Shown here piece after piece: positions 1 through 64,000 of a stretch of 64,000 nucleotides of DNA. Below the pieces are notes generated by a model. It worked only from the letters and a program-made list of their open reading frames with translations, did no database searches and was not told the DNA's origin. Source of the stretch: an uncultured Actinomycetes bacterium (lineage in GTDB: Bacteria > Actinomycetota > Thermoleophilia > Gaiellales > Gaiellaceae). The translations under genes were made by a program, and so were the position numbers. The first letter of the stretch is position 1; every line of letters begins with the position of its first letter. Location of the stretch: positions 221,138 to 285,137 of the forward strand of contig CAVPRY010000006.1 in NCBI GenBank assembly GCA_963708005.1, in the 5' to 3' direction.

Positions 1-2
1 AC

Positions 3-623
3 GCGATGGCCGTCGGAGGCAACGAGGCTCACCACGGCGTCGTCGACGAGACGCCAGCCCGTCTCGTGCGAGCGCCGGCCGTGCTCGTTCGTGAGCGAGG
101 CGGCATTCACGCACAGCGGCCAGCCGCGCTCCACGAACGGCGCCACGGCCGTGGGGTCGTCCGCGATCGCACGGCACCGCTCCGGGTGCGCGAGCACGGG
201 CACGAGCCCGGCCGCGGCGACGCGCTGGCAGCCGGCAAGCGTCAGCTCCACCGCGTCGTCCAGGTCGACCCACCAGCCCGGGAACTCGACCAGCACCGCG
301 CTCGTGCCTTCGAGCGCCAGCGCTTCGACGGCGGTGTCGGGAACCTCGCTGGGATAGAGCTCCCAGCCGCGCCGGAGGTCGAGCCCCCACTCGGCCGCGG
401 CCTGGCGGAGGACCGGAAAGGCCAGCTCGAACTCGCGCTCCCGATGGTCGGTCCACGGGTACGCGTCCCAGGGCGCGTGCCAGTGCGGGGTGGCGAAGAG
501 CACGTGCGTGCCGGCCTCCCACGCGAGGCGGCACAGCTCGAGGCCCTCCTCCACCGAGGCGGCGCCGTCATCGCCGGACGGGACGACGTGCGAGTGCACG
601 TCGACGAAGCGCGGTGCGTCCAT
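3..623 (-). CDS. PHP-domain tyrosine-protein phosphatase, CpsB/YwqE-like (3' end runs off the window)
   Basis: Manual translation from ATG at 623 (absent from the ORF track because no stop falls in the window): MDAPRFVDVHSHVVPSGDDGA...FATPH...LAHPER...ASDGH, the DxHxH, TPH, AHPER and SDxH motifs of CpsB-type phosphatases. Confidence 0.85.
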   Translation of the reverse strand, partial: MDAPRFVDVHSHVVPSGDDGAASVEEGLELCRLAWEAGTHVLFATPHWHAPWDAYPWTDHREREFELAFPVLRQAAAEWGLDLRRGWELYPSEVPDTAVEALALEGTSAVLVEFPGWWVDLDDAVELTLAGCQRVAAAGLVPVLAHPERCRAIADDPTAVAPFVERGWPLCVNAASLTNEHGRRSHETGWRLVDDAVVSLVASDGHR

Positions 624-661
624 CTCTCCACAGTGCCAGCAGCCGAGGCGGCGCGGTCGCG

Positions 662-1834
662 CTACCAGTCACCGACGCTGCCGTCGGCGTAGAAGACTCG
701 CTGCGCCAGCTCGGGCTCGAACGGGTGCTTCGCCACGACGTTCAGATCGATCTCGATCCCGAGCCCCGGCCGGTCGGTGGCGCGCGCCAGCATCCCCGCG
801 CGGTCCACCGGATGGGATTCCGATGCGACCTCCGCGCGCCACGGCACGTCCGTGGTCACCGCCTCGCAGATCACGTACGAGGGGGTCGCGAGGCCGAGCT
901 CGATCGAGGCCGCCGTCGAGACCGGTCCCTGCGGGTTGTGGGGGGCGAGGGCCACCCGGTAGACCTCGGCGAGCGCGGCGATGCGCCGCACCTCGGTGAG
1001 TCCGCCGCAGTGCGTGATGTCCGGCTGGATCACGCTGCACGCCCGCTTTGCGAGCAGCTCGTTGAACGCCTGACTGCCGACGAGACGCTCGCCCGTCGCG
1101 ATCGGCGTTCGCACCGACCGCTGGATCGCGGCGATGTCGTCGACGCGCTCGGGCCAGCACGGCTCCTCGAACCAGTACAGCCCGAACGGCTCGAGCGCTG
1201 CGGCGAAGACATGCCCCATGCGCGGGCTCGGGCGCGCATGGCAGTCGACCATGATGTCGACTCCTTCGCCGACGGCCTCCCGCATCGCCGCGACGCAGCG
1301 CTCGGCGTGCCGCACCGGCGCGAGTCCCTCGAGGGGCATCGTCGGCGGCACCGCCATCGACTTGAACGCCGTGAAGCCCTGCGCGACCATCGCGGACGCG
1401 AGCTCGGCGAACCGCTGCGGCTCGTCGCTCTCGTAGAAGTCCTCCATGCGGCCGCCGCCGAGATGCCCGTACAGCCGCACGTAGTCGCGCACCGGGCCGC
1501 CCCACAGCTTGTGGCACGGCACGCCGTGCACCTTGCCCAGGAGGTCCCAGAGGGCGATGTCGATGCCGCTCATGGCAGTCGCGCGGACGATCCCGCTCGA
1601 GTGCCAGAAGTGCTGCCGGAACATCATCTGCCACAGGTGCTCGATCCGGGTCGGGTCCTCGCCCACGAGCAGCTCGGCGAGGTCCTCCACCGCGCCGACG
1701 ACCGCCCGGGTGTGCCACTCGAGCGTCGCCTCGCCCCAGCCGTGGAGGCCCGGCTCGTCGGTGACGACGCGCACGAACACCCAGTTGCGCATCCGCGCGT
1801 GGCAAACGTGCGCCTCGACGGCCGTGATCCTCAT
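662..1834 (-). CDS. dgoD: Galactonate dehydratase-like enzyme, mandelate racemase/enolase superfamily
   Basis: MRITAVEA...GWGEATLEW...[13 protein letters not shown]...DCH...EEP...TGERL...QPDITHCGG...APHNPQGP...DGSVGDW; the C-terminus is typical of DgoD. Substrate not certain. Confidence 0.75.
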
Positions 1835-2051
1835 GCCGGCGGTGCGACGCTCCGGGGCAGAGCTGCGCTCGCGTCGATCAAACGGTCGACCTCGCCGCGG
1901 TCGAACGGGCTGGCGTCGCGAATCCGCGTGCCGCATCCGTTGAACAGCTCGAACGGGTTCGCAGCGATTGCGGTGCCGGCGAACCCGGCACCTCGCTCAT
2001 TGCGGATCCCTCAAGCCTGACGCCGATCATGCCCGATTGGGGAGCGTAGAG

Positions 2052-2083
2052 GATTGTTGACAATTTCGCTATAGTCGACAATC
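2052..2083. promoter_or_regulatory. Tandem palindromic operators, probable GntR/FadR sites, in the divergent intergenic region
   Basis: GATTGTTGACAATT (2052-2065) and TATAGTCGACAATC (2070-2083), 18 bp apart; the same arrangement recurs at 4815-4846. Confidence 0.7.
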
Positions 2084-2137
2084 GCCGTCCGGGGCGACCC
2101 GGGCGATCCAGCCCCAATCGCCCCTCGGAGGAGCTGC

Positions 2138-3268
2138 GTGAAGATCACCGACGTCGAGGCCATCGTCCTCCGACAGGCCACGATCGACGAAGGGATCGCA
2201 GACGGCAGCCAGGACGACCTCGTCGTCCTCGTCCACACCGACGAGGGGATCACCGGCATCGGCGAGGTCGACTCCTCGCCGCTGGTGGTGCGAACCCTCC
2301 TCGAATCGACCGGCTCGCACGCGGTCGCCACCGGTCTCTCCGACGCGCTCGTCGGCGAGGACCCGCACGACGTGGAGCGCCTCTGGCAGAAGATGTACCG
2401 GAGCGTGATCTACTTCGGCCGCCGCGGCATCGCCGTCCACGCGATCAGCGGTCTGGACATCGCCCTCTGGGACCTCAAGGGCAAGGCGCTCGGCAAGCCG
2501 GTGTGCGAGCTGCTCGGCACCCCGCTGCGCGACAGGGTGCGCGCCTATGCCTCGATGCTGATGCCCGACACGACCGCCGAGGTGACCGAGAGGGTGACTG
2601 CGCTGCGCGAGCAGGGCTTCACCGCGGTCAAGCTCGGCTGGGGGCCGCTCGGCCGCGACGCCGCGCACGACGTCGCCCTCGCTGCGGCGGCGAAGGAGGC
2701 GGGCGGGGACGGCGTGGAGATCATGATCGACTCCGGTCTCGGTTACGTCGCAGACGCGCAGAGGGCGATCGGCGTGGCGCGCGAGTACGAGCAGCTCGGG
2801 ATCTACTGGCTGGAGGAGCCGTTCGAGCCCGACGAGTACGAGGCCTACGCGACGCTCGCCGACACGGTCGACCTGCGGATCGCCGCCGGCGAGCAGGACT
2901 CGACGCGGTGGGGCTTCCGGGAGCTCGTCGACCGCGCGCACGTGGACGTCGTGCAGCCGGACGTGACGAGGTGCGGCGGTATCACCGAGCTCCTGCGAAT
3001 CGGCGAGCAGTCCCGGGCCGTTGGCGTCCAGACCGTGCCGCACGCGTGGAAGAGCGGCATTATCAAGGCGGCCTCGCTCCACGTGAACGCCGTGCTGCCC
3101 GACGCGACCTTCCAGGAATACTGCATCGCCGACACGCCGATCAACACGCGGCTCACGGTGGAGCGCCTGCCGCTCCTGGACGACGGCACGGTCGCCGTGC
3201 CGACGGAGCCCGGCCTCGGGATCACGCTGGACGAGGACCTCGTCGCCACGCTGAGGGTCGATCGGTGA
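2138..3268 (+). CDS. Mandelate racemase/muconate lactonizing enzyme family dehydratase
   Basis: GTG start after GGAGGAG; SGLDIALWDLKGK, KLG, MID, WLEEP, AGEQ and QPDVTRCGG motifs. Confidence 0.9.
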   Translation: MKITDVEAIVLRQATIDEGIADGSQDDLVVLVHTDEGITGIGEVDSSPLVVRTLLESTGSHAVATGLSDALVGEDPHDVERLWQKMYRSVIYFGRRGIAVHAISGLDIALWDLKGKALGKPVCELLGTPLRDRVRAYASMLMPDTTAEVTERVTALREQGFTAVKLGWGPLGRDAAHDVALAAAAKEAGGDGVEIMIDSGLGYVADAQRAIGVAREYEQLGIYWLEEPFEPDEYEAYATLADTVDLRIAAGEQDSTRWGFRELVDRAHVDVVQPDVTRCGGITELLRIGEQSRAVGVQTVPHAWKSGIIKAASLHVNAVLPDATFQEYCIADTPINTRLTVERLPLLDDGTVAVPTEPGLGITLDEDLVATLRVDR

Positions 3269-4572
3269 GCCTGACCGCCCGGGACGCGTCGAGCCTCGCC
3301 GCGCGGGCGGCTGCGGTGATTCCCGGCGGCGTCAACAGCGGCCAGCGGCGCGTGCCCGGGCTGGAGGAGCTCGTGATCGCCTCCACCAGCGGGGCGACGT
3401 TCACCGACGGGGAGGGTCGGGTCTACACCGACTACCACGCCGCCTTCGGGCCTCCGCTCCTCGGCCACAACGACCCCGACGTCGACGGTGCGGTCGCGGC
3501 CGCAGGGCGCTCCGTCGGGCTGATGGGCGTCGGCGTCACCGAGGTCGAGGTCGAGCTGGCGGAACGGCTCGTGGATGTCGTGCCGTCGCTCGAGCAGGTG
3601 CTGCTGACGGCGACCGGGAGCGAGGCGACCTTCCACGCGCTGCGGCTCGCGCGCACGGTCACCGGCCGGCGCTACGTGATCAAGTTCCAGGGCTGCTACC
3701 ACGGCTGGCACGACGCGGTGGCGATGAACGTGATCTCGGCGGCGGAGAAGGTCGGGCAGAAGGACCCGCTGTCCGGCGGCATCCTCCCCGAGGTGCTCGA
3801 GGCCACGATCGTGCTGCCGTTCAACGATGCCGCCGCGGTCGAGCGGGCGCTCTCCGACCACGACGTCGCCGCGATCATCCTCGAGCCGATCCCGCACAAC
3901 ATCGGTGCCGTGCTGCCGCTGCCCGGCTTCCTCGAGCGGCTGCGCGAGCTCGCCACGAAGCACGGCACGGTGCTCGTCTTCGACGAGGTGATCACGGGGT
4001 TCAGACACGGGCTCGGCGGCTACCAGGCGATCGCGGGCGTGACGCCCGACCTGACCACGCTCGGCAAGGCGATGGCCAACGGCTGGCCGGTCTCGGCGCT
4101 CGGCGGCAAGGCCGAGCTGATGGAGCTCTTCTCGACGACACCCGGGCGGCCCGCGTTCTTCGCCGGCACGTTCAACGGACATCCGGCAACGACCGCCGCG
4201 GCGCTCGCCACCCTCGACAAGCTCCAGCGCGAGCCCGTGCACGAGCACGTGTTCGGGCTCGGCGAGCGGGCGCGGGACGGACTGCGTGCGCTGTACGCCC
4301 GGCTCGGCATCCCGGCAGTCGTCAGCGGCTTCGGCTCGGTCTTCGTCACGTACTTCCTCGAAGGGCCGGTGGAGCGCTACGACGATCTGCTGCGGAACGA
4401 CGTCGACCTCTTCGTCGGCTACCGGCGCGAGCTGATGCGCGAGGGAATCTTCGAGCTGCCGCTGAACCTCAAGCGCTCCCACTTCTCGTACGCTCACACC
4501 GAAGAGGACGTCGACCGGCTCTTGGAGGGGACCGAGGCCGCGGTGACGCGGTTCCTGGAGCGCCGCGCGTGA
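3265..4572 (+). CDS. Class-III PLP aminotransferase, glutamate-1-semialdehyde aminomutase-like
   Basis: GTGA overlap with the upstream gene; IPGGVNSGQR, TGSEAT, FQGCYHG, FDEVITGFR and TLGKAMANG (PLP lysine). Confidence 0.88.
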   Translation: MSLTARDASSLAARAAAVIPGGVNSGQRRVPGLEELVIASTSGATFTDGEGRVYTDYHAAFGPPLLGHNDPDVDGAVAAAGRSVGLMGVGVTEVEVELAERLVDVVPSLEQVLLTATGSEATFHALRLARTVTGRRYVIKFQGCYHGWHDAVAMNVISAAEKVGQKDPLSGGILPEVLEATIVLPFNDAAAVERALSDHDVAAIILEPIPHNIGAVLPLPGFLERLRELATKHGTVLVFDEVITGFRHGLGGYQAIAGVTPDLTTLGKAMANGWPVSALGGKAELMELFSTTPGRPAFFAGTFNGHPATTAAALATLDKLQREPVHEHVFGLGERARDGLRALYARLGIPAVVSGFGSVFVTYFLEGPVERYDDLLRNDVDLFVGYRRELMREGIFELPLNLKRSHFSYAHTEEDVDRLLEGTEAAVTRFLERRA

Positions 4573-4710
4573 CCGACTCGCAGGTCGGCTGCACGATCGA
4601 CTTCGACCGCCCCGGAAAGCAGATCGGCCACCTGTCGCTGCCGAAGATCACCAACACGGCCGGGTGGGCCAGCACGTTCGTCCACCTCGCCCAGATCGCG
4701 AACGGCGACG
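4569..4710 (+). pseudogene. 5' fragment of a DoeB/succinylglutamate desuccinylase-aspartoacylase family deacylase
   Basis: MTDSQVGCTIDFDRPGKQIGHLSLPKITNTAGWASTFVHLAQIANGD matches the DoeB-type N-terminus but breaks off before the GxxHGxE motif. Confidence 0.65.
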
Positions 4711-4783
4711 CGCGTCCCGGCCACTTGAGCGGCTCACGCATCGGGGTTCGAACCGCTGTCGTCGTCACGCTGGTGATCTGCAC
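4708..4783 (-). pseudogene. 5' fragment of a third enolase-superfamily gene, divergent from gntR
   Basis: GTG start reading VQITSVTTTAVRTPMREPLKWPG, a typical enolase-superfamily N-terminal strand, then runs into the antisense of the DoeB fragment. Confidence 0.5.
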
Positions 4784-4814
4784 CGAGGGTGGCTACACTA
4801 GGCGCGCGATGGCC

Positions 4815-4846
4815 GATTGTCAACCATTTAGAGATTGTCGACAATT
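4815..4846. promoter_or_regulatory. Tandem palindromic operators upstream of gntR (probable autoregulation)
   Basis: GATTGTCAACCATT (4815-4828) and GATTGTCGACAATT (4833-4846), 18 bp apart; TACACT at 4794-4799 is a possible -10. Confidence 0.7.
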
Positions 4847-5623
4847 ACTCGGACGGGGCCGACACCGCGGATCAAGCTTGTGACGGCTGCCCCGAGAGGC
4901 GGCCTCTCGGCCGCCGGTGACGGCCGTCGGCGCACCAAGACCGGCCCGCGCGGCCAGCAGGTGGTCGAGGCGCTGCGCAGCGCGATCGTCACAGGCCGGT
5001 TCGAGCCCGGCGAGCGCCTGATCGAGACGGCGCTCTCCGAAGAGCTCGGCACGAGCCGGGGCCCGGTGCGCGAGGCGCTCAGGCAGCTCGAGAACGAGGG
5101 TCTCGTGATGTCGTTCCCCTACCGCGGAGCCGTCGTGCTCGGCGTCTCCGACGAGGAGGTGCAGGAGGTACTGATCCCGATCCGCCTCACGCTCGAGCGC
5201 TACAGCTTCTCGCACGCGCTCGAACGCATGACCGACGCGGACTTCGCCGAGCTCGGCAAGCAGATCTGGGTGATGGAGCAGGCCGCGAAGGCGGAAGACC
5301 TGGACCGTATGGTGGAAGCCGACCTGCGCTTCCACGACATCGTCATCTCCAGCTCGGGCCAGCCGCACACGGTGCAGATCTGGCGCACGATCTGGCCGCG
5401 GATCCGCGGTTACTTCTTCCGCTACGGGCGGAGCCAGAGCCTGGAGACGATGGTCGACGAGCACCGCGAGCTCTTGGAGGCGCTGCAGACGCGGGACCCC
5501 GATGTCATGCTCCACCAGCTCGAGCTGCACATCGCGGTGCGACCGCCGGGGGCGCCAAAGACCCGGAAGGCGAAGAGCGATCGCGCCGCCCGGGCTGCCG
5601 GCGACCGCCAGGGACCCTGCTGA
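4835..5623 (+). CDS. GntR family regulator, FadR subfamily with FCD domain; true start may be the GTG at 4880
   Basis: [45 protein letters not shown] winged helix; ADLRFH and DEH...LELH FCD motifs. Confidence 0.92.
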
Positions 5624-5862
5624 CCGAGCTTCTTCGGGTCGAGAACCTCCGCACCTGGTTCTGCACGCGCAGCGGCGTCCTGCGCGCGGTGGACGGCGTC
5701 GACTTCGAGATCGGCCAGGGCGGCCGGCTCGGAGTCGTCGGCGAGTCGGGGAGCGGCAAGTCCGTCACCGCACTGTCCGTGATGCGCCTCGTCGACCCGC
5801 CGGGGCCGCGTCGAGTCGGAGTCCCGCATCGTGTTCGAGGGACGCGACCTCGCAACGCTCTG
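5620..5862 (+). pseudogene. 5' fragment of an OppD/DppD-type ABC ATPase
   Basis: [11 protein letters not shown]...[10 protein letters not shown]...GESGSGKS (Walker A)...[11 protein letters not shown], with a frameshift near 5803; ends abruptly with no ABC signature or Walker B. Confidence 0.8.
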
Positions 5863-6358
5863 CAGCCGCATCGCGCCGCCCTCGCGCGACTGGTTGAAAT
5901 AGCTGTTCGTCGGCACCACGTCGGGCCAGATCGCGGTCAGGTGGGGCGGCCGCTCGAGCGCCATCCGCACCTGCGTGATCGCCGCATACGAGCTTCCGAC
6001 CGTGCCGATGCGCCCGTTCGACCACCGCTGCGCCGCGATCCACTCCACCGTGTCGTAGCCGTCGCGGCCCTCGTGCGGCGTGACCGTGTGCGCGTAGTCA
6101 CCCGTGCCCTCGGAGCGGTACCGGTCGCGCAGGTCCTGGAAGCACCACGGCGTAGCCGTGAGGCACGAAGAAGTCCGCGATCTCGGTGTAGCGCCGGTCC
6201 GTCTTGTCGTACGGGGTGCGGCAGAGCACGGTCGGGAAGCTGCCGTCCGCGGGCTCCCCCTCCACCGCCGGCCGGTAGACGTCGGTCGCGAGCCTTGTCC
6301 CGTCGCGCATCGCGAGCATCACGTCCTTGGCGACGACGATCCCGTGCCCGGCGCTCAC
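5863..6358 (-). pseudogene. 5' portion of a CocE/NonD family serine hydrolase
   Basis: [14 protein letters not shown]...RTPYDK...[frameshift near 6139][11 protein letters not shown]...[28 protein letters not shown]; truncated after about 165 codons. Confidence 0.82.
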
Positions 6359-8487
6359 TAGCCCTCCCTCTCGACGATCAGGTTCCCCAACTCGTCGACA
6401 CGGACGGCGAAACCCGGATGGACGACGGTGGTGGAGTCGAACTCCTCGACGACGGCCGGTCCGGAGAACGCCGAGCCCGCCGCCAGCGCATAGCGGTCGT
6501 AGATCGGACACTCGACGTAGTCGCCCGCCTCGGCGAAGAACACGGCGCGCCGCTCCTTGGGCGCCACCCCGCCGCCCGGCTCCAGCCGTCGCGGCGGCGG
6601 CTTCGCGATCCGGCCGATGCTGGTGAGGCGGAGGCTCACGGCCTCCACGGGCTCGGCCGGGGCGCTGAACCCGTAGGTGCGGTCGTGCTCGGCGTGGAAG
6701 CGCTCGAGGAGGTCGTCGCCGGCGGGGACGGTGAGCTCGTAGCTCTGGCCCACGTAGCGCAGGTCGATCTGGCGGACGAACTCGATCGCCTCGCCTGCGA
6801 CGCCCTCGCGCTCCAGCTCCGACCGGCCCGCTTCCTCGAGCTGCGCGAAGGTCGTCTCCACCTCGGCGGCGTCGAGGGCGTCGAGACGGCGCATGATCGT
6901 CACCGCCGCGTCGCGCTTGAGGTCGGTGGCGAGCAACCCGGCGGCGGAGAAGATGCCCGGGCTGCGCGGGATCAACAGGGTCGGCATCTCGGCGTCGCGC
7001 GCCAGGGCGTTCGCGTGCACCGGCCCGGCACCACCGAAGCCGACGAGGACGAAGTCGCGCGGGTCGTAGCCCCGCTGCACCGAGATCAGGTGCAGCGCGT
7101 TGACCATCGCCGCGTTCGCGATCTCCACGATCCCGTTCGCGGCCTCGGTCGCGCTCAGCCCGAGCGGCGTCGCACAGCGCTCCTCGATCGCGCGCCGTGC
7201 GCCCTCCACGTCGAGCCCGATCTCGCCGCCGAGGAAGTAGACCGGGTTGAGGCGCCCGAGCACGACGTTGGCGTCCGTCACCGTCGGCTCGACGCCGCCG
7301 CGCCCGTAGCAGACGGGCCCGGGGTCGGCGCCGGCGCTCTGCGGGCCGACGCGCAGGAGCCCGCCCGAGTCGACCCAGGCGATGGAGCCGCCGCCGGCGC
7401 CGATCTCGACGAGGTCGACGACCGGCGTCCGCACCGGGTAGCCGGACAGGGACAGGCCGCCGATCCCGGCCCCTGCGTGGCCGCCGACGCTGTAGTCCTT
7501 GGTCACCGACGGGCGCCCGCCCTGGATCAGACCGACCTTCGCGGTCGTGCCGCCCATGTCGAAGGAGAGGATGTCGGGGAGGCCGAGGCTCTCCCCCAGG
7601 TGCGCCGAGGCGATCACGCCGGCGGCAGGTCCAGACTCCACCATGAACACGGGACGCCCCCGCGCCGCCTCGGAGCTGAACACGCCGCCGCTCGACTGCA
7701 TCACGAGCAGCTTCGCCCGCACGCCCGCGGCGGCGAGGCGGCGCTCGATCCGCTCGAGGTAGCGCTCCACGACCGGGCGGATGACTGCGTTGATCACGGT
7801 GGTGGAGGCGCGCAGGTACTCGCGAAACTCCGGCGCCACCTCCGCCGACAGCGAGACCGGGACGCCGGGTAGCTCCTCGGCCAGGATGGCGCCGACCCGC
7901 CGCTCGTGCTCGGGGTTGACGTAGGAGTGGAGCAGGCAGACGGCGACGGACTCGACCCCCTCGCGCCGCAGGATCGCTGCGGCGTCGCGCACGGAGTCGT
8001 CCTCGAGCGGGAGCAGCACCTCGCCGGCCGGCCCGAGGCGCTCGCGCACGCCGACGGCGCGGTCGCGCGGGACCAGCGGCTTCGGCTTCTCGAACTGCGT
8101 GTCGTAGAGCGTCGGCCGCACCTGGCGGGCGATCTCGAGCAGGTCGCGGAAGCCGTCGGTCGTGACGAAGCCGCTGCGCGCGATCTTGCCCTCGATGATC
8201 GCGTTCGTCGCCACCGTCGTCGCGTGCACGACGAAGCGCACCTGCTCCGCTTCCACGCCGCCCTCGGCCAACGCGCGCTCGACGGCCTGCATGAACCCCT
8301 CCGACGGGTCGGCGGGCGTCGTGAGCACCTTCGCGATCGCGACGGCGCCGGTCTCCTCGTCGATCAGAGTCGCGTCGGTGAACGTGCCGCCGATGTCGAT
8401 CGCCACCCGGACGCCGCTCCCCCGCTGCGGCGTCGGCAAAGCCGCCGCCTTCGCTCCCGGCGGCTCCGTCGAGCCTACGCCGCTCAT
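6358..8487 (-). CDS. Hydantoinase/oxoprolinase subunit A (HyuA-like)
   Basis: [35 protein letters not shown] and PTVTDAN motifs; 709 aa. Confidence 0.93.
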
Positions 8488-10190
8488 CCAGCACTCCGCA
8501 GCTCACTCGTCGCCGCCACGTCGACACGGCGGTCGGCCACGGCGACCCGGTAGATCGAGCGGGCCCGCTCGATGCTGACCTTGCCCTCGAGCACGTCGCG
8601 CAGGACGCGCGCCGGGTCGCGCTCGTCGGGCGGCCCGTAGCCGCCGCCGCCGCAGGTGCGGATGCTGATCACGTCGCCCGGGATCAGGTCGAGCGTGGTC
8701 TTCGAGCCGAGCCGCACCTCTACCCCGTCCCGGATGTGCACGTACTCGGCCACGCGTCCCTCGCCCCCGCCGAACACGCCCCACGGGCCGCTACGGTCGC
8801 GGTCGGCGAGGATGGTGAAGGTCGTGTGGAGGTCGAAGCGGTAGTCCTTGCGCAGCCCGAGCCCGCCGCGGAAGCGGCCCGGCCCCTCCGAGTCCTCGAC
8901 GAGCGCCAGGCCGTCGACGCGCAGCGGGTAGTTCAGCTCGGTCTCCTCGACCGGCGCGTTCTCGGTGTTCTGACCGTGCGTCTGGACGGCGTCCGGCCCG
9001 TCGCTCGCCGCGCGGCCGCCGTAGCCGCCGGCGAAGGTCTCGTAGAAGCACGTGTACGTCCCGGCGGCGAGGTCGAGGGAGCCGAAGCCCGCCTGGCACA
9101 TCATCGCCTTCGTGCCCGCGGGCAGCCGTTCGGGGAACGCGGGCAGCAGCGCGAGAAACATGACGTCGACGAGGCGCGTCTGCGTCTCCCAGCCGCCGAC
9201 GACGGGCGCCGGCCACAGGCAGTTCGTGACGGTGCCCGGCGGCGCGTCGACCGAGACGAGGCGGTAGAAGCCGGCGTTCACCGGCAGGTCCGGGTCGATC
9301 AGGCACTTGAGCACGTAGGCGCAGGCAGAGAACGTCTGCGCGAAGGTGGAGTTGACCGGAGCACGGCGCTGCGGATCCGACCCCGTCGTGTCGAAGCGCA
9401 CGCCGCCGGCGGAGATCTCGATCCGCGCGCGCAGGCGCACCGGCTCGTCGGTGTACCCGTCGTTGTCGACGAAGCCCTCGGCCTCGTAGACGCCGTGCGG
9501 CAGGGCCTCGAGCTCGGCCCGCGTGCGCCGTTCCGTGTACTCCAGCAGCTCCCGCATCGTGGCTACGATCGTGTCGAGCCCGTGGCGGGCGACGAGCGCC
9601 TGCACGCGACGCACGCCCGTGGCGTTGGCCGCCACCTGCGCGCGGAAGTCGCCGGCCGTCTCGACCTTCGAGCGGATCTGGGCGAGGATCAGCTGGAAGA
9701 CGTCCTCCACGATCCGGCCGCCCTCGACGAGCCTGACCGGCGGGATGATCACGCCTTCCTGGAACACTTCGCGGAACGCCCCGATGCTCGCCGGCGCGCC
9801 GCCGCCGACGTCGACATGGTGGGCGAGGTTCGCCACATAGCCCAGCAGCCGCCCCTCGTGGTGGACCGGCGAGATCAGGCTGACGTCGTTCAGGTGGACG
9901 CCGCTCGGGTGCGGGTCGTTGGTCACGATCGCGTCTCCGGGGCAGAGATTCTCCGGGCCGTACGCGCGCACCGCCTTGGGCACCTGCTCCACCATCGAGC
10001 CGAGGTGCACCGGCTGCGAGAAGCCCTGTGCGATCGACTGCAGCTCGGCATCGAAGAAGGCGCACGAGAAGTCGGAGCGCGTCTTGATGTTCGTGGAGTA
10101 GGCGCTTCGCTTGAGCGCCAGCACCATCTCGTCCGTCGCCGCCACGAGCGCGTTGCGGATCACTTCGAACGTGATCGGGTCGATCGTCAT
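8484..10190 (-). CDS. Hydantoinase B/oxoprolinase subunit (HyuB-like)
   Basis: DPITFEVIRN, HLG, NDPHPSGVHLND, HHVDVGG, GPGRFRGGLG and CGGGGYG motifs. Confidence 0.93.
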   Translation of the reverse strand: MTIDPITFEVIRNALVAATDEMVLALKRSAYSTNIKTRSDFSCAFFDAELQSIAQGFSQPVHLGSMVEQVPKAVRAYGPENLCPGDAIVTNDPHPSGVHLNDVSLISPVHHEGRLLGYVANLAHHVDVGGGAPASIGAFREVFQEGVIIPPVRLVEGGRIVEDVFQLILAQIRSKVETAGDFRAQVAANATGVRRVQALVARHGLDTIVATMRELLEYTERRTRAELEALPHGVYEAEGFVDNDGYTDEPVRLRARIEISAGGVRFDTTGSDPQRRAPVNSTFAQTFSACAYVLKCLIDPDLPVNAGFYRLVSVDAPPGTVTNCLWPAPVVGGWETQTRLVDVMFLALLPAFPERLPAGTKAMMCQAGFGSLDLAAGTYTCFYETFAGGYGGRAASDGPDAVQTHGQNTENAPVEETELNYPLRVDGLALVEDSEGPGRFRGGLGLRKDYRFDLHTTFTILADRDRSGPWGVFGGGEGRVAEYVHIRDGVEVRLGSKTTLDLIPGDVISIRTCGGGGYGPPDERDPARVLRDVLEGKVSIERARSIYRVAVADRRVDVAATSELRSAG

Positions 10191-10350
10191 CTACGGAGCT
10201 CCGCCGTCGCAGCCTCGTCGAGGCGGCGGTCGGCCACGGCGATCCTGTAGATCGAGCGGGCCCGCTCGATGCTGACCTTGCCCTCCAGGACGTCGCGCAG
10301 GACGCGGGGGACGGGTCCCTGCTCTCGGGCGCCGTAGCCGCCGCCGCGGC
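10187..10350 (-). pseudogene. 3' remnant of a second hyuB-like gene; imperfect direct repeat of about 8500-8650
   Basis: GGGYG...RVLRDVLEGKVSIERARSIYRIAVADRR is nearly identical to the HyuB C-terminus; its TGA overlaps the hyuB ATG. Confidence 0.8.
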
Positions 10351-10413
10351 GGCGAGCGGCTTTGCCGGACATGCTCGCTACGGCCTCTTCCTGGTCGCCG
10401 GAAGGGAGACCCG

Positions 10414-11043
10414 TCAGGCTACCCGGCGGTCGGGGAGCCGCTTCCGCGGCGCTCCGATGTCGTCCCGCTGCTCGTACTGCACGGGGGCGTCTGTGCCGAT
10501 GACCGGAGACCTCGGCAAGGAGTCAGGCCTCGTCTGGCGGAGCTCCGGGTACAGCAGCCGCGCCGCGAGGCTCCCACCCTCGACGTCCCTCAGCGGGAAG
10601 CCCGCCGGGTTCCCGACGGCGATGGGCGCCTCCCGGCCGAGCCTTGCCAGCGTCAGCGTGCCCCGCGTGTAGACCTCGCCGATCCGCGGCGCCTGGACCG
10701 TGGCGCTCTCGGGAAAGTTCCTGAAGCCTGCGGCGGCGGCGCCGGCGTACAGGCCGTCGACGAGGCCGACGGCGTCCATCATGCCGGCCTTCTTCACGAG
10801 TAGGCCCTCGAGCAGGTCGACGCCGGCATCGAGTTGCTCGTTGATCGCCGTGACAACGCCGTTGACCGGCGCGCTCTTCTCGACGATCCCGCTTACGTGG
10901 ACGATCACCTCGTCCAGGCCGCCCGTGATCTTTCGAAGCTGCACGATCACCGAGACGAGGTAGAAGACGAGCGCAACGACGATCAGCACGACGGCCAGGA
11001 TCGTGACCACGCCCGCCGCCGCGACTGCCAACACAGGTGTCAT
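10414..11043 (-). CDS. Hypothetical single-pass membrane protein with helical segment and C-terminal extension (gene 5 of 5)
   Basis: ATG at 11043 in an ATGA overlap; N-terminal hydrophobic run, amphipathic helix containing AINEQ; 209 aa. Confidence 0.8.
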   Translation of the reverse strand: MTPVLAVAAAGVVTILAVVLIVVALVFYLVSVIVQLRKITGGLDEVIVHVSGIVEKSAPVNGVVTAINEQLDAGVDLLEGLLVKKAGMMDAVGLVDGLYAGAAAAGFRNFPESATVQAPRIGEVYTRGTLTLARLGREAPIAVGNPAGFPLRDVEGGSLAARLLYPELRQTRPDSLPRSPVIGTDAPVQYEQRDDIGAPRKRLPDRRVA

Positions 11044-11312
11044 CGTTCCCCCTGGCGAGCGTCGTCGAGGATCATGTCGAGCGAGCCGCCGTAGTTCGCG
11101 ACTCCGGCAACGGTCTGGGTCACCTGGTCCTGCGTCGTCAGCAGCAGCGCGGCGGCGTCGAGGTCCTTCGAGCCTGCGGCCGCCACCGTTGCGATCTCCT
11201 TCACGCTCGGGACGATGCTTTGGGCCGCCTTCAGGACGCCGTGGAGCAGGTACACGACGACCGGGACGACCACCAGCAGCAGGACGAGGTCTCCGATCCA
11301 CCAGAGGATCAT
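11040..11312 (-). CDS. Small single-pass membrane protein (gene 4 of 5)
   Basis: MILWWIGDLVLLLVVVPVVVYLLHGVL followed by a helical tail; ATGA overlaps at both ends; 90 aa. Confidence 0.8.
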   Translation of the reverse strand: MILWWIGDLVLLLVVVPVVVYLLHGVLKAAQSIVPSVKEIATVAAAGSKDLDAAALLLTTQDQVTQTVAGVANYGGSLDMILDDARQGER

Positions 11313-11587
11313 CGCGGCCTCCGCTCGGCAACGATCGCCGCCTTGCGGGCGATCCCCGGCAGGGCGCCGAGGATGATGTCGAACTGCTCGTTGATCGCCT
11401 TCACGGCGCCCTCCAGCGGACGCAGGTGCTGCGACTCGACCCCCTGCAGCGCGGATGCCAGCGTCGCGAGCCCCTCGGAGATCCTCGTCAATCCCCTGCG
11501 CACCTCGATCAGAGCGACGGCCAGCACGAGCACGACGCCCGCCGCCAGCACGACGCTCAGAAGGACCAGGACGTCGGTGCTGCTCAT
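11309..11587 (-). CDS. Small single-pass membrane protein (gene 3 of 5)
   Basis: MSSTDVLVLLSVVLAAGVVLVLAVALI followed by a helix containing AINEQ; ATGA overlaps; 92 aa. Confidence 0.8.
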   Translation of the reverse strand: MSSTDVLVLLSVVLAAGVVLVLAVALIEVRRGLTRISEGLATLASALQGVESQHLRPLEGAVKAINEQFDIILGALPGIARKAAIVAERRPR

Positions 11588-11883
11588 GCCGCATCACCGA
11601 ATCCGTCGGTAAGCGCGTTCATGTAACCGTCCTGTACCACCGCTTCGTCCACGATCAGCGCCAGCACGGGCGCCGTCGCCTCGAGCTGCGGGATGTTCGC
11701 CGTGTTCGCGGCAACCTGGCCCGCGATCTCCAGCAAGCCGTCGACCGATTTCTCGATGCTCCTGACCGCCTGCAGGAGCACGGCCAGCAGGATGGCGACG
11801 ATCACCGCCGCACCGAGAGCGATGCTCAGGGCGATCACCCAATAGTCGTTGAAGGACAGCGCGGCGAGGAGGAAGGCTGTCAT
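11584..11883 (-). CDS. Small single-pass membrane protein (gene 2 of 5)
   Basis: WVIALSIALGAAVIVAILLAVLL followed by a helical tail; ATGA overlaps; 99 aa. Confidence 0.8.
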   Translation of the reverse strand: MTAFLLAALSFNDYWVIALSIALGAAVIVAILLAVLLQAVRSIEKSVDGLLEIAGQVAANTANIPQLEATAPVLALIVDEAVVQDGYMNALTDGFGDAA

Positions 11884-12143
11884 TTTCCGACCGCCACCTT
11901 TCGCAGTGACCGGGCAGCGTGCAGGATCCTCACCCCCGAGTCGTTGATCCGCGCGATGCCGCCGAGCTCGGCTGTCTGCTGGCGCACCATGTCGACCGCC
12001 TGCTCCGCCGTCCTGGCCTGCTTGGCGATCCGGATCGCGAGCACGTCGATCACGATCACGATCACCGCAGCCACCGCGATCACCACGATGCCCAGCCCGA
12101 TCCCGACCTGCCAGGCGGTGGCCGATCCCGTCAACATGGGCAC
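11880..12143 (-). CDS. Small single-pass membrane protein (gene 1 of 5); alternative ATG at 12137
   Basis: WQVGIGLGIVVIAVAAVIVIVI followed by a helical tail containing ARINDS. Confidence 0.78.
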   Translation of the reverse strand: MPMLTGSATAWQVGIGLGIVVIAVAAVIVIVIDVLAIRIAKQARTAEQAVDMVRQQTAELGGIARINDSGVRILHAARSLRKVAVGK

Positions 12144-12511
12144 GCGACACCGTGAGATTGTCGAGCCGGGGAGGGAATAGCCCGGCTGGTCATCTGGTGC
12201 CCTCCTGTCCCTGTGGCCTTGACCTCAGCATCCATAGCTCGTTCGGCGATGACAGCAGGATCCGCAGCGCCGAGCACAGACTGAGCCGGTCTCGCTCCGT
12301 CGGGCCGACCCTAACACCGAGGGCAACGCAGTCCAAGTCGTTCCGGCACTGGACGAGAGCGGGCCAACGAGAGAAGCCGGCTCGGGTCTGACGCCACTCT
12401 GGATGGGCGTCCTTGTGGAGCGGAGTCGCGCAGGAGTCGAACGGGCCGAGCCGTTGGTCAGGCGACGTCGGCGACGGCCCGATGTTCGCCCGAGTTCGTA
12501 GGATCGGTTCG

Positions 12512-12977
12512 GTGGCGCCTGGGGAGGTCAAGTTGGCTTTTGCGCAGGCTGCGGCCGACGACGGGATCGTGCTCGGAAGTCAATCGTTCGACTGGCTGTG
12601 CGAGCAGGGCCACGTCGGACTCGAGCGCGTGGCGAAGGCCCGGCGCGACTCGGCGCTCGTCGGGCCGCTGACGTCCGCGCTCGAGCTCTCGGCGCGATCC
12701 ATGCTCGCCTCAGGGGCGATCTCTCGGTCCTATACGCGTCGCGCGAGAACGTCGCGCTTGGTGCTCGAGAACCGATGGCCTCGTACGCGGCCTCCCGGCA
12801 AAGGGGTTCGGATTCGGGGGCGTGCAGCGCGAGCGGGCGCACCACGATGCGCTGCGTGACCTCGCCACTCCGGCCATGGGCCACCCGCCGCTCGTTCGGA
12901 TCGCGGCCGTCGACGGCGATGGGGCGGCCGCCTACCGGCGCCACCGGGCGTCACTGCTGGTGCTTCTGGGCTCCTGA
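12512..12977 (+). pseudogene. Degraded hypothetical gene on the strand opposite the cox accessory genes
   Basis: TAGGAT shortly before a GTG; protein-like pieces in shifting frames (AFAQAAADDGIVLGSQSFDWLCEQGH; HARLRGDL; HDALRDLATPAMGHPPLVRIAAVDGDG). Confidence 0.4.
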
Positions 12978-12978
12978 C

Positions 12979-13233
12979 TCAGCGAGCGGGCGCTTCGTAG
13001 CCGTCGATCACGGACACGTTGACCGTCGAGCACCGTCCGCAGCGGACGCGGACCTTTCTTGTCATCTGCACCGGGTGCATCGCCGTGGCCAGGACGTTGC
13101 CGCACTGGACGCAGACGTAGTCGTCCGGGCCGTTGCCATGGAAGACGGGCCTGTCGGCGTCTTCCTGGATTGCGGTCCCGCCGTCGAATGGCACTTCTCC
13201 TTCGCGTATCCGACGCATCGTGATGGTCGCCAT
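12979..13233 (-). CDS. Small zinc-ribbon-like protein
   Basis: CVQC...CGRC cysteine pairs; starts 11 bp after the coxG stop; 84 aa. Confidence 0.7.
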   Translation of the reverse strand: MATITMRRIREGEVPFDGGTAIQEDADRPVFHGNGPDDYVCVQCGNVLATAMHPVQMTRKVRVRCGRCSTVNVSVIDGYEAPAR

Positions 13234-13244
13234 GACTTGCCGGA

Positions 13245-13676
13245 TCAGATCTCGCCGAGCTTTCCGGCGAAGTCCTTGATCAGCGCGTCCAGCACGCCGA
13301 CGACGACTCCCTCGCCCATCGACGCAGCCTTGCCCGTGATCTGCGCATTGGTATGGATCGTCCCGCCGCCGTCCGCGAGCGCGAATGCGACGGTGGCGTT
13401 CGCGTGTCCCTGACCGCCGGCCTCCTTGGACTTGACGCTCATGACCACGCGATAGGCGGCCGCGTCCTGCTCGACGATCTCCACGGTGCCAGTGAAGGTC
13501 ATCGACATCGCTCCCATCTTGACCTTGATCTCGGCCCTGACGGAGTCGGGCCCGGTCGACTCGAGCACGCTGCCTCCCTCGACGCAGGGTACGACGCGCT
13601 CGAGGTCGAGGATCGCCGCGTAGCTCTCGTCGATCGGCTTGGCAGTGGAGAACGGATGATCAAGCTCTACGGCCAT
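13245..13676 (-). CDS. coxG: CoxG/SRPBCC family protein without a C-terminal membrane anchor
   Basis: ILDLERVVPCVEGG...IKVKMGAMSMTFTGTVEI...GQG.ANA...ITGKAASMGEGV; GAGGAGG RBS; ends at 143 aa. Confidence 0.8.
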   Translation of the reverse strand: MAVELDHPFSTAKPIDESYAAILDLERVVPCVEGGSVLESTGPDSVRAEIKVKMGAMSMTFTGTVEIVEQDAAAYRVVMSVKSKEAGGQGHANATVAFALADGGGTIHTNAQITGKAASMGEGVVVGVLDALIKDFAGKLGEI

Positions 13677-13809
13677 GGCGCCTCCTCAGCGAGGGGTGTG
13701 CGAGTGATCGCGGATCTCCTCACGTTTACTGATCAGACAGGATCGATGCATTCTATTGTCTTTCCTCGTCACCCAGATCAGGCGGAAATTCATCATCTAG
13801 GCTCCGCGC

Positions 13810-14592
13810 GTGGCGATCGAGCCAGGCACGCACAAGCTCGGGCCCGACCACTACACCCTCTCGGTGAGAACGACGCGCACCGGCGCCGCGGCCAAAGCCG
13901 GACACGACCTCCTGATCTACGTCACCGCCTGGCAGGCGACGCTCGAGGTCGGCGAGGATCCCGCGCTCACCAGCATCGCGCTCGACGCAGACGCCACCTC
14001 TCTTCGCGTGCGTGAGGGCACCGGGGGGATGCAGGCGCTCGGCGCCGACGACATGGAGAGCATCGAGCAGACGATCGACGACGAAGTCTTGAAGGGGGAG
14101 AGCATCGAGTTCCGCTCGACCTCGGTGCAGACCGCCGCCGACGGCAGCCGGATGAGCGTGCAGGGCGAGCTGACGCTCGTCGGCAAGACCTGCCCGATCG
14201 AAGTCGACGTCACGGTCGGCGCTGACGGCAAGCTCGGGGGCCGCGCCGTCGTCAAGCAGACCGACTGGGGAATCACGCCCTACTCGACGCTGTTCGGAGC
14301 CTTGAAGGTCGTCGACGAGGTCGAGGTCGTGATCGACGCCACCTCCGAGGCGGGCGAAGGACCCGAATCGGCCGACCCCGGCGACGCAGGATCGCCGCTG
14401 CACCGCCGCGCACCGAGCATCGGCCATGCCGTCTCGAGCTTCCTCTGGGCGCTCTTCTTCTTCCTCTTCCTCTGGTTCGGCATGGTCGCCGTCGATGTAT
14501 CCCACGGCACCGCGCTGCCCCTCGCCCTCGTGGCGGCGTTCCTCATCTTCCTGTTCGTCCACAGCCGGGGCGCGAACCGTCAGCAGATCTGA
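13810..14592 (+). CDS. YceI family polyisoprenoid-binding protein with linker and two C-terminal transmembrane helices
   Basis: TGAAAKAGHDL...VQGELTLVG...VKQTDWGITPYSTLFGALKVVDEVEV YceI-like barrel; acidic Pro/Gly linker; FLWALFFFLFLWFGMV and LALVAAFLIFLFV; no signal peptide; TAGGCT 6 nt before the GTG. Confidence 0.8.
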   Translation: MAIEPGTHKLGPDHYTLSVRTTRTGAAAKAGHDLLIYVTAWQATLEVGEDPALTSIALDADATSLRVREGTGGMQALGADDMESIEQTIDDEVLKGESIEFRSTSVQTAADGSRMSVQGELTLVGKTCPIEVDVTVGADGKLGGRAVVKQTDWGITPYSTLFGALKVVDEVEVVIDATSEAGEGPESADPGDAGSPLHRRAPSIGHAVSSFLWALFFFLFLWFGMVAVDVSHGTALPLALVAAFLIFLFVHSRGANRQQI

Positions 14593-14631
14593 GCGGCGGA
14601 GGGCTCTCTCGGCCGCCCAAGCTGCCACGTC

Positions 14632-15093
14632 TCAGCCGGTGTAGACGGTCTGTGCGTCGAGGCCGCCCTCGACGCCCGGCGGTAGTACGCCGGTGCCGTG
14701 CGCATAGAGAGCGATCTCCTCGATCGTCTTGACCTGCGTGGGGTCGCCTCCAGCCACCCTCACCCACGCCCCGTTCGACCACTCGAGGGTCTCGGGTGGG
14801 GTTTCGAGCGCCGCGCCCGCGAGCAGCTGCGCCTTGGCGCGAATCTTGTCGGCGGCGCTGACGATCGCCGCCGAGGTGCCCTCGGCTGGGCTGGTGTTGT
14901 AGCCGTGACCTACCCCGAAGCGGTCCGTGTCCGCTGGAACTACCTTGACGTCCAGCGCAGGGATACCGAGCTCGTCAGCCACGAGCTGAGCGTACTGGGC
15001 CTCCTTCCCGTCGGACTCGGTGGTCAAGCTGAGCACCATCTTGCCGGTCGGGTGGACGCGCAGAAAGACTGCTCGGTACGCCTCGTTGGCCAT
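14632..15093 (-). CDS. Stand-alone molybdopterin-binding-domain protein homologous to an internal CoxL segment
   Basis: Own AAGGAG RBS; LRVHPTGK...AQLVADELGIP...DTDR...EGGLDAQ aligns by eye with CoxL LRVHPSGK...AQIVAEELGIP...DTDR...EGGLDAQ; 153 aa. Confidence 0.8.
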   Translation of the reverse strand: MANEAYRAVFLRVHPTGKMVLSLTTESDGKEAQYAQLVADELGIPALDVKVVPADTDRFGVGHGYNTSPAEGTSAAIVSAADKIRAKAQLLAGAALETPPETLEWSNGAWVRVAGGDPTQVKTIEEIALYAHGTGVLPPGVEGGLDAQTVYTG

Positions 15094-15126
15094 CGCCGCA
15101 TCTCCTTGTGGTCGGTGGGTCACTGC

Positions 15127-15315
15127 TCATCGCTCGGCCCGGGCCGCGCCGCCGGGGCTCTCGTTTGCGAGGCGCTGGCGCTCCTGGTGGGCGGTTAGTG
15201 CGTTGTGCTCTTCCAAGTCGCAGAAAGACGGCTGCGGTCCGCCGAGCGGGTTCGGAAGCGCCGCGGGTCGCTCGCAGCCGGGGTAGATGCACGTCTTGGC
15301 GGCGGCCTCATTCAT
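15127..15315 (-). CDS. Small Cys/His protein
   Basis: Overlaps the coxE stop; CIYPGC...FCDLEEH; 62 aa. Confidence 0.6.
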   Translation of the reverse strand: MNEAAAKTCIYPGCERPAALPNPLGGPQPSFCDLEEHNALTAHQERQRLANESPGGAARAER

Positions 15316-16690
15316 CGGTCACCCACCCGGGAGTGGTGTTGCCCCTGCTCGGACCCTGCCCGCTGGGCATGGCGACCGAGCTGCCCGGGAGCGGGGTCGC
15401 GCTGGCCCACGGCTCTGGCTCGTCAGGAACGGCGGTCGGCGCCGGCGGCGGCCAGTAACCTGACGACTGCGCCGCGATGGCGTCAGCGACCTCACCGAGG
15501 GCCTCGAAGCTGTGGCCGCTCACGAGCGCGTCGCAGTGTGGCAGCGCCGCCACCATGCCGCCGGCCTGTACCGAGAACGCGCTGGCTCCGACACGAGGGT
15601 TGACCCAGACGATCCGGTGTGCGAGGCGCGCCAATCGAGCCATCTCCCGCCCCACGAGCATCGGGTCGCCGCGCTCCCAGCCGTCGGAGAGGATCACGAT
15701 CACGGCGCCGCGGGCCATCCCGCGACGTCCGTGCCGGTCGTTGAACTCCTTCAGCGCGTCGCCGATCCGGGTTCCGCTCGACCAATCGGGCGCGGCGGCT
15801 GCCGCGCGCTGGATCGCGCGCTCCGGGTTGCGAGAAGCCAGCGCGCGGGTGAGGCGGGTCAGCCGCGTGGCGAACACGAACGCCTCGGCGTTCCGACCGC
15901 TGCCGGCGGCACAGGTCAGGAACTGCAGGTAGGCGCGCGCGTAGGGCTCCATCGAGCCAGAGATGTCGCACAGCAGCACGAGTCTCCGGCGGGCGATGCG
16001 TCGGCGTCGACGTGCGAGTCGGATCGGATCGCCCGCCGTGCGCAGGCTGGTACGGAGGGTCCGCCGCATGTCGATCCGCGCTCCGCGGCTTCCTTTCTCG
16101 TAGCGGCGCGTTTGCCGAAGCGGGGTTGCGAGCTCCAGGCGCGACATCAGCCGGTAGAGCTGTGCGAGCTCGTGCGGCTCGAGTGCGTCGAAGCTCTTGC
16201 GTCCCAGCAGCTCCTCGTCGCTCGCCATCGCCAACGGCACCTCGACCTCGGCAGGATCCTCGTCGTCGCCGCGCTCGCCGGCCGGTGGCGACGACACGCT
16301 CGTACTCGGGGCTTCTTCATCCGAGTCCCGGGACGAGGCCCGGTGCTCGGACTTCGGCCGGTCGTCCGGCGGCGCGGCGACGGTCCGCGGGTCAACGGGG
16401 GCGAAGTCCTCGCCTTGCGTTCGACCGCCGAAGACCGCGAAGAACACCTCGTCGAAAGCCTTGACCTGTGCCGGATCGGACACGAATACCGCACGGGCGG
16501 TCCAGTACAGCCGTCGGCGCGTGATCGGCCGGACCAGCGTGAGCGCCCGTGCGAAGTCGGCCGATCGTCCGGGCGTGATCGGCAAGCCGTCATCGTGCAG
16601 GCGCCGACTCAGTGCCCCGACCAGCGACGGCAGGTCGAGGTGGATCGTCTCGACCCCGAACACCCCGTTGGACATAGCCACGTCAGTCAC
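15308..16690 (-). CDS. coxE: CoxE VWA-domain accessory protein
   Basis: IDMRRTLR, DISGSM (MIDAS), FATRLTRLT, WSSGTRIG, SDGWERG and WVNP motifs. Confidence 0.92.
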   Translation of the reverse strand: MTDVAMSNGVFGVETIHLDLPSLVGALSRRLHDDGLPITPGRSADFARALTLVRPITRRRLYWTARAVFVSDPAQVKAFDEVFFAVFGGRTQGEDFAPVDPRTVAAPPDDRPKSEHRASSRDSDEEAPSTSVSSPPAGERGDDEDPAEVEVPLAMASDEELLGRKSFDALEPHELAQLYRLMSRLELATPLRQTRRYEKGSRGARIDMRRTLRTSLRTAGDPIRLARRRRRIARRRLVLLCDISGSMEPYARAYLQFLTCAAGSGRNAEAFVFATRLTRLTRALASRNPERAIQRAAAAAPDWSSGTRIGDALKEFNDRHGRRGMARGAVIVILSDGWERGDPMLVGREMARLARLAHRIVWVNPRVGASAFSVQAGGMVAALPHCDALVSGHSFEALGEVADAIAAQSSGYWPPPAPTAVPDEPEPWASATPLPGSSVAMPSGQGPSRGNTTPGWVTDE

Positions 16691-17606
16691 CGTCTCGCAC
16701 GAGCCGCTCGAGGCCGGCTGCGCGGACGACCTCCTGGTCCTCGCTGTACTTCAGCACCGACCCGAGGGTGCGGTCCACGGCCGCGGCGTCCAGGTGCTCG
16801 ATGCCGAGCAGATTCAGAGCTGCAAGCCAGTCGATCGCCTCGGCCACCCCCGGCGGCTTCTGCACGTCGCTGTCGCGCAGGCGCGAGACGGCGTTTGCGA
16901 CCTGTACCGCCAGCGTCTCCGACGAGCCCTTGACCCGGCGCCGCACGATCTCCACCTCGCGCTGTGGGGTCGGGTACGCGATCCAGTGGTAGAGGCAGCG
17001 GCGCTTGACCGCGTCGTGCAGGTCGCGCGTCCGGTTGGAGGTGAGCACGATGATCGGCGGATGCGTGGCTCGGATCGTGCCGAGCTCGGGGATCGTCACG
17101 CTCGCGTCCGCGAGCAGCTCGAGCAGGAACGCTTCGAAGTCGTCGTCGGCCCGGTCGATCTCGTCGATCAGCAGCACCGCTGGCCGGGGACCCGGGTGCT
17201 CGAGCGCGCGCAGGAGCGGGCGACGGATGAGATAGTCGGGGCCGAACAGCTCCTCCTCGCCGAGGGTCGTGTCGCGGGAGTCGGCGAGGCGGATGCTCAG
17301 CAGCTGGCGCGGGTAGTTCCACTCGTACAGCGCCTCCGCCGCGTCGATCCCCTCGTAGCACTGCAGGCGGATCAGCGGCGTGTCGAGCACGACCGCCAAC
17401 GACTTTGCGGCCTCCGTCTTGCCGACACCCGCCTCGCCCTCGAGCAGCAAGGGCTGCGGCAGGCCTACGCTCAGGAACATCGACGTCGCCAGCCCTTCGT
17501 CGACGAGGTAGTCGACGTCGGCGAGACGCCGGGCGAGGGTCTCGATGTCGGGCACGAGCCGGCGGATCTCGCCGGCCGCCTCGCCCGTGACCTCGCCCGG
17601 GGCCAT
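16683..17606 (-). CDS. coxD: CoxD MoxR-family AAA+ ATPase
   Basis: GEAGVGKT, RLQCYEG, YEWNY, LLIDEIDR and LTSNRTRDLHDAVKRRC motifs. Confidence 0.92.
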   Translation of the reverse strand: MAPGEVTGEAAGEIRRLVPDIETLARRLADVDYLVDEGLATSMFLSVGLPQPLLLEGEAGVGKTEAAKSLAVVLDTPLIRLQCYEGIDAAEALYEWNYPRQLLSIRLADSRDTTLGEEELFGPDYLIRRPLLRALEHPGPRPAVLLIDEIDRADDDFEAFLLELLADASVTIPELGTIRATHPPIIVLTSNRTRDLHDAVKRRCLYHWIAYPTPQREVEIVRRRVKGSSETLAVQVANAVSRLRDSDVQKPPGVAEAIDWLAALNLLGIEHLDAAAVDRTLGSVLKYSEDQEVVRAAGLERLVRDGD

Positions 17607-18575
17607 CACTCCTCCGCGAGTGCGGGCACGTGCTCTGCCTGGAACTTTGCCGCGCAGCCCTCGCAGCAGAAGTACACCGTCTCGCCGTCGTACTCCACCG
17701 AAGGTGTGCTCGCGAGGGCAGCGACCGTCATCCCGCAGATCGGGTCGACCGCGAGCGGCGGTGGGCTGGAGGACGGGTTCGGTGGAGCCGGGAGGCGCGC
17801 GTCGTCGGATACCGCGGCGCGTTCTCCGCGTCGCACGGCAACGATCGTCGCGAGGATCGACAGCGCGATCTCGGCGGGGGTGCGGGCGCCGATGTCGATT
17901 CCGGCGGGCACGTCGATCTGCTCGAGGTGCTCCTCGGAGACCCCGTCGGCGCGCAGCTCGGCGATCACTCCGGCGCCGCGCTTGCGGCTGGCCACGAGGC
18001 CGATGTACGGCACGCCCGCCTCGAGCCCGCGCCGCAGCGTGTGCAGCTCGTCTCGCCCGTGCGCCGCGACGACGAGCGCGAGATCGCCGGGCGTCGGCTC
18101 CGGAGCACCTCCGTCGACGGGGACGAGATCGAGCCCGAGCTCCGCGCCGACCGACAGCACTGCGGCCGCGATCGGTGTGTCGCCCACGACCAGGACACGC
18201 GGCGTCGGGAGCACCGGCTCGAGGAAGATCTCGATCGCGCCCCCGGACAGGCACGGGTTCTGGGCCGTCACGGCTCCCTCCTCGACCGGGACCTCCCGAC
18301 CGGTTTCGCGGGTCTTCGCCGACGGCTCCGTCGGGAACGATTCGCAACAGGACCGCCTCCTCGGTCTCGATCGCCTTCAGCGAATACGCACGAACGCTTT
18401 GCTGCGCACACACCCCGCCGACGAACCCCTCGATCGTTCCGTCGCCGAGCACGAGCGCGACCTCTCCCGCCTTGACGCTCGTCGGGCGCTGTGCCCGCAC
18501 GACCGTGGCGATCACGAACGCCGTGCCCTCAGCTGCGAGCTCCCTGGCTCGCTGCGAGACGGCGTCGGTCATCAT
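17606..18575 (-). CDS. XdhC/CoxF-CoxI family Moco chaperone with C-terminal YHS domain (one frameshift near 18300)
   Basis: ATVVRAQRPTS...GFVGGVCA / NPCLSGG...YIGLVASRKR...PAGIDIGARTPAEIALSILA...DPICGM...YFCCEGCAAKF. Confidence 0.88.
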
Positions 18576-20957
18576 TGCGGCGGCTCGGGGCGCCCCTGCA
18601 TCGCCGCCCAGACACGGGCCGGAGTGCAGGGCATGTCGATGTGGTCGACGCCGTGCGTCTCGTGCAGCGCGTCGATGATCGCGTTCACGATCGCGGGCGG
18701 CGACCCGACGTTCGGCGACTCGCCCACGCCCTTGGCCCCGAGCGGATGGTGCGGGCACGGCGTGACCGTCTCGCCGAGCTCGAAGTCGGGGCATTCGAGC
18801 GCGGTCGGGATGAGGTAGTCCATGAACGACGAGTTGAGGCAGTTGCCCTCCTCGTCGAACGTGATCACCTCCATCAGCGCGATGCCGATGCCCTCGGCGA
18901 GTCCGCCGTGGATCTGGCCGTCGACGATCATCGGGTTGATGCGCACGCCGCAGTCGTCGACAGCGATGAAGCGCCTGACCGTGACCTGGGCGGTGTCGGG
19001 GTCGATGTCGACGACGGCGATGTAGGCGCCGTAGGGGTAGGTGAGGTTGGGCGGGTCGTAGATCACCTGCGCGTCGAGCCCGCCCTCCATCCCGTCAGGC
19101 ATCGGCTCGCCGCTGTAGGCCCGCACCGCGATCTCCTCGATCATCGCGCCCTTCTCGGGGTCTCCCTTGACGTACCAGCGACCCTTCTCCCAGGCGAGGT
19201 CCTCCGGCCTGGTCTCGAGCATCGTCGCCGCGATCAGACGCGCCTTGTCGCGCACCTTGCGCGAGACCACCGCGACCGCGGCGCCGGACACCGGCGTCGA
19301 GCGGCTGCCGTAGGTGCCGAGCCCGTACGGCGAGCGGTCCGTGTCGCCGTGGCGGACCTCGACGTCCTCGGGCGGGATGCCGAGCTCCTCGGCGACGATC
19401 TGCGCGAACGTCGTCTCGTGGCCCTGCCCCTGCGTCTGGGCGCTGATGCTGACCACCGCCTTGCCCGACGGGTGCACCCGCAGGTCGGCACCGTCGTTCA
19501 TCGCCAGCCCGAGGATGTCCATGTGCTTGCGCGGCCCCGCCCCCACACCTTCCGTGAAGAACGACACTCCGATGCCCATCAGCTCGCCGCGAGCGCGCTT
19601 CTCCGCCTGCTCGCGGCGCAGATCCTCGTACCCGGCGATCTCCATCGCCACGCGCATCGTCTCGGCGTAGTTCCCGGAGTCATACGTCCAGCCGGTGGTG
19701 GTCTCGTACGGGAACTGCTCGGGAGCGATGAAGCTGCGCATCCGCAGCTCGATCGGGTCGACCTTCAGCTCGAGCGCGAGCGCGTCGACCATCCTCTCCA
19801 CGAGGTAGACGGCCTCGGTGATGCGGAACGAGCAGCGGTACGCCACACCCCCCGGCGCCTTGTTCGTGTAGACCGCCTTGACCTTGACGTGCGACGCCTC
19901 GAGGTCGTACGAGCCGCAGACGATGTGGAAGAACCCGGCCGGGAACTTCGTCGGCTGCGCGGTCGCAGTCGAAGGCGCCGTGGTCGGCGATCACGTCGAC
20001 CCGCAGACCGGTGATCTTGCCGTTCTTCGCGCACATCTCGCTGCGCATCACGTAGTCGCGGGCGAATCCCGTGGACATCAGGTTCTCGGAGCGGTTCTCC
20101 ACCCACTTGACCGGTACGCCGGCCACGATCGAACCGGCGATCGCGCACACGTAGCCCGGATAGACCGGAACCTTGTTGCCGAAGCCGCCGCCGATGTCCG
20201 AGCAGCGGATCCGGATCATGTGCTCTGCGAGCCCCGCGACGTGCGCGTACACCGTGCGGTGAGCGTGCGGCGCCTGGTTGCCGTTGTAGATGTCGAGCTG
20301 GCCGGTCTCCGGATTGAAGTCGGCGATGATGCCGCACGTCTCGAGCGGCGCCGGATGACAGCGGGGATAGATGATGTCGCGCGACACGACGGTGTCGGCC
20401 TCGGCGAACGCACGGTCCGTCGCCGCCTGATCGCCGGCCTCCCAGGTCGGGCTCGCGAGGTTGTCGCGCTGCCCCGCCTTGTCGTCCCGGATCAGGGGGG
20501 CGTCGGGGTCCAGCGCCTTACGGGCGTTGACGATCGCCGGCAACGGCTCGTACTCGACGTCGATCAGCTGCAGCGCGTCGTTCGCCGAGTACTCGTCGGT
20601 CGCGATCACGAATGCGACCTCCTGCCCCTGGAAACGGACCTTGTCGCCGGCGAGCACGGCCTGCGTGTCGTAGGAGATCGTCGGCATCCACGCCAGCCCG
20701 AGCGTCTCGAGGTCCTTGGCGGTGACGACCGCGGCGACGTTGGGGTGCGCGAGCGCCCGGGAGGTGTCGATCGAGACGATGCGCGCGTGCGCGTACGGGC
20801 TGCGCAGGATGGCCCCGTGGACCATGCCCGGCAGCCGGATGTCGTCGAGGTAGGTTCCCTGGCCGCGGATGAAGCGCGCGTCCTCCTTGCGCTTCAGACG
20901 ACCGAACCCGATCGGGCGCTCGGTCGTGGCGCTGGGCAGGTTCTCGACGGTGGCCAT
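18572..20957 (-). CDS. coxL: Aerobic carbon monoxide dehydrogenase large subunit, form I (one extra base near 19966)
   Basis: RKEDARFIRG, GGGFGNK, active-site AYRCSFR (form I AYXCSFR), QGQGHET and GAKGVGES; the span is 3n+1, consistent with one indel. Confidence 0.95.
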
Positions 20958-20959
20958 GC

Positions 20960-21439
20960 TCAGACCTCCTGTTTCGCGGCGGCTTCGTACTCGGCGGCCC
21001 AGCGCACGGCACTGACGATGTTCTTGTACCCCGTACAGCGGCAGATCGCTCCTGAAATTGCTGTACGGATCTCCTCGTCGGTCGGATTCGGGTTCTCGTC
21101 CAGCAGGGCGCGAGCGGTCATCAACATCCCCGGTGTGCAGAATCCACACTGGAGAGCGTGCCGCTCGTGGAAGCCCATCTGAACCGGGTCGAGCCGGCCG
21201 TCGACCTCGAGCGACTCGACAGTGCGGATCTCGTGGCCCTCGCACATCACGGCCAGGATCGTGCAGGACTTGACCGGCTCGCCGTCCATCAGCACCACGC
21301 AGGCACCGCAGTTGGAGGTATCGCAACCCCAATGGGTGCCGGTCAGGCCGGGTGTCTCGCGGATGAAGTGGACGAGCAGCTGACGCGGTTCGATCTCGCG
21401 GGAGACCTGCTCGCCGTTGATCGGAATCGAGACGTTCAT
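20960..21439 (-). CDS. coxS: CO dehydrogenase small (2Fe-2S) subunit
   Basis: GCDTSNCGAC, KSC, QCGFCTPG and CRCTGY motifs. Confidence 0.95.
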   Translation of the reverse strand: MNVSIPINGEQVSREIEPRQLLVHFIRETPGLTGTHWGCDTSNCGACVVLMDGEPVKSCTILAVMCEGHEIRTVESLEVDGRLDPVQMGFHERHALQCGFCTPGMLMTARALLDENPNPTDEEIRTAISGAICRCTGYKNIVSAVRWAAEYEAAAKQEV

Positions 21440-21441
21440 GA

Positions 21442-22317
21442 TCAGGCCTCCTGGGGCAGCGCGCGTGCCGCGGCGCGGATCAGGGCGCGTGTCGTGAGGA
21501 CGCCGGCGAGGTGGCGCTTGTAGTCGATCGGCCCTCGACCGTCCGCGCTCGGAGAACAGTCCGCCGAGGCGATCTCGCCCGCCTGTGCAAACAGCTCAGC
21601 GGACGGAACCTTGCCCCGCAGCAGCTCCTCGGCTCGCGTGAGATGGATCGTCGTGAGCCCGACCGCGCTGAGCGCGATGCCCGCATCGGCGATCTTGCCG
21701 CCGTCGAGCCAGAGGGCGGCCGACGCGGCGGCGATCGCCCAGTCGCCGGCGCGGCGCTCGACCTTCTCGTGCGCGCTGCCGCCGCCCGGACGGAGCGGGA
21801 CTCGAACTTCGGTGAGCAGCTCGCCTTCGCCCACCGCGGTCCTGTACGGCCCAAGATGAAAGTCCTCCATCCCGACCACCCGCTCACCTCCGACGCCGCG
21901 GATCACGGCCTTCGCCTTGACCGCCGCGCAGACGGCCGAGAGATCCTCGGCCGCGTCCGCCTGGCACAGCGAGCCGCCGATCGTGCCGCGGTTGCGGACG
22001 ACCGGATCGGCGATCACCCGCTCCGCGTCTCGAAACAGCGGCAGGCGCTCGGCGAGCAGCTCGGACTTCAACAGATCGACGTGGCGGGTCAGCGCCCCGA
22101 TCAAGACCTCGTCGCCCTGCTCGCGGATGTAGGAGAGCTCCGTGAGATCGTTGATGTCGATCAGGTGCTCCGGGTTCGCAAGCCGGAGCTTCATCATCGG
22201 CAGCAGGCTGTGCCCGCCGGCAATGATGCGCGCCTCCGAGCCGAGCCTCTGAAGCGATGCGATCGCTCCGTCCACGCTCGTAGCACGCTCGTACGCAAAC
22301 GCCGCAGGGGTCTGCAC
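21442..22317 (-). CDS. coxM: CO dehydrogenase medium (FAD) subunit
   Basis: GTG after AAGGAG; AGGHSLLPMMKLR, RNRGTIGGSL and YKRHLA motifs; M-S-L gene order. Confidence 0.93.
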   Translation of the reverse strand: MQTPAAFAYERATSVDGAIASLQRLGSEARIIAGGHSLLPMMKLRLANPEHLIDINDLTELSYIREQGDEVLIGALTRHVDLLKSELLAERLPLFRDAERVIADPVVRNRGTIGGSLCQADAAEDLSAVCAAVKAKAVIRGVGGERVVGMEDFHLGPYRTAVGEGELLTEVRVPLRPGGGSAHEKVERRAGDWAIAAASAALWLDGGKIADAGIALSAVGLTTIHLTRAEELLRGKVPSAELFAQAGEIASADCSPSADGRGPIDYKRHLAGVLTTRALIRAAARALPQEA

Positions 22318-22491
22318 AGGAGCTCCTTCGTATCGGGAAGTGGATAGTTCTGCGCAGACAACCCGCAGGTAGCGGCAGCATACGACGGCCTGTGTGAAAG
22401 TCCAGTTACGCGGCCCGGGCCGCCGCACAGGGTTCCGGTCGGCGAATGCCGCAAGGGCACTGACACCGTTTCTTCTCCTACAGATCCCCCC

Positions 22492-22803
22492 GTGGTTGAC
22501 GATCGCCCCGCACCGGAGCCGCTGCAGCCGGACGCCGTGACCGACTGGCTCGCAGCCCATCCTGCCTGGACAGGCGACGGGCACGCGCTCGCGCGACGCG
22601 CCGAGCTGCCGAGCTTCCGGGCCGCGGTCGACGCGTTCGTCGCGGTCGCGGTCGTGGCGGAGGAGCTCGACCACCACCCGGACGTCGACGTGCGCTGGAG
22701 AACCCTGCTCTTCCGGTTGTCGACGCACAGCGCCGGTGGACGCGTCACGGCACGCGACCTCGAGCTCGCCGAGCGGATCGACGCGATCCTCGCGGCTGCG
22801 TAG
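22492..22803 (+). CDS. Pterin-4a-carbinolamine dehydratase family protein
   Basis: AEELDHHPDVDVRW...LSTHSAGG.VT..DLELAERID. Confidence 0.88.
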   Translation: MVDDRPAPEPLQPDAVTDWLAAHPAWTGDGHALARRAELPSFRAAVDAFVAVAVVAEELDHHPDVDVRWRTLLFRLSTHSAGGRVTARDLELAERIDAILAAA

Positions 22804-22806
22804 CGG

Positions 22807-23754
22807 TTAGCGCACGACGACGGCGCCGAGCGCCTCGTCGATCGCCGCCAGGACGGAGGCGTCGAGCCCGACGCCCACGGCGGCGACATTGTCGTCCAGC
22901 TGCTCGGGACGGGTCACCCCCACGATGGCCGAGGCGACGTTCGGCTCCCGTAGCACCCACGCCAGCGCCAGCCGGGCCATCGTGAGCCCGAGCCCGTCCG
23001 CGATCGGGCGCAATCGCTGCACCGCCTCCAGCACGTCGTGCGTGAGGAGCCGACCCATGGCCCAGTTCATCTTGTCCGAGGTGGCCCGCGTGTCCTCCGG
23101 GGGCCTCTGGCCGGGTGGGTACTTGCCGGTGAGCACGCCCTGGGCGAGCGGCGACCACACGATCTGCGAGATCCCGTTGGCGGCGCAGAGCGGGATCACC
23201 TCCGCCTCCGGCACGCGATGGAGCATCGAGTACTGCGGCTGGCTCGAGACGAACCGCTCCACACCGGGCAGGTCGAGTGCCGCCTGGATCTGCGGCGCCG
23301 TCCACTCGCTGAAGCCGAGATGGCGCGCCTTGCCAGCCCGCACGACCTCGGTGAGCGCCTCCATCGTCTCATCCAGCGGTGTGTCCGAGTCGTAGCGGTG
23401 ACACTGGTAGAGGTCGACGTGATCCGTGCGCAGCCGCGCGAGAGAGGCGTCGATCTGCTTCAGCACCTGCTTCCGCGAGAGCCCACGGTCCTCGTCGGAC
23501 ATCGGGAAGTAGAGCTTCGTGGCCAGGACGTACGAGTCCCGCGGGCGCCCGGCGAGCGCCTCGCCGAGCACCTCCTCGGCGGCTCCGCGCCCGTAGACGT
23601 TCGCCGTGTCGACGAAGGTGACGCCGAGCGCGAAGGCGCGGTCGACGATCGCCAGCGTGCGCTGGCGGTCGATCCCGAGACCGAACGTGAGCCAGGAGCC
23701 GAGGCAGATCTCCGAGACCTCGAGGTCGCTCGAGCCGAGCTGGCGGTAGCGCAT
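22807..23754 (-). CDS. Aldo/keto reductase
   Basis: LGSW, DTANVYG, LATK, DLYQCHR and WSPLAQGVLTGKY motifs. Confidence 0.93.
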   Translation of the reverse strand: MRYRQLGSSDLEVSEICLGSWLTFGLGIDRQRTLAIVDRAFALGVTFVDTANVYGRGAAEEVLGEALAGRPRDSYVLATKLYFPMSDEDRGLSRKQVLKQIDASLARLRTDHVDLYQCHRYDSDTPLDETMEALTEVVRAGKARHLGFSEWTAPQIQAALDLPGVERFVSSQPQYSMLHRVPEAEVIPLCAANGISQIVWSPLAQGVLTGKYPPGQRPPEDTRATSDKMNWAMGRLLTHDVLEAVQRLRPIADGLGLTMARLALAWVLREPNVASAIVGVTRPEQLDDNVAAVGVGLDASVLAAIDEALGAVVVR

Positions 23755-23766
23755 GACCAGTCTCTA

Positions 23767-24315
23767 TCAGTCGTGCTGTCCGTCGTGCCGCGCCACCGGC
23801 TGGTGCCCGAGCTCGTCGAGCTCCTCGGCCTCGGGCTGCTCGTCCCAGCGGTCATACGGCTGCAGGAGCGGCAACACGAACCACCCGACCACGAACAGGG
23901 CCGCGACCCCGACCGCGAAGACCGCGGCGAGGGTCCCGGCGTAGAGCACGTCGACGACGACGAACACGGCCGCCGTGAGCGCCGCCGCGAGGCACGCCAT
24001 GCCCGCGATCGCCAGCCGGTTGGAGATGCGGAGCATCCGGTCCTTGTTGCGCTCGCGCCAGCGCAGGCGGTGGTACGCGCTCGGCGCCATGAGCAGCGCA
24101 GTGGCCAGCACCGTGGCCGTCAGCGACGCGAGATACACCCCCGTCGCGAAATCGTCGACCGCGCCGAAGCCCGAGTTGAGCGGTGCGACGAGGAGGAACG
24201 CCAGCAGCACCTGCGCGCCGGGCAACGCCACGCGCAACTCGTTCAGGAGCTCGATCAGCTCCTGGTCGCGCTTCTCGCGCAGCGCCTTTCCCTGCTTCGT
24301 CTCGTGCGGCTCCAC
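23767..24315 (-). CDS. DUF6328-like four-helix membrane protein
   Basis: ELLNELRVALPGAQVLLAFLL...MAPSAYHR and four hydrophobic segments. Confidence 0.75.
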   Translation of the reverse strand: MEPHETKQGKALREKRDQELIELLNELRVALPGAQVLLAFLLVAPLNSGFGAVDDFATGVYLASLTATVLATALLMAPSAYHRLRWRERNKDRMLRISNRLAIAGMACLAAALTAAVFVVVDVLYAGTLAAVFAVGVAALFVVGWFVLPLLQPYDRWDEQPEAEELDELGHQPVARHDGQHD

Positions 24316-24343
24316 ACGGGGACGGTACCCGTAGGATCGCGTC

Positions 24344-25318
24344 ATGGAGACACGGGAGCTTGGCCGCAGCGGCGTTCGCGTCTCACGGGTGATCCTCGGG
24401 TGCGGCAACTTCGGCGGCATCGGCTCCTCACCCGCGTTCTTCGGCCAGGGCACGCCGCAGGAGACGGCGTTCGCGCTGATGGACACCGCCTGGGAGCTCG
24501 GGATCACGACGTTCGACACGGCCGACGCCTACGGCGGCGGCCGCAGTGAGACGTTCATCGGCGAGTGGCTGCGGACGAAGGGACGCGACGTGCGCGAGCG
24601 GATCGTCGTCGCCACGAAGACCTTCAACCCGATGGACGTCGGCGAGGACGGCGGGCTCGGGCGCGCCCGGATCCTGCGCCAGATCGACGCCAGCCTCATG
24701 CGGCTCGGCCTCGACCGCGTCCCGCTGTACCTCGCCCACGACTTCGATCCCGGCACGCCTCAGGAGGAGACGCTCGCGGCGTTCGACGCCGTCGTGCGCG
24801 CAGGCAAGGTCGGCGCCGTCGGCGCATCGAACTTCAGCGCCGAGCAGCTGGCCGAGGCACTGGAGCTGGCGGCACTCGAGCGGCTCCCCCGCTACGAGTG
24901 GGTACAGAACGCGTTCTCGCTGCTCGAGCAGGGCGATGCGCAGACCGTCTTCCCGCTCTGCCACGAGCACGGTCTGGGCTACACGCCGTTCAGCCCGCTC
25001 GCGGGAGGCTGGCTCACCGGCAAGTACCGGAGCGGCGAGGCTCCGCCTGAGGGCTCACGGATGACGCAGCGACCCGAGCCGTACGAGGACTACGTCACAG
25101 ACCGCGTCTTCGCCGCCGTCGACGCCCTCGGCCGCCAGGCGGCGGAGCGCGGCGTCACGTCGGCCGGGCTCGCGCTCGCCTGGGCTCTCTCCGCGCCCGA
25201 GACGACCGCGGTCGTGGTGGGGCCGAATCGCGTGGAACATCTTGCGCCGGTGACCGAGGCGCTCGGACTCGAGCTCTCGGCGGCAGAGCGCGACGAGCTG
25301 GGAGGGCTGTTCCGGTGA
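24344..25318 (+). CDS. Aldo/keto reductase
   Basis: LGCGNFGG, DTADAYGGG, ATK and FSPLAGGWLTGKY; TAGGAT 6 nt before the ATG. Confidence 0.93.
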   Translation: METRELGRSGVRVSRVILGCGNFGGIGSSPAFFGQGTPQETAFALMDTAWELGITTFDTADAYGGGRSETFIGEWLRTKGRDVRERIVVATKTFNPMDVGEDGGLGRARILRQIDASLMRLGLDRVPLYLAHDFDPGTPQEETLAAFDAVVRAGKVGAVGASNFSAEQLAEALELAALERLPRYEWVQNAFSLLEQGDAQTVFPLCHEHGLGYTPFSPLAGGWLTGKYRSGEAPPEGSRMTQRPEPYEDYVTDRVFAAVDALGRQAAERGVTSAGLALAWALSAPETTAVVVGPNRVEHLAPVTEALGLELSAAERDELGGLFR

Positions 25319-26283
25319 GTCTGCTCGTTCTCTCCGAAGCCGACGTCCGCGCCGTGCTCGACATGGAATCGTGCATCGAGGCAATGGCCGACGTGCTCGC
25401 GGCGCTCGAGCGCGGCGAGGCGTCGATGCCGCTGCGCTTCATCGTCCGGCCGCCGGTGAGCCCGCCGGCCTTGGGGCTGATGCCCGCGCACCGCGGCGGT
25501 GCGGCGCCCGTGTTCTCCCTGAAGGAGATCGTCGTCGCACCCGCCAACCGCGAGCGCGGGCTCGACCCGCACCAGGGCGGTGTGCTTCTCCACGACGGCG
25601 AGACCGGCGAGCTGCGGGCGCTGCTGAACGCCTCGGCAATCACCGAGATCCGCACCGCCGCCGTGTCCGGTGTCGCCACCCGGCTGCTCGCACGGCCGGG
25701 GTCACGACACGTGGCGGTGCTCGGTGCCGGGATCCAGGCCCGGTCACATGTCCTCGCGATGCGCGCGGTGCTCGAGGAGCCCGAGATCCGGCTCTGGGGG
25801 CCCACACCCGAGCGCGCCGCAGCTCTCGCCGCGGAGCTCGATGTCGCCTTGGCGACATCGGTGGACGAGGCCGTCGGCGGGGCCGACGTGATCTGCACCA
25901 CAACCGCCGCGCGGGAGCCCGTGCTCGCTCGGGGGCAGGTCGCCGCCGGTACGCACCTCAACGTGGTCGGCTCGAGCTTTCCAACCGCGCGTGAGGTCGA
26001 CGGAGCGCTCGTGGCAGCGTCGAGCCTCTTCGTCGACCGACGCGAGTCGACGCTCGCCGAGGCGGGCGACTACCTCTTCGCAGTCGAGGAGACGGGCATC
26101 GGCCCCGAGCACATCCTCGCCGAGCTCGGCGAGCTCCTCGTCGGCTCGCATCCGGGTCGGCAGCAGGCCGACGAGATCACGTTGTTCAAGTCGCTGGGCC
26201 TGGCCGTCGAGGACCTCGCTGCTGCCGAGCTGTCCGTCGCCCGCGCCCGCGAACGAGGCCTCGGCACCGAGGTCGACTTCTGA
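25315..26283 (+). CDS. Ornithine cyclodeaminase/mu-crystallin family protein
   Basis: ITEIRTAAVS, GAGIQA and LFKSLGLAVEDLAAA motifs. Confidence 0.92.
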   Translation: MSLLVLSEADVRAVLDMESCIEAMADVLAALERGEASMPLRFIVRPPVSPPALGLMPAHRGGAAPVFSLKEIVVAPANRERGLDPHQGGVLLHDGETGELRALLNASAITEIRTAAVSGVATRLLARPGSRHVAVLGAGIQARSHVLAMRAVLEEPEIRLWGPTPERAAALAAELDVALATSVDEAVGGADVICTTTAAREPVLARGQVAAGTHLNVVGSSFPTAREVDGALVAASSLFVDRRESTLAEAGDYLFAVEETGIGPEHILAELGELLVGSHPGRQQADEITLFKSLGLAVEDLAAAELSVARARERGLGTEVDF

Positions 26284-26294
26284 TCGCGCTCGAG

Positions 26295-27227
26295 TTGATC
26301 GAGCGCGCCCGCGAGACCGTTGCCGATCTCGTCGTGCGCACCCCCCTCGTGCGGTTACCTGTCGAGACCGAGGCCGAGATCTGGCTCAAGCTCGAGTGCT
26401 TGCAGCCGATCGGCTCCTTCAAGCTGCGCGGCGCGGGCAACGCGATCCGTCGCGCCCCGGCTGAGCGCCTGGAGCGCGGCGTGTGGACCACGAGTGCGGG
26501 GAACATGGCGCAGGGCGTCGCGTGGGTGGCGCGCGAGCTCGGAGTTCCCGCCGCCGTCGTCGCCCCGGACCACGCGCCGCGGGCCAAGCTCGATGCGATC
26601 GACCGGCTCGGTGCGCGCGTCGAGCTCGTCTCGTTCGAGACCTGGTGGCAGACGATGGAGGAGGGCTCCTACCCCGGCCTCGAGGGCCTGTTCGTGCACC
26701 CGGTGCTCGACGACGACGTGATCGCCGGCAACGGCACCATCGGCCTCGAGCTCGCTGAGGATCTCGACGACATCGACGTCGTGCTGGTGCCCTGGGGCGG
26801 GGGCGGGCTGACGACGGGCATCGCGAGCGCGCTCGCGCACGTGTCGCCCGGAACGCGGGTGATCGCCTGTGAGCCCGAGACGGCCGCGCCGCTCGCCGCC
26901 GCTTTCGTCGATGGTCGACCATCGAACTTCGACTATCGACCGTCGTTTGTCGACGGCGCCGGCGGGAAGGCCGTTCTGCCCGCGATGTGGGAGCGGGCAC
27001 GACCGCTTCTGTCCGGCGCCGTCGCCGTGCCGCTCGACGACGTGGCCGCCGCAATCCGGCTCCTCGCCGAGCGCGCGCACGTCGTGGCCGAAGGCGCCGG
27101 CGCACTTGCTGTGGCCACAGCGCTCGCGGGCGGCGGCGGCACGGGACGGGTCGTCTGCATCGTGTCCGGCGGCAACATCGACCCCGCCCGGCTGGCCGCT
27201 GTGCTGGAGGGCCTTACGCCGGACTGA
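26295..27227 (+). CDS. Threonine/serine dehydratase family PLP enzyme (may start at the CTG at 26280)
   Basis: KLECLQPIGSFKLRGA, SAGN, GGGGL and SGGNID motifs. Confidence 0.9.
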   Translation: MIERARETVADLVVRTPLVRLPVETEAEIWLKLECLQPIGSFKLRGAGNAIRRAPAERLERGVWTTSAGNMAQGVAWVARELGVPAAVVAPDHAPRAKLDAIDRLGARVELVSFETWWQTMEEGSYPGLEGLFVHPVLDDDVIAGNGTIGLELAEDLDDIDVVLVPWGGGGLTTGIASALAHVSPGTRVIACEPETAAPLAAAFVDGRPSNFDYRPSFVDGAGGKAVLPAMWERARPLLSGAVAVPLDDVAAAIRLLAERAHVVAEGAGALAVATALAGGGGTGRVVCIVSGGNIDPARLAAVLEGLTPD

Positions 27228-28366
27228 TGCGCGCGATCGGCCTCACGCAACTGCGTCGCCTCGTCATCGGGGCGCAGGGGTTCGCCTCACGGTCGCGGCG
27301 CGCCTCGACGTCTGAGGTGGAGGCGGCGATCGGGCGCCTCTCCGCAGTGCAGCTCGACTCGATCTCGACGGTCGAGCGGAGTCATCGGATCACGCTCGCC
27401 GCGCGTGTCGGCACGTACGACGAGGGAGCGGTGACCCGCCTGCTTCGCTCCGGTCGGGTCGTCGAGTACTGGGCGCACGAGGCCTGCCTCCTCCCCGCCG
27501 CCGACTGGCCGCTCCTGCGCTGGCGGATGGAGCGGTTTCGCGTCCATCCGTGGCGCGGCGACGTGCTGGGCCGCAATCCAGGGCTGGCCGAGCAGGTGCT
27601 GCGTGAGATCGCCGAGCGTGGCCCGCTCGGCTCGCGGGACTTCGACGGGCGCGGCGGCGGGGGCATGTGGAACTGGAAACCGGCGAAGGAGATGCTGGAG
27701 GCGCTCTTCTCGGCCGGCGAGCTCGTGATCGCGGGCCGGGTGAACGGCTTTCAGCGCGCCTATGACCTGCCCGAGCGTGTCCTTCCTCCCGAGGTCCTGG
27801 GCGCTGCCGCTCCGTCCGAGGCAGAGGCGGTCGGTGAGCTCGTCGTGCGCGCCGTCGCGGCGCGCGGCGCGCTCACGGAAGCGGGCGTAGCGGAGCACTG
27901 GCGCCTGCGCGGTGGGACGACGCGCATCCGGCCGGTGCTCGACGGGCTGCTCGCCGACGGCAGGCTGGAGCGGGTCCGCGTCGAGGACGGCGGTGCCGAC
28001 GTCCTCGTGCTTCCCGGGACCGACCTCGAGGCAGCGGCGCCGTCAGCCGCAGCGCTCCTCTCGCCGTTCGACAACCTTCTCTGGGACCGGCCTTTCGCCC
28101 GCCGCGCGCTCGGATTCGATCATCTGATCGAGGTCTACAAACCGCAGCCGCAGCGGGTCTACGGCTACTACGTCCTGCCGTTCGTGTGGCGCGATCGGAT
28201 CGTCGGTCGCGCAGACCTGAAGTCGGATCGGGCCGCCGACGAGCTCGTCCTGCGGGCGTTTCACCGGGAGCACGGGGTGAGAGCCTCCGCAGCGCTCGAC
28301 GACGCGCTCGACCGCGCTCTCGACCGTCTCCGCCGCGCCGCAGGTCTGGCGAGCGTTCGCCGGTAG
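27227..28366 (+). CDS. YcaQ/AlkZ-like winged-helix crosslink-repair DNA glycosylase
   Basis: VQLDSIS (QxD), EYWAHEA, LLSPFDNLLWDR and EVYKP...YGYYVLP motifs. Confidence 0.88.
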   Translation: MRAIGLTQLRRLVIGAQGFASRSRRASTSEVEAAIGRLSAVQLDSISTVERSHRITLAARVGTYDEGAVTRLLRSGRVVEYWAHEACLLPAADWPLLRWRMERFRVHPWRGDVLGRNPGLAEQVLREIAERGPLGSRDFDGRGGGGMWNWKPAKEMLEALFSAGELVIAGRVNGFQRAYDLPERVLPPEVLGAAAPSEAEAVGELVVRAVAARGALTEAGVAEHWRLRGGTTRIRPVLDGLLADGRLERVRVEDGGADVLVLPGTDLEAAAPSAAALLSPFDNLLWDRPFARRALGFDHLIEVYKPQPQRVYGYYVLPFVWRDRIVGRADLKSDRAADELVLRAFHREHGVRASAALDDALDRALDRLRRAAGLASVRR

Positions 28367-28375
28367 CGCCGCAGA

Positions 28376-28455
28376 CGTGGCCCTGTCGGTTCCGGCTGGG
28401 GCCCCAGGCAACTCGGTTGCCGGGGGCTGTCCCCTCAACCGGACCTGCGGCCACG
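28376..28455. repeat. Long imperfect intergenic inverted repeat (REP-like or terminator-like hairpin)
   Basis: CGTGGCC..GGTTCCGG..GGGGCCCC.GGCAAC-TCG-GTTGCC.GGGG..CCCC..CCGGACC..GGCCACG nested pairing. Confidence 0.55.
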
Positions 28456-28487
28456 GGCCCCGAACGGCCAGGGCTAGGATGGCCGCG

Positions 28488-29634
28488 ATGGAGTTCGAGA
28501 CGCGCGCGATCCACGCCGGGCAGGAGCCCGACCCCGCCACGGGTGCGGTGACGACGCCGATCTACCAGACGTCGACGTTCGCGCAGGAAGCGGTGGGCGT
28601 GCACAAGGGCTACGACTACGCCCGGGTCGCCAACCCCACGCGGACGGCGCTGGAGCAGTGTCTCGCGTCGCTCGAGAATGCGGTGCACGGTCACGCGTTC
28701 GCGTCGGGGCTCGGCGCGGCCACGACGATCATGCACCTGCTCGACCCCGGCGCTCACGTCGTCTGCGTGAACGACGTCTACGGCGGCATGTATCGCATGT
28801 TCTCGCAGGTGTACGAGCCGAAGGGCTTCTCGTTCGCGTACCACTCGCCGGAAGAGCTCTCGACGCGGCCGCGGGAGCACATCGACGAGCGCACGCGCCT
28901 CGTCTGGATCGAGACGCCCACCAACCCTCTCCTCAATGTCGTCGACATCGCCGTGGTCGCCGAGGCGGCGCATGCCGTGGGAGCGGTCGTCGTCGTCGAC
29001 AACACCTTCGCGACGCCATATCTCCAGCAGCCGCTCGAGCTCGGCGCCGACATCTCCGTGCACTCGACGACGAAGTATCTCGGTGGCCACTCCGACGTCG
29101 TGGGGGGATTCGCCGCGACCAACGACCCCACGATCTCCGAGCGGCTGCGCTTTCTGCAGAAGTCGCTCGGCGCGGTGCCGGGGCCCTTCGACTCCTGGCT
29201 CGTCCTGCGGGGCGTGAAGACGCTCGCGGTGCGCATGGACCGCCACTGCGCCAACGCCGCGGCGGTCGCGGCGTTCCTCGGGCGAGCACCCCCGTGTCAC
29301 GTCTGTCCTCTACCCCGGCCTGCCCGACCACCCGAGCCACGAGCTCGCTGCCCGCCAGATGCGCGACTTCGGCGGCATGCTCTCGTTCACGCTCGAGACG
29401 GAGGAGGAGGCAGTCGACCTCGTCGCCCGCACGAAGGTCTGGACGCTGGCGGAGAGCCTCGGCGGCGTCGAGAGCCTGATCGAGCACCCCTACCGCATGA
29501 CCCATGCCTCGACCGCGACCGCGCCGTTCGCAGCGCCGCGCGACCTTGTGCGCCTCTCGGTCGGGATCGAGGCGGTGGAGGACCTCGTCGCCGACCTCGC
29601 GGAGGCGCTCGCCGCCATACCCGCGCGTGCGTGA
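28488..29634 (+). CDS. metB: Cystathionine gamma-synthase/lyase (frameshift near 29280-29310)
   Basis: TRAIHAG, YARVANPT, ETPTNP, DNTFATP, HSTTKYLGGHSD and AESLGGVESL motifs. Confidence 0.85.
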
Positions 29635-29716
29635 GCGTCGTCCTCGCGATCGTGCGCCGTGGGCCGGCGTGGCGGGACGGCGTCGTTCCGTGCGACCAAC
29701 CCGCTGAGGCACGGCC

Positions 29717-30592
29717 GTGGCAGCGCTGAAAGCCGGGCCGCTCGACTTGCGTCAGGGGGGGCACGAGCGCGTGATCGGCTCGTACCTCCTCGAGACCGAC
29801 CACGGCCTGGCGCTGTTCGACTGCGGCCCGACGAGCTGTCTGCCGGCGCTGAGAGAGCGGCTCGCGACAACAGGCGTCGAGGTGAGCGATCTCCGCCACC
29901 TCCTCCTCTCGCATATCCACCTCGACCACGCCGGCGCAGCCGGAGCGCTCGTTCGGGAGCAGCCGGAGCTCGAGGTGCACGTCTCCGAGCTCGGGGCGCC
30001 GCACCTGATCGACCCCGCACGGCTGGAGGCGAGCGCGCGCCGTCTCTACGGCGACGCGTTCGACGCGCTGTGGGGTGAGCTCGTGCCGGTGCCCGAACGC
30101 AACGTGCGGGTCGTCGGCGACGACGTGCTCGGGCTCGCGTGCTTCCCCACACCGGGCCACGCACGCAATCACGTCTCGTTCCTCGACGAGGAAGGCATCC
30201 TGTATGCAGGCGACGCGGCGGGCGTGCGGCTGGCCCCCGCCCGGTTCGTCTTTCCGCCGCTGCCGCCGCCCGAGGTCGACCTCGAAGCGTGGGAACGCAC
30301 GATCGCCGAGATGGAGCGGCGAACGCCTGCCCGGCTGGCGCTCGTGCACTTCGGCCTCTTCGACGACGTGGCCGGGCATCTCGAGCGGCTGCGCGAGACC
30401 ATGCGGCGCTGGGCGGACTGGGTCGGCCACGGAATGGACGAGCCCACCTTCTCCGCTGCAGCACGCGCCGACCTCGCACACTCCGATCCGACGGAGGCCG
30501 ACGCCTACGCGCGTGCCGCCCCTTTCTGGCACTGCCACGCGGGGCTGGAGCGCTACTGGCGCAAGCGCGCCGAGGCGGAAGCCCGCACATGA
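29717..30592 (+). CDS. MBL-fold metallo-hydrolase
   Basis: SHIHLDHAG, TPGHA.NH, AGDA and HFG motifs. Confidence 0.9.
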   Translation: MAALKAGPLDLRQGGHERVIGSYLLETDHGLALFDCGPTSCLPALRERLATTGVEVSDLRHLLLSHIHLDHAGAAGALVREQPELEVHVSELGAPHLIDPARLEASARRLYGDAFDALWGELVPVPERNVRVVGDDVLGLACFPTPGHARNHVSFLDEEGILYAGDAAGVRLAPARFVFPPLPPPEVDLEAWERTIAEMERRTPARLALVHFGLFDDVAGHLERLRETMRRWADWVGHGMDEPTFSAAARADLAHSDPTEADAYARAAPFWHCHAGLERYWRKRAEAEART

Positions 30593-31353
30593 CGCGCGAG
30601 GAGCGGGTCGCGGTCGACGCGTACCGCGCGCTCTACCCCGACGCGGTGGAGGTCGGCGGAGCGGTCGTGATGCGGGCGCCGGTCGCCGTGGAGTCGCCGA
30701 TGCTGAATCGCATCGTCGGGCTCGGAGTCGACCGGTCGGCGACCGAGGTGGACGTCGACGATGCACTGGCGAGCATGGGCGACGACGTGACCTGCTACGT
30801 CGCCGTCGCCCCGGATGCGCGCCCCGCGGAGCTTCCGACATGGCTCGCTGCCCGCGGTCTCGAGCCAGGCTGGGGCTGGATGTTCTTTCGCCGACCGGTC
30901 GGCCAGCCCGCGCCGGTGGCGACGAGTCTTCGACTCGTCCAGGTGGTGACGCCCGACGAGGCCGATGCGTTCGGCGACGTGGTGTCCGTGGGCTACGGCC
31001 TCCCGGCGGCGACGAAGCCCTGGGTGGCAAGCGCGCCGGATCGCGGGTGGACCTGCTGGCTCGCGCTCGACGGCGACGAGCCCGCCGCCGCGGCGGCGCT
31101 GTACGTGCTCGACGGCGCCGGATATCTCGGCTTCGCCGCGACGCTGCCGGAGCACCGTCGCCAGGGAGCCCAGGGCGGGCTGCTCGCGGTACGGATCGAG
31201 CAGGCCCGAGAGCTGGGTTGCGACATCCTGGTGACGGAGACCGGCGAGCTCCGCGAGGGCCTACCGAGCAACTCGTACCGCAACATCCTGCGGGCCGGGT
31301 TCGAGGAGCTCGCGGTGACCGCGAACTGGCTGCGACCCGCGCGCCCCGCCTGA
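30589..31353 (+). CDS. GNAT family N-acetyltransferase
   Basis: ATLPEHRRQGAQ...SYRNILRAGF; ATGA overlap. Confidence 0.85.
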   Translation: MTREERVAVDAYRALYPDAVEVGGAVVMRAPVAVESPMLNRIVGLGVDRSATEVDVDDALASMGDDVTCYVAVAPDARPAELPTWLAARGLEPGWGWMFFRRPVGQPAPVATSLRLVQVVTPDEADAFGDVVSVGYGLPAATKPWVASAPDRGWTCWLALDGDEPAAAAALYVLDGAGYLGFAATLPEHRRQGAQGGLLAVRIEQARELGCDILVTETGELREGLPSNSYRNILRAGFEELAVTANWLRPARPA

Positions 31354-31386
31354 CGCCGAACCGCGGCAGGGCTAGCTCGTTCTCCG

Positions 31387-31767
31387 CTACGCAGCGCCGT
31401 CGACGGCGTGCGCGCGCAGATCGGCGAGCGAGGCGAACTCGACTGCGGAGGCGTGTGTGGAAGCCAGCACGACGGGGGGAGCGGCACCAGCCTCGAGCGC
31501 CTCGGCCCAGCGGGAGGCACACAGGCACCACCGGTCACCGGGCACGAGCCCGGGAAAGCCCCACTCCGGCTGGGGGGTGGAGAGGTCATTGCCGACCGAG
31601 GCCGAGAAGGCGAGGAAGTCCTCGGTCAACTCCGCGCACACGACGTGGACGCCCACGTCGGCTGCGCCCGTGCGGCAGAAGCCGTCGCGATAGAACCCGG
31701 TCACCGGGTCGAAGCAACACGGCTCCAGCTCACCGCCGAGCACATTGCGCCCACCGGGGTCGTCCAC
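31387..31767 (-). CDS. DUF2237 family protein
   Basis: NVLG.ELEPC...TGFYRDGFC...GNDLSTP...GDRWCLCASRW. Confidence 0.9.
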   Translation of the reverse strand: MDDPGGRNVLGGELEPCCFDPVTGFYRDGFCRTGAADVGVHVVCAELTEDFLAFSASVGNDLSTPQPEWGFPGLVPGDRWCLCASRWAEALEAGAAPPVVLASTHASAVEFASLADLRAHAVDGAA

Positions 31768-31792
31768 GGCGCCAGACTACCTCGGCCGCTCG

Positions 31793-32308
31793 TCACCGGT
31801 CCCAGACGACGCGCCAGACTCGTTCGCCCTCGGCCAAGTCCTCGGTGGGCCGAAGTTCGGCCCGCGCAGCCACCACCTCCGAGGCGCGATGTCCGGGATG
31901 GATGTGCGCGACGACCTCGTCCACGCTGCGCTTCCTCAGGCAGTCCACGAGGGCGCGAGCCGCCTCCGTTGCGAATCCGCGGTTCTGCCAATCAACACCG
32001 ACGACCCAGGCAACCCAGGCCCTCGCCCGGCCTTCGCGGACGGCGATGGTGGCCTGGATGCCCACCGGCCGCGAGTCGGCGCGGAGGCGAGCGACCCAGT
32101 TGAGCCACACCTCGGCGGGATAGGAGGCGCCTGCGACGAGCCGCGCGTAGCGCTGGCGCAACTCGGGGAGAGTCGCCGGCCGGCCCCCGTGAACTCGTGC
32201 AGCCGCTCGTCGTCGAGCAGCGCGACCAGTTCGTCCGCGACGTCGATGCGCAGTGGTTCGAGCCGGAGGCGCTTCGTCGTGATCGTTGCGTACGCCGGGG
32301 CTCCTCAT
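31793..32308 (-). CDS. RimJ/RimL-type GNAT acetyltransferase (apparent frameshifts in the 5' part)
   Basis: ITTKRLRLEPL...LHEFTG in one frame, then WLNW...QATI...WQNRGFATEAA...AHIHPGH.AS in another. Confidence 0.75.
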   Translation of the reverse strand: MRSPGVRNDHDEAPPARTTAHRRRGRTGRAARRRAAARVHGGRPATLPELRQRYARLVAGASYPAEVWLNWVARLRADSRPVGIQATIAVREGRARAWVAWVVGVDWQNRGFATEAARALVDCLRKRSVDEVVAHIHPGHRASEVVAARAELRPTEDLAEGERVWRVVWDR

Positions 32309-33610
32309 GCGAACCCGGTGACGAGCCAGCGGCGGCGCCGGAACCGCAACCCCATCGTCACGAGCCGCACCCCGATCAGCACCACGAGCGCCGCCCAGAC
32401 GCCCTGCACGCCCCAGTCTTCCAACAGCGTGAGCGCCAGCACCGCGGCGCAGCAGGCGAACGCCACCACCATCGAGGCGGCGATGAACGGCCCGTCGCTC
32501 GCGCCGATCAGGATCCCGTCGAGCGCGAACACGGCCCCGTTGAGCGGCTGCATGAGCGCGAAGAGCGGCCACAGGAGCGCGCATTGCGCGAGCACCTCGG
32601 CGTCGGTGGTGAAGATGCGCGGGATCGCGTCCTGCAGAAGCAGCAGGAGAACCGCGAACGCCGTCCCCGTCGCCACGGAGAGTCCGATCATGCGGACGCT
32701 GGCGTCGTAGGCGCGGTCCGGTCGGCCGGCCCCGAGCTCGCGCCCGACGATGATCTGCCCGGCGATCGCGATCGCGTCGAGCACGAGCGCGAGGAAGATC
32801 CAGAGCTGGAAGGCGATCTGGTACGCGGCGAGCGGCGCGTCCCCGAAGCGCGCCACGACGGCGCCCGCGAGCAGGAAGGCGCACATCAGCGCCACGGTGC
32901 GCGCGAAGATGAACTTGCCGAGCGAGAGCAGCCGCCGCGCGAGCGCAGGACGCGGCGCCGCGTTGCGACGCCCGACGCGCCGCAGGATCGCCCACGCCAT
33001 CGCCGAGGCCCATCCCGGTCTGCGCGATCGCCGTCCCCCACGCCGAGCCCTCGATCCCCCAGTCGAAGCCGTAGACGAACAGCACCTCGAGCACGACGTT
33101 GACGACGTTGCCGGCGATCACGATCACGAGCGGCGGTGCGCAGGTCGGCGACGCCGCGCAGGAAGCCCTGGCCGCCGATCGCCAGGAACGCCGAGGGGAT
33201 GCCGAGCGCCACGATGCGCAGGTACGTGACCGCATACTCGGCCGTCTGCCCCTCGGCACCGATCAGCGAGACGATCGGCGCTGCGAGCCCTGCGACCAGG
33301 ACTGCGAGCACGATCCCGAAGGCGAGCGACAGCCAGAGTGCCTGGGCGCCCAGCTGTGCGCGCCGTCGTCGTCCTCCCCCGCGCCGGTTGCACGGGCCAC
33401 CTGGGCGGTCGTCCCGTACTGGAGGAAGTTGAACATGGCGAGTACGGAGAGCGCGGTCGCGGCCACGCCGAGGGCGGCGAGCTGCGACCGCCCGAGGTGC
33501 CCCACGATCGCGGTGTCGACGAGGATGTAGAGCGGCTCGGCAGCCAGGGCTCCCAGGGCCGGGAGGGCCAGCCGGAAGATCTCCCGGTCGTACCGTGAGC
33601 GCAGCTGCAT
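32305..33610 (-). CDS. MATE (DinF-like) efflux transporter, several frameshifts
   Basis: LALPALGALAAEPLYILVDTAIVGHLG, NFLQYGTT, LDAIAIAGQ and FALDGILIGA pieces across frames. Confidence 0.88.
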
Positions 33611-33653
33611 GCGGGTTAGGCTAAGGATCGATTTTGCGCGGCGCTCGCGACCT

Positions 33654-33929
33654 TCCCGGCCGCGAAGCGGCCGGTTTCAGGGGTGTCCGCGCCACTCGGG
33701 ATCCGCGCCAACGGAGCCCGAGTCCTGCGCCTAACGGAGAGGCGGCTCGACACGAGCCTCCCGGCCGCGAAGCGGCCGGCTTCAGGGATGTCCGCGCCAC
33801 TCGGGATCCGCGCCAACGGAGCCCGAGTCCTGCGCCCAACGGAGAGGCGGCTCGACACGAGCCTCCCGGCTTCAAGAATGTCCGCGGCACTCGGGATCCG
33901 CGGGAGCGGAGCCCGAGTCCTGCGCCTAA
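33654..33929. repeat. About 2.6 tandem copies of a 105-bp multi-hairpin repeat
   Basis: Units start at 33654, 33759 and 33864; each has CCGGCCGC-GAA-GCGGCCGG (deleted in copy 3), ACTCGGG-TCCG..CGGA-CCCGAGT and GGCTCG-ACA-CGAGCC (absent from the truncated copy 3). Confidence 0.9.
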
Positions 33930-34667
33930 TTGACGGCCTCGCTGCGGCGCACCACGCGCGCCCCGCTCGACTGCTGCAGCGCCTTGACCACGATCTCGTC
34001 GAGGTTCACGTGCAACGGTCGCGTGAGGGCGAACATCACGCAGTCCGCCACCTCGTCGGGCGTGACGGGATCGACCCCCTCGTAGACCGAGTCCGCCTTC
34101 GCCTCGTCGCCGCGGAACCGGACGACCGAGAACTCGGTCTCCACGAGGCCCGCGTCGACGGTCGTGATGCGGATCGGCCGTCCGAGCAGGTCCTCGCGCA
34201 GCGCGTAGACGAACCCTCGCAGGGCGAACTTGGACGTCGACGTACGACGCTCCGTTCGGGTAGGCCTGACGGCCGGCGATCGAGCCCATGAAGACGATGT
34301 GGCCCGCGTCCCGGATGTGCGGGAGACAGAGGCGCGTCATGCGCAGGACGCCGTCGACGTTGGTGTGCAGGACGGCGCCTCGTCCTCTGCCGTCGACTCC
34401 GTGAACGGGTCGCGGCCGAGCGCGAGGCCGGCGTTGTTGAAGAGGATGTCGACGCCGCCGAGCTCCGCCACCGCAGCTTCCACGAACGAGCGTGCGCTCG
34501 CCTCGTCGGTGACGTCGAGTGGCAGCGCCACGTCGGCCTCGACGCGCTCCACGCGGCGAGCGCCTCCGACCACGCGCACGCCGGCGTCGCGCAGCTTGCC
34601 GCGCCGTCGAGGCGCCGATGCCGGAGGAGGCACCCGTGACGATCGCCGTCTTGCCGGCCAGCTCCAC
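33926..34667 (-). CDS. YdfG-like SDR oxidoreductase, several frameshifts
   Basis: TGASSGIG, NNAGLALG, GSIAG, Y...K and GLVETEFSVVRFRGD motifs. Confidence 0.85.
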
Positions 34668-34758
34668 GGGAATGAGCCTACCGCGGCACGGGCCGTAAGG
34701 CTCCTATCACTCGGACGGGGGATTCGCGGCCTCCGAGGCGGCAAGAGAATCGAAGGAG

Positions 34759-35391
34759 ATGACTGCAGACACCCGCACCGCCACGTCCGAGGTCGTCTCC
34801 GACGACCCCCTCTCTCGCCTCGCCGACGCGATCCGCGAGACGCTCCCGGGCGATCCCGGCGAGGCCCTGCTGGCCCGCGTCGCGGAGATCATCGCCGAGC
34901 CACTCTCGGACGAGCTCGAGGAGCTAGCGCTCGAGAACGCCCGCCTGCACGAGGAGCTCGCCCAGACCGCCGCCACCGATCAGCTCACGGGGCTCCGCAA
35001 CCGGCGCCGCTTCTTCGAGGACCTGCGCCGAGAATTCGCCTCGGCCCGCCGTTACGGCACGCCGCTCTCACTGGTCGTGCTCGCGGTGGACGACTTGAAG
35101 GACGTCAACGCCGAGCAGGGGCTCGCAGCAGGCGACGAGTTGATGCGGACGCTCGCCGAAACCCTGCTGACCCAGCTGCGCGTCACGGACATCTCGGCGC
35201 GCATCGGGGACGCCGATCTCGCCGTGATCCTCCCTCAGACCCCGGTGGAAGGCGCACGCCGCGTCGCGGAGCGACTCGGCGTCGCCCTGCCCGCTTCCGT
35301 CTCGGCCGGAGCTGCAGGGCTCAGCGCAGAGGTCACGTCGGCCGCGGAGCTAGTCGAGCGCGCCGGCCGCGACCTGGACTCTCACCGCTAG
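34759..35391 (+). CDS. GGDEF-domain protein with a degenerate active site
   Basis: Coiled coil, then TDQLTGLRNRR; the signature reads RIGDADL rather than RxGG(D/E)EF. Confidence 0.85.
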   Translation: MTADTRTATSEVVSDDPLSRLADAIRETLPGDPGEALLARVAEIIAEPLSDELEELALENARLHEELAQTAATDQLTGLRNRRRFFEDLRREFASARRYGTPLSLVVLAVDDLKDVNAEQGLAAGDELMRTLAETLLTQLRVTDISARIGDADLAVILPQTPVEGARRVAERLGVALPASVSAGAAGLSAEVTSAAELVERAGRDLDSHR

Positions 35392-35411
35392 CGCGCAAGC
35401 CCGGCGACGGT

Positions 35412-35876
35412 CTACTCGACCGACGCCACGACGACGCGGTCGATCGTCACGGGCTGCACAGGCCGGTCGCGTGCATCGCGCTCGACCGCGGAGATGCGGT
35501 CGACGACGTCCTGACCCGCGAGGACCCGGCCGAAGACCGTGTGGCGGCCGTCGAGCCACGAGCACTCCTCGGCGGTGACGATGAAGAACTGGGAGCCGTT
35601 CGTGTTCGGACCGGCATTCGCCATCGCGAGGGCGCCGCGATCGACCTTGTGCGCGTTGATCTCGTCCTCGAACTGGTAGCCCGGGCCTCCCGTGCCGTCA
35701 CCCTTGGGGCACCCGGCCTGCACCATGAAGTCGGGGATCACGCGATGGAAGGTGATGCCGTCGTAGAAGCCGTCGCCGGCGAGCTTGGTGAAGTTGTCGA
35801 CCGTTCTCGGAGCGTCGTCGGGGTACAGCTCGACCTCGACCGGCCCCTCGCTGGTGTGGAGAGTTGCCTGCGTCAT
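35412..35876 (-). CDS. Cyclophilin-type peptidyl-prolyl isomerase
   Basis: FHRVIPDFMVQAG, GTGGPGY, AMANAGPNTNGSQFFI and HTVFG motifs. Confidence 0.95.
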   Translation of the reverse strand: MTQATLHTSEGPVEVELYPDDAPRTVDNFTKLAGDGFYDGITFHRVIPDFMVQAGCPKGDGTGGPGYQFEDEINAHKVDRGALAMANAGPNTNGSQFFIVTAEECSWLDGRHTVFGRVLAGQDVVDRISAVERDARDRPVQPVTIDRVVVASVE

Positions 35877-35978
35877 GCCGATGACGCTAGCAGTGACTTC
35901 GACGCCTCAGACGACCACCCCGGCACTTAACATCCCGCCAACAACTGCTCTGACATGCCATGCGTAGACTGAGACACC

Positions 35979-38447
35979 ATGGCGACCGCTGAAGCCCCGA
36001 TCGGCGCACTGCCGCAGGGTGAAGCCTCCCAGGAGCTGGCGCGCAGCTGGCGTCGGCTGACGCGCTCCGCGACCATCGTCGCCGTCCTCACGAGCCCCGC
36101 GCTCTACATCTTCCTCAAGCAGCAGAACGGCTGGAATTGGTGGGAGACGGCGCTCGCCACGTTCGGCATCCTCGTCGTCTTCCGCGGCTTCGTCGACCTG
36201 CTCTTCCACCGCATGATCCCGTGGCCGAGCCTGTTCGGGCTCGAGAGCCAGCGACTGCGCGAGGAGGACGTGGTGAGCCATCGCCGCGCGTGGTTCTGGC
36301 GGTTCTGGTTCAAGATCGCCGTCCTCTTCATCGTCATCGTCACGACCATCTGGATCTTCCAGGGCGGGACCTGGTGGGGCGCCGCGGGCTCGATCTTCTC
36401 GGGCCTCGGCAACATCCTCAGCTCCCCACAGCTCTGGCTACAGGTCGTCTTCGTCTTCTTCCTCTTCATCGCCAACTTCGGCATCCTCTTCGGCCCGCTG
36501 CTCGCCATGAACCTCAGCCAGGTGCGCGGTTTCGAGCCGGGCGACGCCGAGTGGGGCGTGAAGCTCGAGGACGTGCGCGGCCAGCTCGAGGCGAAAGAAG
36601 AGGTACGCCGCGTCGTCTCCATCTGGCAGTCGGGCGAGCAGTTCGAGCGCGCAGGCGGCAAGCGCGAGCGGGGTCTGCTCTTCTTCGGCCCCCCCGGTAC
36701 CGGTAAGACGATGCTGGCGAAGGCGATCGCCACCGGGTTCAACTCGCCGTTCGTCTCCATTCCGGGCTCGGGCTTTGCCGCGACGTTCATCGGCATCGAC
36801 GCCATCGTCGTCCGCTACGTGGCGTGGAAGGCGAAGCGCATGGCCCGCAAGTGGGGTGGTCAGTGCATCGTCTTCATCGACGAGATCGACGCCGTCGGCA
36901 TGCGAAGGCAGGCGCTCGGTGGGGGCGACGTCGGCGGGGCGACCACAGCGGCGCCGCTGATGTCCCTGGACCCCGACGCCGACCTGTTCTTCGGCCCGTG
37001 GGGCGCACGCAACCCCTCCGGCGACGTGATCCGCGAGACGCAGGCCTGGCAGGACCGCCTCTTCGAGGCACGGGCGCCGCAGTCGATCGGGATCAACGGC
37101 TTCCAGGCGAGCATGATGCGGCTCTACAACTTCATGTTCCCGGGCGGTATGGGAGGCGGCATGGGCGGCATGGCGCTCAACCAGCTGCTCGTGGTGATGG
37201 ACGGCATCGACAACCCGCCGTTCATGCGGCGCGTGATCACCAACCGGACGAACACGTTGCTCGACGCGATCTACATCGTCCCGCGACGCGTCAAGAACCG
37301 CTCGCTCCGGATGCCGGCGCCGCGTCCGCGCAAGGAGCAGATCTACTTCATCGGCGCCACGAACGTGCCCATCGACCGGCTCGATCCGGCTCTGATCCGG
37401 CCTGGGCGCATGGGCCGGCACGTCTGGTTCCGAACGCCGACGAAGCAGGACCGGCTCGACATCCTCGACCTCTACATCGGCAAGGTGGCGCACGACGCCG
37501 CGCTCGACACGCCCAAGAAGCGCGACGAGATCGCCCGCATCACCGGTGGCTACTCGCCCGCGATGATCGAGCAGGTCACGTCGATGGCGTTGACGAAGGC
37601 ACATCACTCCGGTCGCGAGGAGTTCGTCTGGGAGGATCTCGTCGAATCGCTCACCACGCTCGAGTCGGGCAGCGCAGTCGGCATCGAGAAGGTCCAGAAG
37701 GAGCTCTACTCGGTCGCCGTCCACGAAGCCGGCCACGCGATCGCGGGTCATGTCTACCTGCCGGACCACGAGTCCACCCGCCTCTCGGTGCGCATGCGCG
37801 GCAACTCGCACGGGCATCATCAGGCACGCTCGAAGGACGAGCGCTTCATCCGCTTCCAGAGCGAGCAGTTCGCAGACATCGTCTGGGGGCTCGGCGCCAT
37901 GGCCGCGGAGCGCGTCTTCTTCGGCGAGAACACCCAGGGGGTCGGAGGCGACGTCTACTCGGCGACGTACGACGCGGCGCAGATGGTGGGCGGCTGGGCG
38001 ATGGGCCCGGAGCCGTTCGAGGTGACGCCGCTCGAGGGGGAGACGGAGGAGCAGGCGCGGCAGCGTGTGCTCGAGCGCTTCGAGGCGATCGGCCTGCAGA
38101 TCATGAATCGCATGGGCGGCGGCCCGATGGCCCAGGATCCGGTTTCGAGCGCCCTTTCCGATCCCACGAAGCGGCGCTCCGGAGCGCAGATCCTGGGTCA
38201 GGCGTACGTTGCGGCGCACAACCTCGCCACGCACAACCGGCAGGCCATCGAGTGGGTCGCCCAGGCCGTCGCGGACAAGAAGGAGATCTTCGGTGACGAT
38301 CTCGTGAGCCTGCTCGAGGCGCAGCAGATCACGATTCCCACGGTCGACTACAACGACGAGGCATCGTGGCCGGCGCCGTTCTTCTCCGCCTCGCGGCCGC
38401 AACGCCCCGCGATCGAGGCACCGACGAACGGGCGACCCGTCACGTGA
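35979..38447 (+). CDS. Atypical FtsH-like membrane AAA+ zinc metalloprotease
   Basis: About four N-terminal hydrophobic helices; GPPGTGKT, FIDEID, ATN..DRLDPALIRPGR and HEAGH motifs; 822 aa. Confidence 0.85.
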   Translation: MATAEAPIGALPQGEASQELARSWRRLTRSATIVAVLTSPALYIFLKQQNGWNWWETALATFGILVVFRGFVDLLFHRMIPWPSLFGLESQRLREEDVVSHRRAWFWRFWFKIAVLFIVIVTTIWIFQGGTWWGAAGSIFSGLGNILSSPQLWLQVVFVFFLFIANFGILFGPLLAMNLSQVRGFEPGDAEWGVKLEDVRGQLEAKEEVRRVVSIWQSGEQFERAGGKRERGLLFFGPPGTGKTMLAKAIATGFNSPFVSIPGSGFAATFIGIDAIVVRYVAWKAKRMARKWGGQCIVFIDEIDAVGMRRQALGGGDVGGATTAAPLMSLDPDADLFFGPWGARNPSGDVIRETQAWQDRLFEARAPQSIGINGFQASMMRLYNFMFPGGMGGGMGGMALNQLLVVMDGIDNPPFMRRVITNRTNTLLDAIYIVPRRVKNRSLRMPAPRPRKEQIYFIGATNVPIDRLDPALIRPGRMGRHVWFRTPTKQDRLDILDLYIGKVAHDAALDTPKKRDEIARITGGYSPAMIEQVTSMALTKAHHSGREEFVWEDLVESLTTLESGSAVGIEKVQKELYSVAVHEAGHAIAGHVYLPDHESTRLSVRMRGNSHGHHQARSKDERFIRFQSEQFADIVWGLGAMAAERVFFGENTQGVGGDVYSATYDAAQMVGGWAMGPEPFEVTPLEGETEEQARQRVLERFEAIGLQIMNRMGGGPMAQDPVSSALSDPTKRRSGAQILGQAYVAAHNLATHNRQAIEWVAQAVADKKEIFGDDLVSLLEAQQITIPTVDYNDEASWPAPFFSASRPQRPAIEAPTNGRPVT

Positions 38448-39319
38448 GCGAGAACGTGCTCGAGCCGCCGGTCAACCCTTCTCTACCGGCAGCCCAGACA
38501 GAGGAGCAGCCGCTGGTAGCGCACGCGCCCAGCCGCCAGGACGAAGCGCGCCGGAAGGGCTATCGCTCCCGCTTCGTCTGGATCTACGTCGTGCTCGGCG
38601 TGCTGACAGGAGTTGGCATCGCTGCCTTCGTCGTCCTGCTCGCGAAGCCGGACGCAGCGCCGGCCGCGAAGTGGTCGGTATGGGCGCCGACCGGCAGCGA
38701 CGACGCCAAGGTTCGCCAGGTTGCTGCCCACGTGGCCAACCGGTATCGGCTGAAGAACGGCCAGCAGCTCGTGACCGCGCTCGTGGGTCCCCCGCGGGTC
38801 TCCGGCGGCGCCGAGACGGGCGAGCTTCCCGTCCGCGCCATCGCCATCCGCCCCGACACCTCGACCGGCAAGGCCGAGGACAACGACATCCAGATCGTCG
38901 ACACCGGCAGCAGCCTCCTCTACATCCTGTGCGGCCTGGGCCAGAACTGCTCCATCCCGACGGGCAAGGCGTCGGAGGAGCGCCACGCGCTGCTGCGGCG
39001 CCAGGCGCTCGAGCTCTCCCTCCTGACGTTCAAGTACCGGCCAGATATCGACTCCGTCACCGTCTTCCTCCCGCCGCGACCCGACGGCCAGGCTCCGCCG
39101 ACCGCGGTCTTCCTCAAGCGGGGCGACGTGAAGGACGAGCTCTCGCGCCCGCTCAACAAGACCTTGAACCCGGTCACGCCCAGGATCGGCGAGATGAAGG
39201 GCGCCGACCTCGCCAACGTCAACCGCCTGACGCGGCCGAACGTGTACCAGTACGAGTACCAGCTGGCGCAGGACGGGAGCGCGATCCTCGTGCTCGATCC
39301 GGTGCCGCTCGGCGCCTGA
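38444..39319 (+). CDS. Hypothetical single-pass membrane protein
   Basis: GTGA overlap with the FtsH-like gene; FVWIYVVLGVLTGVGIAAFVVLL; CGLGQNC in the C-terminal domain. Confidence 0.78.
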   Translation: MSENVLEPPVNPSLPAAQTEEQPLVAHAPSRQDEARRKGYRSRFVWIYVVLGVLTGVGIAAFVVLLAKPDAAPAAKWSVWAPTGSDDAKVRQVAAHVANRYRLKNGQQLVTALVGPPRVSGGAETGELPVRAIAIRPDTSTGKAEDNDIQIVDTGSSLLYILCGLGQNCSIPTGKASEERHALLRRQALELSLLTFKYRPDIDSVTVFLPPRPDGQAPPTAVFLKRGDVKDELSRPLNKTLNPVTPRIGEMKGADLANVNRLTRPNVYQYEYQLAQDGSAILVLDPVPLGA

Positions 39320-39364
39320 CCGCCGCCGCGCTCCCCCCGCGCCGGCCTTCCAGGTACCAGACTA

Positions 39365-39718
39365 TTGCTCGAGGTGAGACGCCGTCCTGTTGTCGACCCG
39401 CGGCTCGCCCGCGCGAAGTCCCGCCTCGACCGGCTCGACTGGTATCCACGACCCGTAGACCTGAAGCGGGTGCACCTCGTGACTGCGCCCTGGTTCTTCC
39501 GCCTGCCGTTCCTGCGGCGCTACGACGGCTACTGCCTGATCCGTACGATCCTGCTCCGGAGCCCGCACGCGTCGGACGACCTCGTCACGCACGAGCTCTG
39601 CCACGTATGGCAGATGCAGCACCACCCGATCCGTTTCGCGGTCACGTGGGCGCTCTCGAGCTACGCGGAGAACCCGTACGAACGCCAGGCGCGCGCCGCG
39701 GTAGCGGCGACGCGCTGA
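39365..39718 (+). CDS. Small HEXXH protein (DUF4157/zincin-like)
   Basis: LVTHELCHVWQ...YAENPYERQAR. Confidence 0.75.
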   Translation: MLEVRRRPVVDPRLARAKSRLDRLDWYPRPVDLKRVHLVTAPWFFRLPFLRRYDGYCLIRTILLRSPHASDDLVTHELCHVWQMQHHPIRFAVTWALSSYAENPYERQARAAVAATR

Positions 39719-39778
39719 CGAGGGCAGTGGCCGGACGCTAGGTCGGTGACGGGCGATCCGTCACGCAACTCCCGACGT

Positions 39779-40048
39779 ATGTTCGATCATCCCGTGATAC
39801 TTGCCGGTCTCTCCGTTTCCGATCGCCTCACGCTCGAGCTCGCGCGTCGACTCCGGGACGCCGGCATCGATTCGACGGCCGCCACGCTCGAGGAGGCCTG
39901 CCGTCGCGAACAGTCCAGGGTCGGACTCACGATCCCCGACAGCGAAGCCATCTTGCGTGTGCTCGAGGAGTGCCCCGAGGTGTTCGGCGAGTTGCGCGGC
40001 GTGCTCAGGCGAGAGCATCTCTGGCGCCAAGCGCAGAGGGTCGTCTGA
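39779..40048 (+). CDS. Hypothetical protein
   Basis: Helical, protein-like composition (LELARRLRDAG...LTIPDSEAILRVLEECP...ELRGVL). Confidence 0.55.
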   Translation: MFDHPVILAGLSVSDRLTLELARRLRDAGIDSTAATLEEACRREQSRVGLTIPDSEAILRVLEECPEVFGELRGVLRREHLWRQAQRVV

Positions 40049-40885
40049 GCCGGTCACGCCGCCCTCGGCGAAGAGGCTCGTGCCCGTAGAGTGGAGAGCA
40101 TGCAGAGACCACCGGACCCGGCGGAGCTTCCGTCGGAGCTGTTCTCTTTCCGCCTCTACGCCGCGAAAGGCGGCGAGATCGCGACGTACACGACTTCTAG
40201 CCCGGAAGCATTGACCTTGTGTCCCAATCCCGCGCTCGGGCTAGCGGCGCCGGGACCGCGGCAGCGAGGAGGGACAAGCGGGCCGCGGCGCCCGGCGGTC
40301 GCCTGGTCGGGTTCCACGCTCGGGAGCGGGCTCCTGCGTTGCCGACGCGACGAACGTCAGCGGTGAGCAGCCGCCGGTCAAGCCCACACCGACTCGCTGC
40401 GCCTTGAGGGAACCGACTTTGGAAGCGGCGGGGAGCGTCGGGGGAGGGGTGCTCCCCGCCGCGCTGGAGCCGCAGACGCCGAGCCTAACGTCGTGCCAAC
40501 TGACAAGACCAGGCCGCCCGTGTCTCTCGGACAGAAAGAAACAACGCAATTTGCGCCCGATCCCGAAGTCGATTCCCCTGAAAGCGCGTTGAGTTGGGCC
40601 GAATCGCGCGTAATCGTCAGTCCACGCGTGGGGCCGGTGGCGGGGCCGTGGAAGGGGGAGATCCCGGCGGCCGACACCGGCCACCACCGCATCAGGCGCG
40701 GTCGAGCGATGTTCGACCGGTCCCGCTCGTCGCCACTGCGGGGCCGAGGATCCGATCACGTTCACACACACCTTCCAGCTCGTCCGTCCAGGGCGCCCGC
40801 GGCCTGCCCGCCTTCATCGCTCGTGTCGATGCAGGGAATGCGCGCCGCCTCCCGGCTCGTAGTCCAGAGCGTTTGCGCCAAGCGT

Positions 40886-41068
40886 TCAGTTTGAATCTGC
40901 GTGCGGCGGCGGAGGCTGGTGTACGCCGTGAGCCGTCAGCCAGTCCTCGATCTTGCTGTACAGCCTTGTGTACTCGGGCAGCGTGATCGTCCCGACCAGA
41001 AGCGCCCTGTCGAGACGCCGGAAGGCGGAGTCCAGGTCATCCGAGAAGCCCTGATAGGTCTTGGGCAC
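40886..41068 (-). CDS. Small hypothetical protein
   Basis: TAGTGT 6 nt before the GTG, matching the leaderless pattern; composition unlike antisense shadow ORFs. Confidence 0.5.
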   Translation of the reverse strand: MPKTYQGFSDDLDSAFRRLDRALLVGTITLPEYTRLYSKIEDWLTAHGVHQPPPPHADSN

Positions 41069-41169
41069 GACTCCACACTACTCCCTGGGACGCCCTTTGT
41101 AACGAGCCGCACACGCGACGTACCCCGGAGGCTGCGCGGGCGAGCGCAGAGTCGGTAGCCGTCACCAGG

Positions 41170-41355
41170 CTAGTAGCGCGCTGCGAGCTCCTGGACGTCG
41201 AGTGCGATCTCCCGCACGGCCCTCTCGAGCGCCTCGGTCCGTGCGACGAGTTCTTGAATCGCGAGCGTGGTCGAGGTGGTCGACAACAGCGGCTCCTTAC
41301 GGGCGTCAACCAGCAGGTTCACCCGCTCGACCAAGGTGTCGGTCAAAGTTTCCAC
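41170..41355 (-). CDS. Small coiled-coil hypothetical protein
   Basis: Purine-rich RBS-like tract; IQELVARTEALERAVREIALDVQEL heptads. Confidence 0.55.
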   Translation of the reverse strand: METLTDTLVERVNLLVDARKEPLLSTTSTTLAIQELVARTEALERAVREIALDVQELAARY

Positions 41356-41584
41356 GGTGGCCCCTTCTCTCTGTGGCAGCTGGCGCTGACCCTGCAGGAA
41401 CTCTGTTCGCCGAGGCTCCGTCGTCTCTCGCGTCGAGAACGAGTTGGCGGCCTTCGGGGGTTGGCCGGAGTTCTAGCCACAGGGCCAGGTCAGATCATCT
41501 TACGCGGTCCGCCTGTCTCTCCTATGACCTCTCTGGGGGTCTCGGGAGGTAACTGGGGGATTTGGATCCCGCATGGGTCTTGAG

Positions 41585-41604
41585 TGGGCGGTGCAGGTCT
41601 AGGA
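41585..41604 (-). repeat. Degenerate copy of the tRNA-Val 3' end (att-like site)
   Basis: TGGGCGGTGCAGG at 41585-41597 is identical to 48113-48125 in the same orientation; the match continues imperfectly (TCTAGGA vs GCTCGAA). Confidence 0.6.
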
Positions 41605-42295
41605 TCAACGCAGTCGCGTCCTGCTAGGTACGGCGGTGCTCTTCGCGATCGTCACCGCCACTACTTGGACCCTGCGCCCGACCGGCCCCGCCGTCGGCCG
41701 AGGCATCCGAGGCGCTGTCCGCGGCGGCGTCCCCCACCTCGACGGGCTCGACTGGGCACCGCCCCCGGGGGTAGCCCTCCGACCACCGACCGAGGGTCAC
41801 GCGCTCCGGGAGCGGCGCGTTACGCGACCATACGCCGTTTCATGACAGTTGTCGACCGAGTGCGCTCCCTACGAGAGTAATGCGCACGAGGGCCCCAGGC
41901 GATGACAGGGGACGGAGCCCCTCCGCGCGCACCGCCACGAACTCTCCAGCCGTGAGCGACCCCAGATCCGCCGGCCAGCTCGCCCGGTACGCTCCAAAAC
42001 GGCTCTCGGAGCGTTGTCGCGCATCAAGCTCTAGCCAAGCTCTCTTGGGCAGCGTCGCTGCGTCTATCGCTGCAATGCCAGGTTGGTCGTCGACGTCGAC
42101 TGCATGAAGGTCAGAGATATCGTGCTGGCAGCCTCATAGGGCACTAAATGGGCACTGGCGATGCTCTGGGCGCGATGTCGACTACAGCCGAGGCAACGAA
42201 AAGCCTGACTAGCAGAGCTTTCTTGACGATTACGGTACCGCGCGGGGGCCGACGACCATCCGAGAATTCACTGATACGCGGGGCGCGGCGCCGGG

Positions 42296-43990
42296 TCACA
42301 CGCGCGCGACGTCGGCTGCTTGCCGCTGGATGCTCTTCAGCGTCCTCATGACCTCGTCGCCGCCGCGCCCGAAGAGGTCGTGAAGCCGCACGTACTCGCG
42401 GTACAGCTGGTCGTACAGAGCATGGCGACCCGAGTCCGACCGATAGGTCTCGGAGCCGAGGTGCGCCATGTGCCGCGACGCGTCGACGATCGAGTCGTAG
42501 CCGCCGAGTGCGGCACCGGCCGCCACCGCTCCGAACATCGCGGATCCGAGCGCGGGCGTCTGCGTGGAGGCGGCGACGGCGAACTCGCGACCCGTGATAT
42601 CGGCGTAGATCTGCATCAGGAGCTTGTTCCGCTCGGGCAGGCCGCCGCACGCGACGATCCCGGCGACCGGCACGCCGGCCGACTCGAAGGCGTCGACGAT
42701 CACCCGCGTTCCGAATGCGGTCGCCTCGATCAGCGCGCGGTAGACGTCGGGGGCTCGCGTCGAAAGGGTCATGCCGACGAGCAGGCCGCGGAGATCGGCG
42801 TCGACGAGCACGGAGCGGTTCCCGTTCCACCAGTCGAGCGCGAGCAGCCCGCACTCACCCGGGTGGAGCCGCGCCGCCTCCTCCTCGAGCACCGCCAGCA
42901 CGCCGACGCCGCGGCGGCGCGCCGCCTCGTGGTACTCGGGTGGGACGGCGCTCTCGGCGAACCAGGCGAAGATGTCGCCCACGGCCGACTGGCCGGCCTC
43001 GTACCCGAACAGCCCTGGCACGATGCCGTCCTCGACGACCCCGCACATCCCGTCGACCGTCGCGAGCTCGTCGCCGAGGAGCATGTGGCAGATGCTCGTG
43101 CCCATGATCGCGACCATCGTCCCGGGCTCCGTCACCGTCGCCGCCGGCACGGACACGTGGGCGTCGACGTTGGCGACCGCCACAGCCGTGCCGGGCAGCA
43201 GCCCCATCCACTCCGCCGCCTGCCTGCTCAGCCCGCCGGCGCGGCTCCCGATCGGCACGACGTGGCGCGACATCTTCTCGTCGACGACGTGCTCGAACCT
43301 CGGGTCGAGCGCTGCGAAGTACTCGTTCGCCGGGAAGCCGTCGCGCTTCGACCACATCGCCTTGTACCCGGCGGTGCAGGTGTTTCGCGTCTCGGAGCCG
43401 GTCAGCTGCCAGACGACCCAGTCGGCGGCCTCGATCAGCCGGTCGGCGCGGTCGTAGACCTCGGGCGCCTCGTCGAGGATCTGCAGCGCCTTCGCGAAGA
43501 ACCACTCCGACGAGATCCTGCCGCCGTAGCGCTGCAGCCAGCTCTCCCCGCGCTCGGCCGCAACCGCGTTGATGCGGTTCGCGTCGGGCTGAGCGGCATG
43601 GTGCTTCCAGAGCTTGACCCACGCGTGCGGCTCACGGCGGAGGCCGTCGAGCAGGCAGAGCGGCGTCCCGTCCGCAAGGGTCGGCAGCATCGTGCACGAG
43701 GTGAAGTCGATGCCGAGGCCGATCACGTCGGCCGGATCCGCACCCGTCTCGGCCAGCAGCGAGGCAATCGCCTCCTGGAACGTCCGGAGGTAGTCCTCCG
43801 GATCCTGGAGCGCCCAGTCGGGCTCGAGGAGCACGTCGGCGTCCGGTTCCGGGAGGCACTCGTCGATCACGCCGTTGCGGTAGCGGTAGACGGCGGTCTC
43901 GAGCTCGCGGCCGTCGGCGCAGTCGACGAGGACCGCGCGCGCCGATTCCGTGCCGAAGTCGATGCCGACGGCGTACCTCTGCCTGCTCAT
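42296..43990 (-). CDS. araB: L-ribulokinase
   Basis: [34 protein letters not shown] and LDWWNGNRS motifs. Confidence 0.93.
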
Positions 43991-45027
43991 CACGTCGCTC
44001 CCTCGCTCACTCGTTGCGGCTCGACGATCGCCCTGAGCCCTCGACGCTCGACGAGCGCGCCGAACGCCTCGTTCCACTGGGAGAGTGCGTAGCGCTCGCT
44101 CATGAGCGGCGCGAGCTCGACGCGCCCTGCCTCGACGAGCCGGATCGCGCGGGGCAGGTCGGCGGGCTCCATCCGCCGGCAGAGCAGCAGCGTCAGGCCC
44201 TTGCGCCGCGCGGTCGAGGCGGTGAAGCTCGTGCGGTCGTCGTCGGGGATGCCCACGACGACGACGCGCCCGCCGGGCCGCACGGCGTCGATCGCGTCCG
44301 CCAGCGCCGCGTCCTCGCCGGCCACCTCGAACGCCACGTCGACGCCCCCGCCGCCGGGTAGGCGCTCCAGCCACCCGCGGTCGGCGAGCGCTTCGTCCGC
44401 GTCGAGCGCATGGGTCGCTCCCAGTGCGGCCGCGGCGGCGACCCGGTGCGGTAGGCGGTCGGTCGCGAGAATCGCCGTCGCCCCGACGGCCCGAAGCGCC
44501 TGGACGAGGAGGAGCCCGATCGGCCCGCAGCCGAAGACACCGGCGGTCGCGCCCGCCCGCACGCGCCCGAGGTCGAGGGCATGGAGCGCGACGCCGAGCG
44601 GCTCGAGCAGGGCACCCTCGGCGTCCGGGAGCGAGTCGGGCAGCCGGTGCGCGAGGCGCTCCGGCCAGGCGAGGAGCGTGCGCAGTGCGCCGTCGGTCGA
44701 GCCGTGTCCCGCGAAGCGTAGCTCCGGGCAGAGATGCGGCCGGCCGGCGAGGCACACGGAGCAGCGGCGGCACGGGACGGCCGGATCGACCACGACCCGC
44801 TCGCCGGCGCGCGGCCCGGACTCGACGGTGCCGACGAACTCGTGCCCGAGCACGAGCGGCCCCGTCAGGACGGCGTCGCCGATCCCGCCCTCCGTGAGCC
44901 AGTGCCGGTCGGAGCCGCAGAGGCCGACCGCGGTCACGCGCAGGAGGAGCTCGCCCTCGCCCGGGTCCGGCTCGGGCTCCTCGTGCAGGCGAAGATCGCC
45001 CCTGCCGTGGAGACGCAGCGCCTTCAC
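43990..45027 (-). CDS. Zn-dependent polyol (sorbitol/iditol-type) dehydrogenase
   Basis: GLCGSD.H, GHE, CRRCSVC...C, LLEPLGV and GCGPIG motifs. Confidence 0.88.
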
Positions 45028-45725
45028 CGGTCCTGGCCGTAATAGGCGCCGGGGCCGTGCTTGCGGGAGAAGTGCCGCCGCAGCAGGTCGTCTCCGATCG
45101 GCTCCGCACCGGGCCGGAGCAGCTCCGTCCTGTACGCGGCGGCGGCCACGGCCTCGAGCGCGACCGCGTTCTCGACAGCCTGCGCCGCGTCGGCCCCCCA
45201 CGCGAACGGCCCGTGGGAGGCGACAAGCGCCGCCGGCACGGCGAGCGGGTCGAGCTCCAGGCGTGCGAGCGTCTCGACGATGACGACGCCGGTGAGCCGC
45301 TCGTACTCGCCCTCGATCTCCGCGCGCGTCAACGGGCGCGTGACCGGCACCGCTCCGGAGAAGTGGTCCGCGTGCGTGGTGCCGAGGCACGGAATCTCGC
45401 GGCACGCCTGCGCCCAGGCGGTCGCGAACGGGGAGTGCGTGTGGACGATCCCGCCCACCCCCTCGAAGCTGCGATAGAGCACGAGATGCGTGGGCGTGTC
45501 GGACGAGGGCCGGTGCTCGCCGTCGCGGACCTCGCCGGTCTCGAGGTCGACGACGACCATCGCGTCCGGCCGCAGCATGTCGTAGGGCACGCCGCTCGGC
45601 TTGATCGCCATCACGCCCGCGGCCCGGTCGACGGCGCTCGCGTTGCCGAAGGTGAGGACGACGAGCCCAGCGCGAACGATCTCGCGGTTCGCCTCGTAGA
45701 CGTGCTCACGGAGCTCGGCGTGCAT
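45024..45725 (-). CDS. araD: L-ribulose-5-phosphate 4-epimerase
   Basis: [32 protein letters not shown] and [11 protein letters not shown] motifs. Confidence 0.95.
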
Positions 45726-45731
45726 GACCGC

Positions 45732-47237
45732 TCACAGGCCTCGGGCTAGATGGAAGTACGCCTGGTTCCAGCGCAGCTCCTTCTTGAAGTCGCTCATGTG
45801 CGTTCGCTCGTCGATCAGCAGGAGCTCGAGCCCGGCGATCTCGGCCAGGTCGACGAAGGCCTCGCTGCGGAGCGCGCGAGAGAAGACAGTGTGGTGAGGA
45901 CCGCCCGCGAGCAGCCAGGCCTCCGCGGCCGTCGCGAAGTCCGGCTTCGGCTCCCACACGGCCCGGGCAACCGGCAGCCGCGGCAGCTCCTCGTCCGGCG
46001 GCACCACGTCGACCTCGTTCACGACGAGGCGGAAGCGATCGCCCAGGTCGAGGAGACCTGCGACCAAGGCCGGCCCCGGCGCGGCGGTAAACACGAGGCG
46101 CACCGGATCCTGCTTGCCGCCGATCGAGAGCGGATGGACCTCGCACGACGGCCTCTCGGCCGCGATCGACGGGCACACCTCCAGCATGTGCGCGCCGAGC
46201 ACCTTCGGCCCTTCCGGCGCCAGGTGGTACGTGTAGTCCTCCATGAACGACGTGCCGCCGTCGAGCCCGTGACTCATCACCTTGGCGATCCGGACGAGGG
46301 CCGCGGTCTTCCAGTCACCCTCTCCCCCGAACCCGTAGCCGTCGGCCATCAGGCGCTGCACGGCGATGCCGGGCAGCTGGGGTAGGCCGTCGAGGTCCTC
46401 GAAGGTGTCAGTGAAGGCCTTGAAGCCCCCCGCCTCGAGGAACCCCCTCAGCCCGGCCTCGATCCGCGCCGCGTCCCGCAGCGACTCCCGGCGGTCGCCG
46501 TCACGCCGCAGCGCGGGCACGAGCTCGTACTGCTGCTCGTACTCGTCGAGGAGCCCGTCGACCGCGGCGTCCGAGACGTCGCGCACGGCGTCGACCAGCT
46601 CGCCGATGCCGTAGCCGTTTACCGCGACGCCCAGCCTGAGCTGGGCCTCGACCTTGTCGCCCTCGGTGACGGCGACGTGGCGCATGTTGTCGCCGAAGCG
46701 CGCGACGCTGAGCGTCTGCGCCTCGTGCCAGCCGCACGCCGCTCGCGACCAGGTGCCGATCCGGTCGACCACCGTCGGGTCGCTCCAGTGCCCGACCACG
46801 GTCTTGCGCCTCAGCCGCATCCGGGTCTCGACGAACCCGAACTCCCGGTCGCCGTGCGCCGACTGGTTCAGGTTCATGAAGTCCATGTCGATCTCGGACC
46901 AGGGAAGATCCCGGTTGAACTGCGTGTGCAGGTGGAGCAGCGGCTTCTGCAACGCGCCGAGACCGGCGATCCACATCTTCGCGGGAGAGAACGTGTGCAT
47001 CCAGCAGATCACGCCTACGCAGCCCGCGGCCGCGTTCGCCTCGAGACAGAGCCTGTGGATCGACTCGGCGCTCGTCATCACCTGCGTGGGCACGATCCGG
47101 ACCGGGACGGCCTCCGCCGCGTCGAGCGACGCCGCCACCTTCCGTGAGTGCTCGTCGACGCGTCGCAGCACCGCGTCGCCGTACATCTCCTGGCTTCCCG
47201 TGACGAGCCAGACTTCGAACGGGTCAAGCGCTTTCAT
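45732..47237 (-). CDS. araA: L-arabinose isomerase
   Basis: [47 protein letters not shown] and GGPHH motifs. Confidence 0.97.
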
Positions 47238-47532
47238 GATCGAGCCCCCATTGGCCGGAGACCCTGCGGCCGGCCGCCGCCTCGGCGACGAAGAGGCAGC
47301 CCGCGTCGATCGGCGCGGCCGGCACCTCGAGCTCGGCGAGCCGGCGTGCCGCGCCCTCCGGCAGGACGTCGTTGAGAAAGACCGCGTACGCTACTACTCC
47401 GGCGTAGTCACCGTTGCGGACCTGCAGCCTGTGTTGCCGCGGCCGCGAACCGTTCGTGTTTCTGGAGGGCTTCGAGTTCCGCGACGGACGCCGCAGATCA
47501 GCGTGACCGCGGTGCTTTGTACGATCCCGAGC

Positions 47533-47739
47533 ATGGCACTGCTCGACCTGCTCAACCCCTTCACGTGGTTCGCCCACGACCGCGGCGAGCGCCACTTGGA
47601 GATAGACGAGGAACGCCTCCACGCCGGCCGTGCGGCCAATCTACACCCTCTGTTTCGCGTCGAAGGCCGAAAGGGGACGCGCCCTCTGGGACAGCGTTAC
47701 AAGGACGACCCCTCCGGTCAGTTCGTCCTCCCCATCTAG
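47533..47739 (+). CDS. Small hypothetical protein
   Basis: TACGAT 7 nt before the ATG; MALLDLLNPFTWF...; 68 aa. Confidence 0.45.
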   Translation: MALLDLLNPFTWFAHDRGERHLEIDEERLHAGRAANLHPLFRVEGRKGTRPLGQRYKDDPSGQFVLPI

Positions 47740-47768
47740 GCCGCCCGACGTCGGTACCGTTCGCGCTG

Positions 47769-48032
47769 ATGAGCGTGGCCTGCGACTGCCAGAACGTCTC
47801 CACGTACACCGTGCTCCGCGTGCTCGAGGACGATCGGGGCCGATACGCCGAACGAAGACGTTGTGGCGCGTGCGGCAACCCGTACCTCGAGCGCGGGATT
47901 CGCCCGTGGTCGCTGCTGGACGGGTGGGGAGCGCTCAAGTTCTTCGTGGCGTACCGTTGGGGCGAGGATCTCTGGACGGTCACGGAGCGGGAAGCGTTCT
48001 TCCGTCGCCGTCGGCTCGCGATCGGCGTCTGA
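47769..48032 (+). CDS. Small Cys-containing hypothetical protein
   Basis: TACCGT 8 nt before the ATG; CDC...CGAC. Confidence 0.5.
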   Translation: MSVACDCQNVSTYTVLRVLEDDRGRYAERRRCGACGNPYLERGIRPWSLLDGWGALKFFVAYRWGEDLWTVTEREAFFRRRRLAIGV

Positions 48033-48112
48033 GCGCGGCTACTGGTATCCACGAGTGGTACCGAGGCCTCTCCCGAGAGCCGAGAGGGGCCCCAATCCCA
48101 GCGCACAAGCCA

Positions 48113-48186
48113 TGGGCGGTGCAGGGCTCGAACCTGCGACCTCCTGCGTGTAAAGCAGGCGCTCTGACCAGCTGAGCTAACCGCCC
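48113..48186 (-). tRNA. tRNA-Val (anticodon TAC)
   Basis: GGGCGGTTAGCTCAGCTGGTCAGAGCGCCTGCTTTACACGCAGGAGGTCGCAGGTTCGAGCCCTGCACCGCCCA folds as a cloverleaf; no encoded CCA; TACGAT -10 upstream. Confidence 0.97.
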
Positions 48187-48325
48187 CGCCGGAGCGCATC
48201 GTAGTCACAGGCGTCGATGATCGAGGGACGCTTACGGCTGTGGACGGGACCAAGGAGCTGAGCTCCACCTGCGGCTCGGTGGTGGCCCTGATGCGAGCGG
48301 GATTGAGGTCTGCCACAGTTCGCGG

Positions 48326-48679
48326 ATGGGCAGGACGGTGCTGATCGTGGACGATCACGCCGCCTTTCGTTCGGCTGCTCACGCACTGCTGGACGCCAGC
48401 GGCTTCGATGTCGTGGGCGAAGCAGCGGACGGGGCGTCGGCGCTCGCCGCGGTGACCGAGCTGCGCCCGGAGGTCGTCCTGCTGGACATCCAGCTGCCAG
48501 ACCTCGACGGCTTCGCCGTGGCCGAGCGGCTCGAGGTGGGCGACGCGGCCGTGGCGATCGTGTTCACGTCGAGTCGCAGCGTGACGTCGTTTCGGCGGCG
48601 ACTCGCGGCAAACCCCGCCTGGAGCTTCATCCCGAAGAGCGAGCTATCCGGGGAGGCGCTCACGGCTGCCGTCGGCTGA
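48326..48679 (+). CDS. Single-domain NarL-type response regulator (receiver only)
   Basis: LIVDDH, LLDIQLPDLDG, TSS and FIPKSEL motifs. Confidence 0.88.
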   Translation: MGRTVLIVDDHAAFRSAAHALLDASGFDVVGEAADGASALAAVTELRPEVVLLDIQLPDLDGFAVAERLEVGDAAVAIVFTSSRSVTSFRRRLAANPAWSFIPKSELSGEALTAAVG

Positions 48680-48683
48680 GCTC

Positions 48684-50264
48684 ATGCGCCCGCTCCGGCT
48701 GGGGCTCCTTCCGCTCGGGATCGCGTTCGGGCTCTCCGTTGAGTGGGCTTTCTACGACGCTTCGTGGGGGCCGGCGCTCGCGGCTGCGGACTTCGCGGTC
48801 GGCTGTGTCCTGATCGCCTGCGGGACGGTCGCCTGGGACCGACGGACGGAAAGCCGTGTCGGCGGGCTGATGACGCTGGCGGGCTTCACGTGGTTCCTCG
48901 GCAACGTCGCGCAACCGTTTCTGTATCTCCATCGCGGGCCGCTCGTGCACCTCCATCTCTCGTACCCGACCGGGCGACTGCGGACACGGGTGGCGCAGCT
49001 GATCGTTGCAGCGGCCTATGTCGACGCTGCGATCGAGCCGCTGGCCGCGAACGACTGGCTGACACTCGTGCTGAGCGGTCTCGTGGCGCTGACTGCGCTG
49101 CAGGTGTTCCTCGGCACGTCAGGGCCGGCGCGCAAAGCCGGTGGCCCTGCCCTCGCGGCGGCGCTGGCGTTCGCGGCCGTGCTCGCGCTGGGCTCGATCG
49201 ACCGGCTCGCCGGCTGGGACGACGGTGACGCCGTGCTCTGGACATACGACGTCGTGATCGCCACGATCGCCATCGTCCTGCTGCACGACCTGCTGCGCGG
49301 CCGCTGGGCAGAAGCGGTCGTCACCGGCCTTGTGGTGGATCTCGGCGCAGCGGCCGGGGCCGCGACGCTCCGCGGCACGCTCTCGCGCGCGCTCGGCGAC
49401 CCGTCGCTCGTCGTAGGCTATCGCCTGCCGGAGACCGGCGCCTTCGTGGATGATGCCGGACGCCCGGTGGAGCTGCCCTCGCCTGGTTCGGGAAAGACGG
49501 CGACGGCGATCGAGGATCACGGCGAGCAGCTGGCCGTGCTCGTACACGACGAGGCGCTGCTGGCCGACGGGAGCCTGGTGGAGTCCGTCGCCGCCGCCGC
49601 CCGGATCGCAGTCGCCAACGCCCGTCTGCAGGCGGAGACACAGACTCGCGCAGCTGAGCTCGAGACGTCCCGCCGGCGGATCGTCGAGGCCGCCGACGCG
49701 CAGCGCCGCCGGGTCGAGCAGGAGCTGCGGCTGGGGGCGGAGCGACGACTGGAGAACGTTGCCGCGCTGCTCGCCGCCGCTCGCGCGACGTCGCGGGCGA
49801 GCGACGGGGAGGAGATCGGGGCGCTCGAAGGCGAGCTCGACGGGGCACGCCGTGACCTCCAGGAGTTTGCACACGGCGTGCACCCGGCAGCGTTGACCGA
49901 TCGAGGGCTCCTCCCGGCGCTCGCTTTGTTGGCCGAGCGCTCGCTGATCCCGGTGGAGTTGAAAGGCGATCCGCAGAGGCTTCCCGCTCCCGTGGAGGCG
50001 GCGCTCTTCTTCGTCTGCTCCGAGGCTCTCGCGAACGTCGCCAAGCACGCCGGGGCGTCGCGCGTCTCGATCGAGGTGAGTGTCGAGCGAGATCGGGCAG
50101 TCGTCCTGATCGCGGATGACGGCGCGGGCGGGGCCGACCCGAGCGGGGGCAGCGGGCTACGTGGGCTCGCCGACCGCGCCGAGGCGCTTGGGGGAAGGCT
50201 CGTCGTCGAAAGTCCAGCCGGAGCTGGGACGCGCGTGGTCGCCGAGATTCCGTCTCACGCCTAG
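48684..50264 (+). CDS. Multi-pass membrane HisKA_3-type sensor kinase with a divergent H-box
   Basis: SRRRIVEAADAQRRRVEQELRLGAE (the usual RDLHDG histidine is absent), EALANVAKH, DDGAGG and GSGLRGL motifs. Confidence 0.88.
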   Translation: MRPLRLGLLPLGIAFGLSVEWAFYDASWGPALAAADFAVGCVLIACGTVAWDRRTESRVGGLMTLAGFTWFLGNVAQPFLYLHRGPLVHLHLSYPTGRLRTRVAQLIVAAAYVDAAIEPLAANDWLTLVLSGLVALTALQVFLGTSGPARKAGGPALAAALAFAAVLALGSIDRLAGWDDGDAVLWTYDVVIATIAIVLLHDLLRGRWAEAVVTGLVVDLGAAAGAATLRGTLSRALGDPSLVVGYRLPETGAFVDDAGRPVELPSPGSGKTATAIEDHGEQLAVLVHDEALLADGSLVESVAAAARIAVANARLQAETQTRAAELETSRRRIVEAADAQRRRVEQELRLGAERRLENVAALLAAARATSRASDGEEIGALEGELDGARRDLQEFAHGVHPAALTDRGLLPALALLAERSLIPVELKGDPQRLPAPVEAALFFVCSEALANVAKHAGASRVSIEVSVERDRAVVLIADDGAGGADPSGGSGLRGLADRAEALGGRLVVESPAGAGTRVVAEIPSHA

Positions 50265-51686
50265 CGAACGCGCGTTGTCGGCTTCGCCACGACTCGCGGC
50301 CAGGACTCGCGACCCGGGCGGCCCGCGAGTGTCAGCGTGTCGCGGTACACGCTCCAGGTGAATTCGGTCGTGGCGCCGGGAGAGCAGGGGTTCGCCGTGC
50401 ACCCCCGTATCTTGAGCCGGATGACGTCGCCCTCGACGCTGTAGGTGCCCGTCACCGTGGTGCGGCTGCCGCGGAAGACCCACTTTCCGTCGTTCAACTC
50501 CAGCGTCCCGGAACCCGCGTACGTCGCCGCTTCCGCCGGTGTAGCGCCACCCGCCAGCATCTGGTCACGCGTCACGGTGTTCTGCCAGCTTCCCTCGAGC
50601 GCGCCCGTGGCGGTTTTGCCAGCTCGGGTGCAGCGTGCCGACTCGCTCGGGCCGGCCGACCCCGTGGCGCGGAGCTTCCTGATGGCCGCGATCAGCTCCT
50701 TCGTCTCCGCATCGCGCTCGAGTTCCGCGTAGACCGGCCGCAGGACCTGGCGCAAGCCCGCAAGCTCGGAGGCCGTCGTGGTCCCAAAGAGGTCGGGACG
50801 GCGGTTGCAGAGCACGGAGAGGGCCTCCTGCTGCTCCTTCTCCATGCGGGCGAACTCCGGCGCGAGCGCTTCACGGCCGGCGCGCCGCAGAATCTCCTGC
50901 TGCGCCGGGGTGAGCCGTGCGAACGCCGCGCGGTTGGCGAAGATCGTCTGCGGTCGCGGCCAGAGAACGACGTTCGCGGTGAGCGCCCGTGCACGCGCGT
51001 CGTAGCCGGCGTCCACGATCGTCTTCAGGTCGAGCTCCGCCCCGTCGAACGGGGAGGCGCCGAACGTGTAACCCCTGGTCGTCGCCCCGAGCGCCTCGAA
51101 GGTCGCCCGGGCGACGCCGCCGAACTTGATTCCGATCGTCGCTCCCGCGTAGTCGCGGGGGCCGGCGAGCGGGCGCGTCATCCCGAGTGGGCGGCGGAGG
51201 GGGCCGGGTGTGATCGCGAGACCGACGACTCCCCCCCGGTCGAGCCCTGCGAGCATCCGCGCCGCGAGCGGGCTCTCGAGCACCCGCCGCTGCAGCGCGA
51301 GGCTGTCGACGAGAAGCGGGGCGAGTAAGGCCCGAAGGCTCGTCACGCCCATCGTGTCCCAGACGCGCGCGGCCACGCTGCCGAGCTGCGCCTTGCCCTT
51401 TTGGACGTCCTCGACGGTGAACCGCTCGTAGTTCGCCTGCAGCCAGGCGCCCGACGCGAACGTCGATCCGGATCGCACCGCCGGACAGCCGCGCCGTGGC
51501 CGCGGCGAACTCCTCGGCGAAGGGGCCGTCTCCCGTGACCAGGCTCAGCACGACCGGCTTGCCGGCCGGCTTCGCGGCCGGCTCCGCTCGCCCGCCCGCC
51601 TTGTCCGGGCCCGAGCCGGCGCACGCGGTGGCGACGACGACGAGAGCCGTGGCGACCGCGACAAGGATCGGGCGCACACCGATCAT
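50261..51686 (-). CDS. DctP/TRAP-like solute-binding lipoprotein with an extra C-terminal domain (frameshift near 51450)
   Basis: Lipobox ATAC; ARLSGGAIRI...APLLVDS...GPLRRP...NVVLWPRP...LTPAQQEILRRA. Confidence 0.7.
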
Positions 51687-52560
51687 CTCTTCCCGCCGGG
51701 CAGCGACCACGTCACCTTGCGCACCCCGCTGCCATCGGCGTTCATGACGAAGAACGCCCACCTGGGCTTGGCGGGAAACCGCCCGAAAGCGAGCTTCCGG
51801 CCATCGGGCGACCATCCGTACACGAACTCGAAGTCCCGTGTCCGGGTCAGCCGCCGCTGTCCGCTGCCGTCGGCGTTCATCACGTAGAGCTCGTCGTTGC
51901 CGTCGCGGTTGCTCGTGAAGGCGAGCTTGCTCCCGTCCGGCGACCAGAGGATGGGCGTTCCGTCTTCGCCGTCGCGCAGCGGGTTCCGGGTCAGGTTCCG
52001 CGGATTGCTGCCGTCGACGTCCATCGCGTAGATCTCCCGGTTGCCGTCGCGTTCCGTGAGGAAGGCGATCGTTCGCCCGTCGGGAGACCACGTAGGAGCG
52101 AAGTCCTCCGTGGACGGGCTGGGCACGAGGAGGTGCTGTCCGGTGCCGTCGGCGTTCATCACGTAGATCTCGCCGTTGCCGTCGCGGTTGCTGCCGAAGA
52201 CGATCTTGCGGCCGTCCGGCGACCAGGAGCCGTCGGCCGGCAGCTTCCGCTTGCCGCTGCCGTCGGCGTTCATGACGACGCCCCCGACGGTGCCCGCCCG
52301 TCGGTCCTGGCTGTGGTAGAGGATCTTCCGCCCGTCCGGCGACCACGTGGCGAAGCCGTCGAAGCCCAGGCTCCGCGTCAGCCGCCGCGCGCCGCTGCCG
52401 TCGGCGTTGACGCTGTAGATCTCGGAGTCGCCCTCGCGGTTGCTCGTGAAGAGGATCTTCCACGGTGTACCGGCTCGGGGCGCCGCGGCGGAGCCGGTCA
52501 CGGCCACCAGCAGCCCGAGGCCGAGGAGCGATAAGACCGATCGAGCGTGATGCGCTGCAT
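51683..52560 (-). CDS. Secreted TolB-like PD40 beta-propeller protein (frameshift in the signal peptide)
   Basis: AAGGAGG RBS; repeated WSPDGRK...SNRDGN.EIYVMNADG units. Confidence 0.85.
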
Positions 52561-52586
52561 GTCTGCCTCCTTCGTCGTTGCACCCG

Positions 52587-52662
52587 ACACTAGGCCTGCA
52601 TTACGGCCACCGCGTCGGGGTTAAGCCTGAATCCATCGTCTCGGGGTCAGGGTGAGCCCCGA
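52587..52662 (-). promoter_or_regulatory. Promoter of the TolB-like/DctP-like operon with two inverted-repeat boxes
   Basis: TAGTGT -10 (52587-52592); TCGGGG-TTAA-GCCTGA (52615-52630) and TCAGGG-TGAG-CCCCGA (52647-52662). Confidence 0.65.
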
Positions 52663-52695
52663 ACGCTGCCCCTCGTCCGACATGCAACGATTGTC

Positions 52696-53250
52696 TCATG
52701 CGGAGGACGAGGGCAGGAGCTCCGGACTGCCGTTCCCCGCTACCGGTCGCCGACTAGGCGGAGCACCCGCAGTCGTCCGCGCTCGCGCGACCAGCTCGAT
52801 GCGACCCGGGTCGCCGTTCACGTCGGCATCGACGACGGCGCCGTGGCGGTGAACGGCCACGTGGATGAGACGGAAGTCGACGCTCTGCGACCAGGTGAGA
52901 GCCACGCGCAGGCTCGCCGCGCAGTACCGCGCCGAGCGAACGCGATGCCGCCGGTAGTACTCCCTGCTGAGGAGCAAGCACGTCCGTCCGTAGCGCCGTG
53001 CGTTCAGCGAGTCGAAGAAATCAGACACCACCGCTCGAGCTTCTGCCGTGGTCGCGGCCGCCGGCGTTCGGTCAGCGGCATCGTTCGTGACGCCGAGGTC
53101 CGAATGACTTCTTCGGTCGCTCGCGTGGCTGGTTTCCAACTTCGCCTCGAGGTGCGAGCCCGTGACCGCGGGGATCGTCCCGGCCGCCACGATCGCCGCG
53201 CTGGTCAAGGTCACGAGGGCGCTGCGGACGATGATCTCCAACGGCTGCAT
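52696..53250 (-). CDS. Hypothetical secreted protein
   Basis: N-terminal hydrophobic signal; ARAVVSDFFDSLNARRY..C.LL...C pattern, possibly NTF2-like. Confidence 0.55.
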   Translation of the reverse strand: MQPLEIIVRSALVTLTSAAIVAAGTIPAVTGSHLEAKLETSHASDRRSHSDLGVTNDAADRTPAAATTAEARAVVSDFFDSLNARRYGRTCLLLSREYYRRHRVRSARYCAASLRVALTWSQSVDFRLIHVAVHRHGAVVDADVNGDPGRIELVARARTTAGAPPSRRPVAGNGSPELLPSSSA

Positions 53251-53275
53251 CCCGGTCTCTCTGTCGCTGCAGCCG

Positions 53276-53352
53276 ACGCTAGGCGCGTGGCGACGTCGTC
53301 ACGTCAGGGTCGAGCCTGCACTTTGGCGCCCGGCGATCAGGGGCCGCCCTGA
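53276..53352 (-). promoter_or_regulatory. Promoter with two inverted-repeat boxes, same geometry as 52587-52662
   Basis: TAGCGT -10 (53276-53281); TCAGGG-TCGA-GCCTGC (53304-53319) and perfect TCAGGG-GCCG-CCCTGA (53337-53352). Confidence 0.65.
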
Positions 53353-53388
53353 TTGAAGGCAGCGCCCGCCGCGTGGGACGATTCAGCG

Positions 53389-55114
53389 ATGGGGCGCCGC
53401 GCGCTTGTGGTGCTCGCGATCGCCGGCCTGGGGATCGCCGTCGGCGCGTTCTCCCTCGACGTTGCGCGCGAGGATCCCGGCTACTGGTTCGCCGGCGCGT
53501 CTGTCGTCGGAGGCGCTGCGTTGCTCGCGGCCGGCTGGGCGCTGATCGCCTGTGGGCTCGTCTTCTGGCTGCGTAGGCCGCAGAGTCACTTCGGCCCGCT
53601 GCTCGCGGCCGCCGGCTTCGCCTGGTTCCTGCCGGAGTGGAACAACCCCGGGATCGGCTCGTCCCTCGCCTTCACGGTCGGGCTTTGCCTCTACGCCGCG
53701 TGTCCGCCGCTCGTCGCCCACGCCGTCCTCGCGTATCCGCGCGGACGACTCAGGTCGCAGGCGGAGCGAGCGATGGTTGCGTTTGGGTACGTCGGCGGCG
53801 TGCTCGTCCTCGGCGTCCTGCCGGCGCTCTTCTTCGACCCGCAAACCGGCGGATGCCTCCGGTGCCCGCAGAACCTCGTGCTCGTCAGCGACCGGAGTGC
53901 GCTCGCCGACGATCTCACTCGAGTCGGGGTCTACGTCGGGCTCGCGTGGGCGGTCGCTCTTGCGGCACTCGCGGCTCTGAAGCTCGCGCGAGGCCCACGT
54001 GCGGCACGGCCTGTCGTCGCCGCGGGCGCCGTGTACCTTGGCCTGGCGGCGGCCATGTTCGCGGCCTCGCTCGGGCGCGGACTGGTCTCGAACGGCACGC
54101 TCGAGCGGCGCCTGTGGCTCGCCGAGACAGCCGCCCTCGTCGCGATCGCTCTCGGCGTGGGTTGGAGCTGGGTACGAGGCCGTCGCGCGCGCTCGTCGGT
54201 TGCCCGGCTCGTCGTCGATCTGGTGCAGTCGGCTCCGCCGGGCGGCCTGCGAGACGTGCTCGCCGAGATCGTCGGCGACCCCGATCTGGTCCTCGCCTAT
54301 CCGCTCGAGCAGCCCGGCCGCCTCGTGGACGCAAGCGGACGTTCCGTCGAGCCGTCCGCGTACCAGGAGCGCACGGACCTCGTCCGCGAGGGGCGCACCG
54401 TAGCGGTGCTCGCTCACGCGCCCGGGCGGCTCGACGACGAGCAGCTCGTCGACGACGTGAGCGCCGCCGCCCGGCTCGCACTCGAGAACGAGCGCCTGCA
54501 GGCCGAGGTACGGGCGCGGCTCGAGGAGCTCCGCGCCTCGCGGGCGCGCATCGTGGAGGCGAGCGACGCCGAGCGGAAGCGACTCGAGCGCGACCTGCAC
54601 GACGGAGCTCAACAGCGGCTGGTCGGGCTGCAGCTGTCGCTGCAACTCCTGCGCTCGCGGCTTCGCCCCGACGCCGATCCGCACGCCGTCGCGCTGCTCG
54701 ACGAAGCGGCCGCAGAGCTGCGCGGGGCCACGGCTGAGCTCCGTGACCTCGCACACGGGATCTTCCCCGCGGTGCTTGCCGACGAAGGCCTGGCTGCCGC
54801 TGTGGAGGCGCTTGCGGAGGACGGAGGCGCACCCGATCAGGATCGGCGTCTTCCCCGAGGGACGGTTCGCGCCTCCCGTCGAGTCGGCCGCCTACACGAT
54901 CGTGGTCGAAGCGGCGAGGACGGCGGTCGGCGGATTCGACGTCCGGGCGGAGCACGCCGGCGACGTGCTGGTGGTCGAGGTCGAGACACACGCCGACGGC
55001 CTCGACCTCGTCGCGCTCGAAGACCGCGTGGGAGCGCTCGACGGGCAGCTCGTCGCCGAGCGGGGCGAGGACCGCCGCGTCAAACTCCGGGCCGAGCTCC
55101 CGTGCGGGTCGTAG
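53389..55114 (+). CDS. Multi-pass membrane HisKA_3 sensor kinase (frameshift near 54830; reduced ATP-binding boxes)
   Basis: ERKRLERDLHDGAQQRL H-box and AHGIFPAVL; the C-terminal domain lacks recognisable N and G boxes. Confidence 0.85.
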
Positions 55115-55747
55115 TCGCCGACGACGAGACGCTCCTCCGCGAAGGGTTGGCACGGCTGCTCGCGGACGCCGGCTTCGACGTCGTCGGGAAGGCGGGGACG
55201 GCCGCGGAGCTCCTCCGCCGGGTCGAGCTCACGCGTCCGGACGTCGCGATCGTCGACATCAGGATGCCGCCCACGCACACCGACGAGGGCCTCGTCGCCG
55301 CGCAAGGAGATCCGCACCTCGCACCCCAAGGTCGGCGTGCTCGTGCTCTCCCACTACGTCGAGTCCCGCTACGCGATGCGCCTGCTGGAGGAACATCCTG
55401 AGCGCTCGGGCTACCTGTTGAAGGAGCGCGTCTCGGATCTCGCGGTGCTCGTGGACGCGCTGCAACGCATCGCCGACGGCGAGTGCGTGCTCGACCCGAC
55501 CATCGTATCCAGGCTGGTCGGACGCCCGCGCGACGAGAGCCTGCTCGACGAGCTCACCGCCCGCGAGCTCGAGGTGCTGGCACTGATGGCCGAGGGGCAC
55601 TCGAACGGCGGCATTTGCAAGACGCTCGTCCTCAGCCCCAAGACCGTCGACACCCACGTGCGCCACATTCTGCTCAAGCTCGGGATCGGCGAGACCGCCG
55701 ACTACCACCGTCGCGTGCTCGCCGTGCTTGCCTACCTTCGCCGCTGA
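55102..55747 (+). CDS. NarL/LuxR family response regulator (frameshift near 55305)
   Basis: [29 protein letters not shown] and [18 protein letters not shown] motifs. Confidence 0.92.
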
Positions 55748-55814
55748 GCGCGACAACCCGGTCGAGTCCTCTCGGACGGGGGTCCAAGCGGGTTGTCGGC
55801 GATACTCGTTAGCG

Positions 55815-56062
55815 ATGAGCCGCGTAGAGGTCGTCGGTTTCTACGATCGTCACCCGATCAACGAAGCCCAGATCCTCGCCTCTCTCGAGAAGAGCGGTAG
55901 GAAGCCGGGCGCGCTCACCGCCGAGGATCTGTTTGAGTTCGACCAGGACCACTACGGCGGCGTCGAGGCGGTGGAGGCGCGCGCGAGCCGCGCGGGATCG
56001 GGCCGACGAGCCTGGTGCTCGATCTCTGCGCCGGACTCGGCGGCCCGGCGCGCTATCTATGG
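55815..56062 (+). pseudogene. 5' fragment of a SAM-dependent methyltransferase
   Basis: FYDRHPIN...DQDHYGG...VLDLCAGLGGPARYL (motif I), then runs into the convergent gene. Confidence 0.7.
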
Positions 56063-56068
56063 CGGGTC

Positions 56069-56348
56069 TCAACCCTCGATGATGTTGTGCACCGGAGAGA
56101 CCATCGGCTGGCCGGGATCCGCCCCGATCTCCGCCATGATCGGCAACAACGTCGCCCGCGAAGGCCTCGAACGACTCCTGCGAGTCCCAAACATCGAAAA
56201 CCTGGATCAGGCCATCGGTCTCGAGGGCGACGTGGTAGAGCCTGGCCGCGCAGGGGCTCCGGCAGCCCGCCGCTTCGAGCCTGCTGATCGCGTCGTCATA
56301 GGCCGAAGGGGTGAATGAGCTGGGTGTGAGGTAGAAACCAAGAGCCAT
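56069..56348 (-). CDS. Small hypothetical protein, ABM/dimeric alpha-beta barrel-like (frameshifted)
   Basis: YDDAISRLEAAG...LYHVA...VFDVWDSQESFEAF...LLPIMAEIG.DPGQP...VHNII. Confidence 0.65.
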
Positions 56349-56673
56349 TTCCCCGGCTCAACGCTGATGACCTCTCGCCGAGTGGGCGATTCCTGTGCGG
56401 ACTGCTTGCGATGTGGGTCGGTCCGCTAGGCCTGTCGCCCACTCCAGGGTCTCGGCAACCCTATCGAGTCTTGACCGGCTCGTCGGCCCGGAAGAACGTA
56501 GGGCAGCCTCGCCGCAGACGCGTCAGCGCCGAACGCCGATGGCTTCGACAACGTGAACCAGAGCGTTCTGGAACCGAGATTGGCTTCCTACCGCTGGTCA
56601 CAGCGAAACGGTCGTGCGTCTGAACATGAAGACGTAGACCAGTTCGCCCGATTACCCCTGGAGAACAGCGGAA

Positions 56674-56746
56674 TGCCCCCAACGGGATTCGAACCCGTGC
56701 TGCCACCTTGAAAGGGTGGTGACCTAGGCCGCTAGTCGATGGGGGC
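56674..56746 (-). tRNA. tRNA-Glu (anticodon TTC)
   Basis: GCCCCCATCGACTAGCGGCCTAGGTCACCACCCTTTCAAGGTGGCAGCACGGGTTCGAATCCCGTTGGGGGCA folds as a cloverleaf; TACGAT -10 upstream. Confidence 0.97.
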
Positions 56747-56836
56747 GGCTGGCCGATCGTACCGGTGCAAGCCGTTTCTGCCCCCTGTAGGGCATCCGAA
56801 GTGAGGGCTTCCGCCGTCCTCACGAGACGAGGACGC

Positions 56837-57754
56837 CTAGAACGGGGTCGGGATGTTCCGCAGCGGCAGACCCGGCTCCTCGTAGCCACCGGCCTTCTGG
56901 CGAGCCGGCAGGGTGACGTCGCGGTGCACGAGCGGCTCGTAGGGGATCTGGCCGAGGAGGTGGGTGATGATGTTGAGCCGGCCGCGCTTCTTGTCGTTCG
57001 TGTCGGCGACGTACCAAGGCGCCCAGGGCGTGTCGCTGGCGCGGAACATGGCGTCGCGGGCGCGCGAGTAGTCGTACCAGCGGCTGTAGGACTTCAGGTC
57101 CATGTCCGACAGCTTCCAGACCTTGCGCGGGTCGTCGATGCGGCTCTCGAGCCGCCGGGTCTGCTCGTCGGGGCCTACCTCCAGCCAGTACTTGATCAGG
57201 ATGATCCCTGACTCGACCATCGCCTTCTCCACGGCCGGCACCTGCTCGAGGAACCGGCTGGTCTGCTCCTCGCTGCAGAAGCCCATCACCCGCTCGACGC
57301 CGGCGCGGTTGTACCAGCTGCGATCGAAGATCACGACCTCGCCGGCTGCCGGGAAGTGCGTGATGTAGCGTTGGACGTACATCTGCGACTTCTCGCGCTC
57401 GGTCGGCGCCGGTAGCGCGACGACCCGGAACACGCGGGGGCTGACACGCTCGGTGATCCGCTTGATCGTGCCGCCCTTGCCTGCGGTGTCGCGCCCCTCG
57501 AAGACGATGCAGATCTTGGCCCCCGTGGCCCTGATCCACTCCTGGAGGGCGACGAGCTCGCCGTGCAGCCGGCGCATCTCCCTTTCGTATTGCTTGCGCC
57601 CCATCTTCCCGGAAGGCAGAGCCTCGGTCTCGTCCGACGAGGCGGGAGAGCCCGTCGTGGGCTCGTCGGTCGTCGCCGACGCATCCGTCGTCACGTCCAC
57701 GTCGCGTCGCTTCTTCTCGTCCTTCGCTTTCGTCGGGTTCTTGGTCTTGGCCAT
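56837..57754 (-). CDS. ppk2: Polyphosphate kinase 2
   Basis: FEGRDTAGKGG, FDRSWYNR, WKLSDMD and DKKRGRLN motifs; GGAGGTG RBS. Confidence 0.95.
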   Translation of the reverse strand: MAKTKNPTKAKDEKKRRDVDVTTDASATTDEPTTGSPASSDETEALPSGKMGRKQYEREMRRLHGELVALQEWIRATGAKICIVFEGRDTAGKGGTIKRITERVSPRVFRVVALPAPTEREKSQMYVQRYITHFPAAGEVVIFDRSWYNRAGVERVMGFCSEEQTSRFLEQVPAVEKAMVESGIILIKYWLEVGPDEQTRRLESRIDDPRKVWKLSDMDLKSYSRWYDYSRARDAMFRASDTPWAPWYVADTNDKKRGRLNIITHLLGQIPYEPLVHRDVTLPARQKAGGYEEPGLPLRNIPTPF

Positions 57755-58240
57755 CTCTCTCACCTCCAAATAGCTCCGAAACGCGGACGACCTACGGCCC
57801 TCGAGACACAGGGCGTACGACATCGTTGGCTCCTCGATCCGTGGAGCGCAAGCATAGGGTCGTGTCTCACCGAGGTGATTACTAGGGCCAACGAGCGACG
57901 GTCGGCTCGGAACGGGGTGGCAGAATGCCGAAGGCGCCTGCGCGTGGGGCGCGTCAGCGTCGCCGCCCGCACCTGCCAGCAGGCGTTGCGGCGGCGTTTC
58001 GTGTGTCCGGAGACTACGCGGATCCGTGCCGTATCACTGCGGGTGACGGGAGAAGGCCGATCGGTGCATCTGTCACTGCGGTGGAAGGGATTGGGTCGAT
58101 AGGAATGGTTCTCGCCGGACAGTTGCCGTCTGGGCTTGAGGTCGTCCTCGGCTCGCCTCGTGCCGGCCGCATCGATCGATCCGTCGATGGTGGCACCAGG
58201 GGCCGATCTGGTCGACCGCCGTCGAGAGCTCGGCGGGCAC

Positions 58241-59953
58241 GTGAGCGCTGACCAGGCGCCGCAGGAGCCGTCGGCGCAGCTCGAGCACTGGGTTCCGGGT
58301 GTTGGGCTGATCCGGCGCTATCAGGGCGCGTGGTTCCGCTCGGATTTCGTCGCCGGCATCGTGTTGGCGGCGATCCTAGTGCCGCAGGGGATGGCGTACG
58401 CGGAGCTGGCTGGTCTGCCGGCGGTGAACGGCCTCTACACGACGATGGCCTGCCTGGTCGGGTATGCGCTGTTTGGCCCGTCGAGGATCCTTGTGCTCGG
58501 GCCGGACTCGTCGCTGGGCCCGTTGATCCTTGTCGCGATCTTGCCCCTCTCGATCACGGACGACCCGGCCGAGTTGGTCGTTCTCGCCGGGATGCTGGCG
58601 CTGCTCGTGGCGGCGATCGAGATGGGGCTCGGGCTCGGCAAGCTGGGGTTCGTTGCCGACTTGCTCTCGAAGGAGGTTCAGGTCGGCTACATGATCGGCC
58701 TGGGCGTCACGATCATCATGGGGCAGCTTCCGAAGCTGTTCGGCTTCTCCACCGACGCCGACAAGTTCGTTGACGAGGTGCGGGCCTTCTTCGAGGGCCT
58801 CGACGCACGCAACCGCTACACGTTGGCAGTCGGTCTGGCTTCGCTCGCTCTGTTGCTCGTCCTACCGCGCTTCACGCGACGGATTCCGGCCGTGCTCATC
58901 ACAGTTGTCTTCTCGACCCTGGCGGTGTCGTTGTTCGACCTGACGGCCCATGGCGTGACGACCGTGGGGTCGCTGCCGCAGGGGTTGCCCCGCCCCCAGT
59001 TCCCCTCGGTCCCTCTGAGCGACATAGGCGCGCTGCTGGCGGCCGCGATCGGCATTACGCTCGTGTCGCTTGCCGACACGATCGCGACCTCGACGAGCTT
59101 CGCCGCCCGGCGCGGGGACGAGGTCGATGCGAGCCAGGAGATGATCGGGATCGGAGCCGCCAACGCGTTCGCCGGGCTCTTCCAGGGGTTCCCCATCTCC
59201 ACGAGCGGCTCGCGCACGGCGGTCGCCGAGCAGGGCGGCGCAAAGAGCCAGGTGACGGGGCTGGTCGGCGCGGCGCTGGTGGCGATCATGCTGCTTTTCC
59301 TGCCGGGGTTGCTGGCGAGCCTGCCGAACTCGGCTCTCGCGGCGATCGTGATCGCCGCGGCGCTCTCGCTGATAGACATCGCGACGGTGGCCAGGTTTCT
59401 GCGTGTTCGCACGTCGGCGTTCGTGCTGGCGATGGCCGCCACGCTGGGGGTCGTCTTCTTCGGCGTGCTGGAGGGGATCCTGATCGCCGTCGCGCTCTCG
59501 ATCCTCGTCTTCTTCAAGCGGAACTGGTGGCCCCACGGGCAGGTGCTCGGACGGGTCGGCTCGCTCGACTCGTGGCATAGCATCGAGGCATATCCCGACG
59601 CGGCCCAGCACCCCGACGTGGTGGTGTTCCGCTGGGAGGCGCCCCTGTTCTTCGCGAACGCGAGCATGTTCCGCCAGGAGATACGCCGGCTGGCAGCTGG
59701 CTCGGAGGTCCGGTGGATCGTACTCCAGTGTGAGGCGATGACCGACATTGACGTCACCGCCGCCGACATGCTCGAACGTCTCGATGACGAACTCAACCAG
59801 CGTGGCGTGCACATGGTGTTCGTCGAGCTGCGCAGCCGTCTGCACGACCTGCTGACGCGCTACGGGCTCCTCGAGACGCTCGACCGCAGGCACTTCTACG
59901 ACGCGATCGACGACGCTCTCGACGACATCGCCCGCCCCGCTCGGGGCGGCTGA
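58241..59953 (+). CDS. SulP family anion permease with STAS domain (start uncertain)
   Basis: DFVAG...VPQGMAYA.LAG...GLY, GQLPKLFG, SGSRT and PLFFANA motifs. Confidence 0.93.
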   Translation: MSADQAPQEPSAQLEHWVPGVGLIRRYQGAWFRSDFVAGIVLAAILVPQGMAYAELAGLPAVNGLYTTMACLVGYALFGPSRILVLGPDSSLGPLILVAILPLSITDDPAELVVLAGMLALLVAAIEMGLGLGKLGFVADLLSKEVQVGYMIGLGVTIIMGQLPKLFGFSTDADKFVDEVRAFFEGLDARNRYTLAVGLASLALLLVLPRFTRRIPAVLITVVFSTLAVSLFDLTAHGVTTVGSLPQGLPRPQFPSVPLSDIGALLAAAIGITLVSLADTIATSTSFAARRGDEVDASQEMIGIGAANAFAGLFQGFPISTSGSRTAVAEQGGAKSQVTGLVGAALVAIMLLFLPGLLASLPNSALAAIVIAAALSLIDIATVARFLRVRTSAFVLAMAATLGVVFFGVLEGILIAVALSILVFFKRNWWPHGQVLGRVGSLDSWHSIEAYPDAAQHPDVVVFRWEAPLFFANASMFRQEIRRLAAGSEVRWIVLQCEAMTDIDVTAADMLERLDDELNQRGVHMVFVELRSRLHDLLTRYGLLETLDRRHFYDAIDDALDDIARPARGG

Positions 59954-59983
59954 TCCAGGCGGTGTCTCGCGAGCTCGCCACGC

Positions 59984-60733
59984 TCACGCCGCGCGCTGTG
60001 GGCGCCGCCGGGATGCTCGTCCCAGGACGATCTGGACGACTCCGAAGCAGAGGAGCGCCACCGCGACGCCGAGTGTTGCGCCCGCGACCACGTCCGAGAG
60101 CCAGTGCACCTGGAGGTACGTCCGACTCCAGGCCATAAGGGCGATCGCGGCGACAGCCGCGCCGAACCACCAGCGCCGCCGCGGACCCGGCCTCCCGTAG
60201 AGGAGGACGAGCGCGATCGCGGTCGCACCTGCATAGGCGGCGTGGCCGGAGGGGAAGGACGTGCCGAACGCCTCGAGCATCCGACCCGGGGGGCGCTCGC
60301 GGCCGACGGCCACCTTGATCAGGTTGACGAGCAGCGGGGTCAGCGCCTCGGCGAACGCGAAGGCGGCCAGCGCCGCCCAGCGACGCGCAATCAGGAGCAT
60401 GAGCCCGACCCCGACAATCGTGAGCGCGCGCGGGACGCCGTGACCGAGCGCGTTGAAGACGAGCGCGACGTGCGTGAGGAACGGCGTCTGGATGTCCTGC
60501 ATCAACTCCGACCAGCGACTGTCGAGCTTGAACGGGCCCGCCGGGACGAGGAACCGGAGCACCACCACCGACGCCAGCAGCACGCTCCCCCAGCCGACGG
60601 CCCAGCCAGGCCGGCCGAAGAACTCTTCGTTGTCCGGCAGTCGCGAGGCTCCCCGCACCGGCGCCGCCGGGTGCGCATCGTCATGTGCCCCTGCGCCGCG
60701 CCCGAGATCGATGGAGGTCCGCTCGACCGGCAC
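59984..60733 (-). CDS. PAP2 family phosphatase
   Basis: K...RERP, SFPSGH and SRTYLQVHWLSDV motifs. Confidence 0.88.
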   Translation of the reverse strand: MPVERTSIDLGRGAGAHDDAHPAAPVRGASRLPDNEEFFGRPGWAVGWGSVLLASVVVLRFLVPAGPFKLDSRWSELMQDIQTPFLTHVALVFNALGHGVPRALTIVGVGLMLLIARRWAALAAFAFAEALTPLLVNLIKVAVGRERPPGRMLEAFGTSFPSGHAAYAGATAIALVLLYGRPGPRRRWWFGAAVAAIALMAWSRTYLQVHWLSDVVAGATLGVAVALLCFGVVQIVLGRASRRRPQRAA

Positions 60734-60743
60734 GGCCAGGGCC

Positions 60744-62004
60744 TCAGGCCCGCCCGGCGGCCACCGCGAGGAGTCGCTCGAGCACGTCGATGAGCCCCTC
60801 GGGTAGCCCGGCCGACGGCGAGGCACCGGGGTGCTGCGGCGCGAGACGCACCCGTAGAACACCCGGCCGACTAACGAAGCGAAGGGGCGGATCCAGGACG
60901 AGCGCCTCGCCGTCGACGACCCACCGGCACCGGCTGGGATGACGTGACCTCGAACGCGGGCGTTGACCACTGCTGCCAGCGGCCGCCCGCTCCGTCCGCC
61001 GTGTTCAGCACTGCTACCCCCAGCTCGCCGCTGTCGAGGCGCGGGCGCGTGCCGGAGCCGACGGCCCGCCCCAGCCGGTAGGTGTTGTTCGACACGAGAA
61101 TCACCGCCGCCGACTCATGCGTGCTGTCGTCTGTGCCACGCCAGCCCAACTCGCTCGTCGCGCCCGCCGGCCGAGCGCCGAGCACGTCGGGCGCGGTGTC
61201 GAGGATCGTGCGGAGCTTGGCATCGCGGTATCCCTCGCGCTGCACCGCCTCGGCGTACAGCCCGAGCGACGCGTTGTTGACGAAGACACGACCGTTCACC
61301 TCGGCCAGATCGACGCGGCGCTCCCCACCGTTGACGAAGGCGTCGAGGGCGCCGACGACGTCGTCACGGTCAACTCCGAGATCGAGTGCGAAATGGTTTC
61401 GGGTGCCGGCCGGGACACAGGCGAACGGCAGATCGTGCTCGGCTGCGATCGACGCCACGAGCGCCTGGGTGCCGTCACCACCCGCGGCCGCGAGCCCGTC
61501 GGCCCCGCGCGCCACGGCGTCCCGGACCAGTTGCTCCAGGTCGTCTCCGGGCTTCAGCTCGATCGGCTCGATCCCGCGCTTCCGCGCCTCGTCGGGCAGG
61601 TGGTTGCTCACGGCCTTGCCGCCGCCCGACCTGGGATTCCAGACGACGATCGGTCGCGTCGGGGGATCGGCGGCCGGGAGCACCAATCGGACGTTGAACA
61701 CGCGTCTCCCGAGGGCAACGCTCACGAGGAAGAGCGCGACGGCAACGAGGCCGACACCCACCCGCTCCCCGGTGAGCACGACGACAACCGCCGCAACCAG
61801 GAGCAGCGCCACACTGCCGAGCAAGGCGTGACGGGCGCGGCCACGCCGCCGAACCGCCTGCCACGCCGCAACACCACCCGCGACCAGCAACGCAACCGCC
61901 ACGAGACTACGAGGGAAATCCCGGACGACCTCGACCGCAGCCACAACGACGGCCGCCACGAACAACACCAACGACCCCCCAGCAGCAATACGCCTGCGCA
62001 TCAT
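60744..62004 (-). CDS. Membrane-anchored diacylglycerol kinase family protein (frameshift near 60920)
   Basis: Four N-terminal hydrophobic helices; NPRSGGG, GGDGT, PAGTRNHFA and VDGE motifs. Confidence 0.88.
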
Positions 62005-62695
62005 CCCCTCCTCATCCCTCGTGGGAGAATAGGGCGGCGCGGCCGATCGCATCTGTTGAAGCCGTTCCGCCCCTGTGGGCCGCCCAGAGGAAGACCCGTT
62101 GCCCTGGCCTTGCCCCGTTCTTGCACCGTTTCGCGTCCATGATCTACGATCCCCCACCGTTGCACTGGCCTTATGCGCGCACGCGCGGGTGTCACCGACC
62201 CTAGCGAGCTTGGAGGGCGTCGTCCGCGAGGCCGTTCGCGCCGAAGTCGCTTACATCCCAGAGGGCCGCGGATCCGACCAGCTGTCACATCGCTCGTCGG
62301 GGTTCACGTCGGGCGGGTGTGCCTTGATGGGGTGTCGCCCCAAGGCGAGACGGCGCACTCGAATGGCCGCGCGCCCCCCACTCCACCTCTGCAAGATCGA
62401 GCCCCATGTGTGTCAAGCGGAGTGCGAGTTCGTCCGATGTCTCCGAGATGCGCAGTCGTTACGTCGTTGCAGCCGCGACGGTGCTGGTGGTCGTCTCGGC
62501 GGCGCTCGTGATTGGCGTCGGCCGAGGGGGCTCCGCCGAGACTGATGTTGGGTTCGAAGGCGTCGAGCGGGCGCTCACTCGGCCCTAACGCTTCACGTCC
62601 GCGCAACTCTCATCAGGCGGCACGCTCTTACGGGGCTCTTACCGTCGCGCGCTGTAATTCGGCCCACGACCGCAGCCGGCGAAGGGGGCCACACC

Positions 62696-63091
62696 GTGCA
62701 CGACCGCATGCAGCAGTGGTACCGGGACGACCTGCGTGGAAACGAGGACCGGGTCTTCGTCACCCGCGGCGGCCACGACGGCTGGTTCACCGACCTCGTC
62801 GAGATCCTGATCGTGGTCCTCATCGTTGCGGCGTTGGCTCTCGCGATCGTCTGGCTCGTCCGGAAGCTGGCTACGGGAGGAGGCTGGACGGCGGCAACCG
62901 CCCCCGCCGGCCCCGCGCCCGCGACAGCGGTGATCGCGGAGACCCCCGATCCGGCCGTCGAAGTCCTGCGGCTGCGCTACGCGCGCGGCGAAGTGTCGCC
63001 GGACGACTTCCACCGCACCCTTGCCGACCTCGGCGGCGGACCGACGGAATCGTGGCCGATACCGGACCAGGACACGGAGCCGCCTGCCTGA
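62696..63091 (+). CDS. SHOCT-domain membrane protein
   Basis: One transmembrane helix, then AVEVLRLRYARGEVSPDDF. Confidence 0.82.
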   Translation: MHDRMQQWYRDDLRGNEDRVFVTRGGHDGWFTDLVEILIVVLIVAALALAIVWLVRKLATGGGWTAATAPAGPAPATAVIAETPDPAVEVLRLRYARGEVSPDDFHRTLADLGGGPTESWPIPDQDTEPPA

Positions 63092-63144
63092 CGATCCCCA
63101 CGTCGCGGATTCACGGGCGAACCCGGAGCGCGAGCGGGTCGGGA

Positions 63145-63780
63145 TCAGATGACGACGAAGTACACGGCGACGCACTGCACCGTCACCGCGGCGACGACGA
63201 GCAGGTGAAAGACCTCGTGGAACCCCAGCGTCCGCGGGAAGGGGTTCGGCCACTGGAACGCGTAGGTAAGCGCGCCGACCGTATACAAACCAGCGCCCAC
63301 CACGAGGAGCACGGCGGTCGCCACGCCCACCTGGAACAGCTCGGGGATCGCGATCACGCCGACCCAACCGACGGCGAGGTACGACAGCGCGCACAGCCAC
63401 TTCGGGGCGTCGATCCAGGCGAGCGCGAGCAGGATGCCGAGCGCTGCGCCCGCCCACACCGTGACGAGCACCACCCACTGCCTCCAGCCTTCGAGGGCTA
63501 GCAAGGCGAACGGCGTATACGTGCCGGCGATGAACACGAAAATGGTGGAGTGGTCGACTCGCCGGGCGCGCGCCCGCGCGACCGCCGTCCGCCACGGGAA
63601 ACGGTGGTAGAGGGCGCTGGCGCCGAACATCGCGGCGAGCGCGAGGACGTAGATCCAGACGGCGATCGTCTCCCGTCCGCCGCGCGCGAACGCCAACAAC
63701 ACGACGCCGGCCACGACCGACGCCACGAACGCCCACTGGTGGAAGACACCGCGCAGACGCGGCTTCAGGATCGCAGCCAT
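63145..63780 (-). CDS. Hemolysin III/PAQR family membrane protein
   Basis: KPRLRG.FH, SALYH, DHSTIFVFIAGTYTP and GFHEVFH motifs. Confidence 0.93.
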   Translation of the reverse strand: MAAILKPRLRGVFHQWAFVASVVAGVVLLAFARGGRETIAVWIYVLALAAMFGASALYHRFPWRTAVARARARRVDHSTIFVFIAGTYTPFALLALEGWRQWVVLVTVWAGAALGILLALAWIDAPKWLCALSYLAVGWVGVIAIPELFQVGVATAVLLVVGAGLYTVGALTYAFQWPNPFPRTLGFHEVFHLLVVAAVTVQCVAVYFVVI

Positions 63781-63918
63781 GCCACACGGAATCCTAACCT
63801 CGCGCGTGCTTCCTCCTCGCTTCTTGCGGCGATCGGGTCCCACTCCAGCGTCGCGCTCCGGGCAGAGACCAGCGGCGAGGCCGCTGCGGGCTGGCGGCAG
63901 CGCCGGCAGCATCCTCTG

Positions 63919-63932
63919 CGAACATATGTTCG
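63919..63932. promoter_or_regulatory. LexA (SOS) box, Gram-positive/actinobacterial type
   Basis: Perfect palindrome CGAAC-ATAT-GTTCG directly abutting the dinB start. Confidence 0.88.
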
Positions 63933-64000
63933 ATGGAAGGGGCGACGATCCTGCATGCCGACCTGGACGCCTTCTACGCATCGGTCGAGCAGCGAGACGA
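63933..64000 (+). CDS. dinB: DNA polymerase IV, 5' end only
   Basis: MEGATILHADLDAFYASVEQRD, the Y-family motif I. Confidence 0.92.
   Translation, partial: MEGATILHADLDAFYASVEQRD

What the first reader, a model, noticed from the sequence alone, without database searches (positions are those of the whole stretch)
10414..12143. Five coupled paralogous single-pass membrane proteins trailing a form I CO dehydrogenase cluster: candidate membrane stalk or quinone conduit
Seen: five consecutive ORFs (about 85, 99, 92, 90 and 209 aa) joined by four ATGA overlaps. Each has one N-terminal hydrophobic helix followed by about 50-60 residues of amphipathic helix; genes 3 and 5 share AINEQ and gene 1 has RINDS at a similar position. 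They lie on the cox strand about 0.8 kb beyond coxG and its partner. Known: these are not among the described cox accessory genes. As I recall, group 1l [NiFe]-hydrogenase loci carry about five short transmembrane genes (HylTM), and the Huc hydrogenase uses a helical HucM stalk to carry menaquinone. Inference: the five form an equimolar hetero-oligomeric helical bundle linking soluble CODH to the membrane quinone pool, with the tail of protein 5 as the docking arm.
Basis: partly seen in the sequence, partly recalled or inferred. Interest (0 to 1): 0.88.

Follow-up and report, generated by a model that had tools for sequence, protein, structure and literature searches.

The report
Hydrogenase-type membrane stalk on CO dehydrogenase
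Five small membrane-protein genes that travel with the carbon-monoxide-oxidising enzyme of many soil bacteria are relatives of five proteins so far described only beside air-hydrogen-scavenging enzymes, and they likely form a five-helix stalk that would tie the soluble enzyme to the membrane and feed it quinone.

Summary
The five ORFs and four ATGA overlaps are real and under purifying selection. 'Trailing' is peculiar to this window: in 80 of 80 related loci the set leads the operon, directly before coxM. Profile comparisons place the five, position by position, in the HylTM1-5 family of group 1l hydrogenases, as two subgroups (1/2/4 and 3/5). They show no similarity to HucM. Covariation across 113 complete sets runs in parallel register between chains, supporting a hetero-pentameric bundle. 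CoxG of this clade has no membrane anchor (62 of 63), whereas cassette-less clusters with coxG encode an anchored one (16 of 16). Protein 5 carries a CODH-specific 120-residue tail, its most constrained part. Best reading: a membrane-anchored helical tube that docks CODH/CoxG and likely supplies menaquinone. Not shown: a channel, or any contact with Cox subunits (complex prediction unavailable; covariation uninformative). A second CODH clade keeps both cassette and anchored CoxG. I found no paper linking HylTM to CODH. This scan reported the same link earlier on other genomes; new here are the covariation, CoxG-anchor and tail results.

The parts
11880..12137 (-). ORF1, 85 aa, single TM + amphipathic helix; matches the first TM gene after hylS (HylTM1 position)
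   Evidence: (hhalign 97%)
11584..11883 (-). ORF2, 99 aa; HylTM2 position
   Evidence: (98%)
11309..11587 (-). ORF3, 92 aa; HylTM3/5 subgroup
   Evidence: 89% to position 3, 95% to position 5
11040..11312 (-). ORF4, 90 aa; HylTM4 position
   Evidence: (98%)
10414..11043 (-). ORF5, 209 aa; residues 1-88 HylTM3/5 subgroup, residues 89-209 a tail found only in this CODH clade
12131..12193 (-). 20-codon leader ORF with a ribosome-binding site, overlapping the ORF1 start
   Evidence: sequence; similar leader in 3 of 10 relatives printed
12979..13233 (-). 84-aa Zn-ribbon-like protein conserved after coxG
   Evidence: below cut-off; 61 of 80 loci
13245..13676 (-). coxG, 143 aa, without C-terminal membrane anchor
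   Evidence: clade profile vs PDB 8UDS, E 2.4e-29
13810..14592 (+). YceI-domain protein with a hydrophobic C-terminal part, divergent from coxG
   Evidence: PF04264 over cut-off
14632..15093 (-). stand-alone paralogue of a CoxL Mo-domain segment (48% to CoxL)
   Evidence: 62 of 80 loci
15127..15315 (-). 62-aa Cys/His small protein
   Evidence: 63 of 80 loci
15308..16690 (-). coxE (VWA)
16683..17609 (-). coxD (AAA+)
17606..18575 (-). coxF/xdhC-YHS, split over two frames near 18300 (start approximate)
18572..20957 (-). form I coxL (AYRCSFR), split over two frames near 19965-19990
20960..21439 (-). coxS
21442..22317 (-). coxM
10187..10372 (-). remnant duplicating the 3' end of the neighbouring hydantoinase B gene (86% over 163 nt); marks the rearrangement junction after ORF5

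Best explanation
The five genes encode a HylTM1-5-type set that belongs to one clade of form I CO dehydrogenase clusters, and the five proteins likely assemble as a parallel five-helix tube anchored in the membrane, which would hold CODH and its anchorless CoxG near the membrane and likely pass menaquinone to them. Shown: real conserved genes; homology to the five TM genes between hylS and hylL; tight linkage to cox; anchorless CoxG; a CODH-specific conserved tail on protein 5. Computed: N-out/C-in topology, about 55-60 cytoplasmic helical residues per chain (roughly 8-9 nm by helix geometry), and in-register covariation between chains, strongest for 1-2, 2-3, 3-4, 4-5. Inferred: one copy of each chain (helped by translational coupling); a hydrophobic lumen; the protein-5 tail as an extended arm binding CoxM/CoxL or CoxG; quinone entering from the membrane and reaching the CoxM FAD directly or through CoxG. 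Step odds: heteromeric bundle 0.85, physical partner of CODH/CoxG 0.8, conduit rather than tether 0.55-0.6.
For: Linkage: ORF5 followed by coxM in 80 of 80 loci (the best 80 of 165 confirmed), within 120 nt in 64 of 68 measured. In 251 class genomes, 24 of 25 with a strong ORF3 match have form I coxL within about 10 kb on the same contig, and the 25th is a deleted cluster remnant. Homology: 38 of 39 selected hydrogenase loci hold exactly five TM ORFs before hylL, and the profile matrix is diagonal. Hyl-built HMMs rank these five genes first among 38,668 six-frame segments of the genome (E 5.6e-9, 9.8e-10, 0.014, 1.4e-7, 1.9e-8; best unrelated 0.14). Bundle: 60% of the top 30 inter-chain couplings lie within 6 residues of equal height (background 15%); 0 of 20 re-paired shuffles and 0 of 2000 height permutations reach it; post-TM only 75% vs 20%. 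An AlphaFold3 model of HylTM1-5 as tubes is published (PMC13554262, section read). CoxG is 143-148 aa in 62 of 63, against anchored forms in 3 of 3 and 13 of 13 cassette-less loci with coxG. Tail pN/pS is 0.22 vs 0.34-0.48 elsewhere; it is unstructured alone in AlphaFold2, absent from hydrogenase-linked copies and cut short in an orphan copy.
Against: No experiment and no model shows a lumen or a contact with Cox proteins. A second form I clade (3 loci) has the cassette and also a CoxG with an amphipathic C-terminal helix, so the cassette is not simply a replacement for that anchor. The anchorless-CoxG contrast rests on one CoxL clade, so it is one event. Most form I clusters lack the set: 14 of 36 in the class, 0 of 20 sampled elsewhere. 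One genome has two copies with no enzyme genes within 9 kb, and some hydrogenase loci carry only three or four of the genes together. In this window the set is cut off from coxM. Covariation depth is low (effective 50 sequences) and the TM-end anchors were set by me.
Confidence: 0.5

Rival explanations
1. The five form a solid helical post that only tethers CODH and/or the anchorless CoxG to the membrane; CoxG still extracts menaquinone from the bilayer and shuttles it, as described for M. smegmatis.
For: coxG is kept in 63 of 80 loci, essentially all that reach far enough, and remains close to 8UDS. Chains 3 and 5 have Leu/Ile/Val-rich cores, compatible with tight packing. The ORF5 tail could replace the CoxG linker.
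Against: Five distinct, separately conserved chains are more than a tether needs. No CoxG is described for the group 1l clusters that carry the same set. Chains 1 and 4 have Ala-rich cores (34-37%), which would leave room.
Confidence: 0.3
2. The set is an assembly or organising scaffold: a site for cofactor insertion by CoxD/E/F, or a spacer that groups the enzyme with respiratory complexes. It would not carry electrons or quinone.
For: Copies also sit among hydrogenase maturation genes away from hylSL (L131, L192, L196). The cox clade carries extra possible maturation factors (CoxL-fragment gene, two small Cys proteins).
Against: Ni-Fe and Mo-Cu maturation machineries are unrelated (established knowledge), whereas both enzymes share the need to reach membrane quinone. 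The set lies between the structural genes hylS and hylL, or directly before coxM.
Confidence: 0.12
3. A co-regulated membrane or stress complex (DUF948-like layout) that travels with trace-gas operons but does not touch the enzyme.
For: Orphan copies in G023; weak sub-threshold DUF948 hits for the longer paralogues; one source names an ORF5 relative 'YoxC'.
Against: Coupling to coxM within tens of bases, a tail confined to cox-linked copies, and joint decay with cox in G061.
Confidence: 0.08

Closest known systems
HylTM1-5 of group 1l [NiFe]-hydrogenase clusters (10.1101/2020.08.06.239558, passages read; PMC9561532, passages; PMC13554262, one section read)
   Same: Five short single-TM proteins in the same order, with profile homology position by position (89-98%) and a shared covariation pattern.
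   Different: Here the partner is a Mo-Cu CODH, identity is only about 20-30%, and protein 5 has a 120-residue tail with no similarity to the HylS C-terminal extension. HylTM function is itself only predicted.
HucM stalk of M. smegmatis Huc (PMC10017518, passages read; PDB 7UUS)
   Same: Proposed working principle: an amphipathic helical tube linking a soluble trace-gas enzyme to membrane menaquinone over about 9 nm.
   Different: HucM is a homotetramer of 188 aa attached peripherally by its C-terminus; these are five different N-anchored TM proteins. No sequence similarity (probability at most 0.26%).
CoxG menaquinone shuttle of M. smegmatis Mo-CODH (10.1101/2024.01.09.574806, passages and section 8 read; PDB 8UDS)
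   Same: The cluster encodes a CoxG domain serving the same enzyme.
   Different: The described CoxG has a linker and a C-terminal TM helix; this clade's CoxG has neither and comes with the five-gene set, which the passages I read do not mention.

Membership tests
HylTM1-5 | five short proteins, each with one predicted TM helix | tested here: met
HylTM1-5 | sequence homology to the TM genes between hylS and hylL | tested here: met
   positions 3 and 5 cannot be told apart by score alone
HylTM1-5 | encoded in a group 1l hydrogenase cluster | tested here: not met
   They lie in a cox cluster; the only hydrogenase large subunit found in the genome is of a different, sulfhydrogenase-like gene layout on another contig. 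So homologues, not HylTM in the strict sense.
HylTM1-5 | reference loci are truly group 1l (compared with the H. roseosalivarius type sequences) | tested here: inconclusive
HylTM1-5 | tube-like five-helix assembly (published AlphaFold3 model) | tested here: inconclusive
HucM (Huc membrane adapter) | sequence homology | tested here: not met
   also not among listed PDB hits
HucM (Huc membrane adapter) | menaquinone passage through a hydrophobic tube | not testable with these tools
   needs structure and lipid analysis
form I Mo-Cu CODH cluster | coxMSL order with AYXCSFR in CoxL, and coxD/E/F/G | tested here: met
   coxL and coxF are each split by a frameshift in this assembly
DUF948/YoxC, holins or any curated family | Pfam or NCBIfam score over cut-off | tested here: not met
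   Atlas clusters unnamed

The most novel reading that the evidence does not exclude
A plug-in hetero-pentameric quinone conduit is shared between two unrelated trace-gas enzymes, [NiFe]-hydrogenase and Mo-Cu CO dehydrogenase, and is fitted to each by a different C-terminal tail (on chain 5 in Thermoleophilia, on chain 3 in a second CODH clade). In this clade CoxG has lost its anchor and works at the mouth of the tube. This would be a further route, beside HucM and anchored CoxG, from soluble enzyme to the quinone pool.
Probability: 0.4. Interest if true: 0.85.

Novelty: new variant of a known kind. Interest (0 to 1): 0.68.

Why it matters
How soluble, high-affinity H2- and CO-oxidising enzymes hand electrons to membrane quinone has been solved for two M. 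smegmatis enzymes only. Thermoleophilia are common soil bacteria, and 22 of 36 sampled genomes with an intact form I CoxL carry this set. If it is a stalk or conduit, it gives a function to the untested HylTM proteins, names five of the most conserved unknown genes of these cox operons, and offers a small (about 565-residue) complex that can be expressed, purified and deleted.

Tried and rejected
Complex prediction (ORF5 tail with CoxM, CoxG and the CoxL-fragment protein) was not available, and fold search of the ORF5 model did not run, so neither gives a verdict. Covariation of the tail with CoxM/S/L/G/fragment showed no signal with 35 sets: uninformative. Tail homology to the HylS C-terminal extension was rejected. 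No clean natural fusion of two modules was found; all multi-module ORFs looked like frameshift read-throughs. Plasmid search with ORF5 gave no match. PDB searches gave only generic coiled coils. Number of recruitments: the ORF2 tree separates the two cox-linked groups, but a single cox clade is not rejected (p-AU 0.129; every fourth of loci L001-L080 used). Among 17 fetched hydrogenase loci of the class only one hit the profiles. Co-transcription was not shown: contigs of soil RNA libraries cover the five genes, some across gene junctions, but contigs show neither strand nor level. No contig bridges the junction after ORF5, so the window's permuted order may be real or an assembly effect. No sigma-70 promoter-like site was found in 10200-14000. 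My error: 13810-14592 was first read on the wrong strand (the 'yceI' labels have inverted sign); corrected. Two weak ORF3 matches (G116, G183) were dropped as likely chance without being fetched; two weak ORF1 matches (G422, G554) were dropped after inspection. Paper searches returned no title or read passage linking HylTM or a five-gene TM set to CODH. Subscription papers and bioRxiv supplements (such as the flanking-gene table of 10.1101/2020.08.06.239558) were not seen and could hold such a mention.

Full report
Observation. The five ORFs are at the stated place on the minus strand (85, 99, 92, 90, 209 aa), joined by four ATGA overlaps. Each has one N-terminal hydrophobic segment and GC3 of 0.85-0.91. 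None reaches a Pfam or NCBIfam cut-off, and the nearest Atlas clusters for ORF2 and ORF5 are unnamed. They are single-copy in the 4.24 Mb genome. pN/pS against 37-39 relatives is 0.34-0.48, and 0.22 for the ORF5 tail. Nearest named relatives are Gaiellaceae, class Thermoleophilia. The neighbouring cluster is coxM-S-L-F-D-E, a 62-aa Cys/His protein, a stand-alone CoxL-domain paralogue, an opposite-strand YceI gene, coxG and a Zn-ribbon gene. CoxL has the form I motif. coxL and coxF are each split by a frameshift. Another gene of the assembly is split likewise, and relatives in RNA-library contigs lack one base near 19964, so an assembly error is likely but not proven.

Context. Of 165 confirmed ORF5 relatives in species-representative genomes, the best 80 were fetched. 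In all 80, ORF5 is followed by coxM; ORF1-3 are seen in 77-78, and the misses reach a contig end. The gap to coxM is at most 120 nt in 64 of 68 measured. The window is therefore a circular permutation of the usual order, with a remnant of the hydantoinase B 3' end right after ORF5. No contig bridged that junction. In an even sample of 251 class genomes, 25 have a strong ORF3 match: 22 have an intact form I coxL within about 10 kb, two (including this one) a frameshifted one, and one a deleted remnant. Fourteen other form I genomes lack the set. One genome has two more copies without enzyme genes nearby. In 401 phylum genomes, 82 have form I coxL and 25 match the ORF1 profile; both tallies include unpublished G362, and the first also G333. 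Of the 24 other than this genome, 9 lie beside form I cox, 10 beside hylS and/or hylL, 1 beside hydrogenase maturation genes, 1 near RuBisCO genes, 2 are chance and 1 was not examined. Twenty further form I loci had no cassette even with deep profiles.

Family. Eighty metagenome loci of the related hydrogenase were fetched. Of 39 loci that I chose because they showed the interposed layout with enough sequence (38 of those plus one genome locus), 38 hold exactly five TM ORFs before hylL. This is the layout published as HylTM1-5. Profile-profile probabilities are 97% (ORF1 to position 1), 98% (2 to 2), 98% (4 to 4) and 89-96% (3 and 5 to positions 3 and 5). HMMs built only from hydrogenase loci rank the five cox genes first among 38,668 genome segments. 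Deep profiles relate all five to each other (38-99%) in two subgroups, 1/2/4 and 3/5. A HucM relative, verified against PDB 7UUS, shows no similarity. A second form I clade (three loci, CoxL 56-57% identical to this one) has the set in order 4-5-1-2-3 after coxG, with a tail on chain 3 instead of chain 5. Whether CODH recruited the set once or twice is unresolved.

Structure. AlphaFold2 gives ORF5 an unbroken helix over residues 2-86 (pLDDT mostly above 90), short helices to 134, and a low-confidence, largely non-helical tail. The post-TM helices have 41-46% conserved hydrophobic positions, a period of 3.4-3.6 and almost no aromatics. A multi-chain model could not be run, so I tested assembly by covariation on 113 complete five-gene sets (effective number 50). 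Top inter-chain couplings fall within six residues of equal height above the membrane in 60%, 52% and 38% of the top 30, 60 and 120, against 15% background. Twenty re-paired shuffles reached at most 30%. None of 2000 height permutations within TM and cytoplasmic parts reached the top-60 value, and the cytoplasmic part alone gave 75% against 20%. Excess in-register couplings were highest for pairs 1-2 (18), 2-3 (15), 3-4 (14), 4-5 and 3-5 (12 each), against about 5 expected, which suggests a ring in gene order; the closing pair 1-5 is weak (9). This supports a parallel hetero-oligomer, in line with the published AlphaFold3 tube model for HylTM. It says nothing about a lumen.

Link to the enzyme. 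In M. smegmatis, CoxG binds menaquinone, has a C-terminal TM anchor and is required for CO oxidation in cells. In cassette loci of this clade CoxG is 143-148 aa without anchor in 62 of 63 cases; the other is a distant second paralogue. Cassette-less loci with coxG encode a 180-304-aa form with a TM or amphipathic tail in 3 of 3 and 13 of 13 cases. Something else must therefore reach the membrane in this clade, and the five-gene set is the obvious candidate, though the YceI-TM protein is another. Against a simple swap, the second clade has both, and the contrast is one evolutionary event. The ORF5 tail fits an arm that folds on a partner, but covariation could not name one.

Verdict. The five are real, conserved, cox-linked homologues of HylTM1-5. 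They likely form a membrane-anchored pentameric stalk (0.85), and most likely serve as the quinone link for CODH and anchorless CoxG (0.5), with a pure tether as the main rival (0.3). My five paper searches found no statement of the CODH link. Earlier notes of this scan reached the same family assignment on other genomes; my reading was recorded before opening them, and they are not counted as support. Novelty: new variant of a known but untested kind. Interest 0.68.

Noticed in passing
window 14632-15093 (-): A stand-alone paralogue of a CoxL Mo-domain segment, with the GSRS stretch of CoxL replaced, in 62 of 80 cassette loci and none of 34 cassette-less or 3 second-clade loci; possibly a maturation decoy or adaptor.
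   Followed up: partly
window 13810-14592 (+): YceI-domain protein (a polyisoprenoid-binding fold, from recall) inside the cox cluster on the opposite strand, divergent from coxG; a second candidate quinone carrier.
   Followed up: partly
window 12979-13233 and 15127-15315 (-): Two small unnamed Cys-containing proteins conserved in 61 and 63 of 80 loci; possible metal carriers.
   Followed up: no
L085:5210-7610; L191:573-2512; L197:6759-8159; L199:11735-13281: Two or three longer TM-plus-helix proteins (about 180-270 aa, weak DUF948 hits) beside the five-gene set in both cox- and hydrogenase-linked loci; possibly a longer second stalk. In L085, ferritin-like and cupredoxin genes lie between the set and coxM.
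   Followed up: partly
L084:9760-10143: A truncated-globin gene directly upstream of an orphan, partly decayed cassette copy in G023.
   Followed up: no
window 13245-13676 (-): This clade's CoxG has GKAASMGEG (56 of 62) where other CoxGs have G-x-x-AQ[YF]G[RS]G; the acidic change may reflect docking on protein rather than lipid.
   Followed up: partly
L092 and L189: Tandem form I clusters in one stretch: a cassette-less cox set of another clade next to the cassette-bearing one.
   Followed up: no
L131:7017-11578 (G003, same genus): A group-1l-like hydrogenase with only four divergently transcribed TM genes heading the hyp operon.
   Followed up: partly
window 12131-12193 (-): A 20-codon leader ORF carries the ribosome-binding site and overlaps the ORF1 start; similar in L014, L021, L024.
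   Followed up: no
window 662-10190: Catabolic island next to the cluster: two enolase-superfamily-like genes, an aminotransferase-like gene, a GntR-like regulator (by inspection) and hydantoinase A/B (Pfam), with broken transporter- and acylase-like fragments.
   Followed up: no
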